Source: Archangium sp.
Lineage (GTDB): Bacteria; Myxococcota; Myxococcia; Myxococcales; Myxococcaceae
DNA: 64,000 nucleotides
Direction: 5' to 3'
Assembly: GCA_035910535.1 (NCBI GenBank)
Contig: JAMHXF010000097.1
Coordinates: 14,295-78,294 of the forward strand
The position numbers and the translations under genes were made by a program. Within the stretch, counting starts at the first letter, position 1. Each line of letters begins with the position of its first letter. The notes under the pieces were generated by a model. It had not been told where the DNA came from. It did no database searches and worked only from the letters and a program-made list of their open reading frames with translations. Positions 1 through 64,000 of the stretch are shown here, piece by piece.

Positions 1-230
1 TCGCGATCCTGCTGCAGCGCGCGGTGGTACAGCAGCGCCAGCGGCTCGTTGTCGCGCTTGCCTTCGACTTCTTGATCGAAGAGCCGCTCGGCCTGCGCGT
101 AGTCGGAGAGCAGGTTCACCACGTAGAACTCGGTGACCTCCTCAATCGACACCCGCTGTCGTTTGACGACCTCACCCACCAGCGACCGAAAGAACTCCTT
201 CAGGGATCCACTCAAGACGAGCTGGCTCAT
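1..230 (-). CDS. 5' part of an uncharacterised gene that runs off the left edge (N-terminus MSQLVLSGSLKEFFRSLVGEVVKRQRVSIEEVTEFYVV...)
   Basis: Reverse-strand ATG at 230..228. I translated it by hand to position 1 without a stop. Third positions are GC-rich. It is divergent from groES. It is absent from the ORF track because the window edge truncates it. Confidence 0.5.
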   Translation of the reverse strand, partial: MSQLVLSGSLKEFFRSLVGEVVKRQRVSIEEVTEFYVVNLLSDYAQAERLFDQEVEGKRDNEPLALLYHRALQQDR

Positions 231-339
231 GCGCCGATCGTATCGACCCGCGTCGCGATCGTGAAATTTCACCCAGTTATTTCATGCGCTTGCATTGGCA
301 GTCGGGGCCTGAGACCGCCAATTGACGTCTGTCACACGT

Positions 340-366
340 TTGGCACTCACGGCATCAAAGTGCCAA
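340..366 (+). promoter_or_regulatory. CIRCE-like inverted repeat (HrcA operator), upstream copy
   Basis: TTGGCACTC-N9-AAGTGCCAA, compared with the CIRCE consensus TTAGCACTC-N9-GAGTGCTAA. It lies just upstream of the -35 element of the groES promoter. Confidence 0.7.
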
Positions 367-374
367 GTCGCGCC

Positions 375-402
375 TTGACGCTCGGGGAACCACGGTTATA
401 TC
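375..402 (+). promoter_or_regulatory. sigma70-type promoter candidate for groES-groEL
   Basis: TTGACG at 375..380, a 16-nt spacer, then TATATC at 397..402. It sits between the two CIRCE elements, about 85 nt upstream of the groES ATG. Confidence 0.55.
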
Positions 403-418
403 GAGCGCGCTACCGGCA

Positions 419-445
419 CTGGCACTCGTTTGGTTCGAGTGCCAA
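419..445 (+). promoter_or_regulatory. CIRCE inverted repeat (HrcA operator), downstream copy
   Basis: CTGGCACTC-N9-GAGTGCCAA. The 9-bp arms are perfectly complementary with the canonical 9-nt spacer. It lies between the -10 element and the groES RBS. Confidence 0.8.
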
Positions 446-484
446 GTCCGATTTCAACCCGCAGTTCCCGCATTGGAGAACACC

Positions 485-2445
<1,961 letters not shown>

Positions 2446-2474
2446 GTTCAGTCATCGACTGAACTCACGCACGC

Positions 2475-2513
2475 GGCCTCCGACCTTTACGGGTCGGGGG
2501 CCGTTGTGTTTCG
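2475..2513 (+). terminator. intrinsic terminator candidate after groEL
   Basis: GGCCTCCGACC / GGTCGGGGGCC stem (one G-U pair) with loop TTTACG, followed by GTTGTGTTTCG. A separate perfect 9-bp hairpin, AGTTCAGTC-ATC-GACTGAACT, lies at 2445..2465 and overlaps the stop codon. Confidence 0.55.
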
Positions 2514-2532
2514 AAGAAGCGGAGGCACAAAA

Positions 2533-3483
2533 ATGGGTGTTCACGGAACGTTCTGTCAGTTGTGTGGCCTGCCGACGCAGCACGATCACTACGTGATGAC
2601 CGGCTCGGGAATGATGAAGATCTACCGAGGCGCTGCGCCCGTCGCGACGTGGGAGCCCGACGAGAAGCCCTTCCCCTTCGGCCCGGAGCACGCCTGGCTC
2701 AAAGACGCCGTGGTGCTCCCGTGGGACGACGCCCGCGTGTTGCGTGGGCCCATTGAAGACGGCGCGCTCGACGACGTGCTGGTCTTCGAAGGTGACGACG
2801 ATGGGCTGGCGTTTCATCACGCCTGCTGGGAGTTGCAGGGCTCGCCGCCCGATACCGACGCCGCGGCACGAGCGCTGGGCATGCACGCGTGGGCGATCGT
2901 CGAGGCGTACCACGAGCAGCTGTTCGACTTTCACGGGCTCGCCGAAGACGGCCGCGGGTGGTTGTTGGAAGAGCCGAAGCCCGGCAGCCGCTCGCGCGCC
3001 CGCATCGAGGCGATGTTGGCGGTGGCCCGCGTCGAGCCGCGTGACGAATCGAAGAACGTCGAAGACACGCTCAAGAACGATCGCGACTGGGCGGGGCTCG
3101 ATCTGCGCGACGCCGACGGGCGCATCGGCGTGATTCGCGGGCGGGATCACGCCATCAAGAAGATCGACAAGACCGGGTACCCCACGCTCGTTCGCGTCAC
3201 CAGGTTCTACGAAGAGCCGAAGCTGCCAGGGCCCGAAGAGACCGCGGAGCTCGAGGCCTTCGAGCTCGCGTTGAAGGCGGCGGTCGAGCAGGACGCGCAG
3301 GCGATTCTGGTGCTGGTTTTGTTGGGCCACGGCCGCGGCGAGTTCCTCACCTGGGCGCGCGACGGCGCGAAGACGAAGGCGATCATCGAAGCGGTGCCCG
3401 GCGCGTCAGCCGCGAGCATCGAAGTGCGCGATGACCCGAACTGGCAGGAAGCAGTGCGAGAGATTCAGAGTCGCTACAGTTAG
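2533..3483 (+). CDS. hypothetical protein; N-terminal CxxC plus His-rich segment, C-terminal half reminiscent of the DUF695-type fold
   Basis: The ATG at 2533 is preceded by GGAGG at 2521..2525. The track ORF starts at 2506, inside the terminator. N-terminus is MGVHGTFCQLCGLPTQHDHY. I recognise no family with certainty. Confidence 0.75.
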   Translation: MGVHGTFCQLCGLPTQHDHYVMTGSGMMKIYRGAAPVATWEPDEKPFPFGPEHAWLKDAVVLPWDDARVLRGPIEDGALDDVLVFEGDDDGLAFHHACWELQGSPPDTDAAARALGMHAWAIVEAYHEQLFDFHGLAEDGRGWLLEEPKPGSRSRARIEAMLAVARVEPRDESKNVEDTLKNDRDWAGLDLRDADGRIGVIRGRDHAIKKIDKTGYPTLVRVTRFYEEPKLPGPEETAELEAFELALKAAVEQDAQAILVLVLLGHGRGEFLTWARDGAKTKAIIEAVPGASAASIEVRDDPNWQEAVREIQSRYS

Positions 3484-3492
3484 AGAACGCCC

Positions 3493-3747
3493 ATGAAAGA
3501 CGTCGTCATCTACAGCACCGACTCCTGCCCCTACTGCCGACAAGCCGAGCGCTTCCTCACAGACAAGGGGGTGCCCTTCAAGAGCGTCGATGTCACCCAC
3601 GACAACGCGATGCGCGAGAAGCTGGTCGAGCTGACGGGGCAGCGCACGGTGCCGCAGATCTTCATCGGCGATGAGTCCATCGGTGGGTACTCCGACATGG
3701 TGAAGCTCAATCAGCAGGGCGAGCTCGAACCGAAGTTCGGTCGCTGA
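3493..3747 (+). CDS. grxC: glutaredoxin (Grx3 type)
   Basis: 84 aa. VVIYSTDSCPYCRQAERFL contains the CPYC active site. RTVPQIFIGDESIGGYSD is the glutathione-binding motif. Confidence 0.93.
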   Translation: MKDVVIYSTDSCPYCRQAERFLTDKGVPFKSVDVTHDNAMREKLVELTGQRTVPQIFIGDESIGGYSDMVKLNQQGELEPKFGR

Positions 3748-3769
3748 AAGTACGGCATGCTCCGCGCTC

Positions 3770-5014
3770 ATGCGGGGGAGCACGCCAGTCGACGACATCA
3801 CCATCGTAGAGCGCGCGTACGAGCTGCGCGGCGCCACCGAAGCGTGGATGGACGGGCTCCACGCGGCGTTGCAGGCGCGGCTCGACTTTGGTCATGGGCT
3901 GTCGTTGTCGACGTGGAGCGTGAGCGGAGATCGCTTCGGCGGCGAGTCGGTGCACCGCGGAGACATGGACCCGCGCCTCATCGCCGCGCAGTACGAGTTC
4001 GCGGCCACGCTGCCGCCGGAGCTCATCGCCAGGCACTACGGGCCAGCCGCGACCGACTTCATCGGGCAGCCCGCCCAGTTCGGCCCCGACCTCCACCGCT
4101 CGCTGCTGCGCACTGCGGCGAAGCACGGCGTCGCGGGCCTCCAGGACACGCTGGGCATCGTCGTCATGGCCGTGCCGGGCCAGAGCGGCATGTTGATGAT
4201 GACGCACGCGTCGCACCCCATCGCGGTCACCTCGTCGCTGCGGCGCGTGCTGATGAAGCTGACCACGCACATCGGCGCGGGCTTGCGGCTGCGCCATTCA
4301 CTCGCGCATGGGCAGTTGCCTGAAGCAGTGCTGACGCCGTCGGGCCACGTGGCGTACGCCACCGGCACGGCGAAATCGCAGGGCGCACGTGAAGCGTTGG
4401 CGCGCGCGGCAAAAGACATCGAGCTGTCGCGGGGGCGCTTGCGGCGCTCGAGCCCTGACGAGGCGCTGTCGTTGTGGAAGGGCCTCGTCGCCGGGCGCTG
4501 GAGCGTCGTCGAGTGGTTCGACACCGATTCACGTCGCTATCTTGTTGCACACCCCAATCAGGTTTCAGCGCGCGACCCACGAGCGTTGTCGCCGCGTGAA
4601 CTCGACGTCGCCGAGTTGCTCGTTCAAGGCCGCAGCAACTCGGAGATCGCCTGGTCGCTGGGGCTCGGCACCGGCACGGTGAGTCGCATTTCTCGAGACG
4701 TGCTGCGGAAGCTCGGCGCGCGGCGCACGGATCTCTCGGCCGTCTTCGGCGCGGTCGCGCCCTTCCGCGCCGAGCTCCAGAACCTCGTGTTGTTGAGCCC
4801 CGGCTCCGACGTCGAGCTGTGGCAGCGGCTCACCAGGGCCGAACGTGAGGTCGTCGAAGCGCTGCTGCAGGGGCAGCGCCCCGCCGCCATCGCACGACGT
4901 CGCGGGGTGTCTGAACGCACGGTCACCACGCAGCTCGGCGCCGTCTACGCGCGCTTCGGAGTTCGTGGTCAGACCGAGCTCGCGTCGCTGCTGGGTCACG
5001 CGCCGAAGGGCTGA
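3770..5014 (+). CDS. LuxR/GerE-family transcriptional regulator with two tandem C-terminal HTH modules
   Basis: LSPRELDVAELLVQGRSNSEIAWSLGLGTGTVSRISRDVLRKLG and LTRAEREVVEALLQGQRPAAIARRRGVSERTVTTQLGAVYARFG both fit the GerE HTH pattern. The N-terminal ~250 aa are unassigned. Confidence 0.85.
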   Translation: MRGSTPVDDITIVERAYELRGATEAWMDGLHAALQARLDFGHGLSLSTWSVSGDRFGGESVHRGDMDPRLIAAQYEFAATLPPELIARHYGPAATDFIGQPAQFGPDLHRSLLRTAAKHGVAGLQDTLGIVVMAVPGQSGMLMMTHASHPIAVTSSLRRVLMKLTTHIGAGLRLRHSLAHGQLPEAVLTPSGHVAYATGTAKSQGAREALARAAKDIELSRGRLRRSSPDEALSLWKGLVAGRWSVVEWFDTDSRRYLVAHPNQVSARDPRALSPRELDVAELLVQGRSNSEIAWSLGLGTGTVSRISRDVLRKLGARRTDLSAVFGAVAPFRAELQNLVLLSPGSDVELWQRLTRAEREVVEALLQGQRPAAIARRRGVSERTVTTQLGAVYARFGVRGQTELASLLGHAPKG

Positions 5015-5065
5015 CCCCTCCATCTACGTATGGAGCGCGCGTGAGGCGCGGCCTACGTCTGCGCG

Positions 5066-7966
5066 ATGCGCTTCGCTTGGTCGCTGGCTCTCGTCCTCGG
5101 CGTCGTGGTGTTGGCTGGCTGTGCAAACGAAAAGCAGGACCTCGGGGAGATGCGCATCACCTACGATCGCAACCGCGCTGACGGCGTGTTGACGCCTTCA
5201 GACGGCGGCGTCGTGTTCTGCGCTGCTGAAGAAGGCGAGTGCGGCTTCGGAGGGCTTCATCGCACCGCGACGCTGACGTTTCGAAACACGCAGCCGATGG
5301 ACTACCGGATGTACGAGGTGAGCGCCGACGGCTCCGAGATTCTGCTGTTCGACACGGTGCGGCTCGAAGATCGCAGCTACCTGTTCCTTCAGGATGGAAT
5401 GAGCTGGCCACCAGTCGTGAAGCTGCGCGTGCCGTACGTCGACCGCGACGCGCGCTTCATTCGCAACTCACGGCTCGAGGTGGCGTTCGACTCGATCGCC
5501 AAGGGTCGCTTCGATTCGTACGTGCAGCGTGAAGTGCGGCTGAACGGCGCGCCGCTGCAGGTCGCTGCCGACGGCACGTTCGACCTGCACACGCAGCCGT
5601 TCGACGACCGCAACCAGATCTCCGACAACGTGTTGACGTTCGCGCGGCGCCCCGACGAAGACTGCACCGTCTTCTCGAGTGCCGGGCAGCAGGTCGTCAC
5701 CGTCGGCGAGAACTCCATCGAGCTGAGGCTACGCTCGCCGCTCCGTGTCTCCGACCAGATCTACGGCTTCCGCACGGTTCGCGAGCTCACGATCACGCTG
5801 CGTTGTTCGACGGGCGACGGCGGCGTCGACGCGGGCGAGCCAGACGCAGGAACGATGTTCCTCGATGGAGGTGTCGACGACGGCGGGGGCCTCGTCGACG
5901 CTGGAGGTTTCGATGCCGGTCCTCCTGACGCAGGGACGCCTGACGCAGGGACGCTTGACGCCGGTGCGCCGGACTCAGGGACACCTGACGCCGGCCTCCC
6001 CGACGCGGGGCCCGTCGACGCTGGTGTGCCACCGCAACTGGCGTGCGCTCCTGCGGTCTACATGACGACCTCCTTCGATCTTGGCTCGACAGACACGATC
6101 TACCGTCATCGACCCAACGGCTCCGTAGAGCTCGACTTCACCGTCCCCACCACGGTGCGGGTCGTTTCGCTCAAGCGCGCCACTGGCGCGGCGATCGCGA
6201 TGCTGTCGCTGAGCACGGGCGTCGTTCAGATCTTCGATGGCAGCGGCGCGCTGGTCACCAGCTTCTCGCCGCTGTCGGGGAACGCGGGCGCCATCGCCGC
6301 CTGCGACTTCGATCTCGACGGCGACGACGACGTGCTGGTGGGCACCAAGCAGGGCGCACAGGCGCAGTACGAAGTCGCCCTCGCCGACGGCACGCAGTTG
6401 CAGCCGGTGACGGCCATCGCCAACCACACCCGCGCGCTGTCGGTTGCGTGCGGCGATGTCGAAGGTACCGGCGGTTCGCCACAGGTGATCATCGGGCCTG
6501 GGTTCAGCGCGGACAACTCGGTGCGCGTCTTCACGTGGCAAGGCGGAGTGCTGAACACCTTCCAGCCGTACGGCAGCAGCCACTGGGACGGTGTCGAGGT
6601 GGCCGTCGCCAGGCTGAGCCCCACCGGGCCCGAGCGCATCGTCACGACGCAGCGCACGTTCGCGCCGACGCAGGTAAGGGTCTTCACGAGCGGAGGCACC
6701 CTGCTCGCCAGTCGCGACGTCTTCGACGCGACGTACACGTCGGGCAGCAGCGTGAGCGCAGCGGACCTCAACGCCGACGGCCTCGATGAGATCGTCGTCT
6801 CGCAACTCACGTCGGTCCAGGTGCGCGTGCTGTCACCACAGCTCGACCCCGTGAGCGGCTGGCTCAACAACGGCTTCCTCGGGGTAGGCGCGGTGGTCAG
6901 CGCGACGCCGCGCGCAGCGCAGGGCTGCCCGACGGTGCAACCTGACGCCGGCGTGGACGCGGGCATCGACGCGGGCGTCGACGCCGGAACGCAGTCGCCA
7001 CGTGACGCAGGCGCGGGCTGCACGGCCGAGGAAGGACACCAGCTCTTCAAGCTGCCGCAGCCGTATCTCGACCTCTACACGCGCGTCGAACAACACGACG
7101 GCTACGCATGGTTCACCGAGAGCGGCGGCGGCGGGTACGCCTCGGTCTGGAAGGTGCCGCTCGACGGTGGTCAGGGCTCGCCCGTCGCCAACGCCGTGCA
7201 GGAGCCGACCGGGCTCGTCGTCAACGCCACCGACGTCTTCTTCACCGACAAGGGCAACTTCGGTCAGCTCAACGGTCGGCTCAAACACCTCCCGCTCGAT
7301 GGTGGTCAGCCGGTCGAGACGAACATGCTCGACTTCCCCATCGACGTGGCGCTGGTGTCGACCGACGCAGGCCAGGCGCTGGTGTGGATCACCGCCGGCA
7401 ACACGCGGCTCAATCGCAGCGACTTCGAAGGGACGGTGCTCGCGTCGACCAACACGCTGAGCAGCCCGACGGTCATGACCACCGACGAGACGCACGTGTA
7501 CTACGCGAACCTCAACCGCGTGGTGGAGCGCTTCCCGCTCGACTTCACCAACACCACGCAGGCCACGACGATCGCCCACGCGCAGACGGTGCCGCTCGAC
7601 CCGGTGTACGCGATGCAGGTGGTGGGTGACGATCTGTTCATTCTCCACTCTGCGGGGTCGCCGAACGCGCGCACGCGCATCACGCGCATCGCCCGCGATG
7701 GCAGCGGTGGGCCGGTGCTCGTCGCCAACGTCAACGGCGTGCAGTCGCGCGCGATGCAGATCGTGAACGGGTGGATCTACGTCGCAGAAGGGAGCTACGC
7801 GCCGGGCTGCTCGGCGTACCGAATCTGGCGTGTGCCGGTGACGTCGGTGCAGGCCTCGACCGTAGAGACGGTGGCGAACAGCCCGGTGCCGTTCAGCGAC
7901 TTCTCCATCGGGCCCGACTGGCTGGTGATGTTGCGCGACGCGGTGTGGGCCGCGCCGGCGCCGTAG
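5066..7966 (+). CDS. large secreted lipoprotein with FG-GAP/VCBS-like repeats, xDAGx linkers and a C-terminal beta-propeller-like region
   Basis: Signal peptide plus lipobox MRFAWSLALVLGVVVLAGC. Ca-binding-like FG-GAP motifs CDFDLDGDDDVLVG, GDVEGTGGSPQVIIG and ADLNADGLDEIVVS. 966 aa. Confidence 0.85.
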   Translation: MRFAWSLALVLGVVVLAGCANEKQDLGEMRITYDRNRADGVLTPSDGGVVFCAAEEGECGFGGLHRTATLTFRNTQPMDYRMYEVSADGSEILLFDTVRLEDRSYLFLQDGMSWPPVVKLRVPYVDRDARFIRNSRLEVAFDSIAKGRFDSYVQREVRLNGAPLQVAADGTFDLHTQPFDDRNQISDNVLTFARRPDEDCTVFSSAGQQVVTVGENSIELRLRSPLRVSDQIYGFRTVRELTITLRCSTGDGGVDAGEPDAGTMFLDGGVDDGGGLVDAGGFDAGPPDAGTPDAGTLDAGAPDSGTPDAGLPDAGPVDAGVPPQLACAPAVYMTTSFDLGSTDTIYRHRPNGSVELDFTVPTTVRVVSLKRATGAAIAMLSLSTGVVQIFDGSGALVTSFSPLSGNAGAIAACDFDLDGDDDVLVGTKQGAQAQYEVALADGTQLQPVTAIANHTRALSVACGDVEGTGGSPQVIIGPGFSADNSVRVFTWQGGVLNTFQPYGSSHWDGVEVAVARLSPTGPERIVTTQRTFAPTQVRVFTSGGTLLASRDVFDATYTSGSSVSAADLNADGLDEIVVSQLTSVQVRVLSPQLDPVSGWLNNGFLGVGAVVSATPRAAQGCPTVQPDAGVDAGIDAGVDAGTQSPRDAGAGCTAEEGHQLFKLPQPYLDLYTRVEQHDGYAWFTESGGGGYASVWKVPLDGGQGSPVANAVQEPTGLVVNATDVFFTDKGNFGQLNGRLKHLPLDGGQPVETNMLDFPIDVALVSTDAGQALVWITAGNTRLNRSDFEGTVLASTNTLSSPTVMTTDETHVYYANLNRVVERFPLDFTNTTQATTIAHAQTVPLDPVYAMQVVGDDLFILHSAGSPNARTRITRIARDGSGGPVLVANVNGVQSRAMQIVNGWIYVAEGSYAPGCSAYRIWRVPVTSVQASTVETVANSPVPFSDFSIGPDWLVMLRDAVWAAPAP
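5894..6028 (+). repeat. in-frame 15-nt tandem repeat (about 9 units) encoding the xDAGx linker
   Basis: The units CCTGACGCAGGGACG at 5924..5938 and 5939..5953 are identical and are flanked by degenerate copies. A second array with 12-nt units (xDAG) lies at about 6940..6987. Confidence 0.85.
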
Positions 7967-7969
7967 CGC

Positions 7970-8599
7970 TCACAAGCGAACGTCGAGCACCGCGCCCCAC
8001 TTCGTCGCCAACACGCGCAGCTTCGCCTCGGCTGCCGCGCGCGCCTCCCACGGGAGCGGCTCGTTCGGCATGTAGAACGTGCCGACGTTGGAGATCGCTC
8101 CGCGCATGGCCCAACCCAGCGAAGGCGCCGTGTGCTCGTCACCCGAGTCGCCCGCAAGAATGAGCGACTTCGGCTCCCAGCTCAGCACGCGCAGCACCGG
8201 CTCGGAGGCCTCGGCGAGCTCGAGCGAGCTCACCAACATGCCGCTCACCGTCTTCGCTTCGATGGCTTGACCCAGCTCGACCGCGCGCGCCTGCAGCGTC
8301 ACCAACTCACTGCCGACCGCTTCACCGAGCCCCGCACCGCCGACCGTCGCCTCGAGCCGACCTTCGGGCATCGTCAGAAACAGCCCGACCGTCGCCGCCT
8401 CGCCCACCGTCTTGAAGTGCAGCTTCAGCTCGTTCGGCAGCAACGTCGTCAGGTAGTGCCGCTGTGCGTCAATTTCGAGCCGTCGGAAGTGCGCGATGTA
8501 GGCCTTGGGGTTCACGCCGGCCAGGGCCGGTGTCAGCAGCTCACGCACGCGCCTCGTATGGCTTGAAACGTGCCTCATTTCAATCGCTTGCAGGCCCAA
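7970..8599 (-). CDS. hypothetical protein (209 aa)
   Basis: Long ORF with genome-typical codon bias. It is convergent with the FG-GAP gene across a 3-nt gap. No motif recognised. The start is uncertain (M1 at 8599 or M8 at 8578). Confidence 0.65.
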   Translation of the reverse strand: MGLQAIEMRHVSSHTRRVRELLTPALAGVNPKAYIAHFRRLEIDAQRHYLTTLLPNELKLHFKTVGEAATVGLFLTMPEGRLEATVGGAGLGEAVGSELVTLQARAVELGQAIEAKTVSGMLVSSLELAEASEPVLRVLSWEPKSLILAGDSGDEHTAPSLGWAMRGAISNVGTFYMPNEPLPWEARAAAEAKLRVLATKWGAVLDVRL

Positions 8600-8780
8600 C
8601 GAAATGTCACTTTTCAGAGGGTGTTGAGAGCGGGATCGCCGTGGTACTCATGGCCGCGAGTGCCGGCCCGTTCGCGGTCCTCCCGACACAAGATCCGAGG
8701 CAGCGAAAGCTCCCGGGGACGTGCTTCGTGAGAGGAAAGCAGAACAGGCCGGCACTCGTTTTTCCTATTCTCCGCGGCCC

Positions 8781-9758
8781 ATGTGGCGCTGGTCGTTTCT
8801 TCTCTTCTTCACCGGCTGCGCTGCGGGCTTCACGACGACGCTGCACGAGCCGCCGACGCCGCTGAGCATCTCCGCCGTGGTGATCCCCCCGGTGCGGCTG
8901 ACGGGCACTGAAGCGCCGGGCTGGCGTCGCTACGAGTTGGGTCAACGACAGGTCGACGTGGCGCTGCGCAGCGTCGGAGATCGCCTGGCGATCGTCGGGC
9001 CCGCGCAGGTGCAGATCACGCGGTGGGACGAGCCGGGGTGGCTCGGCAACAACGCCATTCCGGTGCTGGCGCGCGCGGCGATTCCACCGGCGCAAGCGCT
9101 GCTGCTGCGCGCCACGGCAGAGCAACGCGTCGGCTCGTCGACGCAAGAACGAGAAGACGCGGAGGGCCTCGCGAAGGGCGGCCTCGCGTCGCAAGAAACG
9201 CGGTGGTTAGTGACCGTGGAGTTGCTGCACCCCGCCTCGCGGCTGCTCGTCGCCGAGTTCGCAGGTCAGGTGGTGGTCGACCCCTTCGCGCCGGCCACCG
9301 GTGAAGAGGAGTTCGACCCCGCATGGCCGATGACGCGCCTCCTCGAGACGCTGACGAAGGAGGCGTTGGCCGTCGCGCGCAAATGGCAGATCGATCGCCG
9401 CGCCGTCGGAGACTCAGGCCTCACGCTCGCGCTCTCGCCGGCCTTCACCGCAGGCCAACCCGACGCGGCCGCCGCGCAGCCCGACGCGCTTCAAGCCGAG
9501 GTGTGGATGCAGGCGCGCGCCCGGTTTCTCTCTCCGTGGCTCGCAGACGATCAAGCCGCGAAGTTGGCGCGCCTGCCACCGGTGCTACTGGTGCTCGCCG
9601 CGCCCGGAGCCGCCGCGCTGCGCCCCGGAGATCTGATTCTGGCCATCGACGGCCAACCACCGCTCCCGGAGGTGCTCGCCCGCAAGCGCCTTCAGGGCGT
9701 GCCGGTGGAGGTGCGTGTAGGCCGGGACGGCAACGAGCGGGACGAGGTGATTCCATGA
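8781..9758 (+). CDS. lipoprotein with a C-terminal PDZ-like domain
   Basis: ATG at 8781 gives MWRWSFLLFFTGC (lipobox). The C-terminus LRPGDLILAIDGQPP...VEVRVGRDG is PDZ-like. The track ORF extends upstream to 8721. Confidence 0.75.
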   Translation: MWRWSFLLFFTGCAAGFTTTLHEPPTPLSISAVVIPPVRLTGTEAPGWRRYELGQRQVDVALRSVGDRLAIVGPAQVQITRWDEPGWLGNNAIPVLARAAIPPAQALLLRATAEQRVGSSTQEREDAEGLAKGGLASQETRWLVTVELLHPASRLLVAEFAGQVVVDPFAPATGEEEFDPAWPMTRLLETLTKEALAVARKWQIDRRAVGDSGLTLALSPAFTAGQPDAAAAQPDALQAEVWMQARARFLSPWLADDQAAKLARLPPVLLVLAAPGAAALRPGDLILAIDGQPPLPEVLARKRLQGVPVEVRVGRDGNERDEVIP

Positions 9759-9777
9759 AGGCTATGGTGACGCGCTG

Positions 9778-11088
9778 ATGGTTGAGACCACCGAGTCGGT
9801 GACGATTCCCGGGGACAGCATCACGCGGGTCCCCATTCGCGAGTGGACGGTGGAGGTCATCGGCGGTCCCGACAAGGGCAAGTCGATCTCCGCGTTGTCA
9901 GGGTTGATCCGCGTCGGCAGCGACGAGAGCAACGACCTGGTGCTCACCGACAACACGGTGAGCCGCAAGCACCTCGAGATCGAGCGCACGTCGCGGGGCC
10001 TGTTGCTGCGTGACTTGAGCTCGCGCAACGGCACCTTCTTGAGCGGCCGGCTCACGCTGCAGGCCTTCGTCGAACCGGGCGACAAGATCGATCTCGGCAA
10101 GACGCGGCTCACCGTGAAGCAGAAGACCCGTGAGACCGAGGTCGAGCTCGACGGTGGAGAGCAGTTCGGCGATCTCGTCGGCGTCTCTGAAGCGATGCGC
10201 ATCGTCTTCGCCGAGCTGCGCCGCGTGACCCGCGAAGACGTGACGTTGCTCATCGAAGGCGAGACCGGCACCGGCAAAGAGCTCGCGGCGCGCGCGGTGC
10301 ACGCGTACTCGGTGCGGCGCTTCGGCCCGTTCCGCGTGGTCGACTGCGCGATGTTGTCGGAGCAGACCGCCGAGCGGGAGCTCTTCGGCCCCGACGGCGC
10401 GTTCACCACGGCGCAGGGCGGCATCATCTTCTTCGATGAAGTCGGCGAGCTGCCCGCCGCCGTGCAGCCCAAGCTGCTGCGCATTCTCGAGACGCGTGAG
10501 CTCGCTGCGGGCAAGAAGCTCGACGCGCGCATCATCGCGGCGACCTCGCGCAACCTCGCTGAAGAAGTTCAGCAGCGCCGCTTCAGGCAAGACCTGTTCT
10601 TCCGCATCGCCATCGCGCGCGTTCGATTGCCGCCGCTGCGCACGAGGAAGATCGACATCCCGCTCCTCGCCAAGCACCTGGTGAAGGGCCTCTCGACTCC
10701 CATCGATCTCTCGCCGCAGATGTTGTCGCTGCTCGAGGGCTACGACTGGCCGGGCAACGTGCGGGAGCTGCGCAACGTGCTCGAGCGCGGCGCGTTGATG
10801 CAGGCCACCGGCAACTCCTCGTGGCTCGAGCTGCTGGTGCCCGCTGACCGCCGACCGGATCGCAGCTCGTTGCTCGAGGTGGCGAGCAAGCTGCCGTACC
10901 ACGAGGCGAAAGATCGGGTTCAGAATGACTTCGAGCGCCACTACTTCGCCGAGGTGATGAAGCAGTGTGGCTACGACATCAAGCTGGCCGAAGAGCGCAC
11001 GGGCCTCTCGATGCAGTCGCTCTACCGTCTGCTCAAGAAGAGCGGTCTGCGCCTCAAGGATCTCAAGAACGCCGACGGCCTCGGCTGA
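9778..11088 (+). CDS. FHA-domain / AAA+ / Fis-HTH enhancer-binding protein (sigma54-activator family)
   Basis: FHA: IRVGSDESNDLVLTDNTVSRKHLEIE...RDLSSRNGTFLSG. Walker A: GETGTGKE. Walker B: GIIFFDEVGELP. Arg finger: ARIIAATSRNL. The C-terminal HTH is present. The sigma54-contact loop reads GAFTTA. Confidence 0.9.
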   Translation: MVETTESVTIPGDSITRVPIREWTVEVIGGPDKGKSISALSGLIRVGSDESNDLVLTDNTVSRKHLEIERTSRGLLLRDLSSRNGTFLSGRLTLQAFVEPGDKIDLGKTRLTVKQKTRETEVELDGGEQFGDLVGVSEAMRIVFAELRRVTREDVTLLIEGETGTGKELAARAVHAYSVRRFGPFRVVDCAMLSEQTAERELFGPDGAFTTAQGGIIFFDEVGELPAAVQPKLLRILETRELAAGKKLDARIIAATSRNLAEEVQQRRFRQDLFFRIAIARVRLPPLRTRKIDIPLLAKHLVKGLSTPIDLSPQMLSLLEGYDWPGNVRELRNVLERGALMQATGNSSWLELLVPADRRPDRSSLLEVASKLPYHEAKDRVQNDFERHYFAEVMKQCGYDIKLAEERTGLSMQSLYRLLKKSGLRLKDLKNADGLG

Positions 11089-11138
11089 GTCAGCTCGCCG
11101 GGCGCCGAACGTCAGCAGCCACCAGGAGGAGGACCACC

Positions 11139-11375
11139 ATGGCCATCTTGAACATCACCTACCAGGGCTTGTCGGCTGACTACGGCTTCGAGCTCGACGC
11201 CAACCTGTCTGACGCCGACGTGCGCCGCGTGGCCGTGGAGATCGTCCGCGCCGGCAACGTGCCCGGCTTGAACCTGCCGCACCTGGGCGACGATGCCTTC
11301 GCGGGCTTCGTGGTCGACCGCCTCCAGGGTGGCCAGCGCATCTACCTCCGCCCGAAGGTGCCGTTCGGTGCGTGA
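11139..11375 (+). CDS. 78-aa small protein, candidate beta-grasp / ubiquitin-like or carrier protein (C-terminus ...RPKVPFGA)
   Basis: Strong RBS AGGAGGAGGA ends 5 nt before the ATG at 11139. Its TGA stop (11373..11375) is overlapped by the GTG start of the ThiF-like gene. The strand-helix-strand pattern (ILNITYQG / ADYGFELD / SDADVRRVAVEIVRAG / FVVDRL / RIYLRP) was judged by eye only. Confidence 0.6.
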   Translation: MAILNITYQGLSADYGFELDANLSDADVRRVAVEIVRAGNVPGLNLPHLGDDAFAGFVVDRLQGGQRIYLRPKVPFGA

Positions 11376-11949
11376 GCAGCGAGTCGTCTTCTGCGGCGTC
11401 GGGGCGCTCGGCTCCAGCGCCGCAGTGCTGTGCCGCAACCTCGACGCCACGCTGGTCTTCGTCGACTTCGATCGCGTGGAATCGAAGAACCTGCTCTCGC
11501 AGGCCTACGTGAAGCAGTCGGTCGGCAAGAACAAGGCAGAGGCGCTCAAGGCGCAGTTGCTGAACTTTCACGGCGTGAAGGCCGAGTCGTTCGGCGTACG
11601 GCTCACCACCGACAACGTGGCGACGCTGTGCGCGAAGGCCTCGTTGCTCGTCGACTGCTTCGACAACGCAGCGTCACGACAGCTGCTCTCTGAGTATTCG
11701 CGCAAGGCGAACGTGCCGTTGCTGCACGCCGCCGTGAGCGGCGACGGGACGTTCGGCCTCGTTCGCTGGGACGAGCGCTTCAAGCCCGACGCAGAAGACG
11801 TCGCAGGTCAGGCCACGTGTGAAGGCGGCGAGCACCTGCCGCTCATCGGGTTGTTGAGCGCCACCGTCGCGCGCGCGATTCAGGACTTCCTGAAGGCCGG
11901 CGTGCAGCGCGATTCGATGGTCGGCCTCGCGGCCGTCACGCCGACGTAG
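11368..11949 (+). CDS. minimal ThiF/MoeB/E1-like adenylyltransferase (about 193 aa)
   Basis: VVFCGVGALGSSAAVLC (GxGxxG), VDFDRVESKNLLSQ (ThiF DxDxVexSNLxRQ with R replaced by S), GKNKAEA, VDCFDNAASRQLL. The GTG at 11368 lies within GTGCGTGA, overlapping the upstream stop. The track's ATG at 11293 would overlap the small gene by 83 nt. Confidence 0.8.
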   Translation: MREQRVVFCGVGALGSSAAVLCRNLDATLVFVDFDRVESKNLLSQAYVKQSVGKNKAEALKAQLLNFHGVKAESFGVRLTTDNVATLCAKASLLVDCFDNAASRQLLSEYSRKANVPLLHAAVSGDGTFGLVRWDERFKPDAEDVAGQATCEGGEHLPLIGLLSATVARAIQDFLKAGVQRDSMVGLAAVTPT

Positions 11950-12435
11950 CTAACCGCCGACGTTGGCCCAGAAGTCGTCGCAGCCACCGCTGCCGTTCTT
12001 CAGCGCGCCTTCTTCGAACTCGTATGGGCTCGAGCAGTCGACGACCGAGCAGACCTTCTGCCTCGGCCATGACAGCTCGATGTGCCCAAGCGGACGAATG
12101 AGGCGGTAACCGACCATGCCCGCGTCGCCCGGCGCCGACACGCGCCCCAACCCGCCGCCCGGGTATGAGTCGGCGCGACCCGGCGCCTGGAAGATGAGCT
12201 CGACGCCTTGATCGACGTCACCCGCGTACGGCGGGTCGAAGAAGAAGCTCACCGACGAGAACGTCGAGTTGCCGCCCGTGCAGGTGACTTGAACTGCGCC
12301 GTTGCCGTGGGAGTTGTCGTCGTAGCTGCACAGACACTCACCGAGGCCACGGCCCGCCCGTTCTGAAGCCGTGAAGACGATCTCGTCGGCGCGTGGGCAG
12401 CCGAACAACGCGAGACACAGCCACGCCCACCTCAC
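11950..12435 (-). CDS. Cys-rich lipoprotein (about 161 aa)
   Basis: GTG at 12435 gives VRWAWLCLALFGC (lipobox). GTGA overlaps the stop of the VWA gene. Eight further Cys. The upstream part of the track ORF (to 12615) overlaps the VWA gene and I reject it. Confidence 0.7.
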   Translation of the reverse strand: MRWAWLCLALFGCPRADEIVFTASERAGRGLGECLCSYDDNSHGNGAVQVTCTGGNSTFSSVSFFFDPPYAGDVDQGVELIFQAPGRADSYPGGGLGRVSAPGDAGMVGYRLIRPLGHIELSWPRQKVCSVVDCSSPYEFEEGALKNGSGGCDDFWANVGG

Positions 12436-13829
12436 GACGGCACCAACTGCGGAGCGATCTTCTCGAGCTCGGACAAGCTCGTCACCGTCACCACCTGCGT
12501 CACGGCGCGCGAGTAGTTCGTCATCTCGCTGTCGCCGAAGCCCCAGTTCTGCTTCGGCTCGGTACAGATCCACACCACGCGCCTGGCCTTTCTTTTCAGA
12601 TCTTCGAGAGCCCACACGTTGGCGGAGTTGAAGTTGTTACGCCCGTCTCCGATGACGAAGACCGTCGTCTTGCGGCTCACGGAGCCGAGGTACGACTTCG
12701 CGAACGTCGCCAACGTATGGCCGTAGTTCGAGTTCGACGACATCGAGATGACGTCGCCCGACAACGCAGCCTCGAGCGCCGCTTCCGGCTTCGTGCCCTT
12801 GAAGTGCTTCGTCACCTCGCCGAGCTCCGAGACGAAGATGAAGCTGCGCACGCGATTGAAGAGCGACTGCAGACACCACGTGAAAATCAGCATCAGCCGC
12901 GACGCGTTTCGTACCGAGTCGCTCACGTCACACAGCACGATGACGTCAGGGCGCTGCGGCCTCCGCGTGCGGAACTGCGGCACCATCGGTACGCCGCCCG
13001 AGGTGAGGTTCTTTCGCAGCGTGCGACGCGGGTTGAGCTGCCCTTTCCGTTTGCTGCGCTGCCGACGAATGAGGCGCGCCTTCAGCTTCTCGGCGAGCGC
13101 GCGCACCGAGCGCTGCGCGATCTCGACCTCTTGCCGCGAGAGCGTATGCAACGCCTTGTCGTCGACGCCGGCGGTGGCCTTCTTGAGCCTCGCGTTCGAC
13201 TGTCGCTGCACTTCGGCGCGCGCCTCTTCTTCGATGCGCCGCAGCGCGCTGCCGAGGTGCTGACTGACGACCTCGATGCCACGCCCCGACATGCCGCGCG
13301 CCGCGAGCTCCCGGCCGATGCTCTCGAGGTCGCTGCGCATTGACTCGGCGCCGGCCGCGCTGGCGAGCCGACGACTGTAGAAGCCGGTCTGCAGTGCGTT
13401 CTGAATTCTTGAGAAGTCGAGCTGCAGCGACGCCTGACGGAAGATCTGCGCCAGGCGCGCGCGATCGCCCGACATCGCGGCCTCGGTGAGCGGGCTCAAT
13501 TGCCCCGCGAGGCGCTCCATCATCCAGACGATCATCTTCCGCTCGTCTTCGCCCAGCAGCCCCTCTTCTTCGATGCGCTTCATGAGCGACTGCTCGATGT
13601 TGGCCAGCGTTCGCGACGCACCCGAGAAATAGAAGTCGAAGGCCTTGTCGAACACCGCCGCGTCTTGAGCGCGCTTGCAGAGCGTCGCCTTCAACGCGGC
13701 GCGGGTGACGTCGCGCTCCTCGAGGCCGATCTCCGCGAGCGCCTGCACGGCGTCTTTTGCTTCGCTCACGGCGACCTTCAAGCCGTTCTGGCGGAGCACT
13801 TCGACGAACTCGACGACGCGCGCCTCCAT
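12432..13829 (-). CDS. CoxE-like von Willebrand factor A (VWA) domain protein
   Basis: 465 aa. The helical N-terminus MEARVVEFVEVLRQNGLKVAVSEAKDA is typical of CoxE-type VWA proteins. The MIDAS motif is in VIVLCDVSDSV. No MoxR/CoxD ATPase lies adjacent. Confidence 0.85.
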   Translation of the reverse strand: MEARVVEFVEVLRQNGLKVAVSEAKDAVQALAEIGLEERDVTRAALKATLCKRAQDAAVFDKAFDFYFSGASRTLANIEQSLMKRIEEEGLLGEDERKMIVWMMERLAGQLSPLTEAAMSGDRARLAQIFRQASLQLDFSRIQNALQTGFYSRRLASAAGAESMRSDLESIGRELAARGMSGRGIEVVSQHLGSALRRIEEEARAEVQRQSNARLKKATAGVDDKALHTLSRQEVEIAQRSVRALAEKLKARLIRRQRSKRKGQLNPRRTLRKNLTSGGVPMVPQFRTRRPQRPDVIVLCDVSDSVRNASRLMLIFTWCLQSLFNRVRSFIFVSELGEVTKHFKGTKPEAALEAALSGDVISMSSNSNYGHTLATFAKSYLGSVSRKTTVFVIGDGRNNFNSANVWALEDLKRKARRVVWICTEPKQNWGFGDSEMTNYSRAVTQVVTVTSLSELEKIAPQLVPS

Positions 13830-13832
13830 GAT

Positions 13833-14501
13833 TCAGCCTCGCTTCAAGATTCCGTTTTTCGGAAACGACTTGATGCTCTTACCGGCCGCCAGCGGGAGCA
13901 CACGAATCCACTGAACGGGGCCGGTGTCGGTCTTCATCACTCCGAAGGTCTCGTCTTTCACGAAGCCGAGGCCGGCGAACGCTGAAGCCACGGGCGTGTT
14001 CCACACACCGAAACCGGCCTGCGATTCGTGGCGCATCGCGCGGTGCACCTTCGCGAGGAAGCCGTCTCTCTTCACGAACTCGAGCGGTTTCGCCGTCGTG
14101 CCGAAGGGGTTCGCTTCGTCGTACACGCGGTACCGCGCGCCCTCGAACTCCTCGATGTTCGCGAACGACAACACCGAGCCGCTCCTGGGGATCTGCGCCG
14201 ACCAGAAGACCATTCGCGCCAGCGGCATCAGCAAGTCGCTCGTCCACGCTTCGGGCGGATCTTCTTCACCGTCTTCCACGCCGATTCGCAGAACGAACTC
14301 GATGCCGAAGCCGCTGCGCTTCGGGTCTTTCGTTTCTTTGCCCGCGAACTCAGAGAGGCCGGTGGTGACGACCTCCCAGTGCTTCTTGACGCGTCGCCAA
14401 CCGATGAAGCGAAGCGGATCGCGCAGCGGAACGACATCGGGCTGAAACGTCATGCCAGTGAACTCGCCTGACTCGTTCAACAGCTCGAAGACGTTGCTCA
14501 T
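13833..14501 (-). CDS. SUFU (suppressor-of-fused) domain protein, paralog 2
   Basis: WEVVTTGLSEFAGKETKDPKRSGFGIEFVLRIGVEDGEEDPPEAWTSDLLMPLARMVFWS aligns by eye with human SUFU WHYISFGLSDLYG...GPSGFGFELTFRLKRETGESAPPTWPAELMQGLARYVFQS. Confidence 0.85.
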   Translation of the reverse strand: MSNVFELLNESGEFTGMTFQPDVVPLRDPLRFIGWRRVKKHWEVVTTGLSEFAGKETKDPKRSGFGIEFVLRIGVEDGEEDPPEAWTSDLLMPLARMVFWSAQIPRSGSVLSFANIEEFEGARYRVYDEANPFGTTAKPLEFVKRDGFLAKVHRAMRHESQAGFGVWNTPVASAFAGLGFVKDETFGVMKTDTGPVQWIRVLPLAAGKSIKSFPKNGILKRG

Positions 14502-15196
14502 GGGTTTCCGCGGTCGAAAACTCCGTCAGCGGGGAACGTTTCGATCGTCGTGTCGCCACGGAGCGGCAGACAACGCAGCCACTGCACCGGCCCGTTCGCG
14601 GTCTGCATAACGCCGAACGTCGGATCATTCACGAAGCCAAGGCCCGCCACCTGCCACGCGAGCGCCGTGTTCCAGATACCGAAGCCAGGCTGCGGCGGAG
14701 CTTCATCGTGACCCAACCGCGCTGAACGCAGCCCTTTGTGAACGCGCGCGAGAAAGCCGTCGTCATTGGCGAAGTCCAACGGTCGCGCAGGCGTTGCGAA
14801 CGGATTGACTTCGTCGAACACGCGGTACTCGTTGCCGCCGAAGGTCTTCGACTGATCGAACTTCAGCACCGTGCCGTGCGCCGGCACCTGCGACGACCAG
14901 AACACCATGCGTCCGAGCGGTTGAAAGAGCTTCGTCGTCCACCCGTCGGGCGGCTCGTTCTCGCCGTTGCGCGCGGTGACTCGAATCACGAACTCGACAC
15001 CGAAGCCGCTTCGATTCGGGTCTTTCGTTTCCTTCGTCGCGAATTCAGAAAAGCCGGTGGTGATGATTTCCCAGACGTTGTCGACGCGACGCCACCCGAT
15101 GTACCGGAGCGGATCGCTGATGGGCGGAAGTCCCGGAGTGAACGCAATGCCGGTGAATTCGCCGCTCGGGTTCAACAGCTCGAGAACGTTGCTCAT
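14498..15196 (-). CDS. SUFU (suppressor-of-fused) domain protein, paralog 1
   Basis: Roughly 60% identical by eye to the downstream paralog. It carries the same GFSEF...SGFGVEFVIR...PPDGW...LGRMVFWS core. ATGA overlaps the next gene. Confidence 0.85.
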   Translation of the reverse strand: MSNVLELLNPSGEFTGIAFTPGLPPISDPLRYIGWRRVDNVWEIITTGFSEFATKETKDPNRSGFGVEFVIRVTARNGENEPPDGWTTKLFQPLGRMVFWSSQVPAHGTVLKFDQSKTFGGNEYRVFDEVNPFATPARPLDFANDDGFLARVHKGLRSARLGHDEAPPQPGFGIWNTALAWQVAGLGFVNDPTFGVMQTANGPVQWLRCLPLRGDTTIETFPADGVFDRGNP

Positions 15197-15369
15197 GTCA
15201 GACCTCCAAATAGCGCCAGCGGATCGACCGAGTTCGGCAAGTCGATGACCTCACCATCGCAGAAGTTCGATGATCGCCCAGTCACTGTTCTTCAACTTCG
15301 TGCGTTCATCGAGAAGAAGCGACCGCGCACCTTCGAGGCACAGCGGCATTCCGCGCTTCGCCGACCTGC

Positions 15370-16626
15370 TCACCGCGTGAAGGCCATCACGGCCTCGATG
15401 TGATGCGTCTGTGGAAACAAGTCGAACAGCTGCAACGCGATGGGGTGAAAGCCGTGCTCCCCGAGATCCTTCGCGTCGCGCGCGAGGCTCGTCGGATCGC
15501 ACGCGACGTACACCACACGCGAAACCAACAACCCGTTCGCCCACGAGCCGACGCCCGGCGCACCCGACCGCGGAGGGTCGACGAGCAGGCGATCGAACCG
15601 CTCGCGCTCATTCACGAGGCCTTTGGCAATTTTCTCTGAATCGCCCTGCACGAAGCGCACGTTGCTCACGCCGTGCTTCAACGCCGCGTTCTGCGCGAGC
15701 GCGACTGACAGCGGGAACGACTCAACCGCCACCACCTGGTCAGCATGCGACGCGAGCCGGAACGTGAAGTTGCCGTTGCCTGAATACAGCTCGAGCACGC
15801 GCTCACTGCCGTGCACGTCGAGCAGCTCGAGGCTCTGTGAGACGAGTCGGCGGTTCACCTCGGCGTTCGCCTGCGCGAAGCCGTCAGGGCGGTGCAGCAC
15901 GCCTTCTTCATCGAGCACCGGCTTGCCGAGCAGCTCCACCGCGCCCTTGCCGTCTGCGGGGTGAACAATCGCACCGTCGATCAGCCCTTCACGAAGCGCG
16001 GCGGTCAACGCGTCACGATGCCGAGGCCGAATCTGCGCCTTCGCATGAAGGCTGATCGCGACGCGCCCTTCGCACTCGAGCAGTCGAACTTCCTCCAGCT
16101 CTTTCAACGTCGCCGCGCCCAACGCTGTCGCGAGTCGTCCAGGGAAATTGGTCAACGCAGGCGTCAACGCAGGGCACGACTTCACCGCGACGCGCTCGTG
16201 CGATTTGCGCCCGTGAAAACCCAGCGCGTCTTTGACCGGGTGCAGCACCGCGCGACGCCGGTACCCCACGGCCTGCGGCGACGGCACCGTCGGCAACAAC
16301 GCGTACGCGTCGCGCGCGATGCCGCCGACGTGCTCGAGCGCAGAGACGACGATCTCCGTCTTCTGTCGGAGCTGCTCGTCTTCCTGGAGGTGCATCCAAT
16401 CGCAGCCGCCGCAGCTCGAGGCCACGGGGCAGACGGGCGCTCGTCGTGACGCGCTCGGTTCGAGGACGTCGAGCACTTCGCCGCGCAGCGCCTTGCCCTG
16501 CTCCGTCACTTCGACGAGCACGCGCTCACCCGGCAACGCGCCCGCAATGAAAACGGCGCGGCCTTCGTGAGGGGCCACGCCGTCACCTGACTTCGACAAC
16601 CGCTCGACTCGCAGCTCCAGCTTCAC
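15370..16626 (-). CDS. TRAM-domain, Fe-S cluster-containing RNA (uracil-C5)-methyltransferase (RlmD/RumA/TrmA family)
   Basis: N-terminal TRAM segment (VERLSKSGDGVA), Cys cluster CPVASSCGGCDWMHL, SAM-methyltransferase motifs LELYSGNGNF and LLVDPPRSGA, and catalytic YVACDP. Confidence 0.9.
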   Translation of the reverse strand: MKLELRVERLSKSGDGVAPHEGRAVFIAGALPGERVLVEVTEQGKALRGEVLDVLEPSASRRAPVCPVASSCGGCDWMHLQEDEQLRQKTEIVVSALEHVGGIARDAYALLPTVPSPQAVGYRRRAVLHPVKDALGFHGRKSHERVAVKSCPALTPALTNFPGRLATALGAATLKELEEVRLLECEGRVAISLHAKAQIRPRHRDALTAALREGLIDGAIVHPADGKGAVELLGKPVLDEEGVLHRPDGFAQANAEVNRRLVSQSLELLDVHGSERVLELYSGNGNFTFRLASHADQVVAVESFPLSVALAQNAALKHGVSNVRFVQGDSEKIAKGLVNERERFDRLLVDPPRSGAPGVGSWANGLLVSRVVYVACDPTSLARDAKDLGEHGFHPIALQLFDLFPQTHHIEAVMAFTR

Positions 16627-17006
16627 TTCTTCTGGGGCACTTCTGCGTCAGGCAGCTCGGCGCGCAGCCGATCGACGAAGCGCGCGAGGCGGCCCTTCTT
16701 TTCTTCGTCGACGTCGACGAACTCGATGCCCATGCCGGGCACCTGGTCGCTGTTCGGGTCAGGCGGGTGCACCCGAATCACGCGGCCCGTGAGATCGAAC
16801 GGAAACGCCGCGTCAGGGAGCGAGACGATCAACCGCACGATGCTGCCCACCGCCAGCGGGTTGCGCGTGTTGATGAACATGCCGCCGCGGCTGATGTTCA
16901 CCGCCCAGTCGGTGATGAAGCCATCGACGGTGCGGTACGCAACCAACAACTCGTGCTGCAGTCGCTCGGCCTTCCGTATCGGCTGGGAGCCCTTGTCGTC
17001 GCTCAT
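16623..17006 (-). CDS. PilZ domain protein (c-di-GMP receptor family)
   Basis: RKAERLQ (RxxxR) and DWAVNISRGGMFI (D/NxSxxG) motifs. 127 aa. 4-nt overlap with the methyltransferase gene. Confidence 0.85.
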   Translation of the reverse strand: MSDDKGSQPIRKAERLQHELLVAYRTVDGFITDWAVNISRGGMFINTRNPLAVGSIVRLIVSLPDAAFPFDLTGRVIRVHPPDPNSDQVPGMGIEFVDVDEEKKGRLARFVDRLRAELPDAEVPQKK

Positions 17007-17027
17007 GGGTCGGGGAGCCTACTCACT

Positions 17028-17684
17028 TCAGATCGCCATCGTCTTCAGATCTGACGAAGCCTTCAGCGGAGCGCCCGTCAGCTTCTGCACCGACTCAATG
17101 GTCTCGCCCGGCGCGAGCTCGCGCAGCAGCAGGCCGTCGGGGGTGATGTCGATCCACGCGAGGTCGGTGCAGAGCGCGTGCACGCACTTCTTGCTGGTCA
17201 GCGGCAGCGAGCAGGCCTTGAGGATCTTGTGACCGCCGTCTTTGGTGGCGTGCTCCATGGCGACGATGACGCGCCTGGCGCCGACGGCGAGGTCCATCGC
17301 GCCGCCCATGCCTTTGACCATCTTCCCGGGGATCATCCAGTTGGCGAGGTCGCCGTGCTCGCTGACCTCCATCGCGCCCAGCACCGCCAGGTCGATGTGG
17401 CCACCGCGGATCATCCCGAACGAGGCCGCCGAGTCGAAGTACGCGGCGCCGGGCAGCGCCGTCACCGTCTCTTTGCCGGCGTTGATGAGGTCGGCGTCTT
17501 CTTCGCCTTCGAACGGGTACGGGCCGGTGCCGAGCATGCCGTTCTCAGACTGAAGAACGACCTCGACGCCTGCGGGAATGTAGTTGGGGATCAACGTCGG
17601 CAGACCGATGCCGAGGTTGACGTAGAAGCCGTCGCGGAGCTCTCTGGCCACGCGCTGCGCAATCTGTTCACGGGTCAAAGGCAT
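17028..17684 (-). CDS. scoB: 3-oxoacid CoA-transferase subunit B
   Basis: [31 protein letters not shown]...SENGMLG is a typical CoA-transferase B subunit. Confidence 0.93.
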
Positions 17685-17686
17685 GA

Positions 17687-18385
17687 TCAGGCCTGCTTTC
17701 GAACGGTGCGCCGTTCAATCCACTTGTTGAGCCCCACCGACTGCACGACGCGCTTCACGTACACCGACGGCACGTGAATCTGATCGGGGTCGAGTTCGCC
17801 GACCGGCACGATGTGCTCGGCCTCGACGATGGTGACCTTCGCGGCCATGCACATGAGCGGCGAAAAGTTACGCGCCGTCTTGCGGAAGATGAGGTTGCCC
17901 CACGTGTCGGCCTTCCACGCGCGCACGATGGCGAAGTCGGCCTTGAGCGGCGCCTCGAGCACGTACTCGTGACCGTCGATGACGCGCGTCTCTTTGCCCT
18001 TCGCGACCTCGGTGCCGACGCCGGTGCGAACGAAGAACCCGCCGATGCCCGCGCCACCGGCACGAATGCGCTCGGCCAACGTGCCCTGAGGGTTGAGCTC
18101 GACCTCGAGTTCACCCGAGAGAAACTGGCGCTCGAATTCTTTGTTTTCGCCGACGTAGCTGGCGACCATCTTCTTGACCTGTTTGTTCTTGAGCAGAACG
18201 CCCAGGCCGAGATCAGTCGTGCCGCAGTTGTTGGCGATGATGGTGAGGCCCTTCACGCCGCGCGCATGAATCGCGGTGATCAGGTTCTCGGGGTTGCCGC
18301 ACAGGCCGAACCCACCTGCCATCAAGGTGATGTTGTCTGGAATGTCTTTGACGGCCTCAGCGACCGACGCGACGACCTTGTTCAT
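17687..18385 (-). CDS. scoA: 3-oxoacid CoA-transferase subunit A
   Basis: MNKVV...[22 protein letters not shown]...IANNCG is a typical A subunit. It lies 2 nt from scoB. Confidence 0.93.
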
Positions 18386-18447
18386 CGTTCCTCCGTGTGA
18401 GCGGCTTCATTTCGCAGCGCGCACTCGCTTTCAATCGCTAATGTCGT

Positions 18448-20601
18448 GTGGGAATCGGGGCCATCGTGATGGTTCAAGGCGCCAACCCCAGCTGGTGGAA
18501 GACCGCGCTGCTCGCCCTGGGCCTCGCCGCCGCGTACGCGCTCACCGGCCTCTGGGGCATGCAGCTCGCGCCCCGCCCCGGCAACGTCACCGCCGTCTGG
18601 TTGCCCGCCGGCATCGCGCTCGCGGCGTTGATTCGCTTCGGGCGCGGCGTATGGCCCGGCATCACGCTGGGCTCTCTGCTCTGCAACCTGCTCGTCTTTC
18701 CCGCGGAGCCCGGCTCCTTCGCGCACCTCGCAGGGTCCTTCTCGATCGCGCTGTCGTCGACGGCCGGGCTGCTGCTGAGCCATCACCTCGTGTGGCGCTT
18801 CGGGCGCGTCGACGCGCTCGCGAGCCCCTTCAACCTCGTCGTCTTCTTCGCGCTGGTGGGCATCGGGTGCGTCGTCAACGCCACCGGCGGCCTCCTGACG
18901 ACCGCGACGCTGGGCGCCACGCCGCTGACTGAATGGGGCACCTACTGGTCGACGTGGTTCCTCGGAGACGTCGCAGGCGTGGTGGTGGTGACGCCGCTGG
19001 TGCTCAGTGAAGGGCCGGAGCGACCGCTGCGGCCGCTCGAGTGGCTCGCGTCGTTGGTGGTGACGTTCATCACCATGCAGCTGGTCTTCGGGCGCCCGCT
19101 GCCCGGCTTTCACGGCACGCCGCTGCCAGTGTCGTGGACAGTGCTGGTGACTTCGGTGTGGGTCGGCGCACGGCTCGGCGGTCGCGCGGTCGCGATCAAC
19201 TCGCTCATCACCTACGCGCTCATGGGCTGGGCGACCATCGAAGGTCGCGGGCCGTTCGGCGGCTGGGAGCGCGACATCGCGCTGCTCCTCGTCGACTCGG
19301 TGATGGTGCTGGGGACGATCATCGCGCTGCTGCTGGTCTCGACGACGGCGTTGAACCGCAGGCAGCAGCTCGATCTCGAGCTGGAGCGACGACACCTCGA
19401 GGACAAGGTGCACGAGCGCACCAGGCTGCTCGAGCTGTCGACCGACGCGCTGATCTCCGAAGGCGAAGAGCGAACCCGCCTCACTGGCCAGCTGATCGAA
19501 GCGCAGAAGCAAGACGCGCTCGGTCGCCTCGCCGGCGGTGTGGCGCACGACTTCAACAACCTGCTGACCGTGGTGAGCGCCGAGGCAGAGCTGCTGCGCC
19601 GTGACGCGTCACACCGGCCCGACGTGCATGACGCTGCCGGCGCGATTCTCGCCGCGTCACATCGCGCCGCAGAGCTCACCCGCCAACTGCTGGCCGTCGC
19701 GCGTCGTCAAACCACCACGCCGCGTTACGTGGAGATCGCCGACACGCTGATCGCCAATCGGCGCCTGCTGCGCCCGCTCTTGCCCGAGAACATCACGCTC
19801 GAGGTGCAGTGCGACGAAGGCTGCGGCGTGTCCATCGACCCCACCATGCTCGACCAGATCGTGCTCAACCTCGCGCTCAACGCGCGTGACGCGATCTCCG
19901 GCGTGGGCCGCGTGTCGATCACCGGCAGTCGCCGCGAGGTCGACGCCACCACCGCCGCCGTGCTCGGGCTCACGCCAGGCCGCTGGTGCACGTTGGTCGT
20001 CGAAGACAGCGGCGCCGGCATCGCCCCCGAAGTGCAGGCCCGCGTGTTCGAGCCGTTCTTCACCACCAAGCCCGGCGGCCAGGGCACCGGCCTCGGCTTG
20101 TCGACGGTGTGGGGCATCGCGAATCAGGCGCGCGGCACGGTGAAGCTCGAGAGCGGGCCCGGCGGCTCTCGCTTCACGGTGTGGCTGCCGGCGGCCGACA
20201 AGCCCACCACGAAGGCCCCGGTGGCGACGCCGCTCTTCACGCCGGTCGCGACGGGCTCGGTGATCCTCGTGGTGGAAGACGAGCCGCTGGTGCGGCGCAC
20301 GGTGGTGCTCGCGCTCGAACGCGCAGGGCACAAGGTGTTGATGGCGGCCGACGGCGACGAGGCGCTCACGGTGCTGCGCGCGAGCGCCTCACAGGTTCAG
20401 CTGGTGTTGACCGACGTGGTGATGCCGCGCCTCGGTGGCGTCGAGCTGGCGCGAGAGGTGCGCGCGCAATGGCGCCTCCCGGTGATCTTCATGTCGGGGT
20501 TTCACGAGCGACAGACGGAGCTGACTGACGAGGTGGTGTTGGGCAAACCCTTCACCACCGATCAGCTCCTGTCAGCCGTCGCGCAGGCGTTGACGACTTA
20601 G
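18448..20601 (+). CDS. hybrid sensor histidine kinase (MASE1 membrane sensor, HisKA, HATPase, receiver)
   Basis: Multi-pass N-terminus with the MASE1-like segment TAVWLPAGIALAALI. H-box LAGGVAHDFNNLLTVV. G-boxes in the ATPase domain. Receiver ILVVEDEP...VLTDVVMPRLGG. GTG start at 18448; ATG at 18469 is an alternative. Confidence 0.9.
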   Translation: MGIGAIVMVQGANPSWWKTALLALGLAAAYALTGLWGMQLAPRPGNVTAVWLPAGIALAALIRFGRGVWPGITLGSLLCNLLVFPAEPGSFAHLAGSFSIALSSTAGLLLSHHLVWRFGRVDALASPFNLVVFFALVGIGCVVNATGGLLTTATLGATPLTEWGTYWSTWFLGDVAGVVVVTPLVLSEGPERPLRPLEWLASLVVTFITMQLVFGRPLPGFHGTPLPVSWTVLVTSVWVGARLGGRAVAINSLITYALMGWATIEGRGPFGGWERDIALLLVDSVMVLGTIIALLLVSTTALNRRQQLDLELERRHLEDKVHERTRLLELSTDALISEGEERTRLTGQLIEAQKQDALGRLAGGVAHDFNNLLTVVSAEAELLRRDASHRPDVHDAAGAILAASHRAAELTRQLLAVARRQTTTPRYVEIADTLIANRRLLRPLLPENITLEVQCDEGCGVSIDPTMLDQIVLNLALNARDAISGVGRVSITGSRREVDATTAAVLGLTPGRWCTLVVEDSGAGIAPEVQARVFEPFFTTKPGGQGTGLGLSTVWGIANQARGTVKLESGPGGSRFTVWLPAADKPTTKAPVATPLFTPVATGSVILVVEDEPLVRRTVVLALERAGHKVLMAADGDEALTVLRASASQVQLVLTDVVMPRLGGVELAREVRAQWRLPVIFMSGFHERQTELTDEVVLGKPFTTDQLLSAVAQALTT

Positions 20602-21776
20602 CGCTCGAGCATCAGCGCGATGCCTTCACCGCCGCCGATGCACAGCGAGGCCACGCCGCGCTTGAGGTCGTGATCTTTCATGGTGTGCAGCAACGTCACC
20701 AACACGCGCGTGCCCGACGCGCCGATGGGGTGACCCAGCGTCACCGCGCCACCGCGCACGTTCACCTTCGAAGGGTCCAACTTGAGCAGCTGGTTGTTGG
20801 CGAGGCTGACGACCGCGAAGGCCTCGTTGATTTCCCAGGTGTTCACGTCGGCGGCGGTCTTGCCCGTCTTGGTGAGCAGCTTGTTGATCGCGTCGGCCGG
20901 AGCGATGGTGAACTCCACCGGCTTGCGCGCGGCGGCGGCGTGACCGACGACCTTCGCCAGCACGGGAATGTTCAGCGCCTTGGCCTTCTCAGCGCTCATC
21001 AACACCACGGCCGCGGCGCCGTCGTTGATCGACGAAGCGTTGGCGGCGGTGATGGTGCCGTCTTTCTTGAAGACCGGCTTGAGCGAGGGGATCTTCTCGG
21101 GCTTCGCGTTCTTCGGGCCTTCGTCTTCGGTCACCACGAGCGCGTCGCCCTTCTTCTGCGGCACCGACACGGCGACGATCTCATTCTTGAAGAGGCCTTC
21201 CTTCTGCGAACGGATGGCGCGGTTCGTCGACTCCACGGCGAACTCGTCTTGCGCGGCGCGGCTGATCTTCATGCTCTCGGCGCACTGCTCGGCGCACACG
21301 CCCATCGCGACGTTGTCGTACGCGTCGGTGAGGCCGTCGCTCATCATCGAGTCTTTGAACTCGACGTTGCCCATGCGCGCGCCCGTGCGGAGCTGCATCG
21401 AGATGTACGGCGCGTTCGACATCGACTCCTGGCCACCGGCGACGACGACGTCGGCGTCACCCGCGACGATGGCCTGGTACGCCTGCACCACCGACTGCAA
21501 CCCCGAGCCGCAGACCTTGTTCACGGTGACAGCCGGCACACCGTCGGGCAGCCCGGCACCACGCGCCGCCTGCCGCGCCGGAGCCTGACCGACGCCCGCG
21601 GTCAGCACGTTGCCCATGATGACCTGCTCGACCTGCTCAGGCGCGAGGCCCGCACGCTCGAGCGCCGCCTTGATGGCGATGGCGCCCAGCTGCGGCGCCG
21701 TCAGCGATGAAAGCGCGCCCTGAAACGCACCAATGGGAGTCCGCGCTGCACCGACGATGACGACTTCACGAGCCAT
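20598..21776 (-). CDS. acetyl-CoA C-acetyltransferase (thiolase II)
   Basis: 392 aa. VVIVGAARTPIGAFQG, active-site VNKVCGSGL, C-terminal GGGEGIALMLER. Confidence 0.95.
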   Translation of the reverse strand: MAREVVIVGAARTPIGAFQGALSSLTAPQLGAIAIKAALERAGLAPEQVEQVIMGNVLTAGVGQAPARQAARGAGLPDGVPAVTVNKVCGSGLQSVVQAYQAIVAGDADVVVAGGQESMSNAPYISMQLRTGARMGNVEFKDSMMSDGLTDAYDNVAMGVCAEQCAESMKISRAAQDEFAVESTNRAIRSQKEGLFKNEIVAVSVPQKKGDALVVTEDEGPKNAKPEKIPSLKPVFKKDGTITAANASSINDGAAAVVLMSAEKAKALNIPVLAKVVGHAAAARKPVEFTIAPADAINKLLTKTGKTAADVNTWEINEAFAVVSLANNQLLKLDPSKVNVRGGAVTLGHPIGASGTRVLVTLLHTMKDHDLKRGVASLCIGGGEGIALMLER

Positions 21777-21882
21777 GGTTCTTCTCCACGAAAGAGTGAG
21801 GTTCAGCTGAGGGCCTTATGACGGCGGCACCCGCCCATTTCAAGGCGCACGCCCGCCCCATTTCGTGAGGTCTCTTTCGGGC

Positions 21883-21918
21883 AAAGAAAAAGGGGAGCGC
21901 CATCACTGGCACTCCCCC
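21883..21918 (-). terminator. intrinsic terminator of rpsA
   Basis: Reverse-strand hairpin GGGGAGTGCC / GGCGCTCCCC (one mismatch) followed by TTTTTCTTT, 26 nt after the rpsA stop. Confidence 0.7.
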
Positions 21919-21943
21919 TTCACGACTTCACGTCAGGCTGTTC

Positions 21944-23653
21944 TTACTTCTTGAACTTGCCCATCACGTCGCCGAGGCGGGCCTTCGACTGCTCGGCCTG
22001 CTTCTTGAGGTACTCGCGGTAGTCGTCGCCACCGTCGTTGAGCAGGGCCTTGATCGACAGGGCGATCTTGCGGTCGCTGGTGTTGATGTCGATGATCTTG
22101 ACCTCGACCTCCTGGCCCTCGGCCAACACGTCGCGCGGGTTCTCGACGCGCTCGTCGCGGATCTCCGAGACGTGCACGAGGCCTTCGATGCCCGGCTCGA
22201 TCTCCACGAAGCCACCGAAGTCGGTGACCTTGGTGACCTTGCCCTTGACGCGGCTCGAGACCGGGTGGCGCTCCGAGAGCGTGTCCCACGGGTCCTGGAG
22301 CAGCTGCTTGATGCCGAGGCTGAAGCGCTCGTTCTCGACGTCGATGTTGAGCACGCACGCCTCGACGATGTCGCCCTTCTTGTAGAGCTCACCCGGGTGC
22401 TTGACACGCTGGGTCCACGAGATGTCGGACACGTGCACGAGGCCGTCGACACCGTCTTCGACACCGACGAACACGCCGAAGTCGGTGACGTTGCGAACGA
22501 TGCCCTTGATGACAGAGCCGATCGGGTACTTGTCCTCGAGGACAGTCCAGGGGTTCTGCTCGATCTGCTTCATGCCGAGCGCGATGCGCTTGGCCTTGGG
22601 GTCGATGTCGAGGACGACCGCTTCGACTTCCTGACCGACTTCAAGCAGCTTGCTGGGGTGCTTCACGCGCTTGTTCCACGTCATCTCGCTGACGTGCACC
22701 AGGCCTTCGACGCCCTGCTCGAGCTCGATGAAGGCGCCGTAATCGGTGAGCGAAACGACCTTGCCCTTGACGCGCGTACCGACCGGGTACTTCTCGTCGG
22801 CGCGGTGCCACGGGTCTTCCTGGATCTGCTTGAGACCGAGGCTGACGCGCTCCTGCGCGGGGTCGAACTTGAGGACGATGACCTTGACCTCGTCACCGAC
22901 GTTGAACATCTCCGACGGGTGGCCAACGCGGCCCCACGACATGTCGGTGATGTGCAACAGACCGTCGATGCCGCCGAGGTCGATGAAGGCGCCGTAGTCG
23001 GTCAGGTTCTTGACCTGGCCCTTCATGATCGCGCCTTCCTTCAGGTTCTTGAGCGTTTCCTTCTTCTGCTCTTCGCGCTGCTTCTCGAGCAGCACGCGGC
23101 GCGAGAGGACGATGTTGCCGCGCTTCTGGTTGAACTTGATGACCTTGAACTCGAATTCCTTGGCCAGGTACTGGTCGAGGTTTCGAACCGGGCGAATGTC
23201 GACCTGGCTGCCCGGCAGGAACGCCTTGACGCCGATGTCGACCTGCAAGCCACCCTTCACACGGCCAGTGATGATGCCCTTGATGATCTGGTCGTCTTTG
23301 ACGGCGGCCGAGATCTCATCCCAGATCCGCATCTTGTCGGCCTTCTCTTTCGAGAGGACGACCATGCCCGTGTCATTCTCGCGGGACTCGAGGAACACCT
23401 GAACGGTGTCACCCGGCTTCACCGTGACTTCGCCCTTGGGGCTGGTGAACTCGGAGATCGCGACCTGGCCTTCAGACTTGTAACCGATGTCGACGATCGC
23501 GAACTCACCGGTGACCCGAACCACGGTCCCCTTGATGACTTCGCCTTCCTTCACGAGGCCGGTGCGACCGCCCTCCTTGAGGGAAGCCTCAAACATCGCT
23601 GCGAAATCCTCTTCGCCTTCAAAGCCGGTCGACTGATTGACGTTCTGCTGCAT
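21944..23653 (-). CDS. rpsA: 30S ribosomal protein S1
   Basis: 569 aa with six repeated S1 OB-fold modules (G.V..V..FGAF(V/I)(D/E)(L/I)..G..GL(V/L)H(I/V)S(E/D)). Confidence 0.97.
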   Translation of the reverse strand: MQQNVNQSTGFEGEEDFAAMFEASLKEGGRTGLVKEGEVIKGTVVRVTGEFAIVDIGYKSEGQVAISEFTSPKGEVTVKPGDTVQVFLESRENDTGMVVLSKEKADKMRIWDEISAAVKDDQIIKGIITGRVKGGLQVDIGVKAFLPGSQVDIRPVRNLDQYLAKEFEFKVIKFNQKRGNIVLSRRVLLEKQREEQKKETLKNLKEGAIMKGQVKNLTDYGAFIDLGGIDGLLHITDMSWGRVGHPSEMFNVGDEVKVIVLKFDPAQERVSLGLKQIQEDPWHRADEKYPVGTRVKGKVVSLTDYGAFIELEQGVEGLVHVSEMTWNKRVKHPSKLLEVGQEVEAVVLDIDPKAKRIALGMKQIEQNPWTVLEDKYPIGSVIKGIVRNVTDFGVFVGVEDGVDGLVHVSDISWTQRVKHPGELYKKGDIVEACVLNIDVENERFSLGIKQLLQDPWDTLSERHPVSSRVKGKVTKVTDFGGFVEIEPGIEGLVHVSEIRDERVENPRDVLAEGQEVEVKIIDINTSDRKIALSIKALLNDGGDDYREYLKKQAEQSKARLGDVMGKFKK

Positions 23654-23886
23654 GTGATGGGTTGTCCTGGGAACTGCAAAAGGTGCTGCGGCCCGAAGTT
23701 GGTACCGCCTGCGAGCGGGGCTGGTCGCGCAGGTTGGAACTCCGCTCGGTGTGAGAGGAATCGTTCAGGGCGGTTAGCTGAACCCGCCGTGGGATGCAAG
23801 GCAGGGAGCGCCCACCGTTTTCAGCGGGTAACGCTGCGGGGAGTCAGCTCTCCATGGAGACGTGGAGGTAGTCGAAGCGATGACGC

Positions 23887-26800
23887 TCACGAATCGAAGC
23901 CGGCCCTGAGGGTGTGCCCTGCGCTCGAGAGAGCGAGATCGCCGCGGGCATTGAGTTCAGCGACGGCAGCGACAATTCCATTCCTGAAGCGAGCCGTCGC
24001 AGCGCCGAGGCCGAAAGCATCGCGGAGGAGCGCTACGAGTTCGTCTTCATTCAGCCCAGCGTTCAGTTGGAGCACAGCGCGGACCCCCGCGACGTATTCG
24101 CTCGGCGCGATCAACTCGGCGTTCGAATCCGCGTCGCGCCGATTCCTCGGCATGACCCGGCGCCCAGCAAGCGCCCACCAGGGATCTCGGTGTTCAATGC
24201 CGCTCGCATTGCGGAAGTCACGTAACGCGCTGGCGAGTCGCTCAACGATCCGAGCCCCAGCCCGCCGATGCCCGAAGGCATCCATGAGACGATCTCTGAG
24301 TACCTCGTCATGAACTGGCCCCTCGACCTCAAGAACACTGCGACACAACCCTGCGATCGTCGATTGTGTTGCATCAACCAGCTCGCCCTGTTGCGGTGAC
24401 AACGCGGCTGTCCGATACGGCTCGAAAATCGGCGCAGCCAGCGTACGTCTGCTGGGCGAAGTCCCCTTCTGAACAGGAGCAACCGGCGGTGGACCAACGC
24501 TCTCGCTCGATTCGCCGACCAGTCGGGCAACGTTTGCGCCTGCAGCGGGCGTTGCCTTGAATAGCCGTGCCTTCTGCCTCGATTCTTCGATCAGCTTCAG
24601 CAACCGCTCCGTTTGTTTCTTGCGGTCATGCCACCAGTCGGTGCTCCAGAGCCTGTGCAGTTCCCAACCGAGACCGCGCAGCACTTCCTCTCGGAGCCGG
24701 TCCCGATCGCGTGCCGACTCCGCAGAGTGGTACGCGACGCCATCGCACTCAATGCCACACACGAAGCGACCTGAAACCTCCGTATCCGTGACACCGAAGT
24801 CGATGCGGTAACCAGAAACACCAACCTGAGGAACCAAGTCGATACCGTGAGCCGCAAGCGCGGTCAGAACCTCTTGTTCGAAAGGAGATTCCGTCTGCGC
24901 CAGAGCCATTACGAGCGGGCCCGCGACGAGCTCACCGGTCTCTGCGTACTTCAAGAAATCCCTGAGAAGCACAGCACCACGCATCTGCTCACCAACGACC
25001 ATGTCGTCGGCACGCATCGAAGAAAACACACGCATTTGCTCACGTGCACGTGTCGCGAGAACGTTCAACCGACGCCAGCCCGATTGGCCGCTCAGCGGAC
25101 CAAGATTGTACCGAATCTTGCCGTCGAGACCTTTCCCGTAGGTAACGCTCAAGAACACAACGTCCCGCTCGTCGCCTTGAATGCTTTCAAGGTTCTTCAC
25201 GAAGAACGGCTCGGGCTTGTCGAGAGCGAGGAACTCGTCGAGTTGTGGGTTCGTGCGTCGCTCGCCCTCCAGCAGATCCTGAATACGAAGCTGCTGCGGC
25301 CGAGAGAACGTTCCGACGCAAAGTGATCTGTTCGGATGTTCGCGCGCGTGCCGGACAACCGCAGCAACCACCGCCGCGGCTTCTTTTGTGTTGGTCCCCT
25401 TCCCTTCGTACTGAGCACCAGCGACGTGTTCGAAACTCAGGCCAAACCTGCTCACGTTGCGATCAACGCTCGGAAAAGTGAGTAGAGAAGATTCGTAGAA
25501 GTTCTGATTCGAGTACGCGATCAACGACTCATGTCGGCTCCGGTAGTGCCATCGAAGCTGCGCGCCATAGAGTCCAGCCGCCTGGGCCAATTCGAGAATG
25601 CTCTCGAGATCTTCAAACAACGGTTCTCCATCTTCGTCTTCTTTGACCTCGATCTCCCCAAGTTGAGCCGCAAAGAAGTTCGTCGGCGGGAGTTGCTTGG
25701 GGTCGCCGACGACGACCAACTGCTGCCCCCGGGCAATCGAACCAAGAGCATCCTCACAAGTGAGCTGGGATGCCTCGTCGAAGATGACGATGTCGAACTG
25801 ATGCTTGGTATCGAGTGTCTGCGCGACCGTCATGGGACTCATCAAGAAGCACGGCTTGATGGCGCGGACCGCGTGGAACCCACGCTGAACCAACTGCCGA
25901 ACAGGTTGATGGCCCCGCATGCGCGACATCTGATCGCGGAGAAACTTTGATTCGCCTGCTGCGGAAAGCAACTGCTCTTGAGTCCGTCGGCGCAGCCGGG
26001 TGGCGACCGCGCGCTTGTTACTTTCCAATGCTTGCTTATCCAGCACGCAGAACTCATTCACTTGCGCAGAGTGCGCGCCCCCTTCGAACCGCCCAAGGAG
26101 CGGGGCCTGTGACTCGACGTCATCGATCCATACCTCGAGGAAACGACGCTCAAACGCAGCGCCAAGATCCGCCCACGCGAGGTCACCCGACACCGCCGCT
26201 TCGACAAGAGACCGTGCAGAGGTGGCGACGGCCTTGGAGAGTGCATCCTGATGGTTCTGCATCTCTCGCCATCGCTCGCGACTGCCCTCGAGCGCTTCAA
26301 TTTGTTCATTCAACTGAACGAACGTTGACCTTGCGAAAAAGGTAGCGGGCCAGCCACCAGCCTCTTGGATGCTGGACCAAAGAGCACGCGCCTCGGTGAC
26401 CTTGACGGCCAACTGCTGAAGCGAATCCACGTTCGGCGCCGGTGTTTCTGCGACAGAGAATACCGAGGGAGAGAGCGACAGCCTGGCGGCTGTATCTCTG
26501 AACGAGTTGCCCCAACGCACCCAGTCCATCAAAGCAGTCCAGTCACTGTCAGCACCGCGCCAAAGCCGTCCGAAAAACCGTGCCGACGCATCACTTCCAT
26601 TGAGCGACACTCTCTCGGCCCTCGCGCGGAGCAGAGTGGAGACCCGCTGTCCCGCATCTAACGCGCCTCGCCAAGCTGACTCAGACATTGAGGCCTTCAA
26701 CTGGCGTCGAGCAGCCCGCCAAGTGCCGCTAAGCCAGGCCCAGATACTGCGACCACGTTCGATGACGATGGTCACTGCAGTCTGTAATTCCTCAGGTCGA

Positions 26801-28611
26801 GCAGACGACTTCAGTAACCCTCGCGTCTCATTCTCCAATACGGCGAACATTCGACCTCGTTCGACGACCTGCAGCGCATGAGCAGACGCCTCCATCCAGT
26901 CGGGAGCATTGGCAACAGTCGCAGGAATGCCGGGTGCGCCAGAAAGCACGGCTGCGAGTTCCGTCAGCGACTCCGCTGCCGTATTCAGTGACTGCGCCTT
27001 GAACCCGAACTGAGCTTCGACGATTCGTTCCTCTTGAATGATCGAGCGAACGAGAGGCCCGATGCGATCAAGCGCAGCAAAGAGGACGTCGCGACGCTCA
27101 CGCGGGAACTGTTGGACAGAAGAACCTCGCCACGGATGGTCAGCGAGAGAACATCCAAGCCGAGTGACCGTTCCAGACAGTTCATCGAGAGTTCGCTTCG
27201 TCTCATCGAACTGAGCCTTCGTGACCCCTTCCGTCGGGACCGAGACCCGGATGTTTGGAACACCTTCGAGCCGAAGGAGTCGGCTCATTACTTCGAAGGG
27301 AGACATCCCAAGCGGAGAGACTGGCGAATGAACAGCCTTCGTGTAGGCAGTCAGCGTTTGTCGAACTTTCGCCAACTCTGCTTGTTGCTTCGGTTCGTCG
27401 TCGCACGACAACGACGAGGTGTCCCAAGCACGTTTCAACTCATCAAGCAGACCTTTCTTGTTCGCCTTCGTGCTGTGAATTTCAAGACAAAAATCACCGA
27501 GTCCGGCCTTACGAAGACGGTCGTAGACAACATTGAGTGCCGCCTGCTTCTCCGCAACGAACAACACCGTCTTTCCTCGAGCGAGGGCGCCAGAAATAAG
27601 ATTGGTGATTGTCTGCGACTTACCTGTACCTGGCGGGCCTTGAATGACCAGATTCCTACCTGTCTCCACGGCAGCAAGAGCACGCTGCTGCGTCGAGTCA
27701 GCATCTACAACCTGAAATGTCATTTCAGGAGGAAAACCAGCATCAAGGTCCATCCCCCGAACCTCCGGAGGGAGTGACGAAAGCGCACCGCTGTCACCAC
27801 TTCGCCGTGCGAGCAACTCGACGATCGGGTGCGCGGCAACTGCGGTTGCATTCTTCTTGAGATCCTCGTGCATCACGAATTTCTGGAACGAGAAATTCCC
27901 CAGGAGACAGGCAGCGCTGACTCGCCACCGACTATTTGAAGCGGTTTCTCCCCTCAGTTCAGAAAGCCAATCTATAACATTAAAGCTCTCGTCAGAGATC
28001 TGCTTCAACTGCACGCCATGTTGAGACTTGAGGTACTCAACAAGAGCGGGATTCACGAGCGGATCCTCCTCGCTACCGCGTACCATCCACGCACCTTTCG
28101 GGGTCCGGCTCAGCTTCGCTGGCAGCAACAGTAGCGGGGCGCGTCGTTCCTTCTGGGAACTGGTGTCTTCGAAGTAGTGGAGAAAGCCCAGAGCGAGAAA
28201 CAAGGTTGCGACACCCTGCTCTTCAAGTGACGCACGGGCGGTATCAACAAGGCGTCGAATCTTGGTGTCGAGCAAGTCCGAGGGCAGCTCGATATCGAGG
28301 AACTCGTCAACATCTTCTGGATCAAGTCCGCTCGTCACCTCCGCAAAAAAGTCCGCATCCCCAAGCGCGTCGGAAAAAGTCTCATCCGAGGGCACCGACA
28401 ACGCAGCATTGAAATCTCGCGGTGGGGTTCCTCGAAACTGCAGCGATTTACCCTGAACGATCACTCGTTCCCAGATCGCGATTGGCTGCTCTCCCGCGAT
28501 CTCCACGGCCAAAGAGCGCTTGCCACTCGAATAATTGAGCAGCCTATTTCGCATCGATGTGTCGACGAGCTTTCGCCGACACGCCTCAACAAAGTCATAC
28601 ACGGTGGCCAT
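23887..28611 (-). CDS. DUF4011-type N-terminus / SF1 (Upf1-like) helicase / Vsr-DUF559-like endonuclease / C-terminal DUF3320-like protein
   Basis: VIQGPPGTGKSQTI (Walker A), IVIFDEASQL, VVVGDPKQLPP, IQGDERDVVFLSVTY, RLNVLATRAREQMRVF. The nuclease module is SGYRIDFGV...GIECDGVAYHSAESARDRDRLREEVLRGLGWELHRLWSTDWW. I prefer the ATG at 28611 (MATVYDF...). The track ORF begins at a TTG at 28677. G+C is visibly lower than in the flanks. Confidence 0.85.
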   Translation of the reverse strand: MATVYDFVEACRRKLVDTSMRNRLLNYSSGKRSLAVEIAGEQPIAIWERVIVQGKSLQFRGTPPRDFNAALSVPSDETFSDALGDADFFAEVTSGLDPEDVDEFLDIELPSDLLDTKIRRLVDTARASLEEQGVATLFLALGFLHYFEDTSSQKERRAPLLLLPAKLSRTPKGAWMVRGSEEDPLVNPALVEYLKSQHGVQLKQISDESFNVIDWLSELRGETASNSRWRVSAACLLGNFSFQKFVMHEDLKKNATAVAAHPIVELLARRSGDSGALSSLPPEVRGMDLDAGFPPEMTFQVVDADSTQQRALAAVETGRNLVIQGPPGTGKSQTITNLISGALARGKTVLFVAEKQAALNVVYDRLRKAGLGDFCLEIHSTKANKKGLLDELKRAWDTSSLSCDDEPKQQAELAKVRQTLTAYTKAVHSPVSPLGMSPFEVMSRLLRLEGVPNIRVSVPTEGVTKAQFDETKRTLDELSGTVTRLGCSLADHPWRGSSVQQFPRERRDVLFAALDRIGPLVRSIIQEERIVEAQFGFKAQSLNTAAESLTELAAVLSGAPGIPATVANAPDWMEASAHALQVVERGRMFAVLENETRGLLKSSARPEELQTAVTIVIERGRSIWAWLSGTWRAARRQLKASMSESAWRGALDAGQRVSTLLRARAERVSLNGSDASARFFGRLWRGADSDWTALMDWVRWGNSFRDTAARLSLSPSVFSVAETPAPNVDSLQQLAVKVTEARALWSSIQEAGGWPATFFARSTFVQLNEQIEALEGSRERWREMQNHQDALSKAVATSARSLVEAAVSGDLAWADLGAAFERRFLEVWIDDVESQAPLLGRFEGGAHSAQVNEFCVLDKQALESNKRAVATRLRRRTQEQLLSAAGESKFLRDQMSRMRGHQPVRQLVQRGFHAVRAIKPCFLMSPMTVAQTLDTKHQFDIVIFDEASQLTCEDALGSIARGQQLVVVGDPKQLPPTNFFAAQLGEIEVKEDEDGEPLFEDLESILELAQAAGLYGAQLRWHYRSRHESLIAYSNQNFYESSLLTFPSVDRNVSRFGLSFEHVAGAQYEGKGTNTKEAAAVVAAVVRHAREHPNRSLCVGTFSRPQQLRIQDLLEGERRTNPQLDEFLALDKPEPFFVKNLESIQGDERDVVFLSVTYGKGLDGKIRYNLGPLSGQSGWRRLNVLATRAREQMRVFSSMRADDMVVGEQMRGAVLLRDFLKYAETGELVAGPLVMALAQTESPFEQEVLTALAAHGIDLVPQVGVSGYRIDFGVTDTEVSGRFVCGIECDGVAYHSAESARDRDRLREEVLRGLGWELHRLWSTDWWHDRKKQTERLLKLIEESRQKARLFKATPAAGANVARLVGESSESVGPPPVAPVQKGTSPSRRTLAAPIFEPYRTAALSPQQGELVDATQSTIAGLCRSVLEVEGPVHDEVLRDRLMDAFGHRRAGARIVERLASALRDFRNASGIEHRDPWWALAGRRVMPRNRRDADSNAELIAPSEYVAGVRAVLQLNAGLNEDELVALLRDAFGLGAATARFRNGIVAAVAELNARGDLALSSAGHTLRAGFDS

Positions 28612-28713
28612 TGGAGCGTTCTCGGAAAGAGATGTTCTAAACCCGAGAATACGCACGAACCGAGCCAGCAGAGACAACAGAAAAAATCTGGAGGATAAAG
28701 ACTTCGAACCGCC

Positions 28714-31700
28714 TCAATGAAAGTCGCGGCTCTCGATGGGCGCCTCGAGCGCGGCGTTCGGCTCGAAGAAACGCTCGGCGAGAACGTGGAGCACCTCGTC
28801 TTGCTTCTGCACCTTGCCTTCGACGCCCAGGAACGTGCGCGTGCGCGCCAACACCGAATACGCCTCGAACACGTCGCGCCACACGACGAGGTTGAGCAGC
28901 CCGGTCTCGTCTTCCAACGTCATGAAGGTCACGCCGCTCGCGGTGCCGGGGCGCTGTCGGCAGATGACGACGCCGGCGGCGCGCACGTATTGCCCATGCT
29001 GCAGCTGCCTCGCCTCTTCAGCGCTCTTGAGGCCCTGTGCATGAAGTCGTCGGCGAACCGGCCCTACCGGGTGACCACGCGTGCTGTGAGCCGTGCGCGA
29101 GTAGTCCCAGGAAATCGACTGCTGCACCGACAACCCGGGAAACGAGAGCTGCGGCTCGGAATCAACCGCGAGCGGCGTCGACCCGCCATGGAGCCCCTGC
29201 GCCTGCCACAACGCCACGCGCCGCGACGGCTCGATGGACTGCAGCGCCCCCGCTTCGGCCAGCAACGTGACCGACCTCGCCTGCACCCCGCTCCGCCGCA
29301 CGAGCTCGGTGACCGACTGCGAATCGCGCACGTCGCGCAACCTCGTCGCGTCTCCTTCATTGAGGCCCTTCACGAAGCGCAGCCCCATGCGCAGCGCGTA
29401 GTCGTGCTTCCCGTCGGTCGGCTCCAGCGTGCAGTTCCACTCGCTCGACTTGAGATCAATCGACAACACCTGCACGCCGTGGCGCTTCGCGTCTTCGACG
29501 AGCGTCGCCGGTGAATAGAACCCCATGGGCAACGAGTTGAGCAGCCCACACGTGAACTCCACCGGGTAGTGGGCCTTCAAGTAGCTGCCGGCGTAGCTGA
29601 TCAACGCGAACGACGCGGCGTGGCTCTCGGGGAACCCGTAGTCACCGAAGCCGCGAACCTGCGCGAACACCCGCTCGGCGAAGTCAGGCGCGATGCCGCG
29701 CGCGATCATGCCGTTGACGAACTTGTCGTGGTGGCCTTCGAGCTTGCCGTTGCGCTTCCACGCCGCCATGTCGCGCCGGAGCTGGTCTGCTTCACCCGGT
29801 GAATAGTTCGCGCCGACGATGGCGATGCGCATCACCTGCTCTTGAAACAGCGGAACGCCGAGCGTGCGGCTCAGCACCGGCTCGAGACACGGGTGCGGGT
29901 AGGTGACGGGCTCGGCGCCGTTTCTGCGTCGGAGGTACGGGTGCACCATGCCGCCGGTGATCGGCCCCGGCCGCACGATGCTCACCTGCACCACGAGGTC
30001 GTAATAGCTCTTCGGCTTGAGCCTCGGCAGCATCGACATCTGCGCGCGGCTCTCGATCTGAAACACGCCGATGGTGTCGGCCTTCTGAATCAGCGCGTAC
30101 GTCAGCGGGTCATCTTCAGGAATCGTCGCCAACGAGATCTCGCGCCCTCGATGCTTCGCGATCAGCTCGAACGACTTGTGCAGGTGCGTGAGCGACCCCA
30201 ACGCCAACAGGTCGACCTTGAAGAGCCCCAGCGTCTCGACGTCGTCCTTGCTCCACTGAATGACGGTGCGCCCCTCCATCGTCGCGTTCTCGACGGGCAC
30301 CAGCGTCGAAATCGGGTCGTGGCCGAGAATGAACCCACCAGGGTGAATCGAGAGGTGTCGCGGGAACCCTTCGAGCTCCTGGCAGATCGACATCAACAAC
30401 TCGAAGCTCTGCGCCGACGTGTCGAGGCCCACGTCTTTCGCGTAACGACCGTCAGGCGAGTCGTAGTGGTGCAGCAACTTCGCGTAACGATCGAGCTCGG
30501 TCTGCGCGACGCCGAGCGCTTTGCCGACCTCACGAACCGCCGACCGCGCGCGGTAGCTCGTCACGTTCGCCACCATCGCGGCGTGCGTACGCCCGTGCTT
30601 TTCGTAGAGGTGCTGAATCACCTCTTCACGTCGCTCATGCTCGATGTCGAGATCGATGTCCGGCGGCTCCGCGCGCTCGAGCGAGAGGAAGCGCTCGAAC
30701 AAGAAGCCCATCTTCACGGGGTCGACGGCGGTGATGCCGAGGCAGAAACACACCGCTGAGCTCGCGGCGCTGCCTCGCCCCTGACAGATGATGTCGTTGG
30801 CCTGGCAGAACTCCACCAGCTCACGCATGGTCAGAAAGTAGCCGCCGTAATCGAGCGTCTCGATCAGCTGCAGCTCCTTCTTCAGCTGCGCCGTCATCGC
30901 GTCGTTCACCACGCCCCGTCGCGCCGCGCCCTCGAAGACGAGCTGCTCGAGCCACTGCGTCGTCGACGTTCCTCCCGGCAGCTTTTCTGTCGGGTAGCGG
31001 TAGCGCAGCTCCGACATCGAAAACGTGCAGCGCGCGGCGACTTCTTCGCTGCGACGCACGAGCTCCAGGCAGTCACCGTAGCGCCCTTCGAAGAGCGACC
31101 TCGACAACGCGTGCGAGTCGTTGGCCTTCAACAGCCGCCCCGCCTCCGGCAGCGAGCGTTGGTGCCGAATACAGGTCACCACGTCTTGAAGCCGACGCTT
31201 CGAGCTGTGGTGGTAGAGCACCTCAGGCGCTGCGACGAGCGGAACGCCGAGCGCCTTCGCGCGGGCACGTTGCGCGGCTTCGGTGTCGACGTCTTCGGGG
31301 AGAAAGTGCCGCGCGATGAGGCCGTAGAGCCTGTCTCCAAACGCCGGCTGCAGCGCTTCGTGAGGGCCGTCGAGCGTCCACAAAGCGATCAGGTCTTCCG
31401 CGTGCGCTGCGACTTCGGCGCGCGACACTTCAGAGCGACCCTTCTCGCAACGCATGCGGCCCAGCGTGAGCAGTTGGCAGAGGTTCGCGTACCCACGTCG
31501 CGTCATCGCCAGCAGCACCAACGTCGCGCCGTCGTCGAGCGTCACCTCGGAGCCGACGATGAGCTTGATGCCGAGCGCCTTCGCCTTTTCGTACGCGCGC
31601 ACCACGCCGTACACCCCGTCGCGATCGGTGATGGCGATGGCCGGGCAGCCGAGCTCGTACGCCGCCTCGACCAGCTCGTCGGGGAAGCTCGCGCCCTCGA

Positions 31701-31743
31701 GGAACGAGTAGTTGCTCTTGCACCACAACGGCACGCCGCTCAT
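28714..31743 (-). CDS. dnaE2: error-prone DNA polymerase DnaE2 (ImuC)
   Basis: PHP N-terminus (MSGVPLWCKSNYSFLEGAS) and Pol III alpha core. The ATG at 31743 overlaps the imuB stop (ATGA). The track ORF starts 54 nt further upstream. Confidence 0.93.
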   Translation of the reverse strand: MSGVPLWCKSNYSFLEGASFPDELVEAAYELGCPAIAITDRDGVYGVVRAYEKAKALGIKLIVGSEVTLDDGATLVLLAMTRRGYANLCQLLTLGRMRCEKGRSEVSRAEVAAHAEDLIALWTLDGPHEALQPAFGDRLYGLIARHFLPEDVDTEAAQRARAKALGVPLVAAPEVLYHHSSKRRLQDVVTCIRHQRSLPEAGRLLKANDSHALSRSLFEGRYGDCLELVRRSEEVAARCTFSMSELRYRYPTEKLPGGTSTTQWLEQLVFEGAARRGVVNDAMTAQLKKELQLIETLDYGGYFLTMRELVEFCQANDIICQGRGSAASSAVCFCLGITAVDPVKMGFLFERFLSLERAEPPDIDLDIEHERREEVIQHLYEKHGRTHAAMVANVTSYRARSAVREVGKALGVAQTELDRYAKLLHHYDSPDGRYAKDVGLDTSAQSFELLMSICQELEGFPRHLSIHPGGFILGHDPISTLVPVENATMEGRTVIQWSKDDVETLGLFKVDLLALGSLTHLHKSFELIAKHRGREISLATIPEDDPLTYALIQKADTIGVFQIESRAQMSMLPRLKPKSYYDLVVQVSIVRPGPITGGMVHPYLRRRNGAEPVTYPHPCLEPVLSRTLGVPLFQEQVMRIAIVGANYSPGEADQLRRDMAAWKRNGKLEGHHDKFVNGMIARGIAPDFAERVFAQVRGFGDYGFPESHAASFALISYAGSYLKAHYPVEFTCGLLNSLPMGFYSPATLVEDAKRHGVQVLSIDLKSSEWNCTLEPTDGKHDYALRMGLRFVKGLNEGDATRLRDVRDSQSVTELVRRSGVQARSVTLLAEAGALQSIEPSRRVALWQAQGLHGGSTPLAVDSEPQLSFPGLSVQQSISWDYSRTAHSTRGHPVGPVRRRLHAQGLKSAEEARQLQHGQYVRAAGVVICRQRPGTASGVTFMTLEDETGLLNLVVWRDVFEAYSVLARTRTFLGVEGKVQKQDEVLHVLAERFFEPNAALEAPIESRDFH

Positions 31744-33248
31744 TCGACGAAGCCCTGCAGCATCCACCTCCGGCGGAGCACGTCGAGGTAGCACCACACC
31801 ACCGCGCCGCGCGTGAGCTCGAGGAAGTAGTAGTGCCGCTTCACTTCACTGCGCCACCAACCTCCGTTGAGGAGGTACGGGCCGTGGTGCTTCACCACCG
31901 GGCCACCTCGCTCGCCGAGCACCAGCCAGCCGTCGGGTTCACGCACCGGCCTCGAGGGCAAGGGTTCGGCCTTGAAGCGCATGCGGCGAATTCGAAGGGG
32001 CATCGGTGACGTGGGCGCTGGAGGTAGAGGCGTGTCGTGGAGTTGTTCGAAGTGCAGCCGCGACTCCGGCAGGTGACCTGAGCCGTGCACGAGCTGCTGC
32101 ACCGCGATCGGGCCGAAGGCGGCGCGGACCCGCTCGAGCGTGCGCAGCGTGTCGGAGGGATCACGCCGCGGCCGATCGACCAGCGCGAGCTGCGTGGTGA
32201 CAGCCGGGGCGCCTCCGGCTTCGAAGAAGAGCCACTGCACCCCCAGCGTCTCGTTCTCTTTGCTGGCCGCCAACGTCAGTCGCACCTGCTCGGCCACACG
32301 CGCGCCGTCCAGCGTCGCTTCGGCCAGCGCCACGTTCAACTTCAGCGGCGCATTCACGACGCCACGCGGCCTGTCGAAGCCCAGCGTCACCGACAAGGTG
32401 CGCAACGCGAGCTGCCGCTCTTCGAGCACGTGCATCAACCGCCGCAGCACCGACAGGCTCGAGAACACCAGCTGATTCGAGTCGAGCACCGGCTCATCGA
32501 AGTCGAGCCGCGCTTCGACCGGCACCACCACCGCCGCCGGCTGAAATGGTTCGACGCGCTTGCCCCCCGCGAGCAACGAGAGCCGCTCAGCCGCCCCGCC
32601 GTAGCGCTTGCGCAGCCCACCCACCGGCAACGTGAGGAACTGCCCCAGCGTCTCGATGCCCAGCTTCTTCAACGCGAGCAGCGCCGTCGGCGCGAGGCCC
32701 ACGCGGCGCAACGGCACCTTCGCCTGCAGCTGCCTTTCTTCTTCTGCCGACGTCAGCAGCTTCACCTGGTCGACGCGCAGCGCCTTCGCCACGGCGTAGC
32801 TACCGAAGCGCTTGAACCCCACGCACAGCGAAGCGCGCCACCCGGCTTCACGCAGCGCGGCCAGCACCTTCGCGCCCCATTCTTCGAGCGACGGAAACAA
32901 CTGCGACAGCCCACTCACGTCGGCCCAGAGCACGCCCGGCTCGTCAGCCGACGGCTCGATGGCGGGGCTCCAGCTGCGCAACAACGCGAGCAGCTCGGCC
33001 ACGGCGAGCGCCACCTGCTCGGGCGCCACCACCGCCGCGTGCAGGTGCGCGCACAACGACAACGCCTCGCCGTACTTGAGCCCCGGCACCACGCCATGCC
33101 GCCGCGCCGCTTCGTTGATGTGGGTGATCACCCCGCGTGGCGCGTCTTCTTCGACGACCGCCACCGGCCCAGCGGCCCACGACGGGCGCTCACGGAGCAG
33201 CAGCTGCAGCGGCAACACCGGCACGTCAACGCAGGCCAACCGGTCCAC
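31740..33248 (-). CDS. imuB: ImuB, Y-family polymerase-like SOS mutagenesis protein
   Basis: LACVDVPVLPLQLLLR...HGVVPGLKYGEALSLC is UmuC/DinB-like, and the gene sits between imuA-like and dnaE2. The start is uncertain: GTG at 33248 or TTG at 33239. The track ATG at 33323 overlaps imuA by 98 nt. Confidence 0.85.
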   Translation of the reverse strand: MDRLACVDVPVLPLQLLLRERPSWAAGPVAVVEEDAPRGVITHINEAARRHGVVPGLKYGEALSLCAHLHAAVVAPEQVALAVAELLALLRSWSPAIEPSADEPGVLWADVSGLSQLFPSLEEWGAKVLAALREAGWRASLCVGFKRFGSYAVAKALRVDQVKLLTSAEEERQLQAKVPLRRVGLAPTALLALKKLGIETLGQFLTLPVGGLRKRYGGAAERLSLLAGGKRVEPFQPAAVVVPVEARLDFDEPVLDSNQLVFSSLSVLRRLMHVLEERQLALRTLSVTLGFDRPRGVVNAPLKLNVALAEATLDGARVAEQVRLTLAASKENETLGVQWLFFEAGGAPAVTTQLALVDRPRRDPSDTLRTLERVRAAFGPIAVQQLVHGSGHLPESRLHFEQLHDTPLPPAPTSPMPLRIRRMRFKAEPLPSRPVREPDGWLVLGERGGPVVKHHGPYLLNGGWWRSEVKRHYYFLELTRGAVVWCYLDVLRRRWMLQGFVE

Positions 33249-33816
33249 GGCACACCTCGTTCGTGCTCCACGTCGGCGCGTGACGCTTGTCTTTGAGCGC
33301 GCGCACCGTGAGCGTGAATTCACCAGGCGCCGACCCTGGCGCCGCCGCCCACGCCCGCATCGAGATCAGCGAATCCAACGAGCTGTCGTGCTCGCTCGCC
33401 TCGGTCAAGAAGAGCACCGCTGCGTCGTGCTTCTGCGCGAGGCCCAACATTCGCGAGAGCAACGGCGTCTGTACGCGGTGCCGCGCTGGCAGGTCGATCA
33501 CCACCAACCCGAACCCTCCGTGACGAACCAACATCTCACCGGCCCTGGGCAGCTCGACGGCCGGCACGCGCACCACCGCCACCGCCTTCAAGTCGACGCC
33601 GCTGGCTTCGACGTCGGGCGGGTAGAAGATCGAGTCGGGCCGAGAGACCCACGCCACCGGTTCTCCCGCGAGCTGCGCTTCACGAACTTTCAAGACGCCC
33701 GCCGTCAGCGCCGAAGGCCCCGAGAGCTCGCTGAGCGAAGCGCGCAGCGACTGCAGCGAAAACGGGTCTCCCGAGTCGCGGTGCTTCGTGCGAAGTGCTG
33801 AAAGAACGGTCGCCAT
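33226..33816 (-). CDS. imuA: ImuA-like (RecA/SulA-fold) SOS mutagenesis protein
   Basis: ATG at 33816 gives MATVLSAL.... LSELSGPSALTAGVL...AQLAGEPVAWV...GGFGLVVIDLP...LLSRMLGLAQKHDAAVLFLT resembles ImuA. It is the first gene after the LexA box. Confidence 0.65.
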   Translation of the reverse strand: MATVLSALRTKHRDSGDPFSLQSLRASLSELSGPSALTAGVLKVREAQLAGEPVAWVSRPDSIFYPPDVEASGVDLKAVAVVRVPAVELPRAGEMLVRHGGFGLVVIDLPARHRVQTPLLSRMLGLAQKHDAAVLFLTEASEHDSSLDSLISMRAWAAAPGSAPGEFTLTVRALKDKRHAPTWSTNEVCRGPVGLR

Positions 33817-33836
33817 CGGACCCACATCCTTCGCAC

Positions 33837-33853
33837 CTGAACGCTCGTTCAGC
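33837..33853 (-). promoter_or_regulatory. LexA (SOS) box of the Myxococcus type
   Basis: CTGAACGCTCGTTCAGC fits every position of CTRHAMRYBYGTTCAGS, the M. xanthus LexA box as I recall it. It contains the perfect palindrome CTGAACG/CGTTCAG. It lies 21 nt upstream of the imuA ATG. Confidence 0.8.
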
Positions 33854-33927
33854 AACACCCCGTGTAACTCACTGAGATCGCATACGTTGTGGAACCCCCG
33901 GTTCGACAAGAACGTTGAGAGGCGCCC

Positions 33928-35820
33928 ATGAACCCACATCTTCTCCTCGCGGTACTCGCTGTCATCGACGCGCCCGTCACGCACGTGACGGTGTTCACCA
34001 ATCAAGCCCGCGTGGTTCGAGAGGCGAAGGTGCCCGTCAGCGGCACGCAGCGCCTCGAGTTCCCCACGTTGCGAGATTCGATCGATCTCTCTTCAGTGCG
34101 CGTCGAAGCGCAGGGCGCGGAGATCAACCGGGTCGACATCGAGCGTGTGACGCCTGAGCAGCTGCGCACCGACGACGCGAAGAAGCTGCTCGAAGCGCTC
34201 GAGAAGGTCGACGTGGAGCTCGAGCGCCTCAACCAGGAACGCGCGGTGCTCAACGCGCAGCGCGACGCGCTCCATCGCCTCAACCCGTCGGCGCCCGCGA
34301 GCGAGCCGCTCAAGCCCGCGCCGAAGTTGAACGCCGCCGGCTGGGCCCAGGGCGCGCAGTTCATCGCCGATGCGCTCGGTCGCGTGCAGGTCAAGCTGCG
34401 TGACGGTGAACGGGCGCTCAAGAAGCAGAACGAGAAGCGCAGCGAGCTGCTGGAGCAGGCGCGCAAGCTGGGCAACCCCGAGACGACCTCGGGGTGGAAG
34501 ATCGTCGCGCAGACGTCGGGCAACGGGCCTGCGACGTTGACGCTCACGTACCTGGTGATGAACGCGCAGTGGACCCCCACGTGGGACCTTCAGCTGCAGC
34601 CCGACACCAACACCGTCGCGCTCTCGCTCGCGGGCCTCGTCTCGCAAACCACCGGTGAAGACTGGGCGCAGGCGACGCTCGCGTTGTCGACGGCCATTCC
34701 TTCGAGTGCGGTGACGGCGCCGAAGCTGGCCACGTGGAAAATCGGCGTCAGCGATCGCTTCATTCCCACGCCGACGCCAATCTCTTCACCCCTCGCCCCG
34801 CCGCCGCCCGTGCAGCCGCTGGCGCGGGTGCGCACCGAAGAAGATCTGCTGCGCGCGCGGCTGCAGCGCCTGGGCGCCGTCACCGTGAAGACGGCTGAAA
34901 TGCCGCGCCGGTTCGCCGCCGATACAGCGGAGTTCGATGAGGAAGAAATCAGCAGTGGGTTTGCGTCGGCAGACGCCGCGAGCAAGGAGCTCTCGCCGGC
35001 CCGGGACAGAAGAGCTGCCCCGCCGCCGCCGCCTGTAGCGCCCGCAGCGCTCGAAATGCAGCGCGTCCCTGACGTGTCCATCAGCAGCACGCGTTCAAGC
35101 GCTCCGAGCATCCCGACCACCAGCTATTCGCTCTCGCCTCCGCCTGCCTGGAGCCCGCCGCGCTTCGGCCCCGACAGCCCGGTGACGCTCGCGCAAGGCT
35201 ACGACCTGGCCTTCACGTCGCTGCAGAAAGAGACGATTCCGTCAGCGCGCGGCGCGCGTCGCGTGGCGCTGTGGGCGACGCAGTGGCCGGTGACGGTCGA
35301 GCGCAAGCTCTTCCCCGCCCTCACCACCGACGCGTACCTCGTGGCCGAACTGAAGAACCCTTCGCAGCAGGTGCTGCCCGGCGGCCCGGCGCAGCTCTTC
35401 GTAGGCGCTGACCCCGCGGGCACGGCGCGCCTCGAGCTGGTCTCGCCAGGGGAGTCATTCACGCTGCCGCTGGGCATCGACCGCGCGCTCAAGCCCGTGC
35501 GCAACGTGCAGGTGGTCGAAGCCACGCAGGGCCTCATCAGCAAAGACGAGGTCGGCACGTACACGGTGACGGTCGAGCTCGCGAACCCGTACCGCGCGCC
35601 GGTCGCCGTGCGCGTCGTCGACCAATGGCCGGTGACGTCGCAGAAGGAGGTCGAGATCAAGCTCGTCAGCGCGCAGCCGACAGCCACGCAAGACGCGAAG
35701 AAGGGCTCGCTCGAGTGGCGGTTGACGATCCCTCCGCAGCAGAAGCAGGTCTTCACGTTCGCCTACACGGTGAAGCGCCCCAGAGGTTGGAAGCTGCAGC
35801 AGCAGGAGGTGGTGCGATGA
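33928..35820 (+). CDS. DUF4140/DUF4139-type (MuiA-like) protein, paralog 1
   Basis: The N-terminus VTHVTVFTNQARVVREAKVPVSGTQRLEFPTLRDSIDLSSVRVEAQG is typical of this family. It also has a coiled-coil segment, a Pro-rich insert and the C-terminal DUF4139-like region. Confidence 0.8.
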   Translation: MNPHLLLAVLAVIDAPVTHVTVFTNQARVVREAKVPVSGTQRLEFPTLRDSIDLSSVRVEAQGAEINRVDIERVTPEQLRTDDAKKLLEALEKVDVELERLNQERAVLNAQRDALHRLNPSAPASEPLKPAPKLNAAGWAQGAQFIADALGRVQVKLRDGERALKKQNEKRSELLEQARKLGNPETTSGWKIVAQTSGNGPATLTLTYLVMNAQWTPTWDLQLQPDTNTVALSLAGLVSQTTGEDWAQATLALSTAIPSSAVTAPKLATWKIGVSDRFIPTPTPISSPLAPPPPVQPLARVRTEEDLLRARLQRLGAVTVKTAEMPRRFAADTAEFDEEEISSGFASADAASKELSPARDRRAAPPPPPVAPAALEMQRVPDVSISSTRSSAPSIPTTSYSLSPPPAWSPPRFGPDSPVTLAQGYDLAFTSLQKETIPSARGARRVALWATQWPVTVERKLFPALTTDAYLVAELKNPSQQVLPGGPAQLFVGADPAGTARLELVSPGESFTLPLGIDRALKPVRNVQVVEATQGLISKDEVGTYTVTVELANPYRAPVAVRVVDQWPVTSQKEVEIKLVSAQPTATQDAKKGSLEWRLTIPPQQKQVFTFAYTVKRPRGWKLQQQEVVR

Positions 35821-37376
35821 GCGCGCTCGTCTTGATGCTGTTGGCGTCGACGTCGGCGCCGGATCTCGTCGTCGTCTTTCCTGATCGCGCGCAGGTGACG
35901 CGCACCACGACGGTGACGTGCGGGCCGCGTGTACCGGTGCGCTTCGAGGGCGTTCCTCCCGCCGCCGCGCAAGACTCATTCAGGGCTCGCGTGGTTGGTG
36001 GGTCCATCGACGGCATGCGCGCCGAGCTGGTCTCGCGTGAGAAAGAGTTCAGCGCGAAGGCCGAAGCGCTCGGCGCGCAACTCGACACGTTGTTGATCGA
36101 CGTCGAAAACACGTCCGATTCGTTGAGCCGCGCGCAGGCGCAACAACGGGCCGGCCAGAAGTACACCGACATCGCCGTGCAGCTCGTCTCGAAAGAGCTC
36201 GCCGACAAGCCCGACGTGAAGGCGTGGTCGCAGGCCTTCGACGCGTCACTCGCCACGGGCCTCGCGGCGGCGAAGCAGCTCTCTGAATTGAACTCGAAGC
36301 TGCGCGCGCTCCGCGTGAAAGAAGACGAGCTGCGCCGCCAGCTGAGCGAAGTGCAGCTCGCGGCTTCGAAAAATTCGTGGTCGGTGGAGGTGCTCGCGTC
36401 GTGCCCGAATGGGAAGACGGCCGAGCTGGCGTTGACGTACCTCGTAGGCGGCGCGTCGTGGACGCCCGAATACGAAGCGCGCGCGCTCGAGGCCGACAAC
36501 GCCGTCGAGTTCTCGACGTGGGCCACGCTTCATCAAGGCACCGGTGAAGACTGGAGCCAGGTCGAGCTGGTGCTCTCGACCGCCGTGCCTTCGCAGAACG
36601 CCACGCCTCCGCAGCTCAAGGTGCTGCAGCTCTCGGCGTGGGAAAAAGGGCCAGAGAAGAAGGTGCTCGTGCGCCGCGAGGAATACGTCGAGCGCGCGCA
36701 GGTGGGGAACGCCGGCCCGTCGGGCAGCCTCGGCGGTCAGGCCGTCGCGCGCGAGCAGGGTTTGTCGGTGCAGCTCGCAGTACCCGACAAGTCCAAGGTG
36801 CCCGGTGATGGTGCGCCGGTGCGGCTCTTCGTCGGCAAGTCGCGCATGAAGGCGTCGTTCGAACTGCGTACGGCGCCGCGCGCGATGCCGGTCGCCTTTC
36901 GCGTGGCGGAGCTGAGCAACCAGGGCGCGTGGCCGCTGCTGCCCGGGCGCGTCGACGCGTTCCGCAGCACGGGGCTCGTCGGTCGCTATTCGATTGACCG
37001 CGTCGCGCAGGGTGGCGCGTTCACCCTCACCTTCGGCATCGAAGACGCGGTGCGCGTGAAGCGGACCATCGTCGACGAATTGAAGCGCGACACCGGCCTG
37101 TTCAACGGCAACAAGCGCTTCACGTACGTGTACTCGTTCGACGTCGCCAACTACGGCAAGCAGTCGTTGATGGTGACGCTCGCCGAGCAGCTACCGGTGT
37201 CCGAGCTGTCGGACATCGCGGTGACCGTCGGAGAGAAGACGAGCCCCGGGTACAGGCTCGACGCGAAAGACGGCATCGCGAAGTGGGCGGTGACGTTGAA
37301 GCCGGGCGAAAAGAAGAAGCTCGACCTCGACTTCCGCGTCGACGTGCCGAACGCCTACGACACCGGCGGGCTCTGA
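35817..37376 (+). CDS. DUF4140/DUF4139-type protein, paralog 2
   Basis: The ATG at 35817 overlaps the upstream stop (ATGA). VVVFPDRAQVTRTTTVTCGPRVPVRFEGVPPAAAQDSFRARVVGG has the same layout as paralog 1, with an N-terminal signal-like segment MSALVLMLLAST. Confidence 0.8.
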   Translation: MSALVLMLLASTSAPDLVVVFPDRAQVTRTTTVTCGPRVPVRFEGVPPAAAQDSFRARVVGGSIDGMRAELVSREKEFSAKAEALGAQLDTLLIDVENTSDSLSRAQAQQRAGQKYTDIAVQLVSKELADKPDVKAWSQAFDASLATGLAAAKQLSELNSKLRALRVKEDELRRQLSEVQLAASKNSWSVEVLASCPNGKTAELALTYLVGGASWTPEYEARALEADNAVEFSTWATLHQGTGEDWSQVELVLSTAVPSQNATPPQLKVLQLSAWEKGPEKKVLVRREEYVERAQVGNAGPSGSLGGQAVAREQGLSVQLAVPDKSKVPGDGAPVRLFVGKSRMKASFELRTAPRAMPVAFRVAELSNQGAWPLLPGRVDAFRSTGLVGRYSIDRVAQGGAFTLTFGIEDAVRVKRTIVDELKRDTGLFNGNKRFTYVYSFDVANYGKQSLMVTLAEQLPVSELSDIAVTVGEKTSPGYRLDAKDGIAKWAVTLKPGEKKKLDLDFRVDVPNAYDTGGL

Positions 37377-38113
37377 AGTCGCGCGTAGACGTCGCCTGAC
37401 GTCGAGTCGACAGGGAGCGCGCGGAGGCGCTCCTTCATTTCGTCGGCGGTGAGCCAGCGCTCGTCGCGGAACTTCATCGTCTCGACGGGTGAGTAGCGGA
37501 ACTCGTAGTGCCCGAGCGTCATGCAGCGGTCGATGCACGCCAGCGCCGTTTCACGCGCGATGGGGATCATCTCGAAAGACAGCGCCGGCACCGCGTGACT
37601 CAGCCCCTCGAGCACGTCGAGCTCGAAGCCTTCGACGTCGATCTTCACGAAGTCGGGCTGGCCGTATTCGGAGATCAACGCGTCGAGCGTGGTGACGGGC
37701 ACCTCGAGCCTCTCGCCCCACTGCGTGCCCTGAAACCGTTCGTCGCGCTTCACCTCTGAAATCCACTCCGCCGAGAAGGTCGAGAGCGTGGGTGACGAAA
37801 CGTTGATGTGCAACGTGAGCGCGCCCGGCTTCGACGCGATGCCCACGGGGAGAAGCGTGACGTCCTGGTCTTTGCCGTAGAGCCGCCGCAGCACCGAGAG
37901 CATGCGCGGCTGGGGTTCGACGGCCAGCACCCGCGCGCCGAGGCTGCGCCAGGTCCCAACGCGATCACCGACGTGCGCGCCGACGTCGATGCACAGCGAG
38001 CCCGGCTTCATGAACTGGCTGTAGAAGCGCCGGCGACCGCCATTGCGCCAGACCTGCCCGTAGTAGATGACGAGCGATCGCAGCAGCCCGTACGTGTGAG
38101 ACAGCGTGCTCAT
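37355..38113 (-). CDS. FkbM-family SAM-dependent methyltransferase
   Basis: CIDVGAHVGDRVGTW...VLAVEPQP...DFVKIDVEGFELDVLEG are typical FkbM-domain motifs. Confidence 0.85.
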   Translation of the reverse strand: MSTLSHTYGLLRSLVIYYGQVWRNGGRRRFYSQFMKPGSLCIDVGAHVGDRVGTWRSLGARVLAVEPQPRMLSVLRRLYGKDQDVTLLPVGIASKPGALTLHINVSSPTLSTFSAEWISEVKRDERFQGTQWGERLEVPVTTLDALISEYGQPDFVKIDVEGFELDVLEGLSHAVPALSFEMIPIARETALACIDRCMTLGHYEFRYSPVETMKFRDERWLTADEMKERLRALPVDSTSGDVYARLQSPPVS

Positions 38114-38952
38114 CGCAAGGCCTCGGTGAATTGGTGTGCCGTCTGCTCCCAGCGAGGGAAGTCGGCGACGCGCGTGGGACGATCACGAAACGCGCGAGAG
38201 ATGGCCGCAGCCGCGTCGTCGTCGACCAGCACTCCGGCGCTGCCCACGATGCGTGGAATTTCGCCGTGACGTGGCGCGACGACAGGCACTCCGCTGGCGA
38301 CGGCTTCAGCGAAGACCATGCCGTACGGCTCGTAGGTCGGCAGCAGCGCGAAGAGATCAGCGCGCGCGTACGCAGCGAAGACCTCGTCGGGCGAACACGA
38401 GCCACGCAGCGCCACGCGCGCCTCGAGGTCGAGCTCACCGACGCGCGCTTGAAACCGCGCGGTGAGCTCCGGGTCACGGCGCGTGTCGCCGATGAGCTCC
38501 CACGTCCACGGCTCCGGCGCACGCGCGAGCGCCTCCAACAGCGCGAGGTGCCCTTTGCGCGCCTCGAAGTTCGCGACCGTGAGCACGTGATGCCCTCGGC
38601 GTTCGACGCGTTCACGTTCGAAGTAACGCGCGTCGAGCCCCGGCTCGCACACCGCGACATGGTCGAACCCGAGCGAGCGAACCCGCTGCGCCATGAAGTG
38701 ACTGGTGACGATGAGGCCGCGCGCCCGGGAGAGAACGTCGACGTGCTCTTCAGGCAGCCAGTGCAACAACCAGAAGAACGACTCCGGCAGTCGCGACGCG
38801 TTCAAGTACAGCGAGTCGACGACGTTCACGCGCTGAAACACGGCAGCTTCGAGCGGCGCAACAGCGCACCCGGTGAGCTCGGCGATGCGTTGGTTGTAGA
38901 GGTGCCCACCCGAAGGCACGTCGGCCTTCGGAGTAATCAGCAGAAAGCTCAC
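38110..38952 (-). CDS. GT-B (GT1/GT4-like) glycosyltransferase, short form
   Basis: The GTG at 38952 overlaps the upstream stop (GTGA). EPYGMVFAEAVASGVPVVAPRHGEIPRIV is an E-x7-E-type motif. The long upstream extension in the track ORF (to 39414) is rejected. Confidence 0.8.
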   Translation of the reverse strand: MSFLLITPKADVPSGGHLYNQRIAELTGCAVAPLEAAVFQRVNVVDSLYLNASRLPESFFWLLHWLPEEHVDVLSRARGLIVTSHFMAQRVRSLGFDHVAVCEPGLDARYFERERVERRGHHVLTVANFEARKGHLALLEALARAPEPWTWELIGDTRRDPELTARFQARVGELDLEARVALRGSCSPDEVFAAYARADLFALLPTYEPYGMVFAEAVASGVPVVAPRHGEIPRIVGSAGVLVDDDAAAAISRAFRDRPTRVADFPRWEQTAHQFTEALR

Positions 38953-39329
38953 AGCGCCTGGTGAAACGACGCCCAGGCCTGTTCGTGCTCCCAGATGACG
39001 ACCTTGAACGACGTGAGCGACTGCTGCGTCGCCAACGCGGGCTTCAGGCGCTCCGCTGCCACGCGCGCGAAGAGCTCGATGCTGGGGTTCTTGCCTTCGA
39101 AGCCGGGCAGCTCGTTGAGCGACTTGCCGCGCACCGTGTCGATGAAGGCTTCGAGGTGTTTCTCGAGCACGGAGATGTCGAAGAGGTACTGGTGCTGATC
39201 GACCTGAGGCCCGGAACAGACGACCTCGAGCAGATAGTCGTGAGAGTGATGTTGATTCTCGGCACCCCAGTCGCCGCCGAAGAGGTGGTGGAACGACGTG
39301 AACTTCCGGCGCACGGCGACTTCGAACAT
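38949..39329 (-). CDS. 6-pyruvoyl-tetrahydropterin synthase / QueD-fold protein
   Basis: 126 aa. FTSFHHL and HSHDYLLEV match the Zn-ligand His pattern of PTPS/QueD. I could not see the canonical catalytic Cys before the HxH motif. Confidence 0.75.
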   Translation of the reverse strand: MFEVAVRRKFTSFHHLFGGDWGAENQHHSHDYLLEVVCSGPQVDQHQYLFDISVLEKHLEAFIDTVRGKSLNELPGFEGKNPSIELFARVAAERLKPALATQQSLTSFKVVIWEHEQAWASFHQAL

Positions 39330-39334
39330 GTCGG

Positions 39335-40276
39335 TTACTCGTGGGTGAGGAGGATCTGCAGACAGCCTCGTGGCGGGCTCGCGAGGAGTTCCCATGCCTG
39401 TGCGGCGTCTGCAAATGGAATGCGGTGCGTGATGAGCTCGCGCACGGGAAGTCGTGAAAGCCAGTCGAGCGCGAGGCTCATGCGGCGCTTCTTGTCGAAG
39501 CGGCCGGTGAGCGCGCTGTGGAGGTTGCTGACTTGAGAGAAGCGCACGGTGTTGCCATTGCGGTGCGCGCGCGTGCCCAGCTTGAGCGCTCCGTCGTACC
39601 AGGAGCCCGCGATGATTCGCCCTTCTCGCCGCGCGAAGTCGAAGGCCAGCTCGAGCGCACGTGCCGAGCCGCTGACCTCGTAGACGACGTCGGCTTCTGG
39701 TCGCGCCGAGAACAGGGCCGCCGGGCTCACGCGCCTGGCCAGCTCGATTCGGTCGTCGCGGAGATCGACGCCGTGCACCGGGCCCAGTGAAAGGCGTGAC
39801 GCAATCGCCAGCACCAACTGCCCCACGACGCCCAGGCCCAACACCACGCTGACCTCTCCAAGAATCGGCGCGGCGTCCATCACCAGCGACACGGCAGTCT
39901 CGGTGTTCGCGAGCAGCGTGCCGGCTTCGGCGCTCAAGGTCTCCGGCAGACGAATGACGTCGGTGACGCGCGCCACGAAGCGTGACTGGTGCGGATGAAA
40001 CGCGAAGACACGCGCGCCCAGAAAGTCGGCGGCGACGTGTGTGCCGAGCTGCTCGACGACGCCCACCGAGCAATACCCGGAGTACGCGCGGCGATCGTCA
40101 CCGAACGAATCGTCGACGGCAGAGCCTGACGACACGAGCCGCTCGGTGCCGGCCGAGAGCGCGGAGACTTCGGTGCGAATCAGCACTTCACCTTCGCCGG
40201 GGTTCTGTACGTCGATGTTCCGAACTTCGACCCGACCCGGCGCGACGCGTTGCACGACCTGCGCGGAGAACGACAT
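39335..40276 (-). CDS. zinc-type medium-chain dehydrogenase/reductase (MDR) family oxidoreductase
   Basis: GroES-like N-terminus GEGEVLIRTEVSALSAGTE and Rossmann motif VVLGLGVVGQLV. 313 aa. Confidence 0.85.
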   Translation of the reverse strand: MSFSAQVVQRVAPGRVEVRNIDVQNPGEGEVLIRTEVSALSAGTERLVSSGSAVDDSFGDDRRAYSGYCSVGVVEQLGTHVAADFLGARVFAFHPHQSRFVARVTDVIRLPETLSAEAGTLLANTETAVSLVMDAAPILGEVSVVLGLGVVGQLVLAIASRLSLGPVHGVDLRDDRIELARRVSPAALFSARPEADVVYEVSGSARALELAFDFARREGRIIAGSWYDGALKLGTRAHRNGNTVRFSQVSNLHSALTGRFDKKRRMSLALDWLSRLPVRELITHRIPFADAAQAWELLASPPRGCLQILLTHE

Positions 40277-40311
40277 GCGCGACGTTGTACATCGATTAGG
40301 AACACGGCCGA

Positions 40312-40938
40312 ATGGCTCCGAGCCGCTGGAACATCGCCCACGCTGCGCTCTGTCTTGCTGCCGGTGTGGGGTCGGTGCTCGCGACGAGCGCCTGGCCGTT
40401 GAGCCTCTTTGGTGGCGCGTCGCTGCTGTTCTTCTTCTTCACCGCACGCACGCCGCAGCGTCACCTCGGTGGGCTCGGGCTGGCCAACGCCGTCACCCTG
40501 CTCCGCCTCGTGCTGTTGCTCAGCACGGCGACGTTGTTCCCGTCGGCGTGGGGCTTCGCGCTGGTGTTGGTGCTCGACGGCGTCGACGGGCTCGTGGCGC
40601 GCAAGTTCGACGAGAGCTCCACGTTCGGCGCGCACTTCGACATGGAAACCGACGCGCTCTTCGCGGCGTTGCTGAGCGTGACGTTGGCGCCGTCGACGCC
40701 GTGGGTGCTGATCGCCGGCGCGCTGCGGCCGCTCTTCGTGCTCGCGCGTGCGGTCTTCGTCGAAGCACCGGTTGAGCGGCGCGTGCCCTTCGCGCGCTAC
40801 GCCTTCGGAGTCGCTGCGTGGTCGATGGTGGCGGCGCTGGCCTTGCCGGGACCACTGCAGGCCCCGCTGACCGCGCTCGCCACGTTGGTGTTGCTGGTGA
40901 GCTTCGCGCCTGACTTCGGCTCACTCCGCCGCGCTTAG
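40312..40938 (+). CDS. CDP-alcohol phosphatidyltransferase family membrane protein
   Basis: Exact D-G-x2-A-R-x8-G-x3-D-x3-D motif in DGLVARKFDESSTFGAHFDMETD. Multiple hydrophobic helices. Confidence 0.9.
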   Translation: MAPSRWNIAHAALCLAAGVGSVLATSAWPLSLFGGASLLFFFFTARTPQRHLGGLGLANAVTLLRLVLLLSTATLFPSAWGFALVLVLDGVDGLVARKFDESSTFGAHFDMETDALFAALLSVTLAPSTPWVLIAGALRPLFVLARAVFVEAPVERRVPFARYAFGVAAWSMVAALALPGPLQAPLTALATLVLLVSFAPDFGSLRRA

Positions 40939-42593
40939 CGCTTGCGGTTCTTCTTCTTGTTGTCCTTCTCGCGCTTGCGCTTGTCCTTGAGCGCCTTGCG
41001 TTCGGCGTCGCTCATGCCGCTCTTCGCGGGGCCCATCGAATAGCCCTGCATGCGCGCCTGCGCGAGCTGCGCCTGGCTCATGGGCGGCGTGTAGCCCTTG
41101 GGCAACCCCGGCGGCAGTTGCATGGGCATGCCGCCCATACCGGGCATTCCACCCATGCCGCCGAGCGCCTGCGCCATCATCGGGTCCTTCCCGAAGAGCG
41201 CGCCCAGATCCATGTTCTTCATCTGGTTCATCTGGCCCAGCTGCTTGAAGAACGGCAGGCGGCCGAGAATGCCGGGGTCCTGCCCGATGGCGCCCATCAC
41301 CTGCTGCATGCCGGTGAACTTCTGCATCAGCTCGCTGACTTCTTGCGGCTTACGGCCAGCGCCCTTCGCGATGCGATCGGCGCGACCTTTGTTGATGCGG
41401 TGTGGCTCGAGCCGCTCCTGCTCGGTCATCGAGTTGTAGATGGAGTCGATCTTGTCGAGCTCGCCCTCGTTCGGGTTGAGCTGCTCGCTCATCTCTCCGA
41501 GGAAGGGCATCTTCTCCATGAGATCCTTGAGCGGCCCCATTTTGCGGACCGTGCGGATCTGCTCCATGAAGTCCTTCATGTTGAAGCGGCCCGACAGCAG
41601 CTTCTTCGCGTCTTCTTCGGCTTTGTCCTGATCGACGACCTGCTCGAAGTCTTTCATCAGGCCGACGACGTCGCCGAACCCGAGAATGCGCGACGCGAGG
41701 CCGGCCGGGCGGAACTCCTCGAGCTTGTCGAGGCCTTCACCCATGCCGAGGAACTTGATCGGCTTGCCGGTGACTTCTTTGATCGACAACGCCGCGCCGC
41801 CACGGGCATCGCCGTCGAGCTTGGTAAGAATGAAGCCGTCGATCGACAGGCGGCGGTTGAATTCGGCGGCCGTCTTCACCGCGTCCTGACCGATCATCGA
41901 GTCGGTCACGAAGATGATGTTCTCAGGGCGGATGTTGGTCTTGATCGCCTCGAGCTCCGCCATCAACGCGTCGTCGATGGCGAGGCGACCGGCGGTGTCG
42001 ACGATGACGGTGTCGATCTTCTCGGCGCGGGCTTTTTCGTACGCTTTCTTCGCCAGCTCCGGAGGCTGCAACCCCGCCTCGTGGAACACCGGCACGCCCA
42101 GCTTTTCACCGAGCACCTTGAGCTGATCGACGGCGGCAGGCCGGTAGATGTCGGCGGCCACCAACAACAGCGAGCGGCCTTCTTTTTTCAACTTGAAGGC
42201 CAGCTTGCCGGTGGTGGTCGTCTTACCGGAGCCCTGGAGGCCGACCATCATGATGCCGCTGACCTGCCCGCGCGGCTTGAGGTTGAGCGACGTGTCGACG
42301 GGCCCCATGAGGGCCTCGAGCTCGTCGTGGCAGATCTTCACGAAGTGATCGCCCGGCGAGACCTTGAGCTTCTTGCCCGCCTTGTCGGTGAGCGTGGTCT
42401 TCACCTCAGCGCCGGCGGCCTGCTCGCGCACGCGGGCGACGAACTTCTTGACCACGTCGAAGGCGACGTCGGCCTCGAGCAACGACACGCGAATGTCGCG
42501 CAACGACTCGTCGATCAGCTCAGGCGTCAGCTCAGCCTTGCCCAGCAGGCGGTTCTTCGCCGCCCGGAACCCCTTGGAAACAGTCTCCAGCAT
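40935..42593 (-). CDS. ffh: signal recognition particle protein Ffh, with a Met/Gly-rich and Lys-rich C-terminal extension
   Basis: GLQGSGKTTTTGKLA, DTAGR, TKLDGDARGG, the M-domain, and the tail ...KDKRKREKDNKKKNRKR. Confidence 0.96.
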   Translation of the reverse strand: MLETVSKGFRAAKNRLLGKAELTPELIDESLRDIRVSLLEADVAFDVVKKFVARVREQAAGAEVKTTLTDKAGKKLKVSPGDHFVKICHDELEALMGPVDTSLNLKPRGQVSGIMMVGLQGSGKTTTTGKLAFKLKKEGRSLLLVAADIYRPAAVDQLKVLGEKLGVPVFHEAGLQPPELAKKAYEKARAEKIDTVIVDTAGRLAIDDALMAELEAIKTNIRPENIIFVTDSMIGQDAVKTAAEFNRRLSIDGFILTKLDGDARGGAALSIKEVTGKPIKFLGMGEGLDKLEEFRPAGLASRILGFGDVVGLMKDFEQVVDQDKAEEDAKKLLSGRFNMKDFMEQIRTVRKMGPLKDLMEKMPFLGEMSEQLNPNEGELDKIDSIYNSMTEQERLEPHRINKGRADRIAKGAGRKPQEVSELMQKFTGMQQVMGAIGQDPGILGRLPFFKQLGQMNQMKNMDLGALFGKDPMMAQALGGMGGMPGMGGMPMQLPPGLPKGYTPPMSQAQLAQARMQGYSMGPAKSGMSDAERKALKDKRKREKDNKKKNRKR

Positions 42594-42644
42594 GGCGGCG
42601 CTCCTACACCACTTCGTTGCCTGCTACACACCCTCGTCTTGCAG

Positions 42645-42732
42645 GCGCGAGTGGCGGAATCGGCATACGCAGCAGACTTAAAATCTGCGGGCCCTTTGCT
42701 GGGTCGTAGGGGTTCAAGTCCCCTCTCGCGCA
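42645..42732 (+). tRNA. tRNA-Leu (anticodon UAA), class II with a long variable arm
   Basis: Folded by hand. Acceptor GCGCGAG/CTCGCGC. Anticodon stem GCAGA/TCTGC with loop CTTAAAA (anticodon TAA at 42679..42681). Variable-arm hairpin. T-arm AGGGG-TTCAAGT-CCCCT. Discriminator A. CCA is not encoded. Confidence 0.9.
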
Positions 42733-42752
42733 TCACCTGAAAGAAAGTCCTC

Positions 42753-43529
42753 ATGAACACGCTCCGGTTGTCATCTCTGATGCTCGGTCTTCTCGGTGGA
42801 GTGCTGCTCGCCAACTGCAGCCCCACGCCCAGCTGCACTTCGGCGACGTGCGGCGGCTGCTGTGACGCAACCGGAAAGTGCCAGTCGGGCGCCAGCGTCG
42901 ACGCGTGCGGCGTCAACGGAGAGACCTGCGGTCGTTGCGGCAGCGGCACCGTCTGCGCTCGCGGTGAGTGCGAAGCGTCGTCGGGCACAGGTGGCGGCGG
43001 CGGTGGTGGTGGCGGTGGTGCTTCCGGCGGAGGCGCAGGCGGCGGCTGCCGTCAGCTGGGGACGATCACCACCCCCACGCCGAACGAGCTGGTCATCGAA
43101 TACCGCGCGTTCAGCAGCAACACGGGCTTCTACAACTTCGCATTGTGGGGCGTCGGCGCCTTCGTGCCGTACAACGCCGTGCGCGTCGAAGTTGTGTACC
43201 CGAACGTCGGCGTCGTCCCCATGCCGCCGTTGACGCAGAGCTTCGCGGCCGTCGGCTACCGGTCGTGCAGCGTGTGCGCGCTGTTCCACGAGAGCTGTGA
43301 CGAGATGGGCGTGTGCGCCCGCAGCTACCTCGCGCAGGCAGGCACGATTACCATCGACCGCGCCGATCGCAGCCCGGCGGGCCGCATCGTCGGCAGCGCC
43401 GCCAACGTTCGCTTCAATGAGTGGGACATCGACAACGATCGCGCCGTCGGCACCGAGTGTGTGGAAGCGACCTTCATCGGCCCCTGGAACTCGGGGTGGA
43501 ACGCCGATGGCGGCGCGGCACCTCCGTGA
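42753..43529 (+). CDS. secreted lipoprotein with a Cys-rich N-terminal module and a poly-Gly linker
   Basis: Signal plus lipobox LGGVLLANC. CTSATCGGCCDATGKCQSGASVDACGVNGETCGRCGSGTVCARGEC, then GTGGGGGGGGGGASGGGAGGGC. Confidence 0.8.
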   Translation: MNTLRLSSLMLGLLGGVLLANCSPTPSCTSATCGGCCDATGKCQSGASVDACGVNGETCGRCGSGTVCARGECEASSGTGGGGGGGGGGASGGGAGGGCRQLGTITTPTPNELVIEYRAFSSNTGFYNFALWGVGAFVPYNAVRVEVVYPNVGVVPMPPLTQSFAAVGYRSCSVCALFHESCDEMGVCARSYLAQAGTITIDRADRSPAGRIVGSAANVRFNEWDIDNDRAVGTECVEATFIGPWNSGWNADGGAAPP

Positions 43530-43586
43530 TGAATCGCCGCACTATTCTCATGCACGCCAGGAGGCAGCCCCATTACGCATTTTGAC

Positions 43587-44879
43587 GTGAAGGTTGATGG
43601 CTTCCAGGCAGGGCTGCTCAGCACCACCGCTTCTCTTCCGGAGTTGGAAGAGAGCCTCCGCGCGCTCGAGCTCGTGTGGCCGCCGCTGGAGCGCGTCGAG
43701 CTCTGTGCGTGCACCGAAACCGACGGGCTCGTCGCGCTGCTCGACTTCGGAGATCGTCAGCACGCGCTCGAGCAACAGGCGCGCCTCAACGCGCTGTGCA
43801 CGCAGATTCAGGGTCGCGTGCTCGAGCCGCTCGAGCTCCCTGCGCACCGCGCCCGCTACACGATGCGCGCGCGCGGCTCGGTGCAGGCCGCGTTCGACGC
43901 CATGCGCCCTCGCCTGCCATCGCCGATGACGCTGACGTTCGCGTCTCAAGACGAGCTGCTCGTCGCCTGGGCCCGACAGGTCGCTGAAGGTGGCATGCGC
44001 ATCGATCAGCCGCCGCGCCCGAGCCTCACCTTCATCACGCCGCAGGGTGAGTACGCCGGCAATCGCGCGACGGTGCTCGCCGACGGCCGCATCGAGATCG
44101 CGGCGGGGCTCTCGCTGACCCGCCTGCTGCACCGGGTGGCCAATGAGCGCCGTGACGCGCGGCCGAAGCTCAACGCCGTGCCGACCCCCGCGCCCATGAG
44201 CAACGAGCTGACGGTTCGCTTCGAGCGCGTCCGGGAGTTGGGGGTTCGCTACGCGTCAGAAATCAGCAAGGGCACGCTGTTCGTCGAGTGCGACACGTGC
44301 CCGCCGGTACACACCCGCCTCGAGGCACGGCTGTCGCTGCCGAGCGAAGAGATCATCTCCGTCGGCGCTGAAGTGATCGAAGTGACCGATCGAGGCGTGA
44401 AGCTGCGCTTCTTCGACGTGCTGCCCGACACCTTCGCGCCCATCGAGCAGCTGTTGGCGCAAGAGCGTCAGCGGCGCCCGCGCGTGCTGGTGGTCGACGA
44501 CGAAGCGATCTGGCGCTCGACGCTGGTGCGCATGCTCAAGGAGCTCGACGCCGAAATCGTGCTCGCCAGTGACGGTCGCGAGGGCCTCGTGAAGCTCACC
44601 GACGGCTACTTCGACCTCGATCTGGTGATCCTCGACCTGCACATGCCGCAGCTCGACGGGCGCACGCTGCTCGATCGCGTGCGGCGCCTCGGCGGTGACG
44701 CTGCGCTGCGCGTGTTTCTGTTCTCGGCCACCAACCGTGAAGAACTCGCAGAAATCGGCGGCGCGCGCCTCGCGTCGGCGGTGTTCTCGAAGCTCGACCC
44801 GATCGATCGACTCGCCGAAAAAGTCGCACAAGAACTCGGGCTGCCCTGGCCGCGCCCGGCGATCTCAGCTGCCGGCTGA
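43587..44879 (+). CDS. PilZ-like domain / response-regulator receiver protein
   Basis: The C-terminal receiver is RVLVVDDEAIWRS...LVILDLHMPQLDG. It is preceded by a PilZ-like beta-barrel segment (TVRFERVRELGVRYASEISKGTLFVE...). GTG start at 43587; the start is uncertain. Confidence 0.75.
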   Translation: MKVDGFQAGLLSTTASLPELEESLRALELVWPPLERVELCACTETDGLVALLDFGDRQHALEQQARLNALCTQIQGRVLEPLELPAHRARYTMRARGSVQAAFDAMRPRLPSPMTLTFASQDELLVAWARQVAEGGMRIDQPPRPSLTFITPQGEYAGNRATVLADGRIEIAAGLSLTRLLHRVANERRDARPKLNAVPTPAPMSNELTVRFERVRELGVRYASEISKGTLFVECDTCPPVHTRLEARLSLPSEEIISVGAEVIEVTDRGVKLRFFDVLPDTFAPIEQLLAQERQRRPRVLVVDDEAIWRSTLVRMLKELDAEIVLASDGREGLVKLTDGYFDLDLVILDLHMPQLDGRTLLDRVRRLGGDAALRVFLFSATNREELAEIGGARLASAVFSKLDPIDRLAEKVAQELGLPWPRPAISAAG

Positions 44880-45980
44880 CGTGTTCCGCTTCGGCACCAC
44901 GAGGCCCGAGCTCAGGCGCTTGAGCACCACGTCGCGCTGCCGTTGTTTGTAACGCTCGTGCGAGTTCTCGCCCTTCTCGTTCTGCAGCGAGGTGTGCTGG
45001 TCGACGATCTGAAACTCACATGACGCGAGCGTGATGCGGCACTTGCGTTCGCGCAGGTCGCTGTCAGGCGGCGGCAGAAATGCATCGAGGCGCAGCGGCA
45101 CGTCGGCGACGAAGTTGAGCGCCTTGTATGTCGAACCCGAGAACGTGTTGCCGGTACGCGCCGCGAGCTCGCGCTCTTCGTAGTCGAGGTCGAGGTGCAG
45201 CTGCCGCGCGTACTTCTTGAGGTTCGGGTACTGCTTCACCAGGTCCTTGAACTTGATGAGCGTGTTGTCGGTCTGCGACGGCACGACGAAGTTGAAGGGC
45301 AGCAGGCGCTGCGTGAGGAAGTAGAGCGTGGGAATCACGTCGTCACGCTCCTTCACGATGATGCGGAAACGCGTGCGATCGTAGATGGCCGCCGACGTCG
45401 AGTCTTTCTTGGCGATGAGCTTGGTGATCGTCGACTCGCGCGTCTTGATGGAATCGGAGAACTCGACGATCGGCATGTCTTTCTGCCGCGCTTCTTCGAT
45501 CACCCCGTTGACGCGCGCGGTGACCATCTTCGCCAGCTCGAACTCAGGCACCGAAATGTGGAAGAGCACGTCGCGCGCTTCCATGTGCTGAATGACGTGC
45601 ATCGTCTTGAGCACGATGCAGGCGATCTTCCGCATGCGCCGGTCGATGTGTCCCGACGCGTAGAGGAAGAGGTCGTGAATCATGTTCGGGTTCGCGACCG
45701 CGTCGGCCACCCGGTAATTGAAGGTCTTGCGGAGGTACTCGACCGCGTCGGCCAGCACAGCGCGCACCCAGGCTTCATCGTGCTTTCGCGTCGGGTCGAT
45801 CTGCTGCAATCGCAAGAAGCGATCGACCTCGTCCCAGCTCTTGAAGTGCATGCGCCGCCATTCGATGACGGAGCCACCGCGCAAGATGAGGCGGATGCGC
45901 TCGAGCTCTTTGAGGCCCATCTCCTCGACGCGGCGCACGGGCAGATCAGGCATCGTCGGCTGGTGTTTGATCGCAGTCAC
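44865..45980 (-). CDS. uncharacterised protein with a RelA/SpoT-like nucleotidyltransferase-fold core
   Basis: SDSIKTRESTITKLIAKKDSTSAAIYDRTRFRIIVKERDDV resembles the RSH synthetase core (RelA: GRPKHIYSIWRKMQKK...FDVRAVRIV). Downstream, GSTYKALNFVADVP sits at the position of GYQSxH. Confidence 0.7.
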   Translation of the reverse strand: MTAIKHQPTMPDLPVRRVEEMGLKELERIRLILRGGSVIEWRRMHFKSWDEVDRFLRLQQIDPTRKHDEAWVRAVLADAVEYLRKTFNYRVADAVANPNMIHDLFLYASGHIDRRMRKIACIVLKTMHVIQHMEARDVLFHISVPEFELAKMVTARVNGVIEEARQKDMPIVEFSDSIKTRESTITKLIAKKDSTSAAIYDRTRFRIIVKERDDVIPTLYFLTQRLLPFNFVVPSQTDNTLIKFKDLVKQYPNLKKYARQLHLDLDYEERELAARTGNTFSGSTYKALNFVADVPLRLDAFLPPPDSDLRERKCRITLASCEFQIVDQHTSLQNEKGENSHERYKQRQRDVVLKRLSSGLVVPKRNTSAGS

Positions 45981-46054
45981 TTGGCCGCTTGTCCCCGATG
46001 TCCGCGGCCTGCGCCAGCGAATGGTGACGACACGAGCAGCGGCTGCTCGGAAAT

Positions 46055-46088
46055 GAAAAAAGGCCGCCCCGGACTTCCGGAGCGGCCT
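46055..46088 (-). terminator. intrinsic terminator after the MORN-like gene
   Basis: Reverse-strand hairpin AGGCCGCTCCGGA-AG-TCCGGGGCGGCCT (one mismatch) followed by TTTTTT, 20 nt after the stop at 46108. Confidence 0.75.
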
Positions 46089-46107
46089 CTCATTCAGCGG
46101 CGAAGCG

Positions 46108-46530
46108 TCACTTCACCAGATTGCCAGCCACGTACCGCTGCTCGCCCGTCTTGCTGCCGCCCGAGAACTCCGTGTAGCGACCGTTGTAGCTGTCGTTCTT
46201 GAACTCGATTTCGCGGATCTTGTTGCCCGCTTCATCGAAGAACGTCCACAAGCCCTGACGATCGCCGTTCACGTACACGCCCTGCGACGACTTCGTGCCG
46301 TTCTTGTGCAGCGTGACCATGGGGCCGGTGAGCCGCTCGACGCCAACCGCACCGCCCGACGAGCAGAACATCGCCTCGCCGTCGTTGACTGCGACCTTTC
46401 CAGCGGCGCACTGCAACGACTGGAGCGTGGGGCGCACCGGGAAGTTGGGGAGGTTGGGAAGAACGACATCGGCCGCCTGCGCGAAACCAGCGACGGCAAC
46501 CAGGGGAACCATCATGCGAAGCATCTTCAT
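46108..46530 (-). CDS. secreted MORN-variant (YwqK-like) repeat protein
   Basis: ATG at 46530 gives the signal peptide MKMLRMMVPLVAVAGFAQA. Repeats follow: HKNGTKSSQGVYVNGDRQGLWTFFDEAGNKIREIEFKND. The track ORF's upstream extension overlaps the next gene and is rejected. Confidence 0.75.
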   Translation of the reverse strand: MKMLRMMVPLVAVAGFAQAADVVLPNLPNFPVRPTLQSLQCAAGKVAVNDGEAMFCSSGGAVGVERLTGPMVTLHKNGTKSSQGVYVNGDRQGLWTFFDEAGNKIREIEFKNDSYNGRYTEFSGGSKTGEQRYVAGNLVK

Positions 46531-46595
46531 CGTTGTTTTCCTTTGCTCAAGTGATGCTGTGAGTAACCACGTTATGGGTGACTGAGAATTCAACG

Positions 46596-47570
46596 TCAGT
46601 TCGCCGTGAAGCAGGCCCCGTTGCCGTTGTCGTACGCGAAGCCCACGACCAACGAGCTGATGCCCGCCGGCGCACACAGGTTCACGTCGAACGACGCCTC
46701 TGCACCACTCGCGAGCGGGGTGTACGCCTGAATCGAGGCGCCGGTGATGTTCACCGTCGTACCCGTCGTGCGGTAGTACTTGAGCGACGGCTGAGACGTC
46801 TCCGAGTCGAGCCGAGCGCCGGTGTCGTACGCACGGATCTTCAGCTTGACGCGCGTGCTGTCGGTGTTGCCGCAGAACGTCGTGTCGGTGCCGAAAGAAA
46901 CCTTGGTGATGTCGATGATGACCGGACCGGTCGAGGTCGCGCCGAAGGACAGCGGAGCCGAACCCGCGAGGAAGTTGCCACACGACGGAACGGCGACTTG
47001 CGCGCAGTTGTTCGCGCCAGTGCAGTAGCCGCCCACGCCGCACGTGTCAGGCTGCGTGTTGGCGCCCGAGCACGTTGCGCCTGCCTCGCACTTGCTTGAG
47101 ACGAAGTTGCACACCTCAGGGTACGCACAGGTGCCGAAGCCCGTGCACGACGTGCCCGCGTCGGCCGGCGCGTCGGCGACACAGTTGCCCGACGTGGTGC
47201 TGCACGTGAAGCCCGTGCCGCAGGCCGCGTTGCTGGTGCACTTCGCGCCGCACCGCTTCGTCGCCGCGTTGCAGACCAGCGAACCAGCCGTGCCGCCGTT
47301 GCAGAGCTCGTCCGTCGAGCAGCTGCAGAACTTGGAGGCCGACGACGAAATGGCTGCGCACGTCTTCGCGCTCGCCGGACAATCTTCCTCGCCGGTACAC
47401 GAATCGACACACTCCTTGAGCACCGGGTGACAGCCCTTACCCGTGCTGCAATTTGAGTCACTGGTGCAACCTGCACCACCGTCGGTCGGCGTCATGATGT
47501 CGCCACAACCCATGGCGAACACCGCCGTCGCTGCGGCCATAAACAATCCCTGATTCAGTCTCATAGACAT
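46596..47570 (-). CDS. secreted Cys-rich repeat lipoprotein
   Basis: Signal plus lipobox AVFAMGC. Repeated C-x-C modules (CTSDSNCSTGKGC, CVDSCTGEEDC, CSCSTDELC, CGAKCTSNAAC...). Non-Cys C-terminal beta-rich domain. Confidence 0.8.
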   Translation of the reverse strand: MSMRLNQGLFMAAATAVFAMGCGDIMTPTDGGAGCTSDSNCSTGKGCHPVLKECVDSCTGEEDCPASAKTCAAISSSASKFCSCSTDELCNGGTAGSLVCNAATKRCGAKCTSNAACGTGFTCSTTSGNCVADAPADAGTSCTGFGTCAYPEVCNFVSSKCEAGATCSGANTQPDTCGVGGYCTGANNCAQVAVPSCGNFLAGSAPLSFGATSTGPVIIDITKVSFGTDTTFCGNTDSTRVKLKIRAYDTGARLDSETSQPSLKYYRTTGTTVNITGASIQAYTPLASGAEASFDVNLCAPAGISSLVVGFAYDNGNGACFTAN

Positions 47571-47776
47571 TGTAACCCCTCAATACTTCGTGGTTTTTTA
47601 ACGCCCCGCCCCTCACTCAAGGCGGTGCGGACTCTAGCCGTAGAAAAGGCACCGTCAACGACCGAGCCCGCCCCCCAGTACGCAAGGAGCGGGCCGAAGT
47701 TCACAGGAAATTTCAACGACTTCTCTGCTGTGGAGCACCGATGCGCAGGGGCTCCAACGACATGCATGTCAGCCGT

Positions 47777-49759
47777 TCAGAACTTGAACGGGAAGGTGAT
47801 CGGCTCACCCTGCTTCTTGTGCTTGGGGAACGTCCAGCCCTTGATGAGGCCGCCGACGCAGGTGGCGATGTACGTGCCTTTGAACTCGTCAGACGCGACG
47901 CCGACGTTCGAGGTCTTGCCGCTGGTCTGAATCGTCCACCGCATGAGCAGCTTGCCTGACGTGCCCGGGTCTTTCGCTTTCTGCTGCGAGACACAGTTGG
48001 CCAGCGCGCTCTTATTCGAGAGCACGACCTCCATCACGTCGGCCTGGCTCAGGGAGTCCTTCACGTCGGCCGCAGAAGCACCGGGCGCAGGCGGAATGTA
48101 GCCGCCACCCTTCTTCACCGGCGCCGGCTCTTCCTTCTTGCTGCCAGGGTTGTTGAACATCTCATCGAACTCGTCTTTCGGCTGACCCGAGCTCGTCGTG
48201 CGTTTGGGCTCAGGCGCCGGCTCAGGCTCGGCGCGCGCGACGGTCGTGCCGCGCGTCGTCTTCGGCTGCGTCGTCTTGGGCTGCACCGGAGCCGCCGCAA
48301 CAGGAACCGGCGCAGGCGTTGGAACCGGGGCCACCGCAACCGGGGCCACCGCGACCGCAACCGGAGCCACCGCAACGCCTGCATCGACCTCAGCGGTCGG
48401 CGTCGGCGCCACAGCGACTGGCACTGGCGCAGGAACAGGCGTCGGAACCGGGACGGGGGCAGGCGTCGGCGCCACCGCGACCGGCACAGGAACCGGCGTG
48501 GGCTGCGCGACGACGACCTGCTGAGGCCGCGACGCCAACCAGACGATGAGGCTCACCAGAATCAGCAGCACCAGCACGCCACCGATCGCCACACCCACCA
48601 TCAGGCCGCGATTGCCCGGCGGGCGGTACTGCGTGACGGCGGGCGCGCTGTAGGTCGCTCCGGGGTTCTGCAGGTACGGGTTGACCGGAGCCTGCGCAGG
48701 AGCCGCCGGGCGCTGCTGAACCGGCGCAGGCGCGGGCTTTTCTTCCATCGGCAGGTCGAGCAGCCCACCTGAAGGCTCTTCAGGCGCCGGCGGAGGCGGC
48801 GCCGCCCTGGGAGGCGGTTTGGCCAGCGCGTCCATCTCGTCTTTCACGAGCGAGGCGAGCGCCGAAGCAGCAGACGGCTTCCAGGCCCCGGCGTCTTCGC
48901 CAGCGGAAGCCGCAGACGCCGACATCGGCACCTGCACCTCAGACTGCATGGTCTGCATCATGCCGCCCGAGCTGAAGGCGGACTGCACCGGCACGCTGAC
49001 CACCGCGGGCGCGTTGCTGTGCGTGATGGTGGCCGCAGGCGCGACGACGATGGGCTTGGGCGGCTTGGGCGCGAGCACCGAAGCCAGCGATTTGACCGTG
49101 CTGACCGGAATCCAGTCGTCGAAGCCGGCGCGCCAGCACAACGAATCGGGGCTGATTTCGCCGTTGTCCCAGTGCTCTTTGATCTTCTCGAGCGTGAGCG
49201 GGCCAGTCTGCTTCTCGTTGATGGCCACGTACCAATCGGTCTGCGGCACGTCTTCCGGACTCGCCTCGGAGGCCTCGTTGGCGCCCGAGGCCTCAGCCAG
49301 CTTACGCACCGTGTCAGCGTCGATGACGCGCGTGCTGTGACGATCGTCTCCTTCGTCACCGACTGACGGCTTGTGCGCCTGGTTGTTGCCCGTCTTGAGA
49401 ACCTGGTCGAAGACCGCGCCGATCTCGTCTTCGTCGGCACCGAAGAAGCTGTCGCCAGGCGCGCCCGTGGGAGCAGCCGTCGCCGTGCCCGGGTTCGTGA
49501 GCGCGTCACCCGCGTTGGTGGTGTCCTCGTTCGAGAGCGTCGCCTCCGCCGCGGCGAGCGGCGTCTGCATCACCTGCGTGGCAAGCGCGTCATCGGGGTC
49601 GTTGGACAACGCAACCGGGCCGCCGCCCTTCGCCGCGTCAGGCCGCTTGACGAGAATGACGTAGCCGCACTTGCGGCAGCGGACCTTGACGCCCTTCGGT
49701 CCGACCTTCTCGTCATTGATCATGTACTGCGCGCGGCAGCTCTCACAGACGAAGCGCAT
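47777..49759 (-). CDS. gltJ: GltJ/AgmX-like gliding-motility protein (Zn-ribbon, GYF domain, TM helix, Pro/Val/Ala-rich spacer, TonB-C/AgmX-PglI-type C-terminal domain)
   Basis: MRFVCESCRAQYMINDEK...VRCRKCG (Zn ribbon). WYVAINEKQTGPLTLEKIKEHWDNGEISPDSLCWRAGFDDWIPV (GYF-like). TM helix GLMVGVAIGGVLVLLILVSLIVWL. C-terminus ...GKLLMRWTIQTSGKTSNV...CVGGLIKGWTFP. It is adjacent to the giant TPR gene, as in M. xanthus agmX-agmK. Confidence 0.7.
   Translation of the reverse strand: MRFVCESCRAQYMINDEKVGPKGVKVRCRKCGYVILVKRPDAAKGGGPVALSNDPDDALATQVMQTPLAAAEATLSNEDTTNAGDALTNPGTATAAPTGAPGDSFFGADEDEIGAVFDQVLKTGNNQAHKPSVGDEGDDRHSTRVIDADTVRKLAEASGANEASEASPEDVPQTDWYVAINEKQTGPLTLEKIKEHWDNGEISPDSLCWRAGFDDWIPVSTVKSLASVLAPKPPKPIVVAPAATITHSNAPAVVSVPVQSAFSSGGMMQTMQSEVQVPMSASAASAGEDAGAWKPSAASALASLVKDEMDALAKPPPRAAPPPPAPEEPSGGLLDLPMEEKPAPAPVQQRPAAPAQAPVNPYLQNPGATYSAPAVTQYRPPGNRGLMVGVAIGGVLVLLILVSLIVWLASRPQQVVVAQPTPVPVPVAVAPTPAPVPVPTPVPAPVPVAVAPTPTAEVDAGVAVAPVAVAVAPVAVAPVPTPAPVPVAAAPVQPKTTQPKTTRGTTVARAEPEPAPEPKRTTSSGQPKDEFDEMFNNPGSKKEEPAPVKKGGGYIPPAPGASAADVKDSLSQADVMEVVLSNKSALANCVSQQKAKDPGTSGKLLMRWTIQTSGKTSNVGVASDEFKGTYIATCVGGLIKGWTFPKHKKQGEPITFPFKF
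48285..48500 (-). repeat. low-complexity Pro/Val/Ala/Thr-coding repeat inside the gltJ-like gene
   Basis: It encodes PTPVPVPVAVAPTPAPVPVPTPVPAPVPVAVAPTP...VAPVAVAVAPVAVAPVPTPAPVPVAAAP. The DNA shows imperfect 6- to 12-nt periodicity. Boundaries are approximate. Confidence 0.7.
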
Positions 49760-49898
49760 GGGTTTCCCAGTCGAAAAAGCGTGTAACTCTTTGAAAAGTT
49801 TAGGTTTGACGCACGAAAGCGTCAAGACAACGGACGCCGGTTCCGCCCGCGCGGTTCCTTGGCCGACGCCCTGATGTCAAAACTCCAAGCGATCGTCA

Positions 49899-52800
49899 CT
49901 ACTTGCGGATCTGAACTTCGACGTTGACGCCGACCGCCACGCGCAACGCGTGGAGATCGTCACCGAGCGCGAAGACCATCAGGTCGCGAATTTTCGAGCG
50001 CGGCTGCACGCGGAAGTTGGCGCCGGTTTCGGCCAACACCATGCGTTTGACGGGCTCGATGTCGCCGGCGACGAAGGCCCCGGCGCGCGTGGCCGTGAGC
50101 TCCGCACCCTCGAGGAAGTTGCGCAGATCGTTGGGCGTGGCGACCTTCACGTATTCCTTCGTGACGCGGGCCAGCGCGTCGCGCGCCTGTGGAGTCAGGT
50201 GCTTCTCGAGCAGCTTCCGCTCCGTGTCGATGGCGCGCAGGTCGGCCGTGAAACGGAAGCGGTCGACCGACAGGCTGATGGCGGCCTGCATCACCGCTTC
50301 GAGCCGCTCGGCAGACAACCGCTGCGTCAACGCCAGCTCAGGGCGCAGCAACGTCATGGTGCGCGCGAGCAGGTAATAGACCTCGCGCTGCCCTGTCTCG
50401 CTGAAGAACTTGCCGCCGAAGCGCAGCGCGACCGGGTCGGTGTGGCAGATCTCCACGCCCACCATCGGGTCGGGCGCGGGCTCCGTGGTGCGCTTGGCCA
50501 TGCGCTCGCGCGTGGTGACGAGGAACGGTGAGAACACGGCCACCTGGTCCATGCCCAACAGCCGCGAGACCGTACGGTGGTGGTGAATCTGGTACTCCTG
50601 CGCGGTGCCGACGTCGATGAAGTGCTTCTTGGGCACGATGCCGTAGCGCGTGAAGTCCTCCTTGTAGAGCGCGCCGGCCTGCTCGAAGAGAATCGCGAAG
50701 AGATCGGCGAGCGGCCCGCGAACCTTCGGGTGGAAGAGGTGCTCGGTCCACAGGCGATCGGTCATCTGGCGCTGCGGCACCTCGCGCTTCTTCGCGTACG
50801 GCGTCAGCTTGGTGAGGATCTCTTTTTCGCCGACACCGGGATCTCCGATGAGGCCTGACGAGACCTGCGCCGCCAACCACGCCGCGTCGTAGTCTTTGCG
50901 CTTCGCGGCGAGCTCCGCGAGCGCGCCGGCCACCTTGCCTGGGCTGCTGGTCGACGGCAGCGCGCGCCGCCACGCATCGACGGCCTCCTGCTCGAAGCCC
51001 GGCTGCGTCTGCGCGAGGCCCGCGTACAGCTCTTGAATCTCGACGTTCTCGGGCAGGCCTGACGCGACGACCTTGTAGACCTGCACCGCGGCCTCGGGAG
51101 CCTTGAGCGCGTTGAGGTACAGATCTCCCAACGCCTTCCAGAAGTTCATGCGCACGGCGTGCGTCTCGGGCGTCTTGGGAACGCGGCCGATCATGCGCTT
51201 GTAGTTCTCGTCGAGCTGCTGCCACTTCTTCGCGCGACCCAACATCGACTCGAGGGCCGAGAACGCTTCGACGAAACGCCAGTCGGCATCGAGCGCAGCG
51301 TTGAAGCAGTGCGCTGCCTTGTCGACGTCGCCGAGCTCGTCACGGCTGATTTCACCCAACGCGAACCACACACGCTTGGCGCGCTGCTCGTCTTGCTGCA
51401 GCGCCGGCACCGCGAGCATCTTTTCGAGCATGTCGCCGGCCTTCGCGCCCTGCTTCGTCTCGCGGTACAGCACGTAGAGCGCGTCCATCACGTCGAGCGC
51501 GTCTTGCCGAATGCGGTGCGCTGCGAGGTACGCGTCGATGGCGATGTACGGGTCAGACAGCTTGTCTTTCGCCATCGCGCCGAGCGCGACGCCAGCCTCG
51601 TACTTCGCTTCACCATCGAGGGTTTCGACGAGCTTCTGGCGGAACTCGACGGCCTTGTCGAAGTGGCCGCCCTGCTCTGCGATGCCCACCATCGAGCGCA
51701 GCGACGGCTCGTGCGACGGGTCGATGGCGAGCGCCTTTTCGAAGTGGTTCTGCGCGCGATCGAACTGACGCAGGTTCAGGTGGAGATCGCCGAGCGTCCA
51801 GTAGATCTCCGCGACCTCGAGGTCGGTGAGATCTCCGCGGTGGTGCACCAGAATCGACTGGTACACGCGCTGTGCTTCTTCGTAGCGACGCGCCTGCACC
51901 AGCAGGTTGCCGTACCCCTCGAGCACCGGGAGATACGTGGCGTCGAGTTGGTACGCGCGCTCGTAGGCCGTGAGCGCTTTCTCACGGTGACCGTTCTTCT
52001 CGCTGACGTAGCCGAGGCGGTAGTGACGGCGGCACAGCTCGCGCCCGAGGTCGGGCTCGTCAGGCGTCATCGCGTACTGTTGCGAGAGCCGCGCCGTGAC
52101 GATGTCGAGCATCTTCTCGCAGCGCTCGTACTGCTCGGTCGACAGGTAGATGTCGGAGAGCGGCTGCGCGGCCTCGAGGAGATCCGGCTGGAGCTTGAGC
52201 GCCTCTTCGTAGGCCGTCGTGGCCTGATCGCGGTCTTCCTTGCTCTCGTAGTACCGGCCGACGTTGACGTACGCCCCGGCGCGGGCGGGCGGGTCTTCGG
52301 TCTGGCGCGCCTCTTCGAGCAGCGCCTTCTCGTAGTTGTCGAAGTCGCGCTCGAGCTCGTAGATGCCCTTGAGCGCACGAATCGCCGGGAGATACGCCGC
52401 GTCGATGCGCAACGCCTCGAGGTAGCAGCGCTTGGCCGACGAGGCGTCGATCAACATGTCTTCGTTGATCTTGCCCATGCGGTACCAGAGCTCGACGGCC
52501 TCGGGCGTCTGCCCCAGCACCTGCGCTTCACGCTCGAGCATGTCGAGCGCGAAGGGCCAGTTGCCCGAGCGCTCGTACAACATGCCGAGCGCGTGCATCG
52601 CCGGGCGGCAACGCGCGTCGAGCTCGAGAGCCTGGTGGTACGCCGTCGCGGCGCGATCCACGGCCTTGAGCTGCTGGTGGAAGATGTCACCCATCTCCAC
52701 GCACAGCTCGGCCTTCTCGGCCGGGTTGGTGAGCAGCTGAATGTGGCGATCGACCACGCCGATGAGCTCGTCCCAGCGGCCCTGCGATTTACGCAGGCGC

Positions 52801-55800
52801 TCGAGCGTCTTGATGGCTTGAAGGTTCTGCGGGTCGACCTGCAGCGCGGCTTCGATGCACGCGTCGGCGTGCTGCAGGTTCTGGTACCGCTCCTCCCAGA
52901 TCGTCGCGGAGCGGAAGAGGATCTTCACCCGCTCGCGGTAGTCAGACGACAGCTCGATCTGTCGCTCGTACACGGCGAGCAGCTCGGCCGGGCGGTCGAG
53001 CTTCGAATACAGCTGCTCGAGCGACGTGAGCGCCTGCGCGTTGGCCGGGTCGAACTCGAGCGCCTGTCGGTAGCCCTCGACGGCGGCTTCGTCGTCGGTG
53101 AGATCGCGCTCGTAGACCTGCGCGACCTCGACCTGCAGCCGCGCGCGATCTTCGGGCGTCGGCGCGATGTCGCGCATGCGCATGAGCGTGCTGGCGACGG
53201 CGGCGTGGTTGTTCTGACGCTTCTGCAGCGCGACGAGCACCGCCAGCGTGTCGAGATCAGGCTCGAGCTCGAGCGCGCGGACGAGGGCGTTCTCTGCCTC
53301 GTCGGGCTTCTCCATCTGCTCGTCGTAGACGCGCGCGATCTCGCGCAGAATCTCCTTCCGGCGCTCGATGGAGCCGGCGGCCTCGAGCTTCTGCTCGAGC
53401 GAGACGACGTATTCCTTGTTCTGACCGCGACGGGCGAACATGCCCGCGAGGCGCTCGAGCGCCGTCTCGTTCGTGGGGTCGAACTCGAGGATCTTGCGGA
53501 GCGACGCTTCGGCCGCCTGCGGATCATCGAGCTTCGTGTCCTGAACGCGCGAGAGCGTCAGGTAGAGCCGCTCGGCGAGCGGGCCACGCGGCACGGTCTC
53601 GGCGATCTCTTCGTACACGGCGGCGAGCTCGTCGTGGCTGCCGGTCTCCTCGGCGAGCCGCTCCACCTGCTCACGGAGCTCGTCGTTCGACGGCATCAAC
53701 TGCATCGCGCGGCAGTACTGGAGGAACGCGACCTGCCGTGCGCCCAGCTTCGTCTCCTGCACGCGCGCCAGCTCGCGCAGCGTGGCCACCTTCTCTTCGT
53801 CAGTGACGAGGTTCGGGAGGTAGCGATCCATGACCTGGGCGTAGCCGCGCCAGTCGTTCAACTTGCCGTACAGCTCGAGCGCCTGCTCGTAGGCCTGACG
53901 GTTCGACGGTTCAATCTCGAGCACCTTCTCGAGCGCTGCACCGGCGAGATCCATCTTCGCGGCGGGGCCACGCCAGATCTCCGAGACCTGGAACATGGTG
54001 GCGGCGGCAGCTTCACGCTCTTCGAGCATGATCTGCACCTGCGACTTCGCCTCGAGCGTCCGCACCGCGTCGGGCCACGCCTTCAACCGCGTGAAGACCG
54101 CGACCAGTCGATCGAGATCAGGCACCTGGTGCGGCTCCACTTCGAGCGCGCGGCGGGCTGCGTCGAGCGACTCTTCACGGCGCGCCGACTCGGAGATGAT
54201 CTCCGCGAGCCGAATGCGGATCTGCTTCACGCCGCTCGCGTCTTCCTGCAGCGGGATCAAGCGCCGCAACACGATGACGAGATCTTCCTTCTTTTCGAGT
54301 TGATCGAAGATGTCGCGCAGCGCTTCGAGCGCACCTCGATGACGCGCGTCACGCTCGAGCGCGGCCTTGAAGAACGGCACGGCTTCTTCAGCGCGCCCCA
54401 ACTGCTGCGAGAGCACGCGACCCAAGCGCTCGTTGAGCTTCACCAGCTCGCGCGGGTCGACGGTGAACTGCAGCTTCCACTGCAACATCTCGCGGAGCTC
54501 TTCGGCCTTGTTGGCGCGCTCCAGCAATCGCGACAGCGCATCGAAGGCCTGCTCGTTGCGCGGGTTCTTCTCGAGCAGCTCGCGGTACAGCTTCACCGAG
54601 TGATCGACGTTGTCGAGCCCCTCGGCCGACGTGACGGCCATCTTGCCGAGCAGTCGTTCTTTTTCTGCGCCCTGCACCAGCTCGCGTTGCGCCTCGAGCA
54701 CGCGGTACAGCTTGTCGCTCGCCCCGGCCTGCTCGTAGAGGATCTCGAGCGAGCGCAATGACGGCAGGTGTTTCGGGTCGGCCGCGAGCACCTTCTCGAA
54801 TGCAGCCGCCGCACGGTCGGGGCTGTCCAACTGCTCCATCGCCAACTGACCGAGGCGGAACGAGAGCGCGACCTGCTCTGAAGGCTCGGTGGCGCCCGAC
54901 GCCATCACCTCGATGACGTCGGCCTGCTTGTCGGGGAACTCGAGCTCGCCGTAGAGCCGGTCGAGCGCAGGCAACACCTTGAGCGACGACTCGGCGTGGG
55001 CCGCGCGCGCCTTCTCGTAATAGACGACGGCCTGCTCCTTCTCACCCAGCCGCTGCTCAGAGACCTGGCCGATGACCATGCAAATCTCGGCAACGTCCTG
55101 GGCTTCGGAGATGCGCGGCAGCTCGGCTTCGAGCGCACCGACGAGCTCGTCGAACGACGACGCCGCGGCCGCCGACGCATAGAGCTTCTTTCGAAGCGCG
55201 TCGTCATTCGGGTCGTCTTTGAACGCACGGTAGTACCCGAGGTACGCGAGCTCGGGTTCACCCTGCCCTTCGCGCAGCGCCGCGAGCTCCATCAACAACG
55301 TCTTGCGCTCGATCTGATCAGGCGACACGCCGACACGCGCCTCGATCAACTTCGCCAGCGAGTTCGCGTCTGAAGCCTGGCGATAGGCGTTCGCGAGAAT
55401 CTCGAAGGCCTGCTGGTTCTGCGGTTCGCGCTGCACGAGCGCGTCCATTCGTTTGAGCGCACCGTCGTGCTGCGGGTTCTGCGTCAACAGCTCACGGTAC
55501 AGGTCGAACGCGCCCTGCTTGTCGAGCAGCCTGGTCTCGCGCACCACCGCGAGCTTGAAGGTGACGGCAGCCTGCTCTTCGGGAGGCAACACCTTGAGGC
55601 GCCGCGACAACACGTCGGCCAGCTCCGGCCACCGCGACTGCGCCTCACACAGCTTCTCCATGCGCGTGAGCGCGGCGACGTCGTCAGGCGCGAGCTCGAG
55701 CAGTCGGCGGAAGCTGGCGATGGCGGAGTTGGGATCTTTGAGCTGCTCTTCCTGCAGCGAGCCAATCTGGAAGAGCAGGCCTGCACGCTTCTGCGTGTCT

Positions 55801-58800
55801 TCTTCGATGCTGAGCTGACGCTTGAGCACGTCGAGCAGCTCGTTGACGCGCCCCTGACGCGAGAGCAACTGGCCGACCTGCTGCATCGCCTCGCCGTCGG
55901 TGGGGATGATCTCCATCACCCGCTTCCACGACTCGATGGCTTCTTCTTCTTCGTCGGCCTGCGCCTGAATCTTGGCGAGCGCACGGAAGATGTTGGCTCG
56001 CGCAGCATCGGTCGACGCGCGCGGCGCGACCTCCGCGAGCAGCGCGGCGACCTCATCTTCAGCGTCGGCCTTCTGGTAGTACGAGAGCGTCGCGGCGAGG
56101 TTCTGCGGCTCGTCGGGCAGCTCCTTGAGCGCGCGCGCCGACGCGACGAACGCCATCTCAGCGTTGTCGAGCTGGCCTGCGTAGACCTCGGCCATCTTGC
56201 GGAGCAGCGCCGAACGCTCTGCGGGCTGCGGCTCCGCGGCGACACGCGCTTCCAACATCTGCACCAGCTTCAAGTGCTCGCCTTCACCCGCAAACACCGG
56301 CTCCAGCGTGCTGGCGGCTTCACCCTTCAACGAATTGTCAGAACGCGCCATCTCTTCGAGTGCGCCGACGGCCCCTGCGTGGGCAGCCTTTCGACGCAAC
56401 ACCTCCTGGAACGTCGTGAGGGCCCCACGCGGGTCACTCAGACGGGTGAGCTTCAATCGACCAAGGCGCACGAGCAGCTCGAGCGCTTGTTCTTCTTGTG
56501 CGCGGCCTTCAGCCAACGCGATCTCTTTGCCCAGCAGCGCCGCGAGCTCAGGCCACTGCTCGGTCTCGGCCAGAATGCGCGCGAGGAACTTCATCGCGTT
56601 CGGGTCGTCAGGCTTCCGCTCGAGCACCGCCGTGTAGCACTGCGAGGCGAGCGCCTTGTCGGAGAGCGTCTCTTCCGCGAGGTGGGCGAGCTCGAACAAC
56701 AACCCGACCTGCACGGTGACGTTGGTCTCGAGCCCCAGCTGCCGCCGCATGACAATCGACAACTCGCGGAACTGCGAGGTGCGCCGGAAGATGCGCCCGA
56801 GCTGCTCGAGCACGAACATGTCTTTGGGGTTGCGACCGAGCACTTCGTTCCACGCGCGCGCGGCGAGATCAAAGCGCGAGAGCCGATCTCCGTAGACCAC
56901 CGCGAGGCGACGCCAGAGCTCTCCTGCCAACGGCTCCTGCACGCCGCGCTCGAGCGCGTCTTCGTAGGCCGCCGTGAGCTCTTCGAAAGCGCCGAGATCG
57001 GCGGCGAGCCGCTCGAGCTCTTCGCGCACCTCCGTGTCGGAGGGTTGCTCGTTGAAGGCCTTGAGCCTCGCGGTGAGCGCGAGGTTCTTCTGCCCGACGG
57101 CCTCGCGGAGATTCGCGATCTCGAGCAGCAACGGAATGCGCCGCGATTGATCTGCCGCCGACAGACGAACCTCGAGCACCTCGACCAGGTGCTTGAGATC
57201 GTTGCCTTCGCGGTACGAGCTCTCGAGCAGGCGCGCGGCTTCGAGCTTCGCGCCGTCGAGCACCATCAACCGTTCGAGCGCCGCGATGACCTGCGGCTCG
57301 GTACGTGAGAGCGCAAGTGCTGCGGCGAAGTCGCGCAGCGCCTCGGCGTGCTGCTGTTCTTTTTCGAGCAGCAGCCCGCGCTTGATGAGGTGCGTGAGAC
57401 GTTCGCCGTCGTCCGTCGAGCTCTCGGCGAGCTGCGCGAGAATGTCGGCCTGCTCGAGGTGACGCTTGTTGCGCCCGAACAACCGCTCGAGGTGCACGAG
57501 GATGTCGCGAGAGCGGCTCAGCGCGTACGCGAGCTTGTACGACGCGATCGACTGCGCGTCGTCGCCAGCCGTCTCAAAGGCCTCGGCGGCGCGCGTGAGC
57601 AACTCGAACTTCTCTTTCGGGTCAGTCGCGAGCTGCGCCTTCTTTGCGTAGACGTCGGAGAGGCTCTTCGCGTTGTTCGACTTCTCGTAGAGCCGAGAGA
57701 GCGAGTCGAGCGCCTGGCGATCTTGCGGCGCGTGCTCGAGCAGCTGCTTCCACACGCGCGTCGCTTCTTCCGGCTCGTTGAGCTGCTCGCGGAGTTCTGC
57801 GGCGCGGCGCAGCAATGGCACGCGCGTCTCGTCGCTCTCGGGCAGCTCTTCGACGGTCGCCTCGTAGATCTCCGCGAGCTCGTCGAAAGAGCCCGTGAGC
57901 CGCGCGAGGCGCTCGAGCTCGGGCTGAATGCCGGCGCGATCGAGCCCGTCGGTGAACGCCTTGAGCGCGTTCATGAACGCAGCTTCGGGCTGAGAGAGGT
58001 CGCGCTCGAGGATCGCCCGAATCTCGCTCAGCACCCGCGCGCGCTCATTCGGTGAGGTGGCGTGCAGCAAGCGCGCATCACGAATCGCGATGCGGCGCTG
58101 GTGATCTCCGGTGCGCGCCAGCACACCGTCGAGAATCTCGGCGGCGAGCGACGCATCACCGTCGTTGCCACGCGCCCAGACATCGAGCGCTTCACGCGTA
58201 CCTTCGTGCGACGGGTCTTCGCTGAGAATCTGGCGGTACACCTCGAGCGCACCGCGCGGGTCGTTGAGGCGATTCTGGCGGAGCGCCGCGAGGCGGAACG
58301 CGAGCTCTCGCCCCTGAGGGCTCTGACCTTCTTGATTGCGACGCAGCTCGAGCGCGAACGCGAGCTCCTGCGGCTTGTCGAGCTCGGCGTAGAGGCGATC
58401 GAGCGCCGTCGCGGCTTCACGCGCCAACACGTCACGCGCCGCGATGAGCCGCCAGTTGGCTGCCGCGCGATCGAGGTCGTCGAGCTTCTGCTCGGCGAGC
58501 ACTGCGGCTTCCCGGTCGAGCGCCGAACGCGCCGCAGGGTCTGCTTCCAACAGCGCGAGCCGCTCGGTGACAGGCACGAGCTCCGCGTAGTCTTCACGGC
58601 TTCGATACAGCCGCTGCAGTGAACGCAGCGCCTCGAGGTGCTTGGCGTCGACGAGCAAGACGGCGCGCAGGTGGTCCACAGCCGCGTCCTGCTTGTTGAG
58701 CTTCTTTTCGTAGACGTCCGCGAGCTCGCGGTGCAACGCGATGGCGACCGACTCAGCACCGCCTTCGATGATCTCCTCGAGCACTTCGGCGTACGAATCG

Positions 58801-61800
58801 AGCGCGTCGGCCTCGTCGGCCGCGGCGCGCGCGCCCGCACGAATCTCGACGTCGTCGGGCGCGAGGCGCATGGCCGTCGCGAGCGATGCGAAGGCCTGCT
58901 CTGGCTGCCGCAGGTGGCCGGAATGAAGCTCGGCTGCCTTGCGAAGCGCGGTGATGCGCTCGAGCGAGTCTTTCGCAGACTCTGCGATCACCGCGAGCGC
59001 AGCGACCTGCTTCCGTTGATCTTTGACTGCGTCGTAGGCCGGCAACAACGCGCGCGCCGCAGCTTCACGGTGGTCGACGTCGCTCAGCAGGTTCTCGAGC
59101 GCAGAGAGCGCGTCGGCGTCGGTCGGCTTCGCGGCCAACACGTCTGCGTAGCGACGGATCGCCTCGGCCTTGTCGCCGAGCGCGGTTTCCAACAAGCGCG
59201 CGCGCTGAACCGCGAGCGCCGCGGCTTTGTCTTTCTCTCCAGCCGCCTCGTGGAGCGCGATGAGCCGCGCCTGAACTCCAATCAACTCGCGGAGCTGACC
59301 ACCCTTCTCGTAGAGCTCCGCGAGTCGAGGCAACTGCTCCGCCTCAGGAGCGCCGGCCTTGATGGCCTCCGACAACGCCATCGCCGCTTCACGCGGTCGA
59401 TCGAGCTCGGAGTTCACCTGCGTGAGCTGCAACCCCAGCGCGATCTTCTCGTCGGCCAACGCCAGCGCGAGCCGCTTGCGCAGCACCGCTTCGCCTTCGG
59501 CCCAGCGACGCGCGACCAGGTACAGCTCCGAGAGTCGCAGCAACAACTCGAGGTGCTCGGGGTTCTTCTCGAGGCCCTTCTTCAACGCGGCCGCCGCTTC
59601 ATCGACGGCGCCGACGTCTTCAGCGAGCTCCGCGGCCTCCATCAACAACGAGACAGCGAGCGTCTGATCTTCCGACTTTCCGGCGAGCTCGGTGAACGTG
59701 CGCGCGAGCTCCTGCTCTGCCTTCAGCGCGCGACCAAGACGTACGGCCTCTGCGCGGAACGCCGAATCGGTCGGGTCGAGCGAGAGCCCCCGCAGGCGAA
59801 AATCGAACGCCGCGCGCTCGTCGAGGAGGCGCTTCTCGGTCGTCTCGGCGAGCAACGTGAGCAGGTTCTTCTGCTCGTCACGCTCGGTGACCGACGACAA
59901 CTGCACCAACAACGACGCGACCTGACGCTGGTAGTCGCCGGCCTTCGCGTACACCGGCGCCAACGCGCGCGAGATGTCGCCCTGACGAACGCCCTGCGAC
60001 GCGAGGCGCTCGAGGCCACCAACGACCGCGGCGTTGTCATTCCCCTCGTCGAGGAGGTTCAGGTACAGCTTCGCGGCGTCTTCACGACGGTTGAGCCGCT
60101 CGGCGTAGAGCTGCGCGAGGCGCGAACGCCACTCCTGACGTTCTGCAGGAGAATCAGCGAGGGCGAGCAAGCGTTCAGCGACGCTCGCCACCTCTTCCCA
60201 GAGCCCGAGATTCGCGGCCGACGAGCCGAGCTTCTTGAGCGTCTGCACGCTGTCGGGGTCGATCTCGAGAATCTTCCGGTACACCGCAGCCGACGACGCA
60301 GGGTCTGCCGCCGACGCTTCGAGACGACGCGCTTCGGCCTCGAGCTTCGAGCGCGGGTCTTGTGGTTCTTCAGCGAGCGCCTTGAGCATCGCCGCGAGCG
60401 CCGCCGTGGCTTCGGCATCGTCAGGCTGACGCTTCTGTACTTCGAGCCAGGCCTCCTGCGCTTCTGCGGGCCGCTGCAGTTGCTGCAGCAACTTGCCCAG
60501 CGTTCGCCACAGCACCAACTGCGCCTCGGGAGGCGCGACCTGCGCCGCGCGGCGCAAAGCCAACGCGAGCTGAGGCTGCGTGCTCGCCTTCTCGGCTTCG
60601 GCCTGCAACGAGACGAGCAACGTCGTCTTCGCGGGGTCCAACGGGAGCGCGAGCGACAGCACGTGGAACGCCTTCTTCGCGTCACCCGCCTCTTCACACA
60701 CCATCGCCACGAGCTCGCACAACGCGACGCGCGCCGCGATCGGCCGCGGTGCAGAGGCCGCGAGCTCGATCATCGGCCACAGCCCCTCGAGGTTGCCTTC
60801 TTCGGCGTAGAGACTCGCGAGCCGGAACGCGACCTGCGCGTTGTTGGGGTCGACCTTCTGCGCCGCTTCGATGTGACCGCGCGACGCCGCCGCGTCTTTG
60901 AGCAGCTTCTGCGTGAGGTCGGCGAGGTTGAGCCGCAACGCGACCTGTGCGTGCTTGTCTTTGAGCGTCGCGAGGTGACGCTCGAGCACCGCCATGCCTT
61001 CGGCCGGCTTGCCCGTCGAAATGAGCGCCTCACTCGCGAGCTCAGCGGCGTCGGGCCGTGATGGGTCGAGCTTCGCGGCCTGCTCGAACGCGTCGGCCGC
61101 GCCCTGCTGGTCGTTCAACTTCGACAAGAGCACTTGACCAATACGCAGGTGGAGATCGACGCGCGCCTGCTTGTCGCGCGTGTCGCTCGCGAGCTTCGAG
61201 AACACCGTCAGCGCGACGCGAACATCACCGGCCTTGGTGGCGACCTGCTCGAGCAGATCGAGCGCGTCAGGCATCGCCGGCCACAGCGCGAAGCAGCGAT
61301 CGATCGCCTCCTTCACCTTGTCGACCGCAGCCGACTCGTAGAACGCGAACATGCGCGCGACCTGCAGCGACAAGCGCGCGGCGACGCGGCGATCTCGTTC
61401 TTCGAGCGACTGTGACTTGAGCTGCTTGACCTTGTCGCGCCAGACGTACTCGAGCTTGCCGAGGTCTTTCTGGATCTGCGTCGCGCGCGGGTGCTTGCCG
61501 TCGACCGCGAGCGCACGCACCAGCGCCTTGGTCGCCAGCCCGTGCTCCTGCGGGTAATTCACGAGCGATTCGGCGAACGCGACGTACTCCTCGACGAGCT
61601 CGCGATCACCCAACGCGTTGCGCTCTCGCTCGAGCGAATCGAAGCCCGACGCGTGCCGACCTTCCGCGAGCAGCAACTTGCGCGCGCGCTGGTAGGCCTG
61701 CCGTTCTTGCGGCGAGGCGCGCGACGCGAGCTGGTAACAGAGCACCGCACGGTCGCGACGAGACAGCTTCGTCTCATACAGCTCGCCAGCGCGGAGGTAG

Positions 61801-62147
61801 ATGGTCGCCGCCGCCGGCCCCGACTGCACGAGCGCGAGGCGCTCCAGCACTTCGGCCAACGCCGCAGCGTCACTGCGTGACTCGTAGATGCCGCGGAGCC
61901 CTTCGAGGGCCTCGCGCGCGTTGGGCAGGTACACCAACGCGCGACGAAACAGCTCCTCGGCTCGAACGGGGTTCTTGAGTTTCTCTCGGCAGAGATCGGC
62001 TGCGCGACACAACAGGTGCGCGGCCTCATCGGCCTTCGGTACTTCTCTCGATCGCGACTCGTACAGCTTGATCAGCTCGTCGACGCGACCGGTTTTTTCG
62101 AGGCTGGCCTCAACCTCGCCAAAGGGCTTCTCGGGGGTGTTCGACAT
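49899..62147 (-). CDS. gltI: giant (4082 aa) TPR-repeat protein, GltI/AgmK-like
   Basis: Uninterrupted 12.2-kb ORF. 34-residue TPR-like periodicity runs almost throughout (recurring ...A...Y...AL..DP......L..L...). The C-terminal ~450 aa are non-TPR and globular. Synteny with the gltJ-like gene. Confidence 0.7.
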   Translation of the reverse strand: MSNTPEKPFGEVEASLEKTGRVDELIKLYESRSREVPKADEAAHLLCRAADLCREKLKNPVRAEELFRRALVYLPNAREALEGLRGIYESRSDAAALAEVLERLALVQSGPAAATIYLRAGELYETKLSRRDRAVLCYQLASRASPQERQAYQRARKLLLAEGRHASGFDSLERERNALGDRELVEEYVAFAESLVNYPQEHGLATKALVRALAVDGKHPRATQIQKDLGKLEYVWRDKVKQLKSQSLEERDRRVAARLSLQVARMFAFYESAAVDKVKEAIDRCFALWPAMPDALDLLEQVATKAGDVRVALTVFSKLASDTRDKQARVDLHLRIGQVLLSKLNDQQGAADAFEQAAKLDPSRPDAAELASEALISTGKPAEGMAVLERHLATLKDKHAQVALRLNLADLTQKLLKDAAASRGHIEAAQKVDPNNAQVAFRLASLYAEEGNLEGLWPMIELAASAPRPIAARVALCELVAMVCEEAGDAKKAFHVLSLALPLDPAKTTLLVSLQAEAEKASTQPQLALALRRAAQVAPPEAQLVLWRTLGKLLQQLQRPAEAQEAWLEVQKRQPDDAEATAALAAMLKALAEEPQDPRSKLEAEARRLEASAADPASSAAVYRKILEIDPDSVQTLKKLGSSAANLGLWEEVASVAERLLALADSPAERQEWRSRLAQLYAERLNRREDAAKLYLNLLDEGNDNAAVVGGLERLASQGVRQGDISRALAPVYAKAGDYQRQVASLLVQLSSVTERDEQKNLLTLLAETTEKRLLDERAAFDFRLRGLSLDPTDSAFRAEAVRLGRALKAEQELARTFTELAGKSEDQTLAVSLLMEAAELAEDVGAVDEAAAALKKGLEKNPEHLELLLRLSELYLVARRWAEGEAVLRKRLALALADEKIALGLQLTQVNSELDRPREAAMALSEAIKAGAPEAEQLPRLAELYEKGGQLRELIGVQARLIALHEAAGEKDKAAALAVQRARLLETALGDKAEAIRRYADVLAAKPTDADALSALENLLSDVDHREAAARALLPAYDAVKDQRKQVAALAVIAESAKDSLERITALRKAAELHSGHLRQPEQAFASLATAMRLAPDDVEIRAGARAAADEADALDSYAEVLEEIIEGGAESVAIALHRELADVYEKKLNKQDAAVDHLRAVLLVDAKHLEALRSLQRLYRSREDYAELVPVTERLALLEADPAARSALDREAAVLAEQKLDDLDRAAANWRLIAARDVLAREAATALDRLYAELDKPQELAFALELRRNQEGQSPQGRELAFRLAALRQNRLNDPRGALEVYRQILSEDPSHEGTREALDVWARGNDGDASLAAEILDGVLARTGDHQRRIAIRDARLLHATSPNERARVLSEIRAILERDLSQPEAAFMNALKAFTDGLDRAGIQPELERLARLTGSFDELAEIYEATVEELPESDETRVPLLRRAAELREQLNEPEEATRVWKQLLEHAPQDRQALDSLSRLYEKSNNAKSLSDVYAKKAQLATDPKEKFELLTRAAEAFETAGDDAQSIASYKLAYALSRSRDILVHLERLFGRNKRHLEQADILAQLAESSTDDGERLTHLIKRGLLLEKEQQHAEALRDFAAALALSRTEPQVIAALERLMVLDGAKLEAARLLESSYREGNDLKHLVEVLEVRLSAADQSRRIPLLLEIANLREAVGQKNLALTARLKAFNEQPSDTEVREELERLAADLGAFEELTAAYEDALERGVQEPLAGELWRRLAVVYGDRLSRFDLAARAWNEVLGRNPKDMFVLEQLGRIFRRTSQFRELSIVMRRQLGLETNVTVQVGLLFELAHLAEETLSDKALASQCYTAVLERKPDDPNAMKFLARILAETEQWPELAALLGKEIALAEGRAQEEQALELLVRLGRLKLTRLSDPRGALTTFQEVLRRKAAHAGAVGALEEMARSDNSLKGEAASTLEPVFAGEGEHLKLVQMLEARVAAEPQPAERSALLRKMAEVYAGQLDNAEMAFVASARALKELPDEPQNLAATLSYYQKADAEDEVAALLAEVAPRASTDAARANIFRALAKIQAQADEEEEAIESWKRVMEIIPTDGEAMQQVGQLLSRQGRVNELLDVLKRQLSIEEDTQKRAGLLFQIGSLQEEQLKDPNSAIASFRRLLELAPDDVAALTRMEKLCEAQSRWPELADVLSRRLKVLPPEEQAAVTFKLAVVRETRLLDKQGAFDLYRELLTQNPQHDGALKRMDALVQREPQNQQAFEILANAYRQASDANSLAKLIEARVGVSPDQIERKTLLMELAALREGQGEPELAYLGYYRAFKDDPNDDALRKKLYASAAAASSFDELVGALEAELPRISEAQDVAEICMVIGQVSEQRLGEKEQAVVYYEKARAAHAESSLKVLPALDRLYGELEFPDKQADVIEVMASGATEPSEQVALSFRLGQLAMEQLDSPDRAAAAFEKVLAADPKHLPSLRSLEILYEQAGASDKLYRVLEAQRELVQGAEKERLLGKMAVTSAEGLDNVDHSVKLYRELLEKNPRNEQAFDALSRLLERANKAEELREMLQWKLQFTVDPRELVKLNERLGRVLSQQLGRAEEAVPFFKAALERDARHRGALEALRDIFDQLEKKEDLVIVLRRLIPLQEDASGVKQIRIRLAEIISESARREESLDAARRALEVEPHQVPDLDRLVAVFTRLKAWPDAVRTLEAKSQVQIMLEEREAAAATMFQVSEIWRGPAAKMDLAGAALEKVLEIEPSNRQAYEQALELYGKLNDWRGYAQVMDRYLPNLVTDEEKVATLRELARVQETKLGARQVAFLQYCRAMQLMPSNDELREQVERLAEETGSHDELAAVYEEIAETVPRGPLAERLYLTLSRVQDTKLDDPQAAEASLRKILEFDPTNETALERLAGMFARRGQNKEYVVSLEQKLEAAGSIERRKEILREIARVYDEQMEKPDEAENALVRALELEPDLDTLAVLVALQKRQNNHAAVASTLMRMRDIAPTPEDRARLQVEVAQVYERDLTDDEAAVEGYRQALEFDPANAQALTSLEQLYSKLDRPAELLAVYERQIELSSDYRERVKILFRSATIWEERYQNLQHADACIEAALQVDPQNLQAIKTLERLRKSQGRWDELIGVVDRHIQLLTNPAEKAELCVEMGDIFHQQLKAVDRAATAYHQALELDARCRPAMHALGMLYERSGNWPFALDMLEREAQVLGQTPEAVELWYRMGKINEDMLIDASSAKRCYLEALRIDAAYLPAIRALKGIYELERDFDNYEKALLEEARQTEDPPARAGAYVNVGRYYESKEDRDQATTAYEEALKLQPDLLEAAQPLSDIYLSTEQYERCEKMLDIVTARLSQQYAMTPDEPDLGRELCRRHYRLGYVSEKNGHREKALTAYERAYQLDATYLPVLEGYGNLLVQARRYEEAQRVYQSILVHHRGDLTDLEVAEIYWTLGDLHLNLRQFDRAQNHFEKALAIDPSHEPSLRSMVGIAEQGGHFDKAVEFRQKLVETLDGEAKYEAGVALGAMAKDKLSDPYIAIDAYLAAHRIRQDALDVMDALYVLYRETKQGAKAGDMLEKMLAVPALQQDEQRAKRVWFALGEISRDELGDVDKAAHCFNAALDADWRFVEAFSALESMLGRAKKWQQLDENYKRMIGRVPKTPETHAVRMNFWKALGDLYLNALKAPEAAVQVYKVVASGLPENVEIQELYAGLAQTQPGFEQEAVDAWRRALPSTSSPGKVAGALAELAAKRKDYDAAWLAAQVSSGLIGDPGVGEKEILTKLTPYAKKREVPQRQMTDRLWTEHLFHPKVRGPLADLFAILFEQAGALYKEDFTRYGIVPKKHFIDVGTAQEYQIHHHRTVSRLLGMDQVAVFSPFLVTTRERMAKRTTEPAPDPMVGVEICHTDPVALRFGGKFFSETGQREVYYLLARTMTLLRPELALTQRLSAERLEAVMQAAISLSVDRFRFTADLRAIDTERKLLEKHLTPQARDALARVTKEYVKVATPNDLRNFLEGAELTATRAGAFVAGDIEPVKRMVLAETGANFRVQPRSKIRDLMVFALGDDLHALRVAVGVNVEVQIRK

Positions 62148-62199
62148 GTGGGAGCGGGCGGGAGTCTACCGCCCGTTCCCACGTACACTGACTTTCTTT

Positions 62200-63951
62200 T
62201 CAGGCAGTTGCGGTGCTTCCGGGCGTGGCCGGAGCAGACGCAGAGGGCGGCGGAATCGCGTCGTCCTCGTCCTTCGCCTCCACGGCCGGCTTCGCCTTGG
62301 GCTCAGGGCGCGGCAGGGCCTTCACGCGCTCGGCGTTGGCGGCGTCGCCAGCCCTGGTGAAGAGCGCCTGCGCCTTGTCCAACTGACCTGCGGCCTCGAG
62401 CAGCTCGGCCGCGCGGGGCAGCTGGCCCATGGCCTCGAACACGAACGCGGCTTTGTCTTTGCGCTCGGCGGCCAGGTACACGTCGGCCGCCTCCTGCTGA
62501 CGGCCGAGGAGCTCGAGCCAGCGCGCCTTCTGCAGCGCGTTGTTCGCCGCTTCGGCCTTGGCCAGCTCGTCCTTCGCGAAGGCGTCAGCCTCGGCAGTGA
62601 GCTTGAGCTTCTGCATGAAGTGGAACGCCTTGGGCCCGGGCAACGGCTTGATGGTCTCGAGCGCCTCGGCCTTCTTGCCGGCGCCGATCTGCAGCGTCGC
62701 GGCGCCGAGCCGATCGCCACGCTCGATGAGCTTGGTCACTTCGAGATCACGCACGCGGTGCGCGGCGCCGAAATCCTTCGCGCGCTCGTAGGCCTTGCGG
62801 GCGAACGAGAACTTGCCCGCACGCTCCCAGGCGAGACCGGCCTGGTCGAACTGGCTCGCACGCTCGTAGAGCTTGGCGATCGCGTCGAAGTCAGCGCGCG
62901 CCACGTGGAACTCCATCAACTTTTCGAACGCCTGCGCGCGCTCGAGCGCCTCGACGATCTCTTCGGGCTTCAGCCCAGCCGAGAGTCGCGTGAAGTCTTC
63001 GTCGAGCTTGCCCAGCGCTGCGTTGCGGAGCGCCGACTTGTTATCGCCGCCCTTCTCGTAGAGCCGCGCCGCGTCGGCGTACGACTGGTTCTTCTCGTGA
63101 ATGCGACCGGCGTCACGCGTGCGGCCCGTTTCTTCGAGCTTCTTCACGTCGGCCTTCCAGTCACCCGACGAAACGAAGGGAGCCGGACGCTCGGGGCGCT
63201 CCGGGCGCGCGCTGCGCTCGGGGCGGCGTTCACGGCGCTCACCACCACGCTCGGCGCCACGATCTTTACGCGGGCCGCGCTCGGGGCGGTCCTGCTGCGG
63301 TGCGCGCTCCGGCGCCGCAGGCTGTGCGAGCTCGGCTTCCGTGGGCTGACGCTCGGCCTTGCCGAACGCGACCGACGCGCGGTCAGTCTCGGTGATGGCC
63401 GACCAGATGAGACCGATCGTGAACTGCACGTCGGAGTACGCGTTCGTCTTCTTCTCGGCCACCGGAGCAGGCGCCGCTTGTTCGGCCGCAGGAGCCGCTT
63501 CACCTTCGACGGGCGCAGCTTCGGCTTCGACGGGCGCAGCTTCGACAGGCGCCGCCACTTCTTCGGCCGGCTTGTCCATGCGCTGCACGCGCATGAGCGT
63601 CGTCAACAGACGGCCACGCGCACCCGAATCGAGCTGCTCGAGCGACGTCAGCCGCATCGGCTTGATCGCGCGGAGCACCGACTGCAGCGGGTCGATCATC
63701 GAGCCCAGATCGCGCTTGGTGAGCGAGCGCTCGAGCGCCGTCAACTCGTTGTCGATGCGGTACGAGACGCCGCCTGAACGACCACCGGGGCCTCCGCGAC
63801 GATCGCCGCCACGGCCACCATCACGCCCACCGCCGCGACCACCACCATCGCGACCACCACCGCCACGCTTGGGCTCGTCGAAAGAGAAACCGTTACCGCT
63901 GCGATTTCCCCGGCCGTTCTGCCCGGGGCCCTTCGCCTTGTTGTCGTCCAT
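62200..63951 (-). CDS. hypothetical protein with an RGG/Gly-Arg-rich N-terminus, acidic and Arg/Glu/Pro spacers and a TPR-like helical C-terminus
   Basis: MDDNKAKGPGQNGRGNRSGNGFSFDEPKRGGGGRDGGGRGGGRDGGRGGDRRGGPGGRSGG.... 583 aa. It lies 52 nt upstream of the gltI-like gene on the same strand. Confidence 0.75.
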   Translation of the reverse strand: MDDNKAKGPGQNGRGNRSGNGFSFDEPKRGGGGRDGGGRGGGRDGGRGGDRRGGPGGRSGGVSYRIDNELTALERSLTKRDLGSMIDPLQSVLRAIKPMRLTSLEQLDSGARGRLLTTLMRVQRMDKPAEEVAAPVEAAPVEAEAAPVEGEAAPAAEQAAPAPVAEKKTNAYSDVQFTIGLIWSAITETDRASVAFGKAERQPTEAELAQPAAPERAPQQDRPERGPRKDRGAERGGERRERRPERSARPERPERPAPFVSSGDWKADVKKLEETGRTRDAGRIHEKNQSYADAARLYEKGGDNKSALRNAALGKLDEDFTRLSAGLKPEEIVEALERAQAFEKLMEFHVARADFDAIAKLYERASQFDQAGLAWERAGKFSFARKAYERAKDFGAAHRVRDLEVTKLIERGDRLGAATLQIGAGKKAEALETIKPLPGPKAFHFMQKLKLTAEADAFAKDELAKAEAANNALQKARWLELLGRQQEAADVYLAAERKDKAAFVFEAMGQLPRAAELLEAAGQLDKAQALFTRAGDAANAERVKALPRPEPKAKPAVEAKDEDDAIPPPSASAPATPGSTATA

Positions 63952-64000
63952 GAGTCGTCTCGTTGAAAAAGGAAAACGCCGCCGGCAACCACTGCCGACG

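Follow-up and report, generated by a model that had tools for sequence, protein, structure and literature searches.

A coupled pair of ubiquitin-like and E1-like genes as two parts of a five-gene system common to soil myxobacteria and very large phages

The window, by which we mean the whole 64-kb stretch of DNA that was analysed, carries a small gene for a beta-grasp-type, ubiquitin-like protein (Ubl) whose end overlaps the start of a gene for a trimmed E1/ThiF-like enzyme (E1). Both follow the gene of an FHA-containing activator on the same strand, and the region reads as follows:

8721..9758, + strand: gene of a 345-aa protein with a weak PDZ-like C-terminus (weak PDZ matches only, Pfam), 20 nt upstream of the activator gene
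9778..11088, + strand: gene of an activator with FHA and sigma-54-interaction AAA+ domains (Pfam FHA, Yop-YscD_cpl, Sigma54_activat and AAA_lid_14; weak HTH_8), ending 50 nt 5' of the Ubl gene
11124..11133, + strand: Shine-Dalgarno-like site AGGAGGAGGA, read from the sequence, ending 5 nt 5' of the ATG of the Ubl gene
11139..11375, + strand: Ubl gene, beta-grasp-type, 78 aa, from ATG 11139 to TGA 11373-11375, with the invariant ...RPKVPFG up to Gly77 followed by Ala78
11368..11949, + strand: E1/ThiF-family adenylyltransferase gene, 193 aa, with a GTG start inside GGTGCGTGA and an 8-nt overlap with the end of the Ubl gene

An earlier note on this DNA had described a 78-aa ORF led by a ribosome-binding site and ending in ...RPKVPFGA, its stop overlapped by the start of a ThiF-family gene, and this arrangement is borne out by the sequence. 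The expectation that the small ORF is conserved and translated holds as well: its family falls into 630 clusters at 90% identity, with 269 representatives remaining at 50%, dN/dS lies at about 0.07-0.26 (median pairwise 0.26 for 36 clade sequences), and the gene is under purifying selection. Ubl and E1 are adjacent in 85 of 86 distinct genome and metagenome loci, the exception (L075) being a locus with no detectable E1. As to the beta-grasp fold that had been proposed, the AF2 model has a beta-beta-alpha-beta-beta core with a flexible, free C-terminal tail and models confidently (pLDDT 94) as a minimal beta-grasp. However, its top PDB matches are weak (E at least 0.4, TM 0.36-0.52), although all of them are of the beta-grasp class, namely the Ubl domain of UBLCP1, protein L/G B1, PB1 and a RAS-binding domain. 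ThiS, MoaD and ubiquitin gave no significant structural or sequence match to the Ubl in the PDB and Pfam searches, and there are no matches to it at all in Pfam (ThiS, Prok_Ub and similar), NCBIfam, PADLOC or PHROGs. The profile searches that had been suggested assign the larger protein to ThiF but the 78-aa protein neither to ThiS nor to another Ubl family.

The C-terminal motif RPK(V/T)PFG of the Ubl is invariant and ends in a single Gly preceded by Phe, without Gly-Gly. In genome loci, 0-16 variable residues follow this Gly; some metagenome representatives have more than 100 aa there, part of these perhaps being read-through or mis-called ORFs. Within the clade of the window the tail is A, AA, AAA, AGV, AL, AS, AV, C or missing, with a single Ala in 32 of 42 loci. 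An invariant Gly followed by a variable tail resembles a ubiquitin-like precursor. Since what comes after the Gly is variable or missing, Gly77 is most likely the functional C-terminus, and not the Gly-Ala that had previously been taken for it.

The 193-aa reading of E1 is 100% identical to a database protein (P0121) and matches Pfam ThiF (PF00899) with 76.7 bits (cut-off 28.1) over residues 2-125. The Rossmann core motifs reported earlier (GVGALGS, DFDRVESKNL and DCFDNAASR) are all present, and across the family GxGALGS, DFDRVESKN, DxxDN and TCEGG are invariant. Among 19 family members GVGALGS, the Lys of NKAEA and the Mg-binding DCFDN are invariant or nearly so, and they align with MoeB. Equally correct was the observation that the Arg of NLxRQ is replaced by Ser, the motif reading NLLSQ here and having Ser or Ala in its place family-wide. 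E1 does not have a single Cys, as had been thought, but five (in VFCGVG, VLCRNL, TLCAKA, VDCFDN and ATCEGG), of which only that of ATCEGG, Cys151, is invariant, C9 being nearly so. Cys151 aligns with the Cys of the MoeB crossover segment ...ALTCVEAG.... MoeB is also the best PDB match, in an alignment spanning MoeB residues 33-205 only. E1 has no segment equivalent to MoeB residues 1-32, within which the Arg finger presumably sits, and it is possible that the invariant R36 and K40 of the family make up for the missing Arg residues. At its other end, E1 stops about 25 residues past the helix behind the crossover loop, with no CxxC motif and without the C-terminal Zn/CxxC part. The best-scoring curated models are those of ThiF and MoeB, yet every NCBIfam equivalog cut-off is missed (best score 78.7 bits, cut-off 159). 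With these parts missing, the catalytic competence of E1 is putative.

The FHA activator gene seen upstream of the pair is where it had been placed, and it lies immediately 5' of the Ubl gene at each of the 41 loci in one Myxococcaceae clade to which the window belongs. In this clade the co-occurrence asked about earlier, of activator, small ORF and E1, is seen throughout, and the activator is a lineage-specific neighbour of the pair that probably belongs to the same transcription unit. Of the 41 clade loci, 25 encode the 345-aa PDZ-like protein upstream of the activator, and its link to the pair is uncertain. Control of the pair by phospho-threonine and sigma-54, as proposed earlier, finds no counterpart in the promoter scans: no credible sigma-54 promoter (GG-N10-GC, with at least 9/12 consensus matches) lies upstream of Ubl, of the activator or of VWA600 (the VWA gene described below) in the window and 37 related loci. 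Since there is none in the 50-nt gap or 5' of the activator, co-transcription with the activator is more likely. Neither a sigma-70-like promoter nor an intrinsic terminator is seen within 8400-12700. On the far side, the stop of E1 abuts a convergent ORF and VWA_CoxE/SUFU genes. This stop-to-stop contact is real, as the earlier note had it, but as a general context it fails, being confined to close relatives (12 of 41 loci). A functional tie to the convergent operon was considered and rejected, with VWA_CoxE in 12 and SUFU in 3 of 41 clade loci and no homology to VWA600 by tblastn.

The wider neighbourhood places the pair in a larger assembly of genes. In other Myxococcota, a Terriglobia MAG and large viral contigs Ubl and E1 are the last two genes of a five-gene cassette, in the order VWA protein (about 600 aa; VWA600), p303 (about 300 aa), JAB/JAMM peptidase, Ubl and E1. 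A self-sufficient minimal module without partners, as the pair had first been viewed, is thus replaced by two-fifths of a cassette that includes a JAB peptidase. The cassette is contiguous in Polyangiales, Haliangiales, Kofleriaceae, Nannocystaceae, Labilithrix, some Myxococcaceae and Terriglobia (a MAG), and Myxococcus xanthus is among the bacteria that encode the system. About 58 of 60 IMG/VR contigs, 13.6-619 kb in length and mostly longer than 100 kb, hold the same five genes in the same order, as does the GenBank phage KX853510, and no sixth gene is conserved in the viral contigs. The cassette of phage Rctr197k has a large tRNA array next to it. The pair is two parts of a five-gene ubiquitin-like system common to soil myxobacteria and very large phages. 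Pfam, NCBIfam, PADLOC and PHROGs place none of the five genes in a named system, and the literature searched gives no account of the cassette, though an earlier one may exist elsewhere. As the earlier note would require, the pair stands outside thiamine, Moco and siderophore clusters in all of about 150 loci examined.

In contiguous cassettes JAB adjoins Ubl-E1 and carries the invariant motif E...HxHx7Sx2D. The p303 model consists of an OB-like N-terminal half, a long helix and a C-terminal Cys domain, and the protein has one invariant Cys, in DxG[IVLM]C[LI], which follows a beta-meander in the model. Foldseek returned no significant PDB match for this model, only weak OB/S1-like ones and no E2, and a profile search against PDB sequences gave noise only (MacA coiled coil, E about 3). 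Neither p303 nor the first 380 aa of the VWA protein, its N-terminal part, has any match in Pfam, NCBIfam, PADLOC or PHROGs. The family scans find only a generic VWA domain in the latter protein, and its PDB profile search recovers VWA domains only. A resemblance to TROVE/Ro60 was discarded with no TROVE match. An E2 identity of p303, suggested by DxGICL and the order of helix, beta-meander, Cys and helix, is speculation that Foldseek and hhalign do not support, the latter giving a probability of 0.2% against five canonical E2s. The Pfam Prok-E2 families and DUF6527 likewise give no match.

In the lineage of the window the cassette appears to be split. Tblastn with the cassette proteins detects no VWA600, p303 or JAB in the 64-kb window, a Pfam scan of its 28 proteins reveals no thiamine, Moco, cysteine-synthesis or rhodanese domain, and no further cassette gene lies within 10 kb either side of the pair in clade loci extending that far. 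The reported lack of JAB, E2 and of thiamine, Moco, cysteine and rhodanese genes thus stands for the window; as for JAB, its absence probably does not extend to the whole genome. In JAEUJP01, an assembly of the same clade, the activator-Ubl-E1 locus (L047) is accompanied by VWA600-p303-JAB on another contig, a case that hinges on correct binning since the assembly is a MAG, and whose VWA600-p303-JAB contig ends inside the JAB gene. The halves are also apart in Myxococcus and Corallococcus (by 4.5-9.4 kb) and in an Archangium contig (by more than 10 kb), indicating that separation does not mean loss. No p303 from two near-complete single-contig clade genomes (9.0 and 9.4 Mb) is among the best 120 of 532 matches. 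From the placement in one related assembly, we infer that the genome of the window carries VWA600-p303-JAB elsewhere.

Most likely the pair forms the activation module within a system for Ubl conjugation, and we consider it fairly probable that Ubl and E1 act as modifier and activating enzyme in a ubiquitin-like system of five components whose cassette is split in the lineage of the window. What weighs against this reading is the undetected E2 fold, the lack of a significant match of the Ubl to ThiS, MoaD or ubiquitin, its Phe-Gly end, the parts missing from E1, the absence of a p303 of the two single-contig genomes among the matches listed and the dependence of the one positive case on a MAG. 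The 78-aa Ubl would be made as a short precursor whose tail (here one Ala) is cut, presumably by JAB, exposing Gly77. The 193-aa E1 would then take the ...RPKVPFG tail into its Rossmann-type ATP site and adenylate Gly77, as its membership in the E1 family and the intact Mg/ATP motifs suggest, and Cys151, invariant and placed in the crossover loop, would accept the Ubl as a thioester. Perhaps the Ubl is subsequently handed to a downstream acceptor, which might be the invariant p303 Cys or some target that the VWA protein holds, and conceivably JAB also undoes the modification. In the lineage of the window, Ubl-E1 would have moved behind the FHA/sigma-54 activator gene, with VWA-p303-JAB elsewhere. 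A more far-reaching scenario, possible but on the doubtful side, is that the cassette represents an unrecognised conjugation family with p303 as a non-UBC transfer protein and the VWA protein as a scaffold, borne by jumbo phages and domesticated by Myxococcota, its activation half having been rewired into an FHA/sigma-54 signalling operon in one myxobacterial lineage.

Because an E2 fold went undetected, conjugation and sulfur transfer both still fit. It is conceivable, if rather unlikely, that the Ubl is a sulfur carrier which E1 adenylates and which, as a thiocarboxylate, delivers sulfur to a cofactor, a metabolite or tRNA thiolation in the manner of ThiS/ThiF, MoaD/MoeB, CysO/MoeZ and TtuB/TtuC. 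JAB would then only process the precursor, as Mec+ does that of CysO. The rank of ThiF and MoeB as top curated models and of MoeB as top PDB match is in keeping with this role, as is the alignment of the invariant Cys with that of the MoeB crossover region, the equivalent Cys of ThiF forming an acyl-disulfide with ThiS. So are the weak likeness of the N-terminal half of p303 to OB/S1 RNA-binding folds and the tRNA array in Rctr197k. However, across about 150 loci the cassette has no conserved companion among rhodanese, cysteine desulfurase, PP-loop ATPase, CysM, ThiG and MoaE, only the five cassette genes are conserved in phages, E1 scores far under the equivalog cut-offs and the tail is Phe-Gly rather than Gly-Gly. 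Moreover, we know of no role for a VWA protein and a conserved Cys protein in known sulfur-relay systems.

Alternatively, Ubl and E1 might act as a module of two genes without JAB, p303 and VWA, either in an E2-independent modification like that of archaeal SAMP/UbaA or in a new role linked to the FHA activator, such as the modification of this activator or of its targets. The stability of the activator-Ubl-E1 trio in the clade, the absence of further cassette genes within 10 kb or in the window, the missing p303 of the two 9-Mb genomes among the matches listed and the predominance of the one-Ala tail are all compatible with this. Nevertheless, it is unlikely, since one clade assembly does hold VWA600-p303-JAB on another contig, the halves are already apart in Myxococcus, Corallococcus and one Archangium contig, and residues past Gly77 still vary within the clade, as fits a tail that is removed. 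A further thought is that the ThiF-like enzyme adenylates or otherwise modifies a small product, as MccB acts on the C-terminus of the MccA peptide, to yield a secreted or toxic compound. ThiF-like enzymes do act on ribosomal peptides, MccB is among the E1 PDB matches and the C-terminal Ubl motif is very strongly conserved. Such a RiPP-like pathway is nonetheless very improbable: the 78 aa of the small protein form a well-folded domain with conservation along its full length and not a leader with a variable core, the MccB match is weak and covers the first ~60 E1 residues only (the nucleotide-binding start), E1 begins at the Rossmann fold without an N-terminal peptide-clamp domain, and transporter, immunity and tailoring genes are not conserved nearby.

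Cap2/Cap3, Bil and Bub have recently been shown to conjugate proteins in phage defence, and each of these families builds the E1-E2-DUB logic differently. Against this background the cassette combines an E1 of about 190 residues and a Ubl ending in Phe-Gly with a VWA protein and a conserved Cys protein, and it has no recognisable E2. Should it conjugate, the known Ubl transfer chemistry would become more diverse, and host Bil would have a counterpart on the phage side; should it relay sulfur, phages would possess a thiocarboxylate pathway that is new. With its split arrangement, the window offers a natural experiment on the cassette parts that have to stay together, and Myxococcus xanthus is genetically tractable.

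Among known systems, ThiS/ThiF, MoaD/MoeB and the short 'family 2' ThiF (TIGR02354, about 200 aa) have an adenylation core similar to that of the cassette E1 in size and motifs, with an aligned crossover Cys, and the small carrier gene likewise lies immediately upstream and is translationally coupled. Unlike ThiF and MoeB, the cassette E1 scores 69-79 bits against equivalog cut-offs of 152-275 and has no thi/moa neighbours; Gly-Gly and the NLxRQ Arg are lost, and the partners are JAB, VWA and p303. In eukaryotic ubiquitin handling, BRISC/BRCA1-A and the proteasome lid bring a JAB/MPN+ isopeptidase together with a VWA protein (MERIT40, Rpn10). Their likeness to the cassette would be an analogy of domain content only, VWA and JAB being generic folds.

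Closer in composition are operon types 6a-6e of Iyer, Burroughs & Aravind 2006, sporadic operons in which a JAB and an E1-like enzyme accompany a novel small beta-grasp protein whose C-terminal Gly is conserved (PMC1779556). The cassette shares these three components and the sporadic distribution. In contrast to the cassette, none of the five types has a VWA or p303-like protein, and their E1 usually forms a fusion with JAB or E2, or an E2-like protein can be detected (PMC1779556). Myxococcus is not mentioned in that paper (PMC1779556). The Bub, '6E' and DUF6527 operons and Cap2-Cap3 of type II CBASS share with the cassette an E1-type adenylation domain and a JAB partner (PMC11601603, PMC11601596), and PADLOC E1-E2 (Cap2-like) models match the adenylation core of the cassette E1 weakly (up to 55.6 bits). 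Unlike Bub and Cap2-Cap3, the cassette has no E1-E2 or JAB-E1 fusion, DUF6527 protein or CD-NTase, and its Ubl is a single minimal beta-grasp ending in PFG. Operons of the Bil (bacterial ISG15-like) type code for the Ubl BilA, the E2 BilB, the JAB BilC and the E1 BilD (PMC11601603). Like the cassette, they have separate Ubl, JAB/JAMM and E1 genes in a small mobile cassette, a conserved C-terminal Gly in the Ubl and a setting in phage-bacterium conflict (PMC11601603). In contrast to Bil, the cassette has no recognisable UBC-type E2 but p303 and the ~600-aa VWA protein instead, and its E1 is only ~190 aa, the PADLOC BilD model scoring 13 bits. A further difference from Bil is that not only bacteria but phages themselves carry the cassette.

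The 78-aa small protein (Ubl) and the 193-aa ThiF-family enzyme (E1) should no longer be read as an orphan module. The earlier note had proposed a minimal module without a known partner pathway, under phospho-threonine-responsive control; cassette partners are found in other bacteria and in phages, and this reading should give way to one in which the pair is the activation half of a split five-gene ubiquitin-like cassette common to myxobacteria and jumbo phages. The gene pair itself is real, with both ORFs, their starts and their overlap read in the sequence as had been claimed, and Pfam domains confirm the FHA-type enhancer-binding gene (the activator) upstream. The 193-aa reading of E1 is matched by a database protein with 100% identity (P0121).

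Features of the window and, in the last line, of a contig from the Myxococcaceae MAG JAEUJP01 (coordinates, strand, description)
9778-11088, +, activator gene, FHA and sigma-54-interaction AAA+ domains (Pfam), upstream of the pair
11124-11133, +, Shine-Dalgarno-like AGGAGGAGGA, preceding the Ubl ATG
11139-11375, +, Ubl gene, 78 aa; ATG start at 11139, TGA at 11373-11375, C-terminus ...YLRPKVPFGA
11368-11949, +, E1 gene, 193 aa; GTG start at 11368, within GGTGCGTGA
11950-12615, -, poorly conserved 221-aa ORF between the E1 stop and the VWA_CoxE/SUFU operon
12432-15196, -, convergent operon: 465-aa VWA_CoxE and two tandem SUFU-domain proteins (222 and 232 aa)
23887-28677, -, very long ORF, 1596 aa
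28714-33323, -, DnaE2-like error-prone Pol III alpha (1027 aa) beside an ImuB-like Y-family protein (527 aa)
49899-62147, -, very long ORF, 4082 aa
L151 1466-1984, 172-aa DUF2007 protein between the VWA and p303 genes; its Cys-rich segment resembles a zinc ribbon, and its C-terminal helix is hydrophobic

The small ORF encodes a genuine and conserved protein. Its homologues form 630 clusters at 90% identity and are covered by 269 representatives at 50%; pairwise dN/dS has a median of 0.26 within the window's clade, with values of 0.07-0.23 against individual relatives. Gly77 is invariant in the alignment, within a nearly invariant R-P-K-(V/T)-P-F-G motif. Past this residue the tabulated genome and metagenome loci carry A, AA, AAA, AGV, AR, AH, AC, C, S, VI, GGPA or up to 16 residues, and two of them carry nothing; the C-terminus lies exactly at the Gly in at least 17 of the 150 representatives listed, and other representatives run on for more than 100 residues, some of which may be read-through or mis-called ORFs. 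The tail beyond the Gly is unconstrained and dispensable, a pattern like that of a ubiquitin-like precursor in which the Gly becomes the mature C-terminus. A confident AlphaFold2 model, based on 62 sequences (pLDDT 94, pTM 0.82), shows two strands (2-8 and 11-19), a helix (25-38), two further strands (57-62 and 67-72) and a tail of lower confidence. Foldseek returned no significant match to this model in the PDB (best E 0.4, TM 0.36-0.52); the leading matches are all of the beta-grasp class (the UBLCP1 Ubl domain, protein L/G B1, an ESX-5 secretion-complex chain, PB1 and a RAS-binding domain). Given this topology and the class of the weak matches, we call Ubl beta-grasp-like: of the fold suggested in the earlier note the predicted topology stands, and membership is backed by that topology, not by a significant PDB match.

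E1 matches Pfam ThiF at 76.7 bits (cut-off 28.1) and falls far below every cut-off of the NCBIfam ThiF, MoeB, MoeZ, UbaA and TcdA equivalogs. The motifs quoted for it earlier are confirmed, including NLLSQ in place of NLxRQ; its supposed single Cys is an error, as five are counted, of which only Cys151 (ATCEGG) is invariant across the family. Also invariant in 19 family members are GxGALGS, DFDRVESKN, NKA, DxxDN and RWDERF, beside TCEGG. A profile of these members finds MoeB as the best PDB match (E 8e-13), with an alignment that spans MoeB residues 33-205 and places the invariant Cys on that of ...ALTCVEAG..., which we take to be MoeB Cys187, equivalent to ThiF Cys184. From this extent and the aligned Cys, E1 is an adenylation core plus a crossover-region Cys. 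It lacks the segment matching MoeB residues 1-32, presumably the site of the Arg finger, the Arg of NLxRQ, and the C-terminal part holding the Zn/CxxC region. Arg36 and Lys40, which are invariant in this family specifically, share the motif from which that NLxRQ Arg is missing and may compensate for it.

The 28 window proteins scanned with Pfam show no thiamine, Moco, cysteine-synthesis or rhodanese domains, in agreement with the earlier note. On contigs from a Terriglobia MAG and from JGI metagenomes, whose Ubl homologues are more distant, the pair belongs to one operon, VWA600-p303-JAB-Ubl-E1, encoding a protein of about 600 aa with a C-terminal VWA domain, one of about 303 aa, a Prok-JAB peptidase of about 120 aa, Ubl and E1. 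A scan of species-representative genomes gave 198 loci, the best 80 of which were kept, and locus arrangements were sorted with custom profiles of the five proteins. The cassette is contiguous in Polyangiales, Haliangiales, Kofleriaceae, Nannocystaceae, Labilithrix, some Myxococcaceae and Terriglobia. In Myxococcus and Corallococcus, M. xanthus included, unrelated genes separate Ubl-E1 from VWA-p303-JAB, which is found 4.5-9.4 kb upstream, and in Pyxidicoccus and some others no partner was found within the 10 kb examined on each side of the pair. The JAB active site is intact (E...HxHx7Sx2D). VWA600 is strongly conserved (73% mean column identity) and has a DxSxS MIDAS motif, with no relatives detected for its N-terminal 380 residues. 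p303 has one invariant Cys, in DxG[IVLM]C[LI] near the C-terminus; in its model (pLDDT 87) a beta-rich N-terminal half leads into a long helix, and the C-terminal part consists of a beta-meander, then the Cys and another helix. No E2 fold emerged for p303, Foldseek giving only weak OB/S1-like matches and hhalign against canonical E2s being negative. Directly after the contiguous cassette in two metagenome contigs (L002 8843-10080 and L004 2275-3512), and only there, lie genes for a DUF5996 protein and a 109-aa zf-UBP protein. In eukaryotes the zf-UBP zinc finger binds the free C-terminus of ubiquitin, and this neighbour could be a hint of Ubl-tail recognition.

In the Myxococcaceae MAG clade that includes the window, with many members labelled Archangium sp., the pair stands directly behind the activator in 41 of 41 loci, so that the suggested co-occurrence of activator, Ubl and E1 holds within this one clade. 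VWA600, p303 and JAB are absent within 10 kb either side of the pair in clade loci extending that far, and tblastn finds none of them in the 64-kb window. JAEUJP01 has a clade-type locus (L047) and, on another contig (L151), VWA600, the DUF2007 protein, p303 and the start of JAB. Since it holds both halves, the cassette is split, not reduced, in at least one clade member, a reading that hinges on correct binning of this MAG, whose VWA600-p303 contig ends inside the JAB gene. In two near-complete single-contig clade genomes no p303 is among the matches listed (120 of 532).

A search for sigma-54-type promoters found none in the 50 nt between activator and Ubl, none ahead of the activator, and none ahead of VWA600 or Ubl in 37 related loci; no sigma-70-like promoter or terminator-like site lies between activator and pair. 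The simplest reading is a single transcription unit of activator, Ubl and E1; that phospho-threonine signalling controls the pair is a guess. The activator's sigma-54 contact motif (residues about 205-215) reads GAFTTA, against the canonical GAFTGA. Some 4.5-8 kb downstream of the pair, at least 12 clade loci encode another, divergent FHA/sigma-54 activator, which is on the opposite strand (L005 10812-16190). In L005 this activator is separated from the pair by a 1217-aa Ser/Thr kinase-STAND protein; the first 22 kb of the window hold no second copy. The contact with the VWA_CoxE/SUFU operon is present in the window as described and is common to near relatives only (VWA_CoxE downstream in 12/41 loci, SUFU in 3/41), and tblastn finds no homology between VWA_CoxE and VWA600. 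At 65.5% G+C the window is ordinary high-GC chromosome, with genes of the kind of GroEL, glutaredoxin, thiolase, ribosomal protein S1, SRP54 and DnaE2/ImuB; the DnaE2-like/ImuB-like gene pair looks like a mutasome cassette. Because GroEL lies upstream of the trio both here (805-2445, about 9 kb) and in L005 (5235-7187, about 3 kb), the trio occupies a conserved chromosomal neighbourhood and not an obvious mobile island.

Ubl homologues of the RPKTPFG subgroup lie in phage-like contexts. A scan of IMG/VR gave 60 viral contigs of 13.6-619 kb, most above 100 kb, about 58 of which have the five genes in unchanged order, though often interrupted by other genes; no sixth gene conserved with the cassette was found among the 60. 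The scanned flanks encode HNH and GIY-YIG homing endonucleases and give strong PHROG matches. In GenBank, the 197-kb Virus Rctr197k (KX853510) has all five genes in order (L150 5088-8917 and 10749-11897), immediately downstream of a tRNA array (about 35 genes). Its p303 homologue has no CDS annotation, a minus-strand ORF being deposited over it, and its VWA gene is a misc_feature only. The single significant structural match of the Ubl model in BFVD (TM 0.80, 38% identity) is probably the 166-aa Ubl of this phage, judged by equal length, the accession not being mapped.

A mechanism can be proposed on the basis of gene structure and conservation, the intact adenylation motifs with their aligned Cys, and the invariant Gly with its dispensable tail, the pair being co-inherited with a JAB peptidase with an intact catalytic site, a VWA protein and a Cys protein. 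The Ubl tail would be removed, exposing Gly77, which E1 would adenylate, and Ubl would form a thioester on Cys151. More speculatively, Ubl might be handed to the p303 Cys and then to a target presented by the VWA protein, and JAB might reverse the modification. The main weakness of this conjugation mechanism is that no E2 fold has been demonstrated for the cassette, and for this reason a role of Ubl and E1 as a sulfur-carrier pair stays a serious rival. However, no sulfurtransferase or acceptor enzyme accompanies the cassette in any of about 150 loci.

Pfam, NCBIfam, PADLOC and PHROGs place none of the five genes in a named system: Ubl and p303 have no family match there, and E1, JAB and the VWA domain match generic domain models only. 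No description of the cassette was found in the literature searched, which covered Ubl-system surveys in part, and an earlier description is possible. Its nearest known counterparts are Ubl systems of the Bil, Bub and Cap2/Cap3 kinds, together with operon types 6a-6e of Iyer et al. 2006 (PMC11601603, PMC11601596, PMC1779556). While the cassette has the logic of Ubl, E1 and JAB in common with these, it differs from them in its VWA and p303 partners, in its very short unfused E1 and the PFG terminus of its Ubl, and in being borne by phages themselves.

What the first reader, a model, noticed from the sequence alone, without database searches (positions are those of the whole stretch)
11950..15196. 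Four-gene coupled operon: two SUFU-domain paralogs, a CoxE-like VWA protein without its MoxR ATPase, and a Cys-rich lipoprotein
Seen in the sequence:
- Four same-strand genes are joined by ATGA (14498..14501), a 3-nt gap, and GTGA (12432..12435).
- The first two are about 60%-identical tandem paralogs.
- Their core aligns convincingly by eye with eukaryotic Suppressor-of-Fused: GLS(D/E)...SGFG.E...R......PP.W...L...LAR.VF.S.

Established knowledge: bacterial SUFU-family proteins have been proposed as immunity proteins of polymorphic nuclease toxins. CoxE-type VWA proteins normally work with a MoxR/CoxD AAA+ ATPase.

What is missing: no toxin, no MoxR and no secretion gene is present here. Instead, two cytoplasmic SUFU proteins and a MIDAS-containing VWA protein (DVSDS) are coupled to an exported lipoprotein.

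Inference: this may be a previously undescribed sensor/adaptor or conflict-type module, not an orphan immunity array.
Basis: partly seen in the sequence, partly recalled or inferred. Interest (0 to 1): 0.7.

Follow-up and report, generated by a model that had tools for sequence, protein, structure and literature searches.

The report
SUFU gene pair beside conserved VWA gene
The four tightly packed genes are real and correctly identified, but they are a patchwork: a VWA gene shared by many myxobacteria, with accessory genes (two SUFU-like genes left from a decayed ATP-grasp cassette, and a small lipoprotein) added on either side in one narrow lineage, so this is not a new four-part machine.

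Summary
Observation confirmed. Four minus-strand genes are joined by ATGA, a 3-nt gap and GTGA. They encode two SUFU-domain paralogs (57% identical), a CoxE-type VWA protein with an intact MIDAS motif, and a Cys-rich lipoprotein.

The "one new module" reading is not supported.
- The VWA gene is a conserved ortholog found in 55 Myxococcaceae/Archangiaceae species loci, within thiolase–CoA-transferase–PilZ–TRAM methyltransferase–[slot]–VWA. No MoxR gene was seen in the three Pfam-annotated neighbourhoods or in this window.
- In 22 of 51 loci the methyltransferase abuts VWA. Elsewhere the slot holds unrelated genes.
- SUFU genes fill the slot only in one narrow clade, as 1–3 tandem paralogs.
- In a relative the SUFU genes follow an R2K.3 ATP-grasp gene. 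The window keeps a frameshifted relic of that gene at 15208–15339.
- The lipoprotein follows VWA only in part of that clade. Distant relatives sit beside an LVIVD lipoprotein instead.

Best reading: a conserved VWA gene flanked by two variable slots. The SUFU pair is what survives of an ATP-grasp–SUFU accessory cassette and probably acts as an immunity- or adaptor-like binder. The possible R2K.3–SUFU pairing is the only new lead. Interest is low to moderate.

The parts
16623..17006 (-). PilZ-domain gene. It belongs to the conserved backbone operon and is context, not part of the insert.
   Evidence: Present upstream of the methyltransferase in nearly all VWA loci.
15370..16626 (-). TRAM + U5-type RNA methyltransferase. 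This is the conserved upstream neighbour of the VWA gene across the Myxococcaceae/Archangiaceae loci sampled.
   Evidence: Pfam tRNA_U5-meth_tr and TRAM. It lies <=70 nt from VWA in 22 of 51 species loci.
15208..15339 (-). Decayed relic (in-frame stop, frameshifts, 12-nt deletion) of the 3' end of an R2K.3-type ATP-grasp gene, in the spacer between the methyltransferase and SUFU-A.
   Evidence: tblastn E=2e-5 to the ATP-grasp C-terminus of L066. The DNA alignment with the 84-codon remnants in L067/L025 and with the L066 gene shows homology with indels. The L067 remnant carries a precomputed Pfam R2K_3 hit.
14498..15196 (-). SUFU-A, a cytoplasmic protein made of a SUFU N-terminal-type domain only (232 aa).
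   Evidence: Pfam SUFU 37.2 bits. Its ortholog in L066 is 80% identical with dN/dS 0.26.
13833..14501 (-). SUFU-B, the paralog (222 aa). This is the copy kept in all SUFU-bearing relatives whose SUFU-VWA junction is on the contig, always 3 nt before VWA.
   Evidence: Pfam SUFU 44.5 bits. PDB profile hit to human SUFU and Foldseek hits to SUFU only. Orthologs are 84-89% identical with dN/dS 0.14-0.17.
12432..13829 (-). CoxE-type VWA protein with an intact MIDAS motif. It is a conserved ortholog across the Myxococcaceae/Archangiaceae loci and is the ancestral resident of this locus.
   Evidence: VWA_CoxE 135.8 bits. More than 120 orthologs of about 465 aa at 63-84% identity. 55 species loci. MIDAS conserved. 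dN/dS 0.10-0.38.
11950..12435 (-). Small Cys-rich lipoprotein (161 aa), predicted all-beta. It is an accessory gene in the variable slot downstream of VWA.
   Evidence: Lipobox LFGC. Family of 15 representatives. Model pLDDT 88.9 with no PDB fold match. It follows VWA only in L082 and L083. It is absent in L005/L022 and replaced by a different lipoprotein in L025.

Best explanation
The locus is a composite, not one system.

(1) Conserved core (shown). A PilZ - TRAM/U5 RNA methyltransferase - CoxE-type VWA gene string is vertically inherited in Myxococcaceae/Archangiaceae. The VWA protein has an intact metal-ion-dependent adhesion site (MIDAS). No MoxR gene was seen in the three Pfam-annotated orthologous neighbourhoods or in this window.

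(2) Two variable slots (shown). The two junctions flanking VWA accumulate unrelated genes in different lineages.

(3) Origin of the SUFU genes. In one narrow Archangium-like clade the upstream slot received a cassette with an R2K.3 ATP-grasp gene followed by translationally coupled SUFU-domain genes (types C, A, B). This ancestral order is inferred from one relative (L066) and from the remnants. The ATP-grasp gene then decayed: an 84-codon stub remains in L025/L067, and a frameshifted relic remains here. Individual SUFU copies were lost differentially, which left A+B in this genome.

(4) SUFU function (inferred, about 40%). The SUFU proteins are under purifying selection. They most likely act as intracellular protein binders of the immunity/adaptor type, as proposed for the SUFU superfamily. 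They would originally have neutralised or directed the ATP-grasp ligase, and are now kept as 'orphan' protectors or have been domesticated.

(5) Lipoprotein (shown for the arrangement; function unknown). It is a separate accessory gene in the downstream slot: an exported small all-beta protein with conserved cysteines (disulfide bonding presumed, not tested).

The tight junctions reflect insertion into a compact operon that is probably read through from upstream, not a shared mechanism.
For: VWA orthology and synteny.

Slot statistics: the methyltransferase-VWA gap is <=70 nt in 22 of 51 loci, 71-500 nt in 16, and >500 nt in 13. Slot contents are diverse: cytochrome c, an HSP70/MreB-like protein, and ORFs read by eye (not profile-checked) as EF-G-like GTPase, LysR-type regulator and short-chain dehydrogenases.

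SUFU distribution: SUFU is present in only 2 of 55 species loci (L022, L025), plus the short contigs L005, L067, L068, L082 and L083. All belong to the clade whose methyltransferase is >=87% identical to the window's.

Copy-number variation: B alone (L005, L067, L025), C+B (L022), A+B (window, L082), C+A+B (L066).

R2K.3 link: L066 reads ATP-grasp tail (with the ELGD = ExGD motif that PMC4431377 gives as the R2K.3 signature) -> SUFU-C -> SUFU-A -> SUFU-B, with 4-nt overlaps throughout. Remnants occur in L067/L025 and a relic in the window.

SUFU subfamily size and selection: only 7 cluster representatives among 5.8 billion proteins. dN/dS is 0.14-0.26, against 0.13-0.14 for the methyltransferase.

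Published background: the SUFU superfamily has been proposed as immunity proteins and protein-binding adaptors (PMC3113570, PMC3482391).

Lipoprotein: it follows VWA only in L082 and L083. Distant family members sit head-to-head with an LVIVD lipoprotein, with no VWA or SUFU nearby.
Against: - No full-length R2K.3 gene next to SUFU has been seen. L066 is a 1.8-kb contig cut inside the ATP-grasp gene.
- R2K.3 enzymes have never been shown to be toxic. Plasmid-borne full-length homologs have no SUFU neighbour.
- The other two contexts of the SUFU subfamily show no toxin-like gene. One is a SpoIIAA/STAS-like gene overlapping by 4 nt. The other is a 2261-aa protein that is Big_2 repeats to its very end, with no toxin domain.
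- SUFU-B has stayed 3 nt upstream of VWA over dS of about 0.65 under purifying selection. That would also fit an acquired functional link to VWA within this clade.
- The VWA of the sister lineages (458 aa) sits on a long branch. This is unexplained.
Confidence: 0.6

Rival explanations
1. SUFU-A, SUFU-B, VWA and the lipoprotein form one new sensor/adaptor or conflict module. The cytoplasmic SUFU proteins dock on the VWA MIDAS site and signal to or from the exported lipoprotein, without a MoxR partner.
For: Tight coupling: ATGA, a 3-nt gap and GTGA. SUFU-B-VWA spacing is conserved in L005, L022, L025, L067 and L083, and the VWA-lipoprotein 4-nt overlap is conserved in L082 and L083. All four genes are under purifying selection. 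The MIDAS site is intact.
Against: - 53 of 55 species-level VWA loci lack SUFU, and all 55 lack the lipoprotein.
- Within the clade, each accessory gene is independently present or absent.
- SUFU-subfamily and lipoprotein-family members elsewhere have different partners.
- VWA divergence does not track SUFU presence.
- A cytoplasmic VWA and a lipid-anchored exported protein have no obvious way to make contact.
Confidence: 0.1
2. The SUFU genes are generic cytoplasmic protein-binding regulators with no immunity history. Their adjacency to the ATP-grasp remnant is an accident of two successive insertions into the same hot spot.
For: Other members of the subfamily are coupled to a STAS/SpoIIAA-like gene or follow a Big_2 surface protein, not a toxin. 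Selection is purifying, not diversifying. PADLOC gives no hit. The slot clearly accepts many unrelated genes.
Against: In L066 the ATP-grasp gene and three SUFU genes are chained by 4-nt overlaps, which suggests co-translation as a unit. In every case where the ATP-grasp remnant survives (L067, L025, window/L082) it directly abuts the first SUFU gene.
Confidence: 0.25
3. This is a classical orphan immunity array for a secreted polymorphic nuclease toxin (Imm-SUFU in the strict sense). The cognate toxin is encoded elsewhere in this genome or only in competitor strains.
For: The SUFU superfamily is predicted to provide immunity to HNH, ParB, EndoU and other toxins, and it occurs in poly-immunity loci (PMC3482391). 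The genes here are tandem divergent paralogs with copy-number variation.
Against: No toxin, RHS, PAAR, filamentous-haemagglutinin or secretion gene was found among the window genes scanned or in any related locus. The only decayed upstream gene is an ATP-grasp gene, not a nuclease.
Confidence: 0.1

Closest known systems
Imm-SUFU / bacterial SUFU-like proteins (Zhang, Iyer & Aravind 2011; Zhang et al. 2012; NGO1391-type)
   Same: The same superfamily: Pfam PF05076, and sequence and fold matches to the human SUFU N-terminal domain. The proteins are standalone, cytoplasmic and about 220-230 aa. They occur as tandem paralogs with copy-number variation, like poly-immunity loci.
   Different: No adjacent nuclease toxin or trafficking gene. 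The only associated upstream gene, seen in relatives and as a relic here, is an R2K.3 ATP-grasp gene. The subfamily is tiny and was found only in myxobacterial genomes or unnamed metagenome contigs. Orthologs show purifying selection, not diversifying selection.
CoxD-CoxE / MoxR-VWA chaperone pairs
   Same: A VWA_CoxE domain with a helical N-terminal region and an intact MIDAS site.
   Different: No MoxR/CoxD AAA+ gene next to it, here or in the three Pfam-annotated orthologous neighbourhoods. There is no CO-dehydrogenase or other metallo-enzyme context. Instead it is conserved next to a PilZ gene and a TRAM/U5 RNA methyltransferase gene. It gives only a weak, sub-threshold hit to the NCBIfam MadC VWA model (163 bits against a cutoff of 600).
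R2K.3 ATP-grasp family (Burroughs, Zhang & Aravind 2015)
   Same: The upstream remnant in relatives hits Pfam R2K_3 and carries the family-specific ExGD motif. The family was predicted to consist of protein-modifying peptide ligases used in biological conflicts.
   Different: Linkage to SUFU genes is not mentioned in that paper, which has no occurrence of the term SUFU. In the window the gene is only a frameshifted relic.
vWA-MoxR ternary conflict systems (Kaur, Burroughs, Iyer & Aravind 2020)
   Same: A CoxE-like vWA protein in a multicellular bacterium, with variable neighbouring genes.
   Different: There is no MoxR, no VMAP/iSTAND third component, and no effector domain fused to the vWA C-terminus. 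The variable neighbours are ordinary metabolic or regulatory genes, not effectors.

Membership tests
SUFU superfamily (PF05076) | Sequence match to the SUFU profile above the curated threshold | tested here: met
   37.2 and 44.5 bits against a cutoff of 25. A profile of the subfamily hits human SUFU 1m1l at E=8.5e-10.
SUFU superfamily (PF05076) | Fold of the SUFU N-terminal domain over the whole protein | tested here: met
   Foldseek returns 23 hits at E<=0.001, all SUFU, with 207-242 aligned columns and TM about 0.42-0.51. Caveat: the model is low-confidence (pLDDT 60, pTM 0.59).
Imm-SUFU immunity proteins of polymorphic toxin systems | Gene lies immediately downstream of a toxin gene with a C-terminal toxin domain | tested here: not met
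   In the window the upstream gene is an RNA methyltransferase followed by a decayed ATP-grasp relic. In relative L066 the upstream gene is an R2K.3 ATP-grasp gene, which is not an established toxin. The Big_2 giant upstream of P0127 has no toxin domain.
Imm-SUFU immunity proteins of polymorphic toxin systems | Linked trafficking or secretion components (RHS, PAAR, filamentous haemagglutinin, T5/T6/T7SS) | tested here: not met
   None among the window proteins scanned, and none in the related loci.
Imm-SUFU immunity proteins of polymorphic toxin systems | Tandem arrays of divergent paralogs that vary between strains (poly-immunity loci) | tested here: met
   One to three tandem paralogs (types A, B, C, 46-59% identical) in different relatives.
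Imm-SUFU immunity proteins of polymorphic toxin systems | Protein neutralises a cognate toxin | not testable with these tools
   This needs co-expression or binding assays.
CoxD-CoxE / MoxR-VWA pair | VWA_CoxE domain with an intact MIDAS motif | tested here: met
   135.8 bits. DVSDS, SNSNYG and GDG are >=98% conserved in 120 orthologs.
CoxD-CoxE / MoxR-VWA pair | Adjacent MoxR/CoxD AAA+ ATPase gene | tested here: not met
   No MoxR-type AAA+ gene in the window, nor within +/-7 kb in three annotated orthologous neighbourhoods. An unlinked MoxR elsewhere in the genome cannot be excluded.
vWA-MoxR ternary conflict systems | MoxR plus a VMAP/iSTAND third component and effector domain(s) fused to the vWA protein | tested here: not met
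   The VWA domain runs to residue 457 of 465, so there is no extra C-terminal domain. No MoxR or STAND gene is nearby.
R2K.3 ATP-grasp | Intact ATP-grasp ORF with the ExGD motif | tested here: not met
   The window has only a 132-nt relic with a stop codon and frameshifts. The motif ELGD is intact in L066 and degraded to ELGG in L067/L025.
Bacterial lipoprotein | N-terminal signal peptide ending in a lipobox with an invariant Cys | tested here: met
   By inspection: MRWAWLCLALFG|C. The Cys is invariant in 13 aligned family members. No dedicated signal-peptide predictor was available.

The most novel reading that the evidence does not exclude
The R2K.3 ATP-grasp gene and the SUFU-domain genes form a previously unreported two-component conflict or regulatory cassette. 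The ligase would be a protein-modifying toxin or effector. The SUFU proteins would be its cognate inhibitors or substrate adaptors, in parallel with the SUKH-domain adaptor proposed for an ATP-grasp tubulin polyglutamylase. The surviving SUFU pair would now be domesticated next to a MoxR-less CoxE-type VWA protein.
Probability: 0.2. Interest if true: 0.55.

Novelty: new member of a known kind. Interest (0 to 1): 0.3.

Why it matters
As proposed, a new four-part sensor/conflict module would have been notable. The evidence instead shows an ordinary pattern: accessory genes accreting at hot spots around a conserved gene.

Three smaller points remain useful.
(1) This is the first hint that R2K.3 ATP-grasp ligases, predicted but untested conflict enzymes, can be paired with SUFU-type binders. 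That offers a concrete toxin/antidote or enzyme/adaptor pair to test.
(2) Myxococcaceae and Archangiaceae conserve a CoxE-type VWA protein with an intact MIDAS site, no adjacent MoxR in the neighbourhoods examined, and a stable link to a PilZ protein and an RNA methyltransferase. Its function is unknown.
(3) The lipoprotein represents a small family with a confidently predicted all-beta fold and no PDB match.

Tried and rejected
- **Big_2 giant as a toxin.** The 2261-aa Big_2 protein upstream of the most distant subfamily member (P0127) was tested as a polymorphic toxin and rejected. It is Big_2 repeats to the last residue, with no toxin domain.
- **Metagenome scan.** A scan with the SUFU alignment gave only two more subfamily loci, plus distant SUFU proteins of about 350 aa in unrelated contexts. 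No full-length ATP-grasp + SUFU operon was found.
- **Viral-contig scans.** Scans with the SUFU alignment and with the ATP-grasp tail found nothing.
- **Plasmid tblastn.** The ATP-grasp tail finds solo 'ATP-grasp domain-containing' genes of about 300 aa beside IS6 transposases, integrases and a macro-domain gene, with no SUFU. SUFU-B and the lipoprotein have no plasmid hits.
- **Family libraries.** PADLOC and NCBIfam gave nothing for SUFU or the lipoprotein. For VWA there was only a sub-threshold MadC-like hit. A literature search for MadC was uninformative.
- **Promoters, terminators and repeats.** The promoter/terminator scan was no better than shuffles. The repeat search shows only the paralog duplication and no flanking mobile-element repeats.
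- **Lipoprotein fold.** The Foldseek search found no significant PDB match, only weak resemblance to avidin/YceI-like barrels.
- **VWA recombination.** I considered whether the window's VWA had been swapped in by recombination. The distance pattern fits a long branch in the 458-aa sister lineage better, but this is not resolved.


Full report
**1. Checking the observation**

The minus strand of 11950-15196 carries four ORFs:
- 14498-15196, 232 aa, called SUFU-A here.
- 13833-14501, 222 aa, SUFU-B.
- 12432-13829, 465 aa, VWA.
- An ORF whose biologically sensible start is the GTG at 12435, giving 11950-12435 and 161 aa.

The sequence shows ATGA at 14501..14498, TGA-atc-ATG between SUFU-B and VWA, and GTGA at 12435..12432.

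Pfam gives SUFU for both small proteins, at 37.2 and 44.5 bits against a gathering score of 25. It gives VWA_CoxE for the third at 135.8 bits, and nothing for the fourth. The two SUFU proteins are 57% identical over their full length.

[quoted passage not shown] An AlphaFold model is only moderate (pLDDT 60, pTM 0.59). Even so, every Foldseek hit with E<=0.001 is a SUFU structure, aligned over about 207-242 columns.

The fourth protein starts MRWAWLCLALFG|C. This start and lipobox are shared by its homologs.

**2. The VWA gene is the old resident of the locus**

A protein search returned more than 1,400 relatives. The best 120 are nearly all 455-479 aa (one is 445, one 447, one 496; most are 465), 63-84% identical, and where named come from Myxococcota. 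The MIDAS residues (CDVSDSVR, SNSNYG, IGDGRNN) are >=98% conserved among them.

A scan of one genome per GTDB species found 55 loci in Myxococcaceae/Archangiaceae, including Myxococcus xanthus at 56% identity. Annotated neighbourhoods and a tblastn survey show a conserved string: thiolase - CoA-transferase A - CoA-transferase B - PilZ - TRAM/U5 methyltransferase - [slot] - VWA.

Among the 51 loci that hold both genes, the methyltransferase-to-VWA gap is distributed as follows:

| Gap | Loci |
|---|---|
| <=70 nt | 22 |
| 71-500 nt | 16 |
| >500 nt | 13 |

The large gaps hold unrelated genes. These include a cytochrome c, an HSP70/MreB-like ATPase, and ORFs that by eye look like an EF-G-like GTPase, a LysR-type regulator, short-chain dehydrogenases and other lipoproteins (these last were not profile-checked), often on the opposite strand.

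No MoxR-type AAA+ gene appears in three annotated neighbourhoods or among the window genes scanned. So 'VWA without an adjacent MoxR' looks like a property of this orthologous group, not of this operon.

**3. The SUFU genes are a clade-specific insert with variable copy number**

The SUFU subfamily is tiny. It has 6 cluster representatives by single-sequence search and 7 by profile search, among 5.8 billion proteins. One metagenome scan added only two more loci.

Next to VWA, SUFU occurs only in lineages whose methyltransferase is >=87% identical to the window's. Copy number varies:

| Locus | SUFU types |
|---|---|
| L005, L067, L025 | B alone |
| L068 (short contig) | B; nothing between the methyltransferase and B |
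| L083 (short contig) | B; region upstream of B not on the contig |
| L022 | C + B |
| window and the near-identical L082 | A + B |
| L066 | C + A + B |

Outside that clade the subfamily has other neighbours. One is a SpoIIAA/STAS-like gene overlapping by 4 nt (L001-L004, L069). The other is a 2261-aa protein that is Big_2 repeats to its very end (L065).

The SUFU orthologs are under purifying selection (dN/dS 0.14-0.26), like the neighbouring methyltransferase (0.13-0.14). They are working genes.

**4. A decayed ATP-grasp gene sits in front of the SUFU array**

In L067 and L025 an 84-codon ORF with a Pfam R2K_3 hit fills the space between the methyltransferase stop codon and SUFU-B.

In L066 the contig begins inside a homologous ORF of at least 98 codons. 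That ORF carries ELGD, the ExGD motif that Burroughs et al. give as the hallmark of the R2K.3 ATP-grasp family (PMC4431377). It overlaps SUFU-C by 4 nt. SUFU-C overlaps SUFU-A by 4 nt, and SUFU-A overlaps SUFU-B by 4 nt.

In the window, the 173-nt spacer between the methyltransferase and SUFU-A still aligns to this tail. The match is tblastn E=2e-5 at 15208-15339, interrupted by a stop codon and frameshifts. The DNA alignment shows indels and a 12-nt deletion.

The simplest history is one insertion of an ATP-grasp + SUFU(C, A, B) cassette into the slot. The ligase gene then eroded and SUFU copies were lost differentially. This history is inferred.

The 2015 paper predicts that R2K.3 enzymes are protein-modifying peptide ligases used in conflicts. 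It does not mention SUFU. Full-length plasmid homologs of about 300 aa sit alone beside IS6 transposases, integrases and a macro-domain gene. The link to SUFU is therefore new but thinly supported.

**5. The lipoprotein is a second, independent accessory gene**

An exhaustive search found a family of 15 representatives. All are lipoproteins of roughly 160-180 aa with an invariant lipobox Cys and five further invariant cysteines; the sixth conserved Cys (window position 134) shifts by one column in one member.

With this alignment the AlphaFold model is confident (pLDDT 88.9, pTM 0.82) and all-beta. No PDB structure matches it significantly. The best Foldseek E-value is 0.3, with only vague similarity to avidin/YceI-type barrels.

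None of the 55 species-level VWA loci contains a homolog. The lipoprotein follows VWA with a 4-nt overlap in L082 (same species) and in L083 (lipoprotein 59% identical, VWA 72%). It is absent in L005 and L022, where VWA runs straight into the convergent ThiF gene. In L025 a different lipoprotein of about 445 aa takes its place.

More distant family members (43% and 40% identical; the 40% one is from Kofleriaceae) are not near any VWA or SUFU gene. They lie head-to-head with a 330-aa LVIVD-repeat lipoprotein.

**6. Interpretation**

The four genes are physically coupled, but their histories differ:
- VWA is ancient and syntenic with the methyltransferase.
- The SUFU pair is what remains of a lineage-specific cassette.
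- The lipoprotein is another lineage-specific addition.

VWA divergence does not follow SUFU presence. The window's VWA is 79-83% identical to SUFU-less lineages, but only 71-72% identical to the SUFU-bearing sister lineages. Those sisters carry a 458-aa form on a long branch. I therefore read the tight junctions as the result of insertion into a compact operon that is read through from upstream.

For SUFU function I commit, at about 40%, to an immunity/adaptor-type binder. It would originally have been directed at the ATP-grasp ligase. This fits the published proposal that SUFU and SUKH domains are versatile protein binders used as immunity proteins, and as adaptors for modification enzymes including an ATP-grasp polyglutamylase (PMC3113570; PMC3482391).

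Against a classical polymorphic-toxin reading, no toxin, trafficking or secretion gene is present here or in any related locus.

**7. Verdict**

The annotation is right. The proposed four-gene module is not supported. The locus is a new, small member of a known kind: SUFU-type binder arrays, sitting beside a conserved CoxE-type VWA gene. The one lead worth following is the possible R2K.3 ATP-grasp-SUFU pairing.

The source organism is an uncultured Archangium-like myxobacterium. This is judged from the nearest named loci and from the GroES/GroEL, DnaE2/ImuB and sigma-54 genes in the window.

Noticed in passing
window 11139-11375 (+) and 11368-11949 (+): A 78-aa protein overlaps by 8 nt a minimal ThiF/E1-like adenylyltransferase (193 aa; ThiF Pfam hit and weak PADLOC E1-E2 hits). 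The pair is conserved in at least 8 related loci. The small protein always ends ...RPKVPFGA, with variable extra residues (GV, AA) after the Gly-Ala, which resembles a ubiquitin-like or sulfur-carrier precursor tail. No JAB or E2 gene was seen nearby.
   Followed up: partly
window 15208-15339 (-): A frameshifted relic of an R2K.3 ATP-grasp gene lies in the spacer between the methyltransferase and SUFU-A. Intact-looking 84-codon stubs of the same gene occur in L067 and L025.
   Followed up: yes
window 23887-28677 (-): A 1596-aa protein has DUF4011, AAA_11/AAA_12 helicase, MTES_1575 restriction-endonuclease-like and DUF3320 domains. It lies in a stretch of clearly lower G+C (0.57-0.60 against about 0.66), directly beside imuB/dnaE2-type error-prone polymerase genes (28714-33323). 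It is possibly a horizontally acquired nuclease-helicase.
   Followed up: partly
L005, L022, L025, L083 (VWA genes): The sister lineages carry a 458-aa VWA form on a long branch: 67-72% identical to all other orthologs, but 85-89% among themselves. Their flanking genes are 83-97% identical to the window's. It is unresolved whether this is accelerated evolution or allele replacement.
   Followed up: partly
L010-L064, between the methyltransferase and VWA genes: The junction upstream of VWA is a hypervariable slot across species, from 8 nt to more than 5 kb. It contains unrelated genes in both orientations. The junction downstream of VWA is variable as well.
   Followed up: yes
L084 5987-7501; L086 5998-7507: Distant members of the Cys-rich lipoprotein family are paired head-to-head, 14-22 nt apart, with a 330-aa LVIVD-repeat lipoprotein in two different lineages. 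This suggests that the LVIVD protein is the family's usual partner.
   Followed up: partly
L001-L004 9531-10705 (L001 coordinates); L069 365-1530: The closest SUFU relatives outside the clade are translationally coupled (4-nt overlap) to a SpoIIAA/STAS-like protein (PF11964), with no VWA gene present.
   Followed up: no
window 49899-62147 (-): A single 4082-aa ORF made largely of TPR repeats.
   Followed up: no

What the first reader, a model, noticed from the sequence alone, without database searches (positions are those of the whole stretch)
23887..28713. Lower-GC giant helicase-nuclease (Hhe-like architecture) appended directly downstream of the LexA-controlled imuA-imuB-dnaE2 cassette
Seen in the sequence:
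- A ~1570-aa ORF carries a DUF4011-like N-terminus and SF1 helicase motifs (GPPGTGKS, FDEASQ, VGDPKQLPP, QGDERD, LATRAR).
- It also has a Vsr/DUF559-like PD-(D/E)xK module (YRIDF...ECDG..YH) and a long C-terminal domain.
- My hand counts of individual 60-nt lines inside it gave 43% and 58% G+C. A line in dnaE2 gave 68%.
- It is on the same strand as dnaE2, separated by only 36 to 102 nt depending on the start used. An A/T-rich junction lies between them.
- I saw no integrase or transposase.

Established knowledge, from memory: this domain order matches the single-gene anti-phage system Hhe (helicase plus Vsr endonuclease) of Gao et al. 2020. imuA-imuB-dnaE2 is an SOS regulon unit.

Inference: a horizontally acquired defence-type helicase-nuclease may have been captured into an SOS-inducible transcription unit. 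Alternatively it is a DNA-damage helicase working with the mutasome. Either linkage appears unreported to my knowledge.
Basis: partly seen in the sequence, partly recalled or inferred. Interest (0 to 1): 0.7.

Follow-up and report, generated by a model that had tools for sequence, protein, structure and literature searches.

The report
Foreign helicase-nuclease gene beside SOS mutasome
A large helicase-nuclease gene of a likely anti-phage family was acquired from elsewhere and sits in a changeable gap just after a DNA-damage-inducible mutagenesis operon, but this neighbourhood appears in only this one genome and looks accidental.

Summary
Window 23887-28611 (-) is an intact 1574-aa gene with four recognisable parts: DUF4011, a Upf1-like SF1 helicase, a Vsr-like MTES_1575 nuclease, and DUF3320/winged-helix. 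Its best match is the PADLOC candidate defence family PDC-S37, over its full length. It scores below the NCBIfam cut-offs for ProA and Hhe.

Its composition is foreign: GC3 is 62.5% against 81-90% in the neighbours, and its GC lies 7.2 sd below equal-length windows elsewhere.

It lies 102 nt after dnaE2 on the same strand, with no terminator-like site between them. A perfect 17/17 deltaproteobacterial SOS box lies upstream of the cassette and is conserved in two relatives.

The linkage is not conserved. None of 88 loci encoding relatives has imuB or dnaE2 next door. The 63% and 53% relatives sit in defence-type neighbourhoods. The two nearest genomes keep the cassette and rpsA but carry unrelated about 2.1-kb fillers exactly where the helicase gene sits here.

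Verdict: this is a new member of a known kind, inserted at a variable intergenic spot. SOS read-through into it is plausible but untested. A role with the mutasome has no support. Interest is low to moderate.

The parts
33837..33853 (.). Deltaproteobacterial-type SOS (LexA) box, CTGAACGCTCGTTCAGC. It is a palindrome of the form CTGAAC-N4-GTTCAG.
   Evidence: It matches the consensus CTRHAMRYBYGTTCAGS at 17 of 17 positions and is the only such site in 64 kb (0.21 expected by chance). The consensus is quoted in bioRxiv 10.1101/2020.12.14.422803. The palindrome is conserved upstream of imuA in L083 and L084 and absent from the other 86 loci.
33226..33816 (-). 196-aa ORF in the imuA position, the first gene of the cassette.
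   Evidence: The ATG is at 33816. It has no Pfam or NCBIfam hit. ORFs of 176-196 aa occupy the same position in L083, L084 and L085.
31740..33323 (-). imuB, a Y-family polymerase-like gene. The true start is probably about 33248, overlapping the end of the imuA-position ORF.
   Evidence: Pfam IMS, 38 bits against a cut-off of 23.2. It gives only weak, sub-cut-off Pol IV hits. It is syntenic with the relatives.
28714..31797 (-). dnaE2, the error-prone DNA polymerase. The identical database protein is 1009 aa, so the start is likely near 31743, abutting the imuB stop codon.
   Evidence: NCBIfam NF004225, 1254 bits against a cut-off of 939. Pfam PHP, DNA_pol3_alpha, finger, HHH_6 and OB domains. 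P0121 is 100% identical.
28612..28713 (-). 102-nt spacer between the dnaE2 stop codon and the helicase ATG. It is relatively A/T-rich.
   Evidence: The scan found no terminator-like or sigma-70-like site here. The RNA fold shows only a weak 4-bp hairpin at the U-run. There is no SOS box here. The spacer is not shared with the 70% homologue, whose similarity starts at the ATG.
23802..28711 (-). Lineage-specific inserted segment: the helicase gene plus about 100 nt upstream and about 85 nt downstream.
   Evidence: Similarity to L083 and L084 ends at 28711-28713 and resumes at 23801-23802. The relatives carry unrelated fillers of about 2.1 kb here. No repeats flank the segment.
23887..28611 (-). 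Helicase-nuclease gene, 1574 aa, of the PDC-S37 / ProA-like / Hhe-like family.
   Evidence: PADLOC PDC-S37, 1375 bits, covering model positions 6-1540 of 1550, and Hhe 617 bits. NCBIfam ProA 1280 bits (cut-off 1500) and Hhe 868 bits (cut-off 2000). At least 7888 homologues were found.
28030..28572 (-). DUF4011 N-terminal domain (aa 14-194).
   Evidence: Pfam E 5e-32. The AlphaFold2 model of aa 1-320 has pLDDT 82 and pTM 0.75. No PDB structural neighbour reaches E <= 0.001.
27472..27696 (-). Helicase domain 1A with Walker A (GPPGTGKS, aa 325-332).
   Evidence: Pfam AAA_11, AAA_30 and AAA_19. These residues are invariant in 28 homologues. PDB sequence hits are IGHMBP2 and Upf1.
25912..27414 (-). 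Unassigned insertion of about 500 aa (aa ~400-900) between helicase motifs I and II.
   Evidence: No Pfam family maps here. It is alignable across homologues with scattered invariant Trp and His residues. It was not modelled.
25018..25818 (-). Helicase motifs II-VI (DEASQ 945-949, GDPKQLPP 969-976, QGDERD 1145-1150, VLATRAR 1184-1190).
   Evidence: Pfam AAA_11 and AAA_12. The key motif residues (D945-Q949; G969, D970, Q973-P976; Q1145-D1147, R1149; V1184, L1185, R1188) are invariant. PDB sequence hits are Upf1, Sen1 and DNA2.
24592..24882 (-). Vsr-like PD-(D/E)xK endonuclease domain (MTES_1575, aa 1244-1340). D1271, E1288, D1290 and H1295 are invariant.
   Evidence: Pfam E 4e-34. Invariant columns are listed. 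The AlphaFold2 model matches the I-Bth0305I catalytic domain (3r3p, TM 0.76-0.83 on the target) and the DUF559-like protein 3hrl.
23890..24444 (-). C-terminal DUF3320 plus winged-helix-like region (aa ~1390-1574).
   Evidence: Pfam DUF3320, aa 1413-1456, E 3e-11. The model has pLDDT above 90 here. Its similarity to the tandem winged helices of SelB is weak (E 0.04-0.1).
21944..23653 (-). rpsA (ribosomal protein S1), the conserved downstream flank.
   Evidence: Pfam S1 repeats. NCBIfam 30S ribosomal protein S1, 787 bits. It is 94% identical in DNA to L084.

Best explanation
The gene encodes a single-polypeptide helicase-nuclease of the broad DUF4011 / Upf1-like SF1 helicase / Vsr-like nuclease / DUF3320 family. 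That family includes the validated anti-phage protein Hhe, NCBIfam ProA, and the PADLOC candidate PDC-S37, which is the best match here.

It was acquired horizontally by this one lineage, probably a Myxococcota-like bacterium. It landed in a gap between dnaE2 and rpsA whose content turns over between related genomes. Its adjacency to the SOS-regulated imuA-imuB-dnaE2 cassette is therefore an accident of where it landed, not a functional partnership.

Likely mechanism (inferred by analogy with Hhe, not shown here):
- The ATP-driven SF1B motor loads on and translocates 5'->3' along single-stranded or damaged or foreign nucleic acid.
- The DUF4011 and winged-helix regions provide substrate recognition.
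- The Vsr-like PD-(D/E)xK domain cuts the nucleic acid, which restricts phage or plasmid DNA.

Expression (inferred). The gene shares a strand with dnaE2, lies 102 nt behind it, and has no recognisable terminator in between. Some transcription from the LexA-repressed promoter probably reads into it, so DNA damage may raise its expression as a side effect.
For: Family and architecture:
- All helicase and nuclease catalytic residues are invariant across 28 homologues and present here.
- The modelled nuclease fold matches Vsr-like endonucleases. The helicase core matches Upf1, IGHMBP2, Sen1 and DNA2.
- For Hhe, the literature reports a Vsr domain, activity against lambda, T3, T7 and PhiV-1, and loss of defence with the nuclease mutant E1731A.

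Foreign origin:
- GC3 is 62.5% against 81-90% in the neighbours, and the gene's GC lies 7.2 sd below windows elsewhere.
- Synteny with two genomes whose dnaE2 is 81-82% identical breaks at the dnaE2 stop codon and resumes upstream of rpsA.
- Those genomes carry unrelated fillers at this spot. One filler (L084) is clearly lower in GC than its flanks (58% vs 65%); the other only slightly (65% vs 68%).

No functional link to the mutasome:
- No imuB or dnaE2 lies next to any of 82 loci by tblastn, nor next to L086-L088 by their gene tables.
- 142 immediate neighbours show no recurrent partner. Hits to IetA, PycC, pAgo, reverse transcriptase and a type I specificity subunit are scattered among them.

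Defence context of the close relatives:
- L002 sits beside a WYL/WCX regulator and a PD-(D/E)xK nuclease.
- L086 sits among genes whose Pfam domains (SNF2, MmeI-type methylase, Helicase_C, MZB, PLD) I read as DISARM-like.
- 88 near-full-length (>=80% of the query) relatives occur on plasmids or megaplasmids.

SOS control of the cassette:
- The SOS box matches the consensus at 17 of 17 positions and is conserved in two relatives.

Read-through:
- No terminator-like site lies in the spacer.
Against: - No anti-phage activity has been shown for this protein or, as far as the searched literature shows, for PDC-S37. It scores below the curated cut-offs of both named anti-phage equivalogs.
- Many family members have housekeeping genes as neighbours. 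In P. aeruginosa a DUF4011 gene is core. Not every member need be a defence gene.
- No mobile-element signature (integrase, flanking repeats) explains how the insertion happened.
- Promoters and terminators in this kind of organism are poorly captured by the consensus scans, so the read-through claim is weak in either direction.
Confidence: 0.72

Rival explanations
1. Adaptive capture. The defence-type helicase-nuclease has been functionally recruited into the SOS regulon. LexA cleavage, triggered for example by phage-induced DNA damage or prophage induction, switches it on together with the mutasome. This coupling is selected for.
For: - The gene shares a strand with dnaE2, lies 102 nt behind it, and has no terminator-like or promoter-like consensus in the spacer.
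- A strong, conserved SOS box lies upstream of the cassette.
- The called genes directly after dnaE2 in both relatives' fillers are co-oriented with it (L083 also has one small opposite-strand ORF).
Against: - The arrangement is seen in only one genome. The next closest homologue of the helicase is 70% identical and sits elsewhere.
- 0 of 88 loci share the linkage.
- The gene keeps its own 102-nt leader, whereas the cassette genes overlap one another.
- Its strongly foreign codon usage implies a recent arrival with little time for regulatory integration.
Confidence: 0.15
2. Mutasome or repair accessory. The protein is a DNA-damage helicase-nuclease that works with ImuA/ImuB/DnaE2, for instance by processing stalled forks or gaps for translesion synthesis.
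For: - It is adjacent to and co-oriented with dnaE2.
- Vsr-type nucleases and SF1 helicases do occur in repair (established knowledge).
- A DUF4011 gene is core in P. aeruginosa.
Against: - Both genomes with the nearest dnaE2 cassettes lack it at this site.
- No family member among 88 loci lies beside imuB or dnaE2.
- Its composition is foreign.
- The nearest homologues lie beside defence-type genes.
Confidence: 0.05
3. Inert passenger. The gene is a recently landed, unexpressed or decaying piece of foreign DNA with no current function in this host.
For: - Its codon usage is strongly non-native.
- No recognisable promoter or Shine-Dalgarno-like sequence lies before the ATG.
- It is found in a single genome.
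Against: - The 4.7-kb reading frame is uninterrupted.
- Every invariant helicase and nuclease residue of the family is retained.
- Decay would be expected to have disrupted so long an ORF.
Confidence: 0.08

Closest known systems
PADLOC PDC-S37 (single-gene 'phage defence candidate')
   Same: The HMM match is end to end: 1375 bits, covering protein aa 4-1561 and model positions 6-1540 of 1550. The protein is about the same length as the model. No partner gene recurs among neighbours across the wider DUF4011 helicase-nuclease family sampled, which fits a single-gene system.
   Different: PDC-S37 is only a candidate. I found no paper that names or tests it. This copy sits in conserved core-genome flanks rather than an obvious defence island.
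NCBIfam NF058533 'anti-phage protein ProA'
   Same: It is the strongest NCBIfam hit: 1280 bits, aligned collinearly across model positions 360-1901. That span covers the DUF4011, helicase, nuclease and C-terminal parts.
   Different: The score is below the curated cut-off of 1500. The protein lacks the first ~360 residues of the ProA model. I could not find the source publication for ProA.
Hhe (HheA), the single-gene anti-phage helicase plus Vsr endonuclease of Gao et al. 2020
   Same: It has the same domain order: DUF4011, SF1 helicase, Vsr-like nuclease. The nuclease acidic and His residues are conserved. In Hhe the nuclease residue E1731 is required for defence.
   Different: The HMM scores are partial: PADLOC 617 bits, with the best stretch covering only aa 831-1331, and NCBIfam 868 bits against a cut-off of 2000. 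The Hhe models are 1797-1911 positions long against 1574 aa here. This is a sister family, not Hhe proper.
Upf1-like SF1B helicases (Upf1, IGHMBP2, Sen1, DNA2)
   Same: The motor core motifs I-VI match by sequence. DNA2 likewise combines a nuclease and a helicase in one chain.
   Different: Only the core is shared. The ~500-aa insertion, DUF4011, the Vsr-like nuclease and the DUF3320 region have no counterpart in these proteins.
imuA-imuB-dnaE2 SOS mutagenesis cassette (Erill et al. 2006; M. xanthus work in bioRxiv 10.1101/2020.12.14.422803)
   Same: The upstream three genes and their SOS box fit the described cassette.
   Different: The cassette as described in that paper has three genes. The fourth gene here is absent from the closest cassettes.

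Membership tests
Hhe (anti-phage, Gao 2020) | DUF4011 N-terminal domain | tested here: met
   Pfam PF13195, aa 14-194, E 5e-32.
Hhe (anti-phage, Gao 2020) | SF1 helicase core with intact ATPase motifs | tested here: met
   AAA_11, AAA_12 and AAA_30 hits. Walker A, Walker B and motifs III, V and VI are present here, and their key residues are invariant in the family alignment.
Hhe (anti-phage, Gao 2020) | Vsr-type endonuclease domain with catalytic residues | tested here: met
   MTES_1575, E 4e-34. D1271, E1288, D1290 and H1295 are invariant. The modelled fold matches 3r3p and 3hrl.
Hhe (anti-phage, Gao 2020) | Full-length match above the curated equivalog cut-off (NF042953, 2000 bits) | tested here: not met
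   868 bits in 4 stretches. PADLOC Hhe gives 617 bits, with its best-scoring stretch covering only aa 831-1331.
Hhe (anti-phage, Gao 2020) | Protects against phage when expressed | not testable with these tools
   This needs plaque assays in a heterologous or native host.
ProA (NCBIfam NF058533) | Score above the curated cut-off (1500 bits) with full model coverage | tested here: not met
   1280 bits. Only model positions 360-1901 of 1903 are covered, so the N-terminal ~360 positions are missing.
PADLOC PDC-S37 | End-to-end match to the family HMM | tested here: met
   1375 bits, E 0, covering aa 4-1561 and model positions 6-1540 of 1550. No curated cut-off was available here.
PADLOC PDC-S37 | Single-gene system, meaning no obligatory partner gene | tested here: met
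   Among 142 immediate neighbours of 80 loci, no family recurs more than twice.
PADLOC PDC-S37 | Residence in defence islands | tested here: inconclusive
   Yes for the relatives L002 and L086 and for scattered others. In this window the flanks are a repair cassette and rpsA.
imuA-imuB-dnaE2 SOS cassette | dnaE2 (error-prone Pol III alpha) | tested here: met
   NF004225, 1254 bits against a cut-off of 939.
imuA-imuB-dnaE2 SOS cassette | imuB (Y-family polymerase-like) | tested here: met
   Pfam IMS, 38 bits against a cut-off of 23.2. Pol IV equivalogs score far below their cut-offs, which in my reading fits a divergent Y-family protein.
imuA-imuB-dnaE2 SOS cassette | imuA | tested here: inconclusive
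   The 196-aa ORF is in the right position and is conserved in relatives, but it has no Pfam or NCBIfam hit.
imuA-imuB-dnaE2 SOS cassette | LexA operator upstream | tested here: met
   17 of 17 match to CTRHAMRYBYGTTCAGS at 33837-33853. It is conserved in L083 and L084.
imuA-imuB-dnaE2 SOS cassette | The helicase gene belongs to the same transcription unit | tested here: inconclusive
   Same strand, 102-nt gap, and no terminator-like site. However, the consensus scans are weak evidence, and there is no conservation to lean on.

The most novel reading that the evidence does not exclude
Read-through from the LexA-repressed imuA promoter makes this Hhe-like helicase-nuclease DNA-damage-inducible. 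The cell would then raise a nucleic-acid-cutting defence and an error-prone polymerase from one SOS signal. That would be a natural example of a defence gene wired into the SOS regulon by insertion at an operon's 3' end.
Probability: 0.15. Interest if true: 0.5.

Novelty: new member of a known kind. Interest (0 to 1): 0.27.

Why it matters
As it stands, this is one more member of a very large, mostly uncharacterised family of DUF4011 helicase-nucleases, with at least 7888 homologues found. Its odd address is best explained by chance insertion.

Two things give it modest value:
- The gap after the dnaE2 stop codon is a small, well-delimited cargo-swapping spot. Three related genomes carry three unrelated, co-oriented fillers there.
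- It offers a natural test of whether landing behind an SOS operon makes a defence gene damage-inducible.

It does not open a long-standing question, and it does not show a new kind of system.

Tried and rejected
- Source contig. A look-up of the window's own protein found no record. The organism is therefore inferred only from the nearest dnaE2 (a MAG labelled Archangium gephyra) and from the deltaproteobacterial SOS box.
- Literature. No paper in the library names PDC-S37. No source paper for 'ProA' turned up. Among the 15 top-ranked of 1,722 papers from the imuB/dnaE2/phage-defence search, none linked the cassette with a defence system.
- Borders of the inserted segment. I looked for target-site duplications or inverted repeats and found only short chance-level matches.
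- Second LexA site near the helicase. There is none in the spacer. One 1-mismatch half-match lies inside the gene at 26315-26328, which is at chance level.
- Promoter and terminator scans. No promoter-like site was found in 23000-34600. Terminator-like sites occurred at the shuffled background rate, and none lies in the spacer.
- Defence-hotspot idea for the dnaE2-rpsA gap. The fillers in the relatives have no PADLOC hit and only one Pfam hit, a hexapeptide transferase. 'Defence hotspot' is rejected and 'variable spot' is retained.
- Fold search for DUF4011. The model is confident, but no PDB neighbour was found.
- Sequence and profile searches of the PDB. Only helicase-core relatives and, weakly, RAP-domain proteins were found. 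No solved relative of the whole protein exists.
Full report
**What is there**

The minus strand of window 21.9-34 kb carries a row of co-oriented genes:
- a 196-aa ORF in the imuA position (33226-33816)
- imuB (31740-33323; Pfam IMS)
- dnaE2 (28714-31797; NCBIfam error-prone DNA polymerase, 1254 bits against a cut-off of 939)
- the large ORF of the finding (23887-28611 from its ATG; 1574 aa)
- rpsA (21944-23653)

The stated gap of 36-102 nt to dnaE2 is correct. The imuA name rests on position only, because that ORF matches no Pfam or NCBIfam model.

**Domains of the large protein**

Pfam gives four assignments:
- DUF4011 (aa 14-194, E 5e-32)
- a split SF1 helicase core (AAA_11/AAA_30 at ~306-380, then AAA_11/AAA_12 at 932-1198)
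- the MTES_1575 restriction-endonuclease-like domain (aa 1244-1340, E 4e-34)
- DUF3320 (aa 1413-1456)

DUF559 itself matches only weakly. About 500 residues between helicase motifs I and II have no assignment.

In an alignment of 28 homologues (39-70% identical to the window protein), the Walker A and B motifs, motifs III, V and VI, and the nuclease residues D1271, E1288, D1290 and H1295 are invariant and present here.

Sequence and profile searches of the PDB hit only Upf1-like SF1B motors (IGHMBP2, Upf1, Sen1, DNA2, nsp13). They also weakly hit RAP-domain proteins over the nuclease region.

An AlphaFold2 model of aa 1200-1574 has pLDDT 84.6. Its nuclease core lies next to the Vsr-like I-Bth0305I catalytic domain (3r3p) and a DUF559-like protein (3hrl). 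The C-terminus looks like tandem winged helices, with weak SelB-like matches. The DUF4011 region folds confidently (pLDDT 82, pTM 0.75) but has no PDB neighbour.

**Family placement**

- PADLOC matches PDC-S37 end to end (1375 bits, model positions 6-1540 of 1550). Hhe matches only partly (617 bits).
- NCBIfam gives 'anti-phage protein ProA' at 1280 bits against a cut-off of 1500, with the first ~360 model positions missing. Hhe scores 868 bits against a cut-off of 2000.

The protein is not Hhe proper.

The family is huge, with at least 7888 proteins at E <= 1e-10. The window's protein has no close relative: the next best are 70%, 63%, 60% and 53% identical.

For Hhe, the literature in the library reports a Vsr domain, activity against lambda, T3, T7 and PhiV-1, loss of defence in the nuclease mutant E1731A, and a phage counter-gene. 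I found no paper on PDC-S37 or on ProA.

**Composition**

The gene is 58.4% G+C with GC3 62.5%. Seven neighbouring genes have GC3 of 81-90%. As a 4.7-kb block its GC is 7.2 sd below the rest of the window. The anomaly is real and large.

**Is the cassette LexA-controlled?**

The consensus CTRHAMRYBYGTTCAGS is the deltaproteobacterial SOS box quoted in the M. xanthus ImuA paper. It matches at 17 of 17 positions at 33837-33853, about 20 nt upstream of the first gene. This is the only site in 64 kb, against 0.21 expected by chance.

The palindrome CTGAAC-N4-GTTCAG sits in the same place in two related genomes and nowhere else in the other 86 loci held. Sequence evidence for SOS control of the cassette is therefore strong.

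No SOS box lies in the dnaE2-helicase spacer.

**Is the linkage meaningful?**

From the helicase side:
- The 70% and 63% homologues are not near dnaE2. Neither are the 53%, 48% and 48% homologues.
- tblastn with the window's ImuA-position protein, ImuB and DnaE2 against 82 loci (1.57 Mb) found only one hit: a 28%-identical Pol III alpha about 5 kb upstream on the opposite strand, in a Dehalococcoidia genome.
- The total is 0 of 88 loci.
- The 63% homologue lies beside a WYL/WCX regulator and a PD-(D/E)xK nuclease.
- The 53% homologue lies inside a DISARM-like island carrying SNF2, an MmeI-type methylase, Helicase_C, MZB/DUF1998 and PLD.
- Across 142 immediate neighbours of 80 diverse loci, no family recurs more than twice. 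Scattered defence hits (IetA, PycC, pAgo, PDC-S06, reverse transcriptases, a type I specificity subunit) sit among many housekeeping genes.
- 88 near-full-length (>=80% of the query) relatives are on plasmids or megaplasmids, and one is in a phage record.

From the cassette side:
- The two genomes with the closest dnaE2 (82% and 81% identical) share the flanks: DUF4140/DUF4139 genes, the cassette, and in L084 a complete rpsA. The L083 contig ends within rpsA.
- DNA similarity to both ends at window 28711-28713, which is the dnaE2 stop codon, and resumes at 23801-23802, about 150 nt upstream of rpsA.
- In between, they carry about 2.1 kb of sequence unrelated to each other and to the helicase gene. 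One filler has a hexapeptide transferase and small ORFs. The other has hypothetical ORFs at 58% G+C. Neither has a PADLOC hit.
- No repeats mark the borders. The main flanking ORFs scanned (about 18.4-23.7 kb and 28.7-35.8 kb) show no integrase or transposase domain.

The gap after dnaE2 is thus a small spot where cargo turns over, and the helicase gene is this lineage's cargo.

**Transcription**

The cassette genes overlap or abut one another, but the helicase gene has a 102-nt leader. That leader is not shared with its 70% homologue, whose similarity begins exactly at the ATG.

The consensus scans find no terminator-like or sigma-70-like site in the spacer. The RNA fold shows only a weak hairpin at a U-run.

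Read-through from the SOS promoter is therefore plausible, but it is inference only.

**Conclusion**

The best explanation (confidence about 0.72) is an incidental insertion of a single-gene, Hhe-like (PDC-S37) helicase-nuclease, most likely a defence protein, at a variable spot behind an SOS operon.

The rivals are:
- Adaptive SOS capture, which is possible but unsupported beyond adjacency (about 0.15).
- A role with the mutasome, which has no support (about 0.05).
- An inert passenger, which is unlikely given the intact 4.7-kb frame and the retained catalytic residues (about 0.08).

Shown here: domains, residues, composition, synteny break, SOS box, and lack of conserved linkage. Inferred: anti-phage function, the translocate-and-cut mechanism, and read-through expression.

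Noticed in passing
L086:251-20610: The 53%-identical homologue of the helicase-nuclease is embedded in the middle of a DISARM-like gene set: SNF2, Schlafen/AlbA_2, an MmeI-type methylase, Helicase_C, MZB/DUF1998 and PLD. It may be a nested insertion or an accessory of that system.
   Followed up: partly
L084:6425-7684: The MAG labelled Archangium gephyra has a beta-lactamase-family gene inserted between the DUF4139 gene and the SOS box/imuA. It is absent from the window and from L083, so this is a second variable spot at the other end of the same cassette.
   Followed up: no
L083:8297-10004: In L083, imuB is called as 475 aa plus a separate 84-aa ORF before dnaE2. L084 has 563 aa and the window ORF is 527 aa. 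This may be a frameshift, a pseudogene or an assembly error.
   Followed up: no
window 33226-33816: The ORF in the imuA position matches no Pfam or NCBIfam model, although it is conserved in position and size in three related genomes. It may be a divergent ImuA or ImuA'-type protein.
   Followed up: partly
window 33928-37400: Paralogous DUF4140/DUF4139 genes lie divergently from the cassette and are conserved in the relatives, where two tandem copies are called. Their function is unknown.
   Followed up: no
window 26315-26328: TGAACGAACGTTGA, a one-mismatch match to the TGAAC-N4-GTTCA core, lies inside the helicase gene. Four such hits in the window is within what shuffles give, so it is probably chance.
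   Followed up: yes
window 42645-42732: A tRNA-Leu (anticodon TAA) is the only tRNA or Rfam hit in the 64 kb. It is not adjacent to the inserted segment.
   Followed up: yes
literature (PMC10250203): In P. aeruginosa a large DUF4011 gene is a core gene present in every isolate, and it marks the right flank of defence hotspot cDHS1. Some members of this superfamily are therefore fixed chromosomal genes rather than mobile cargo.
   Followed up: no
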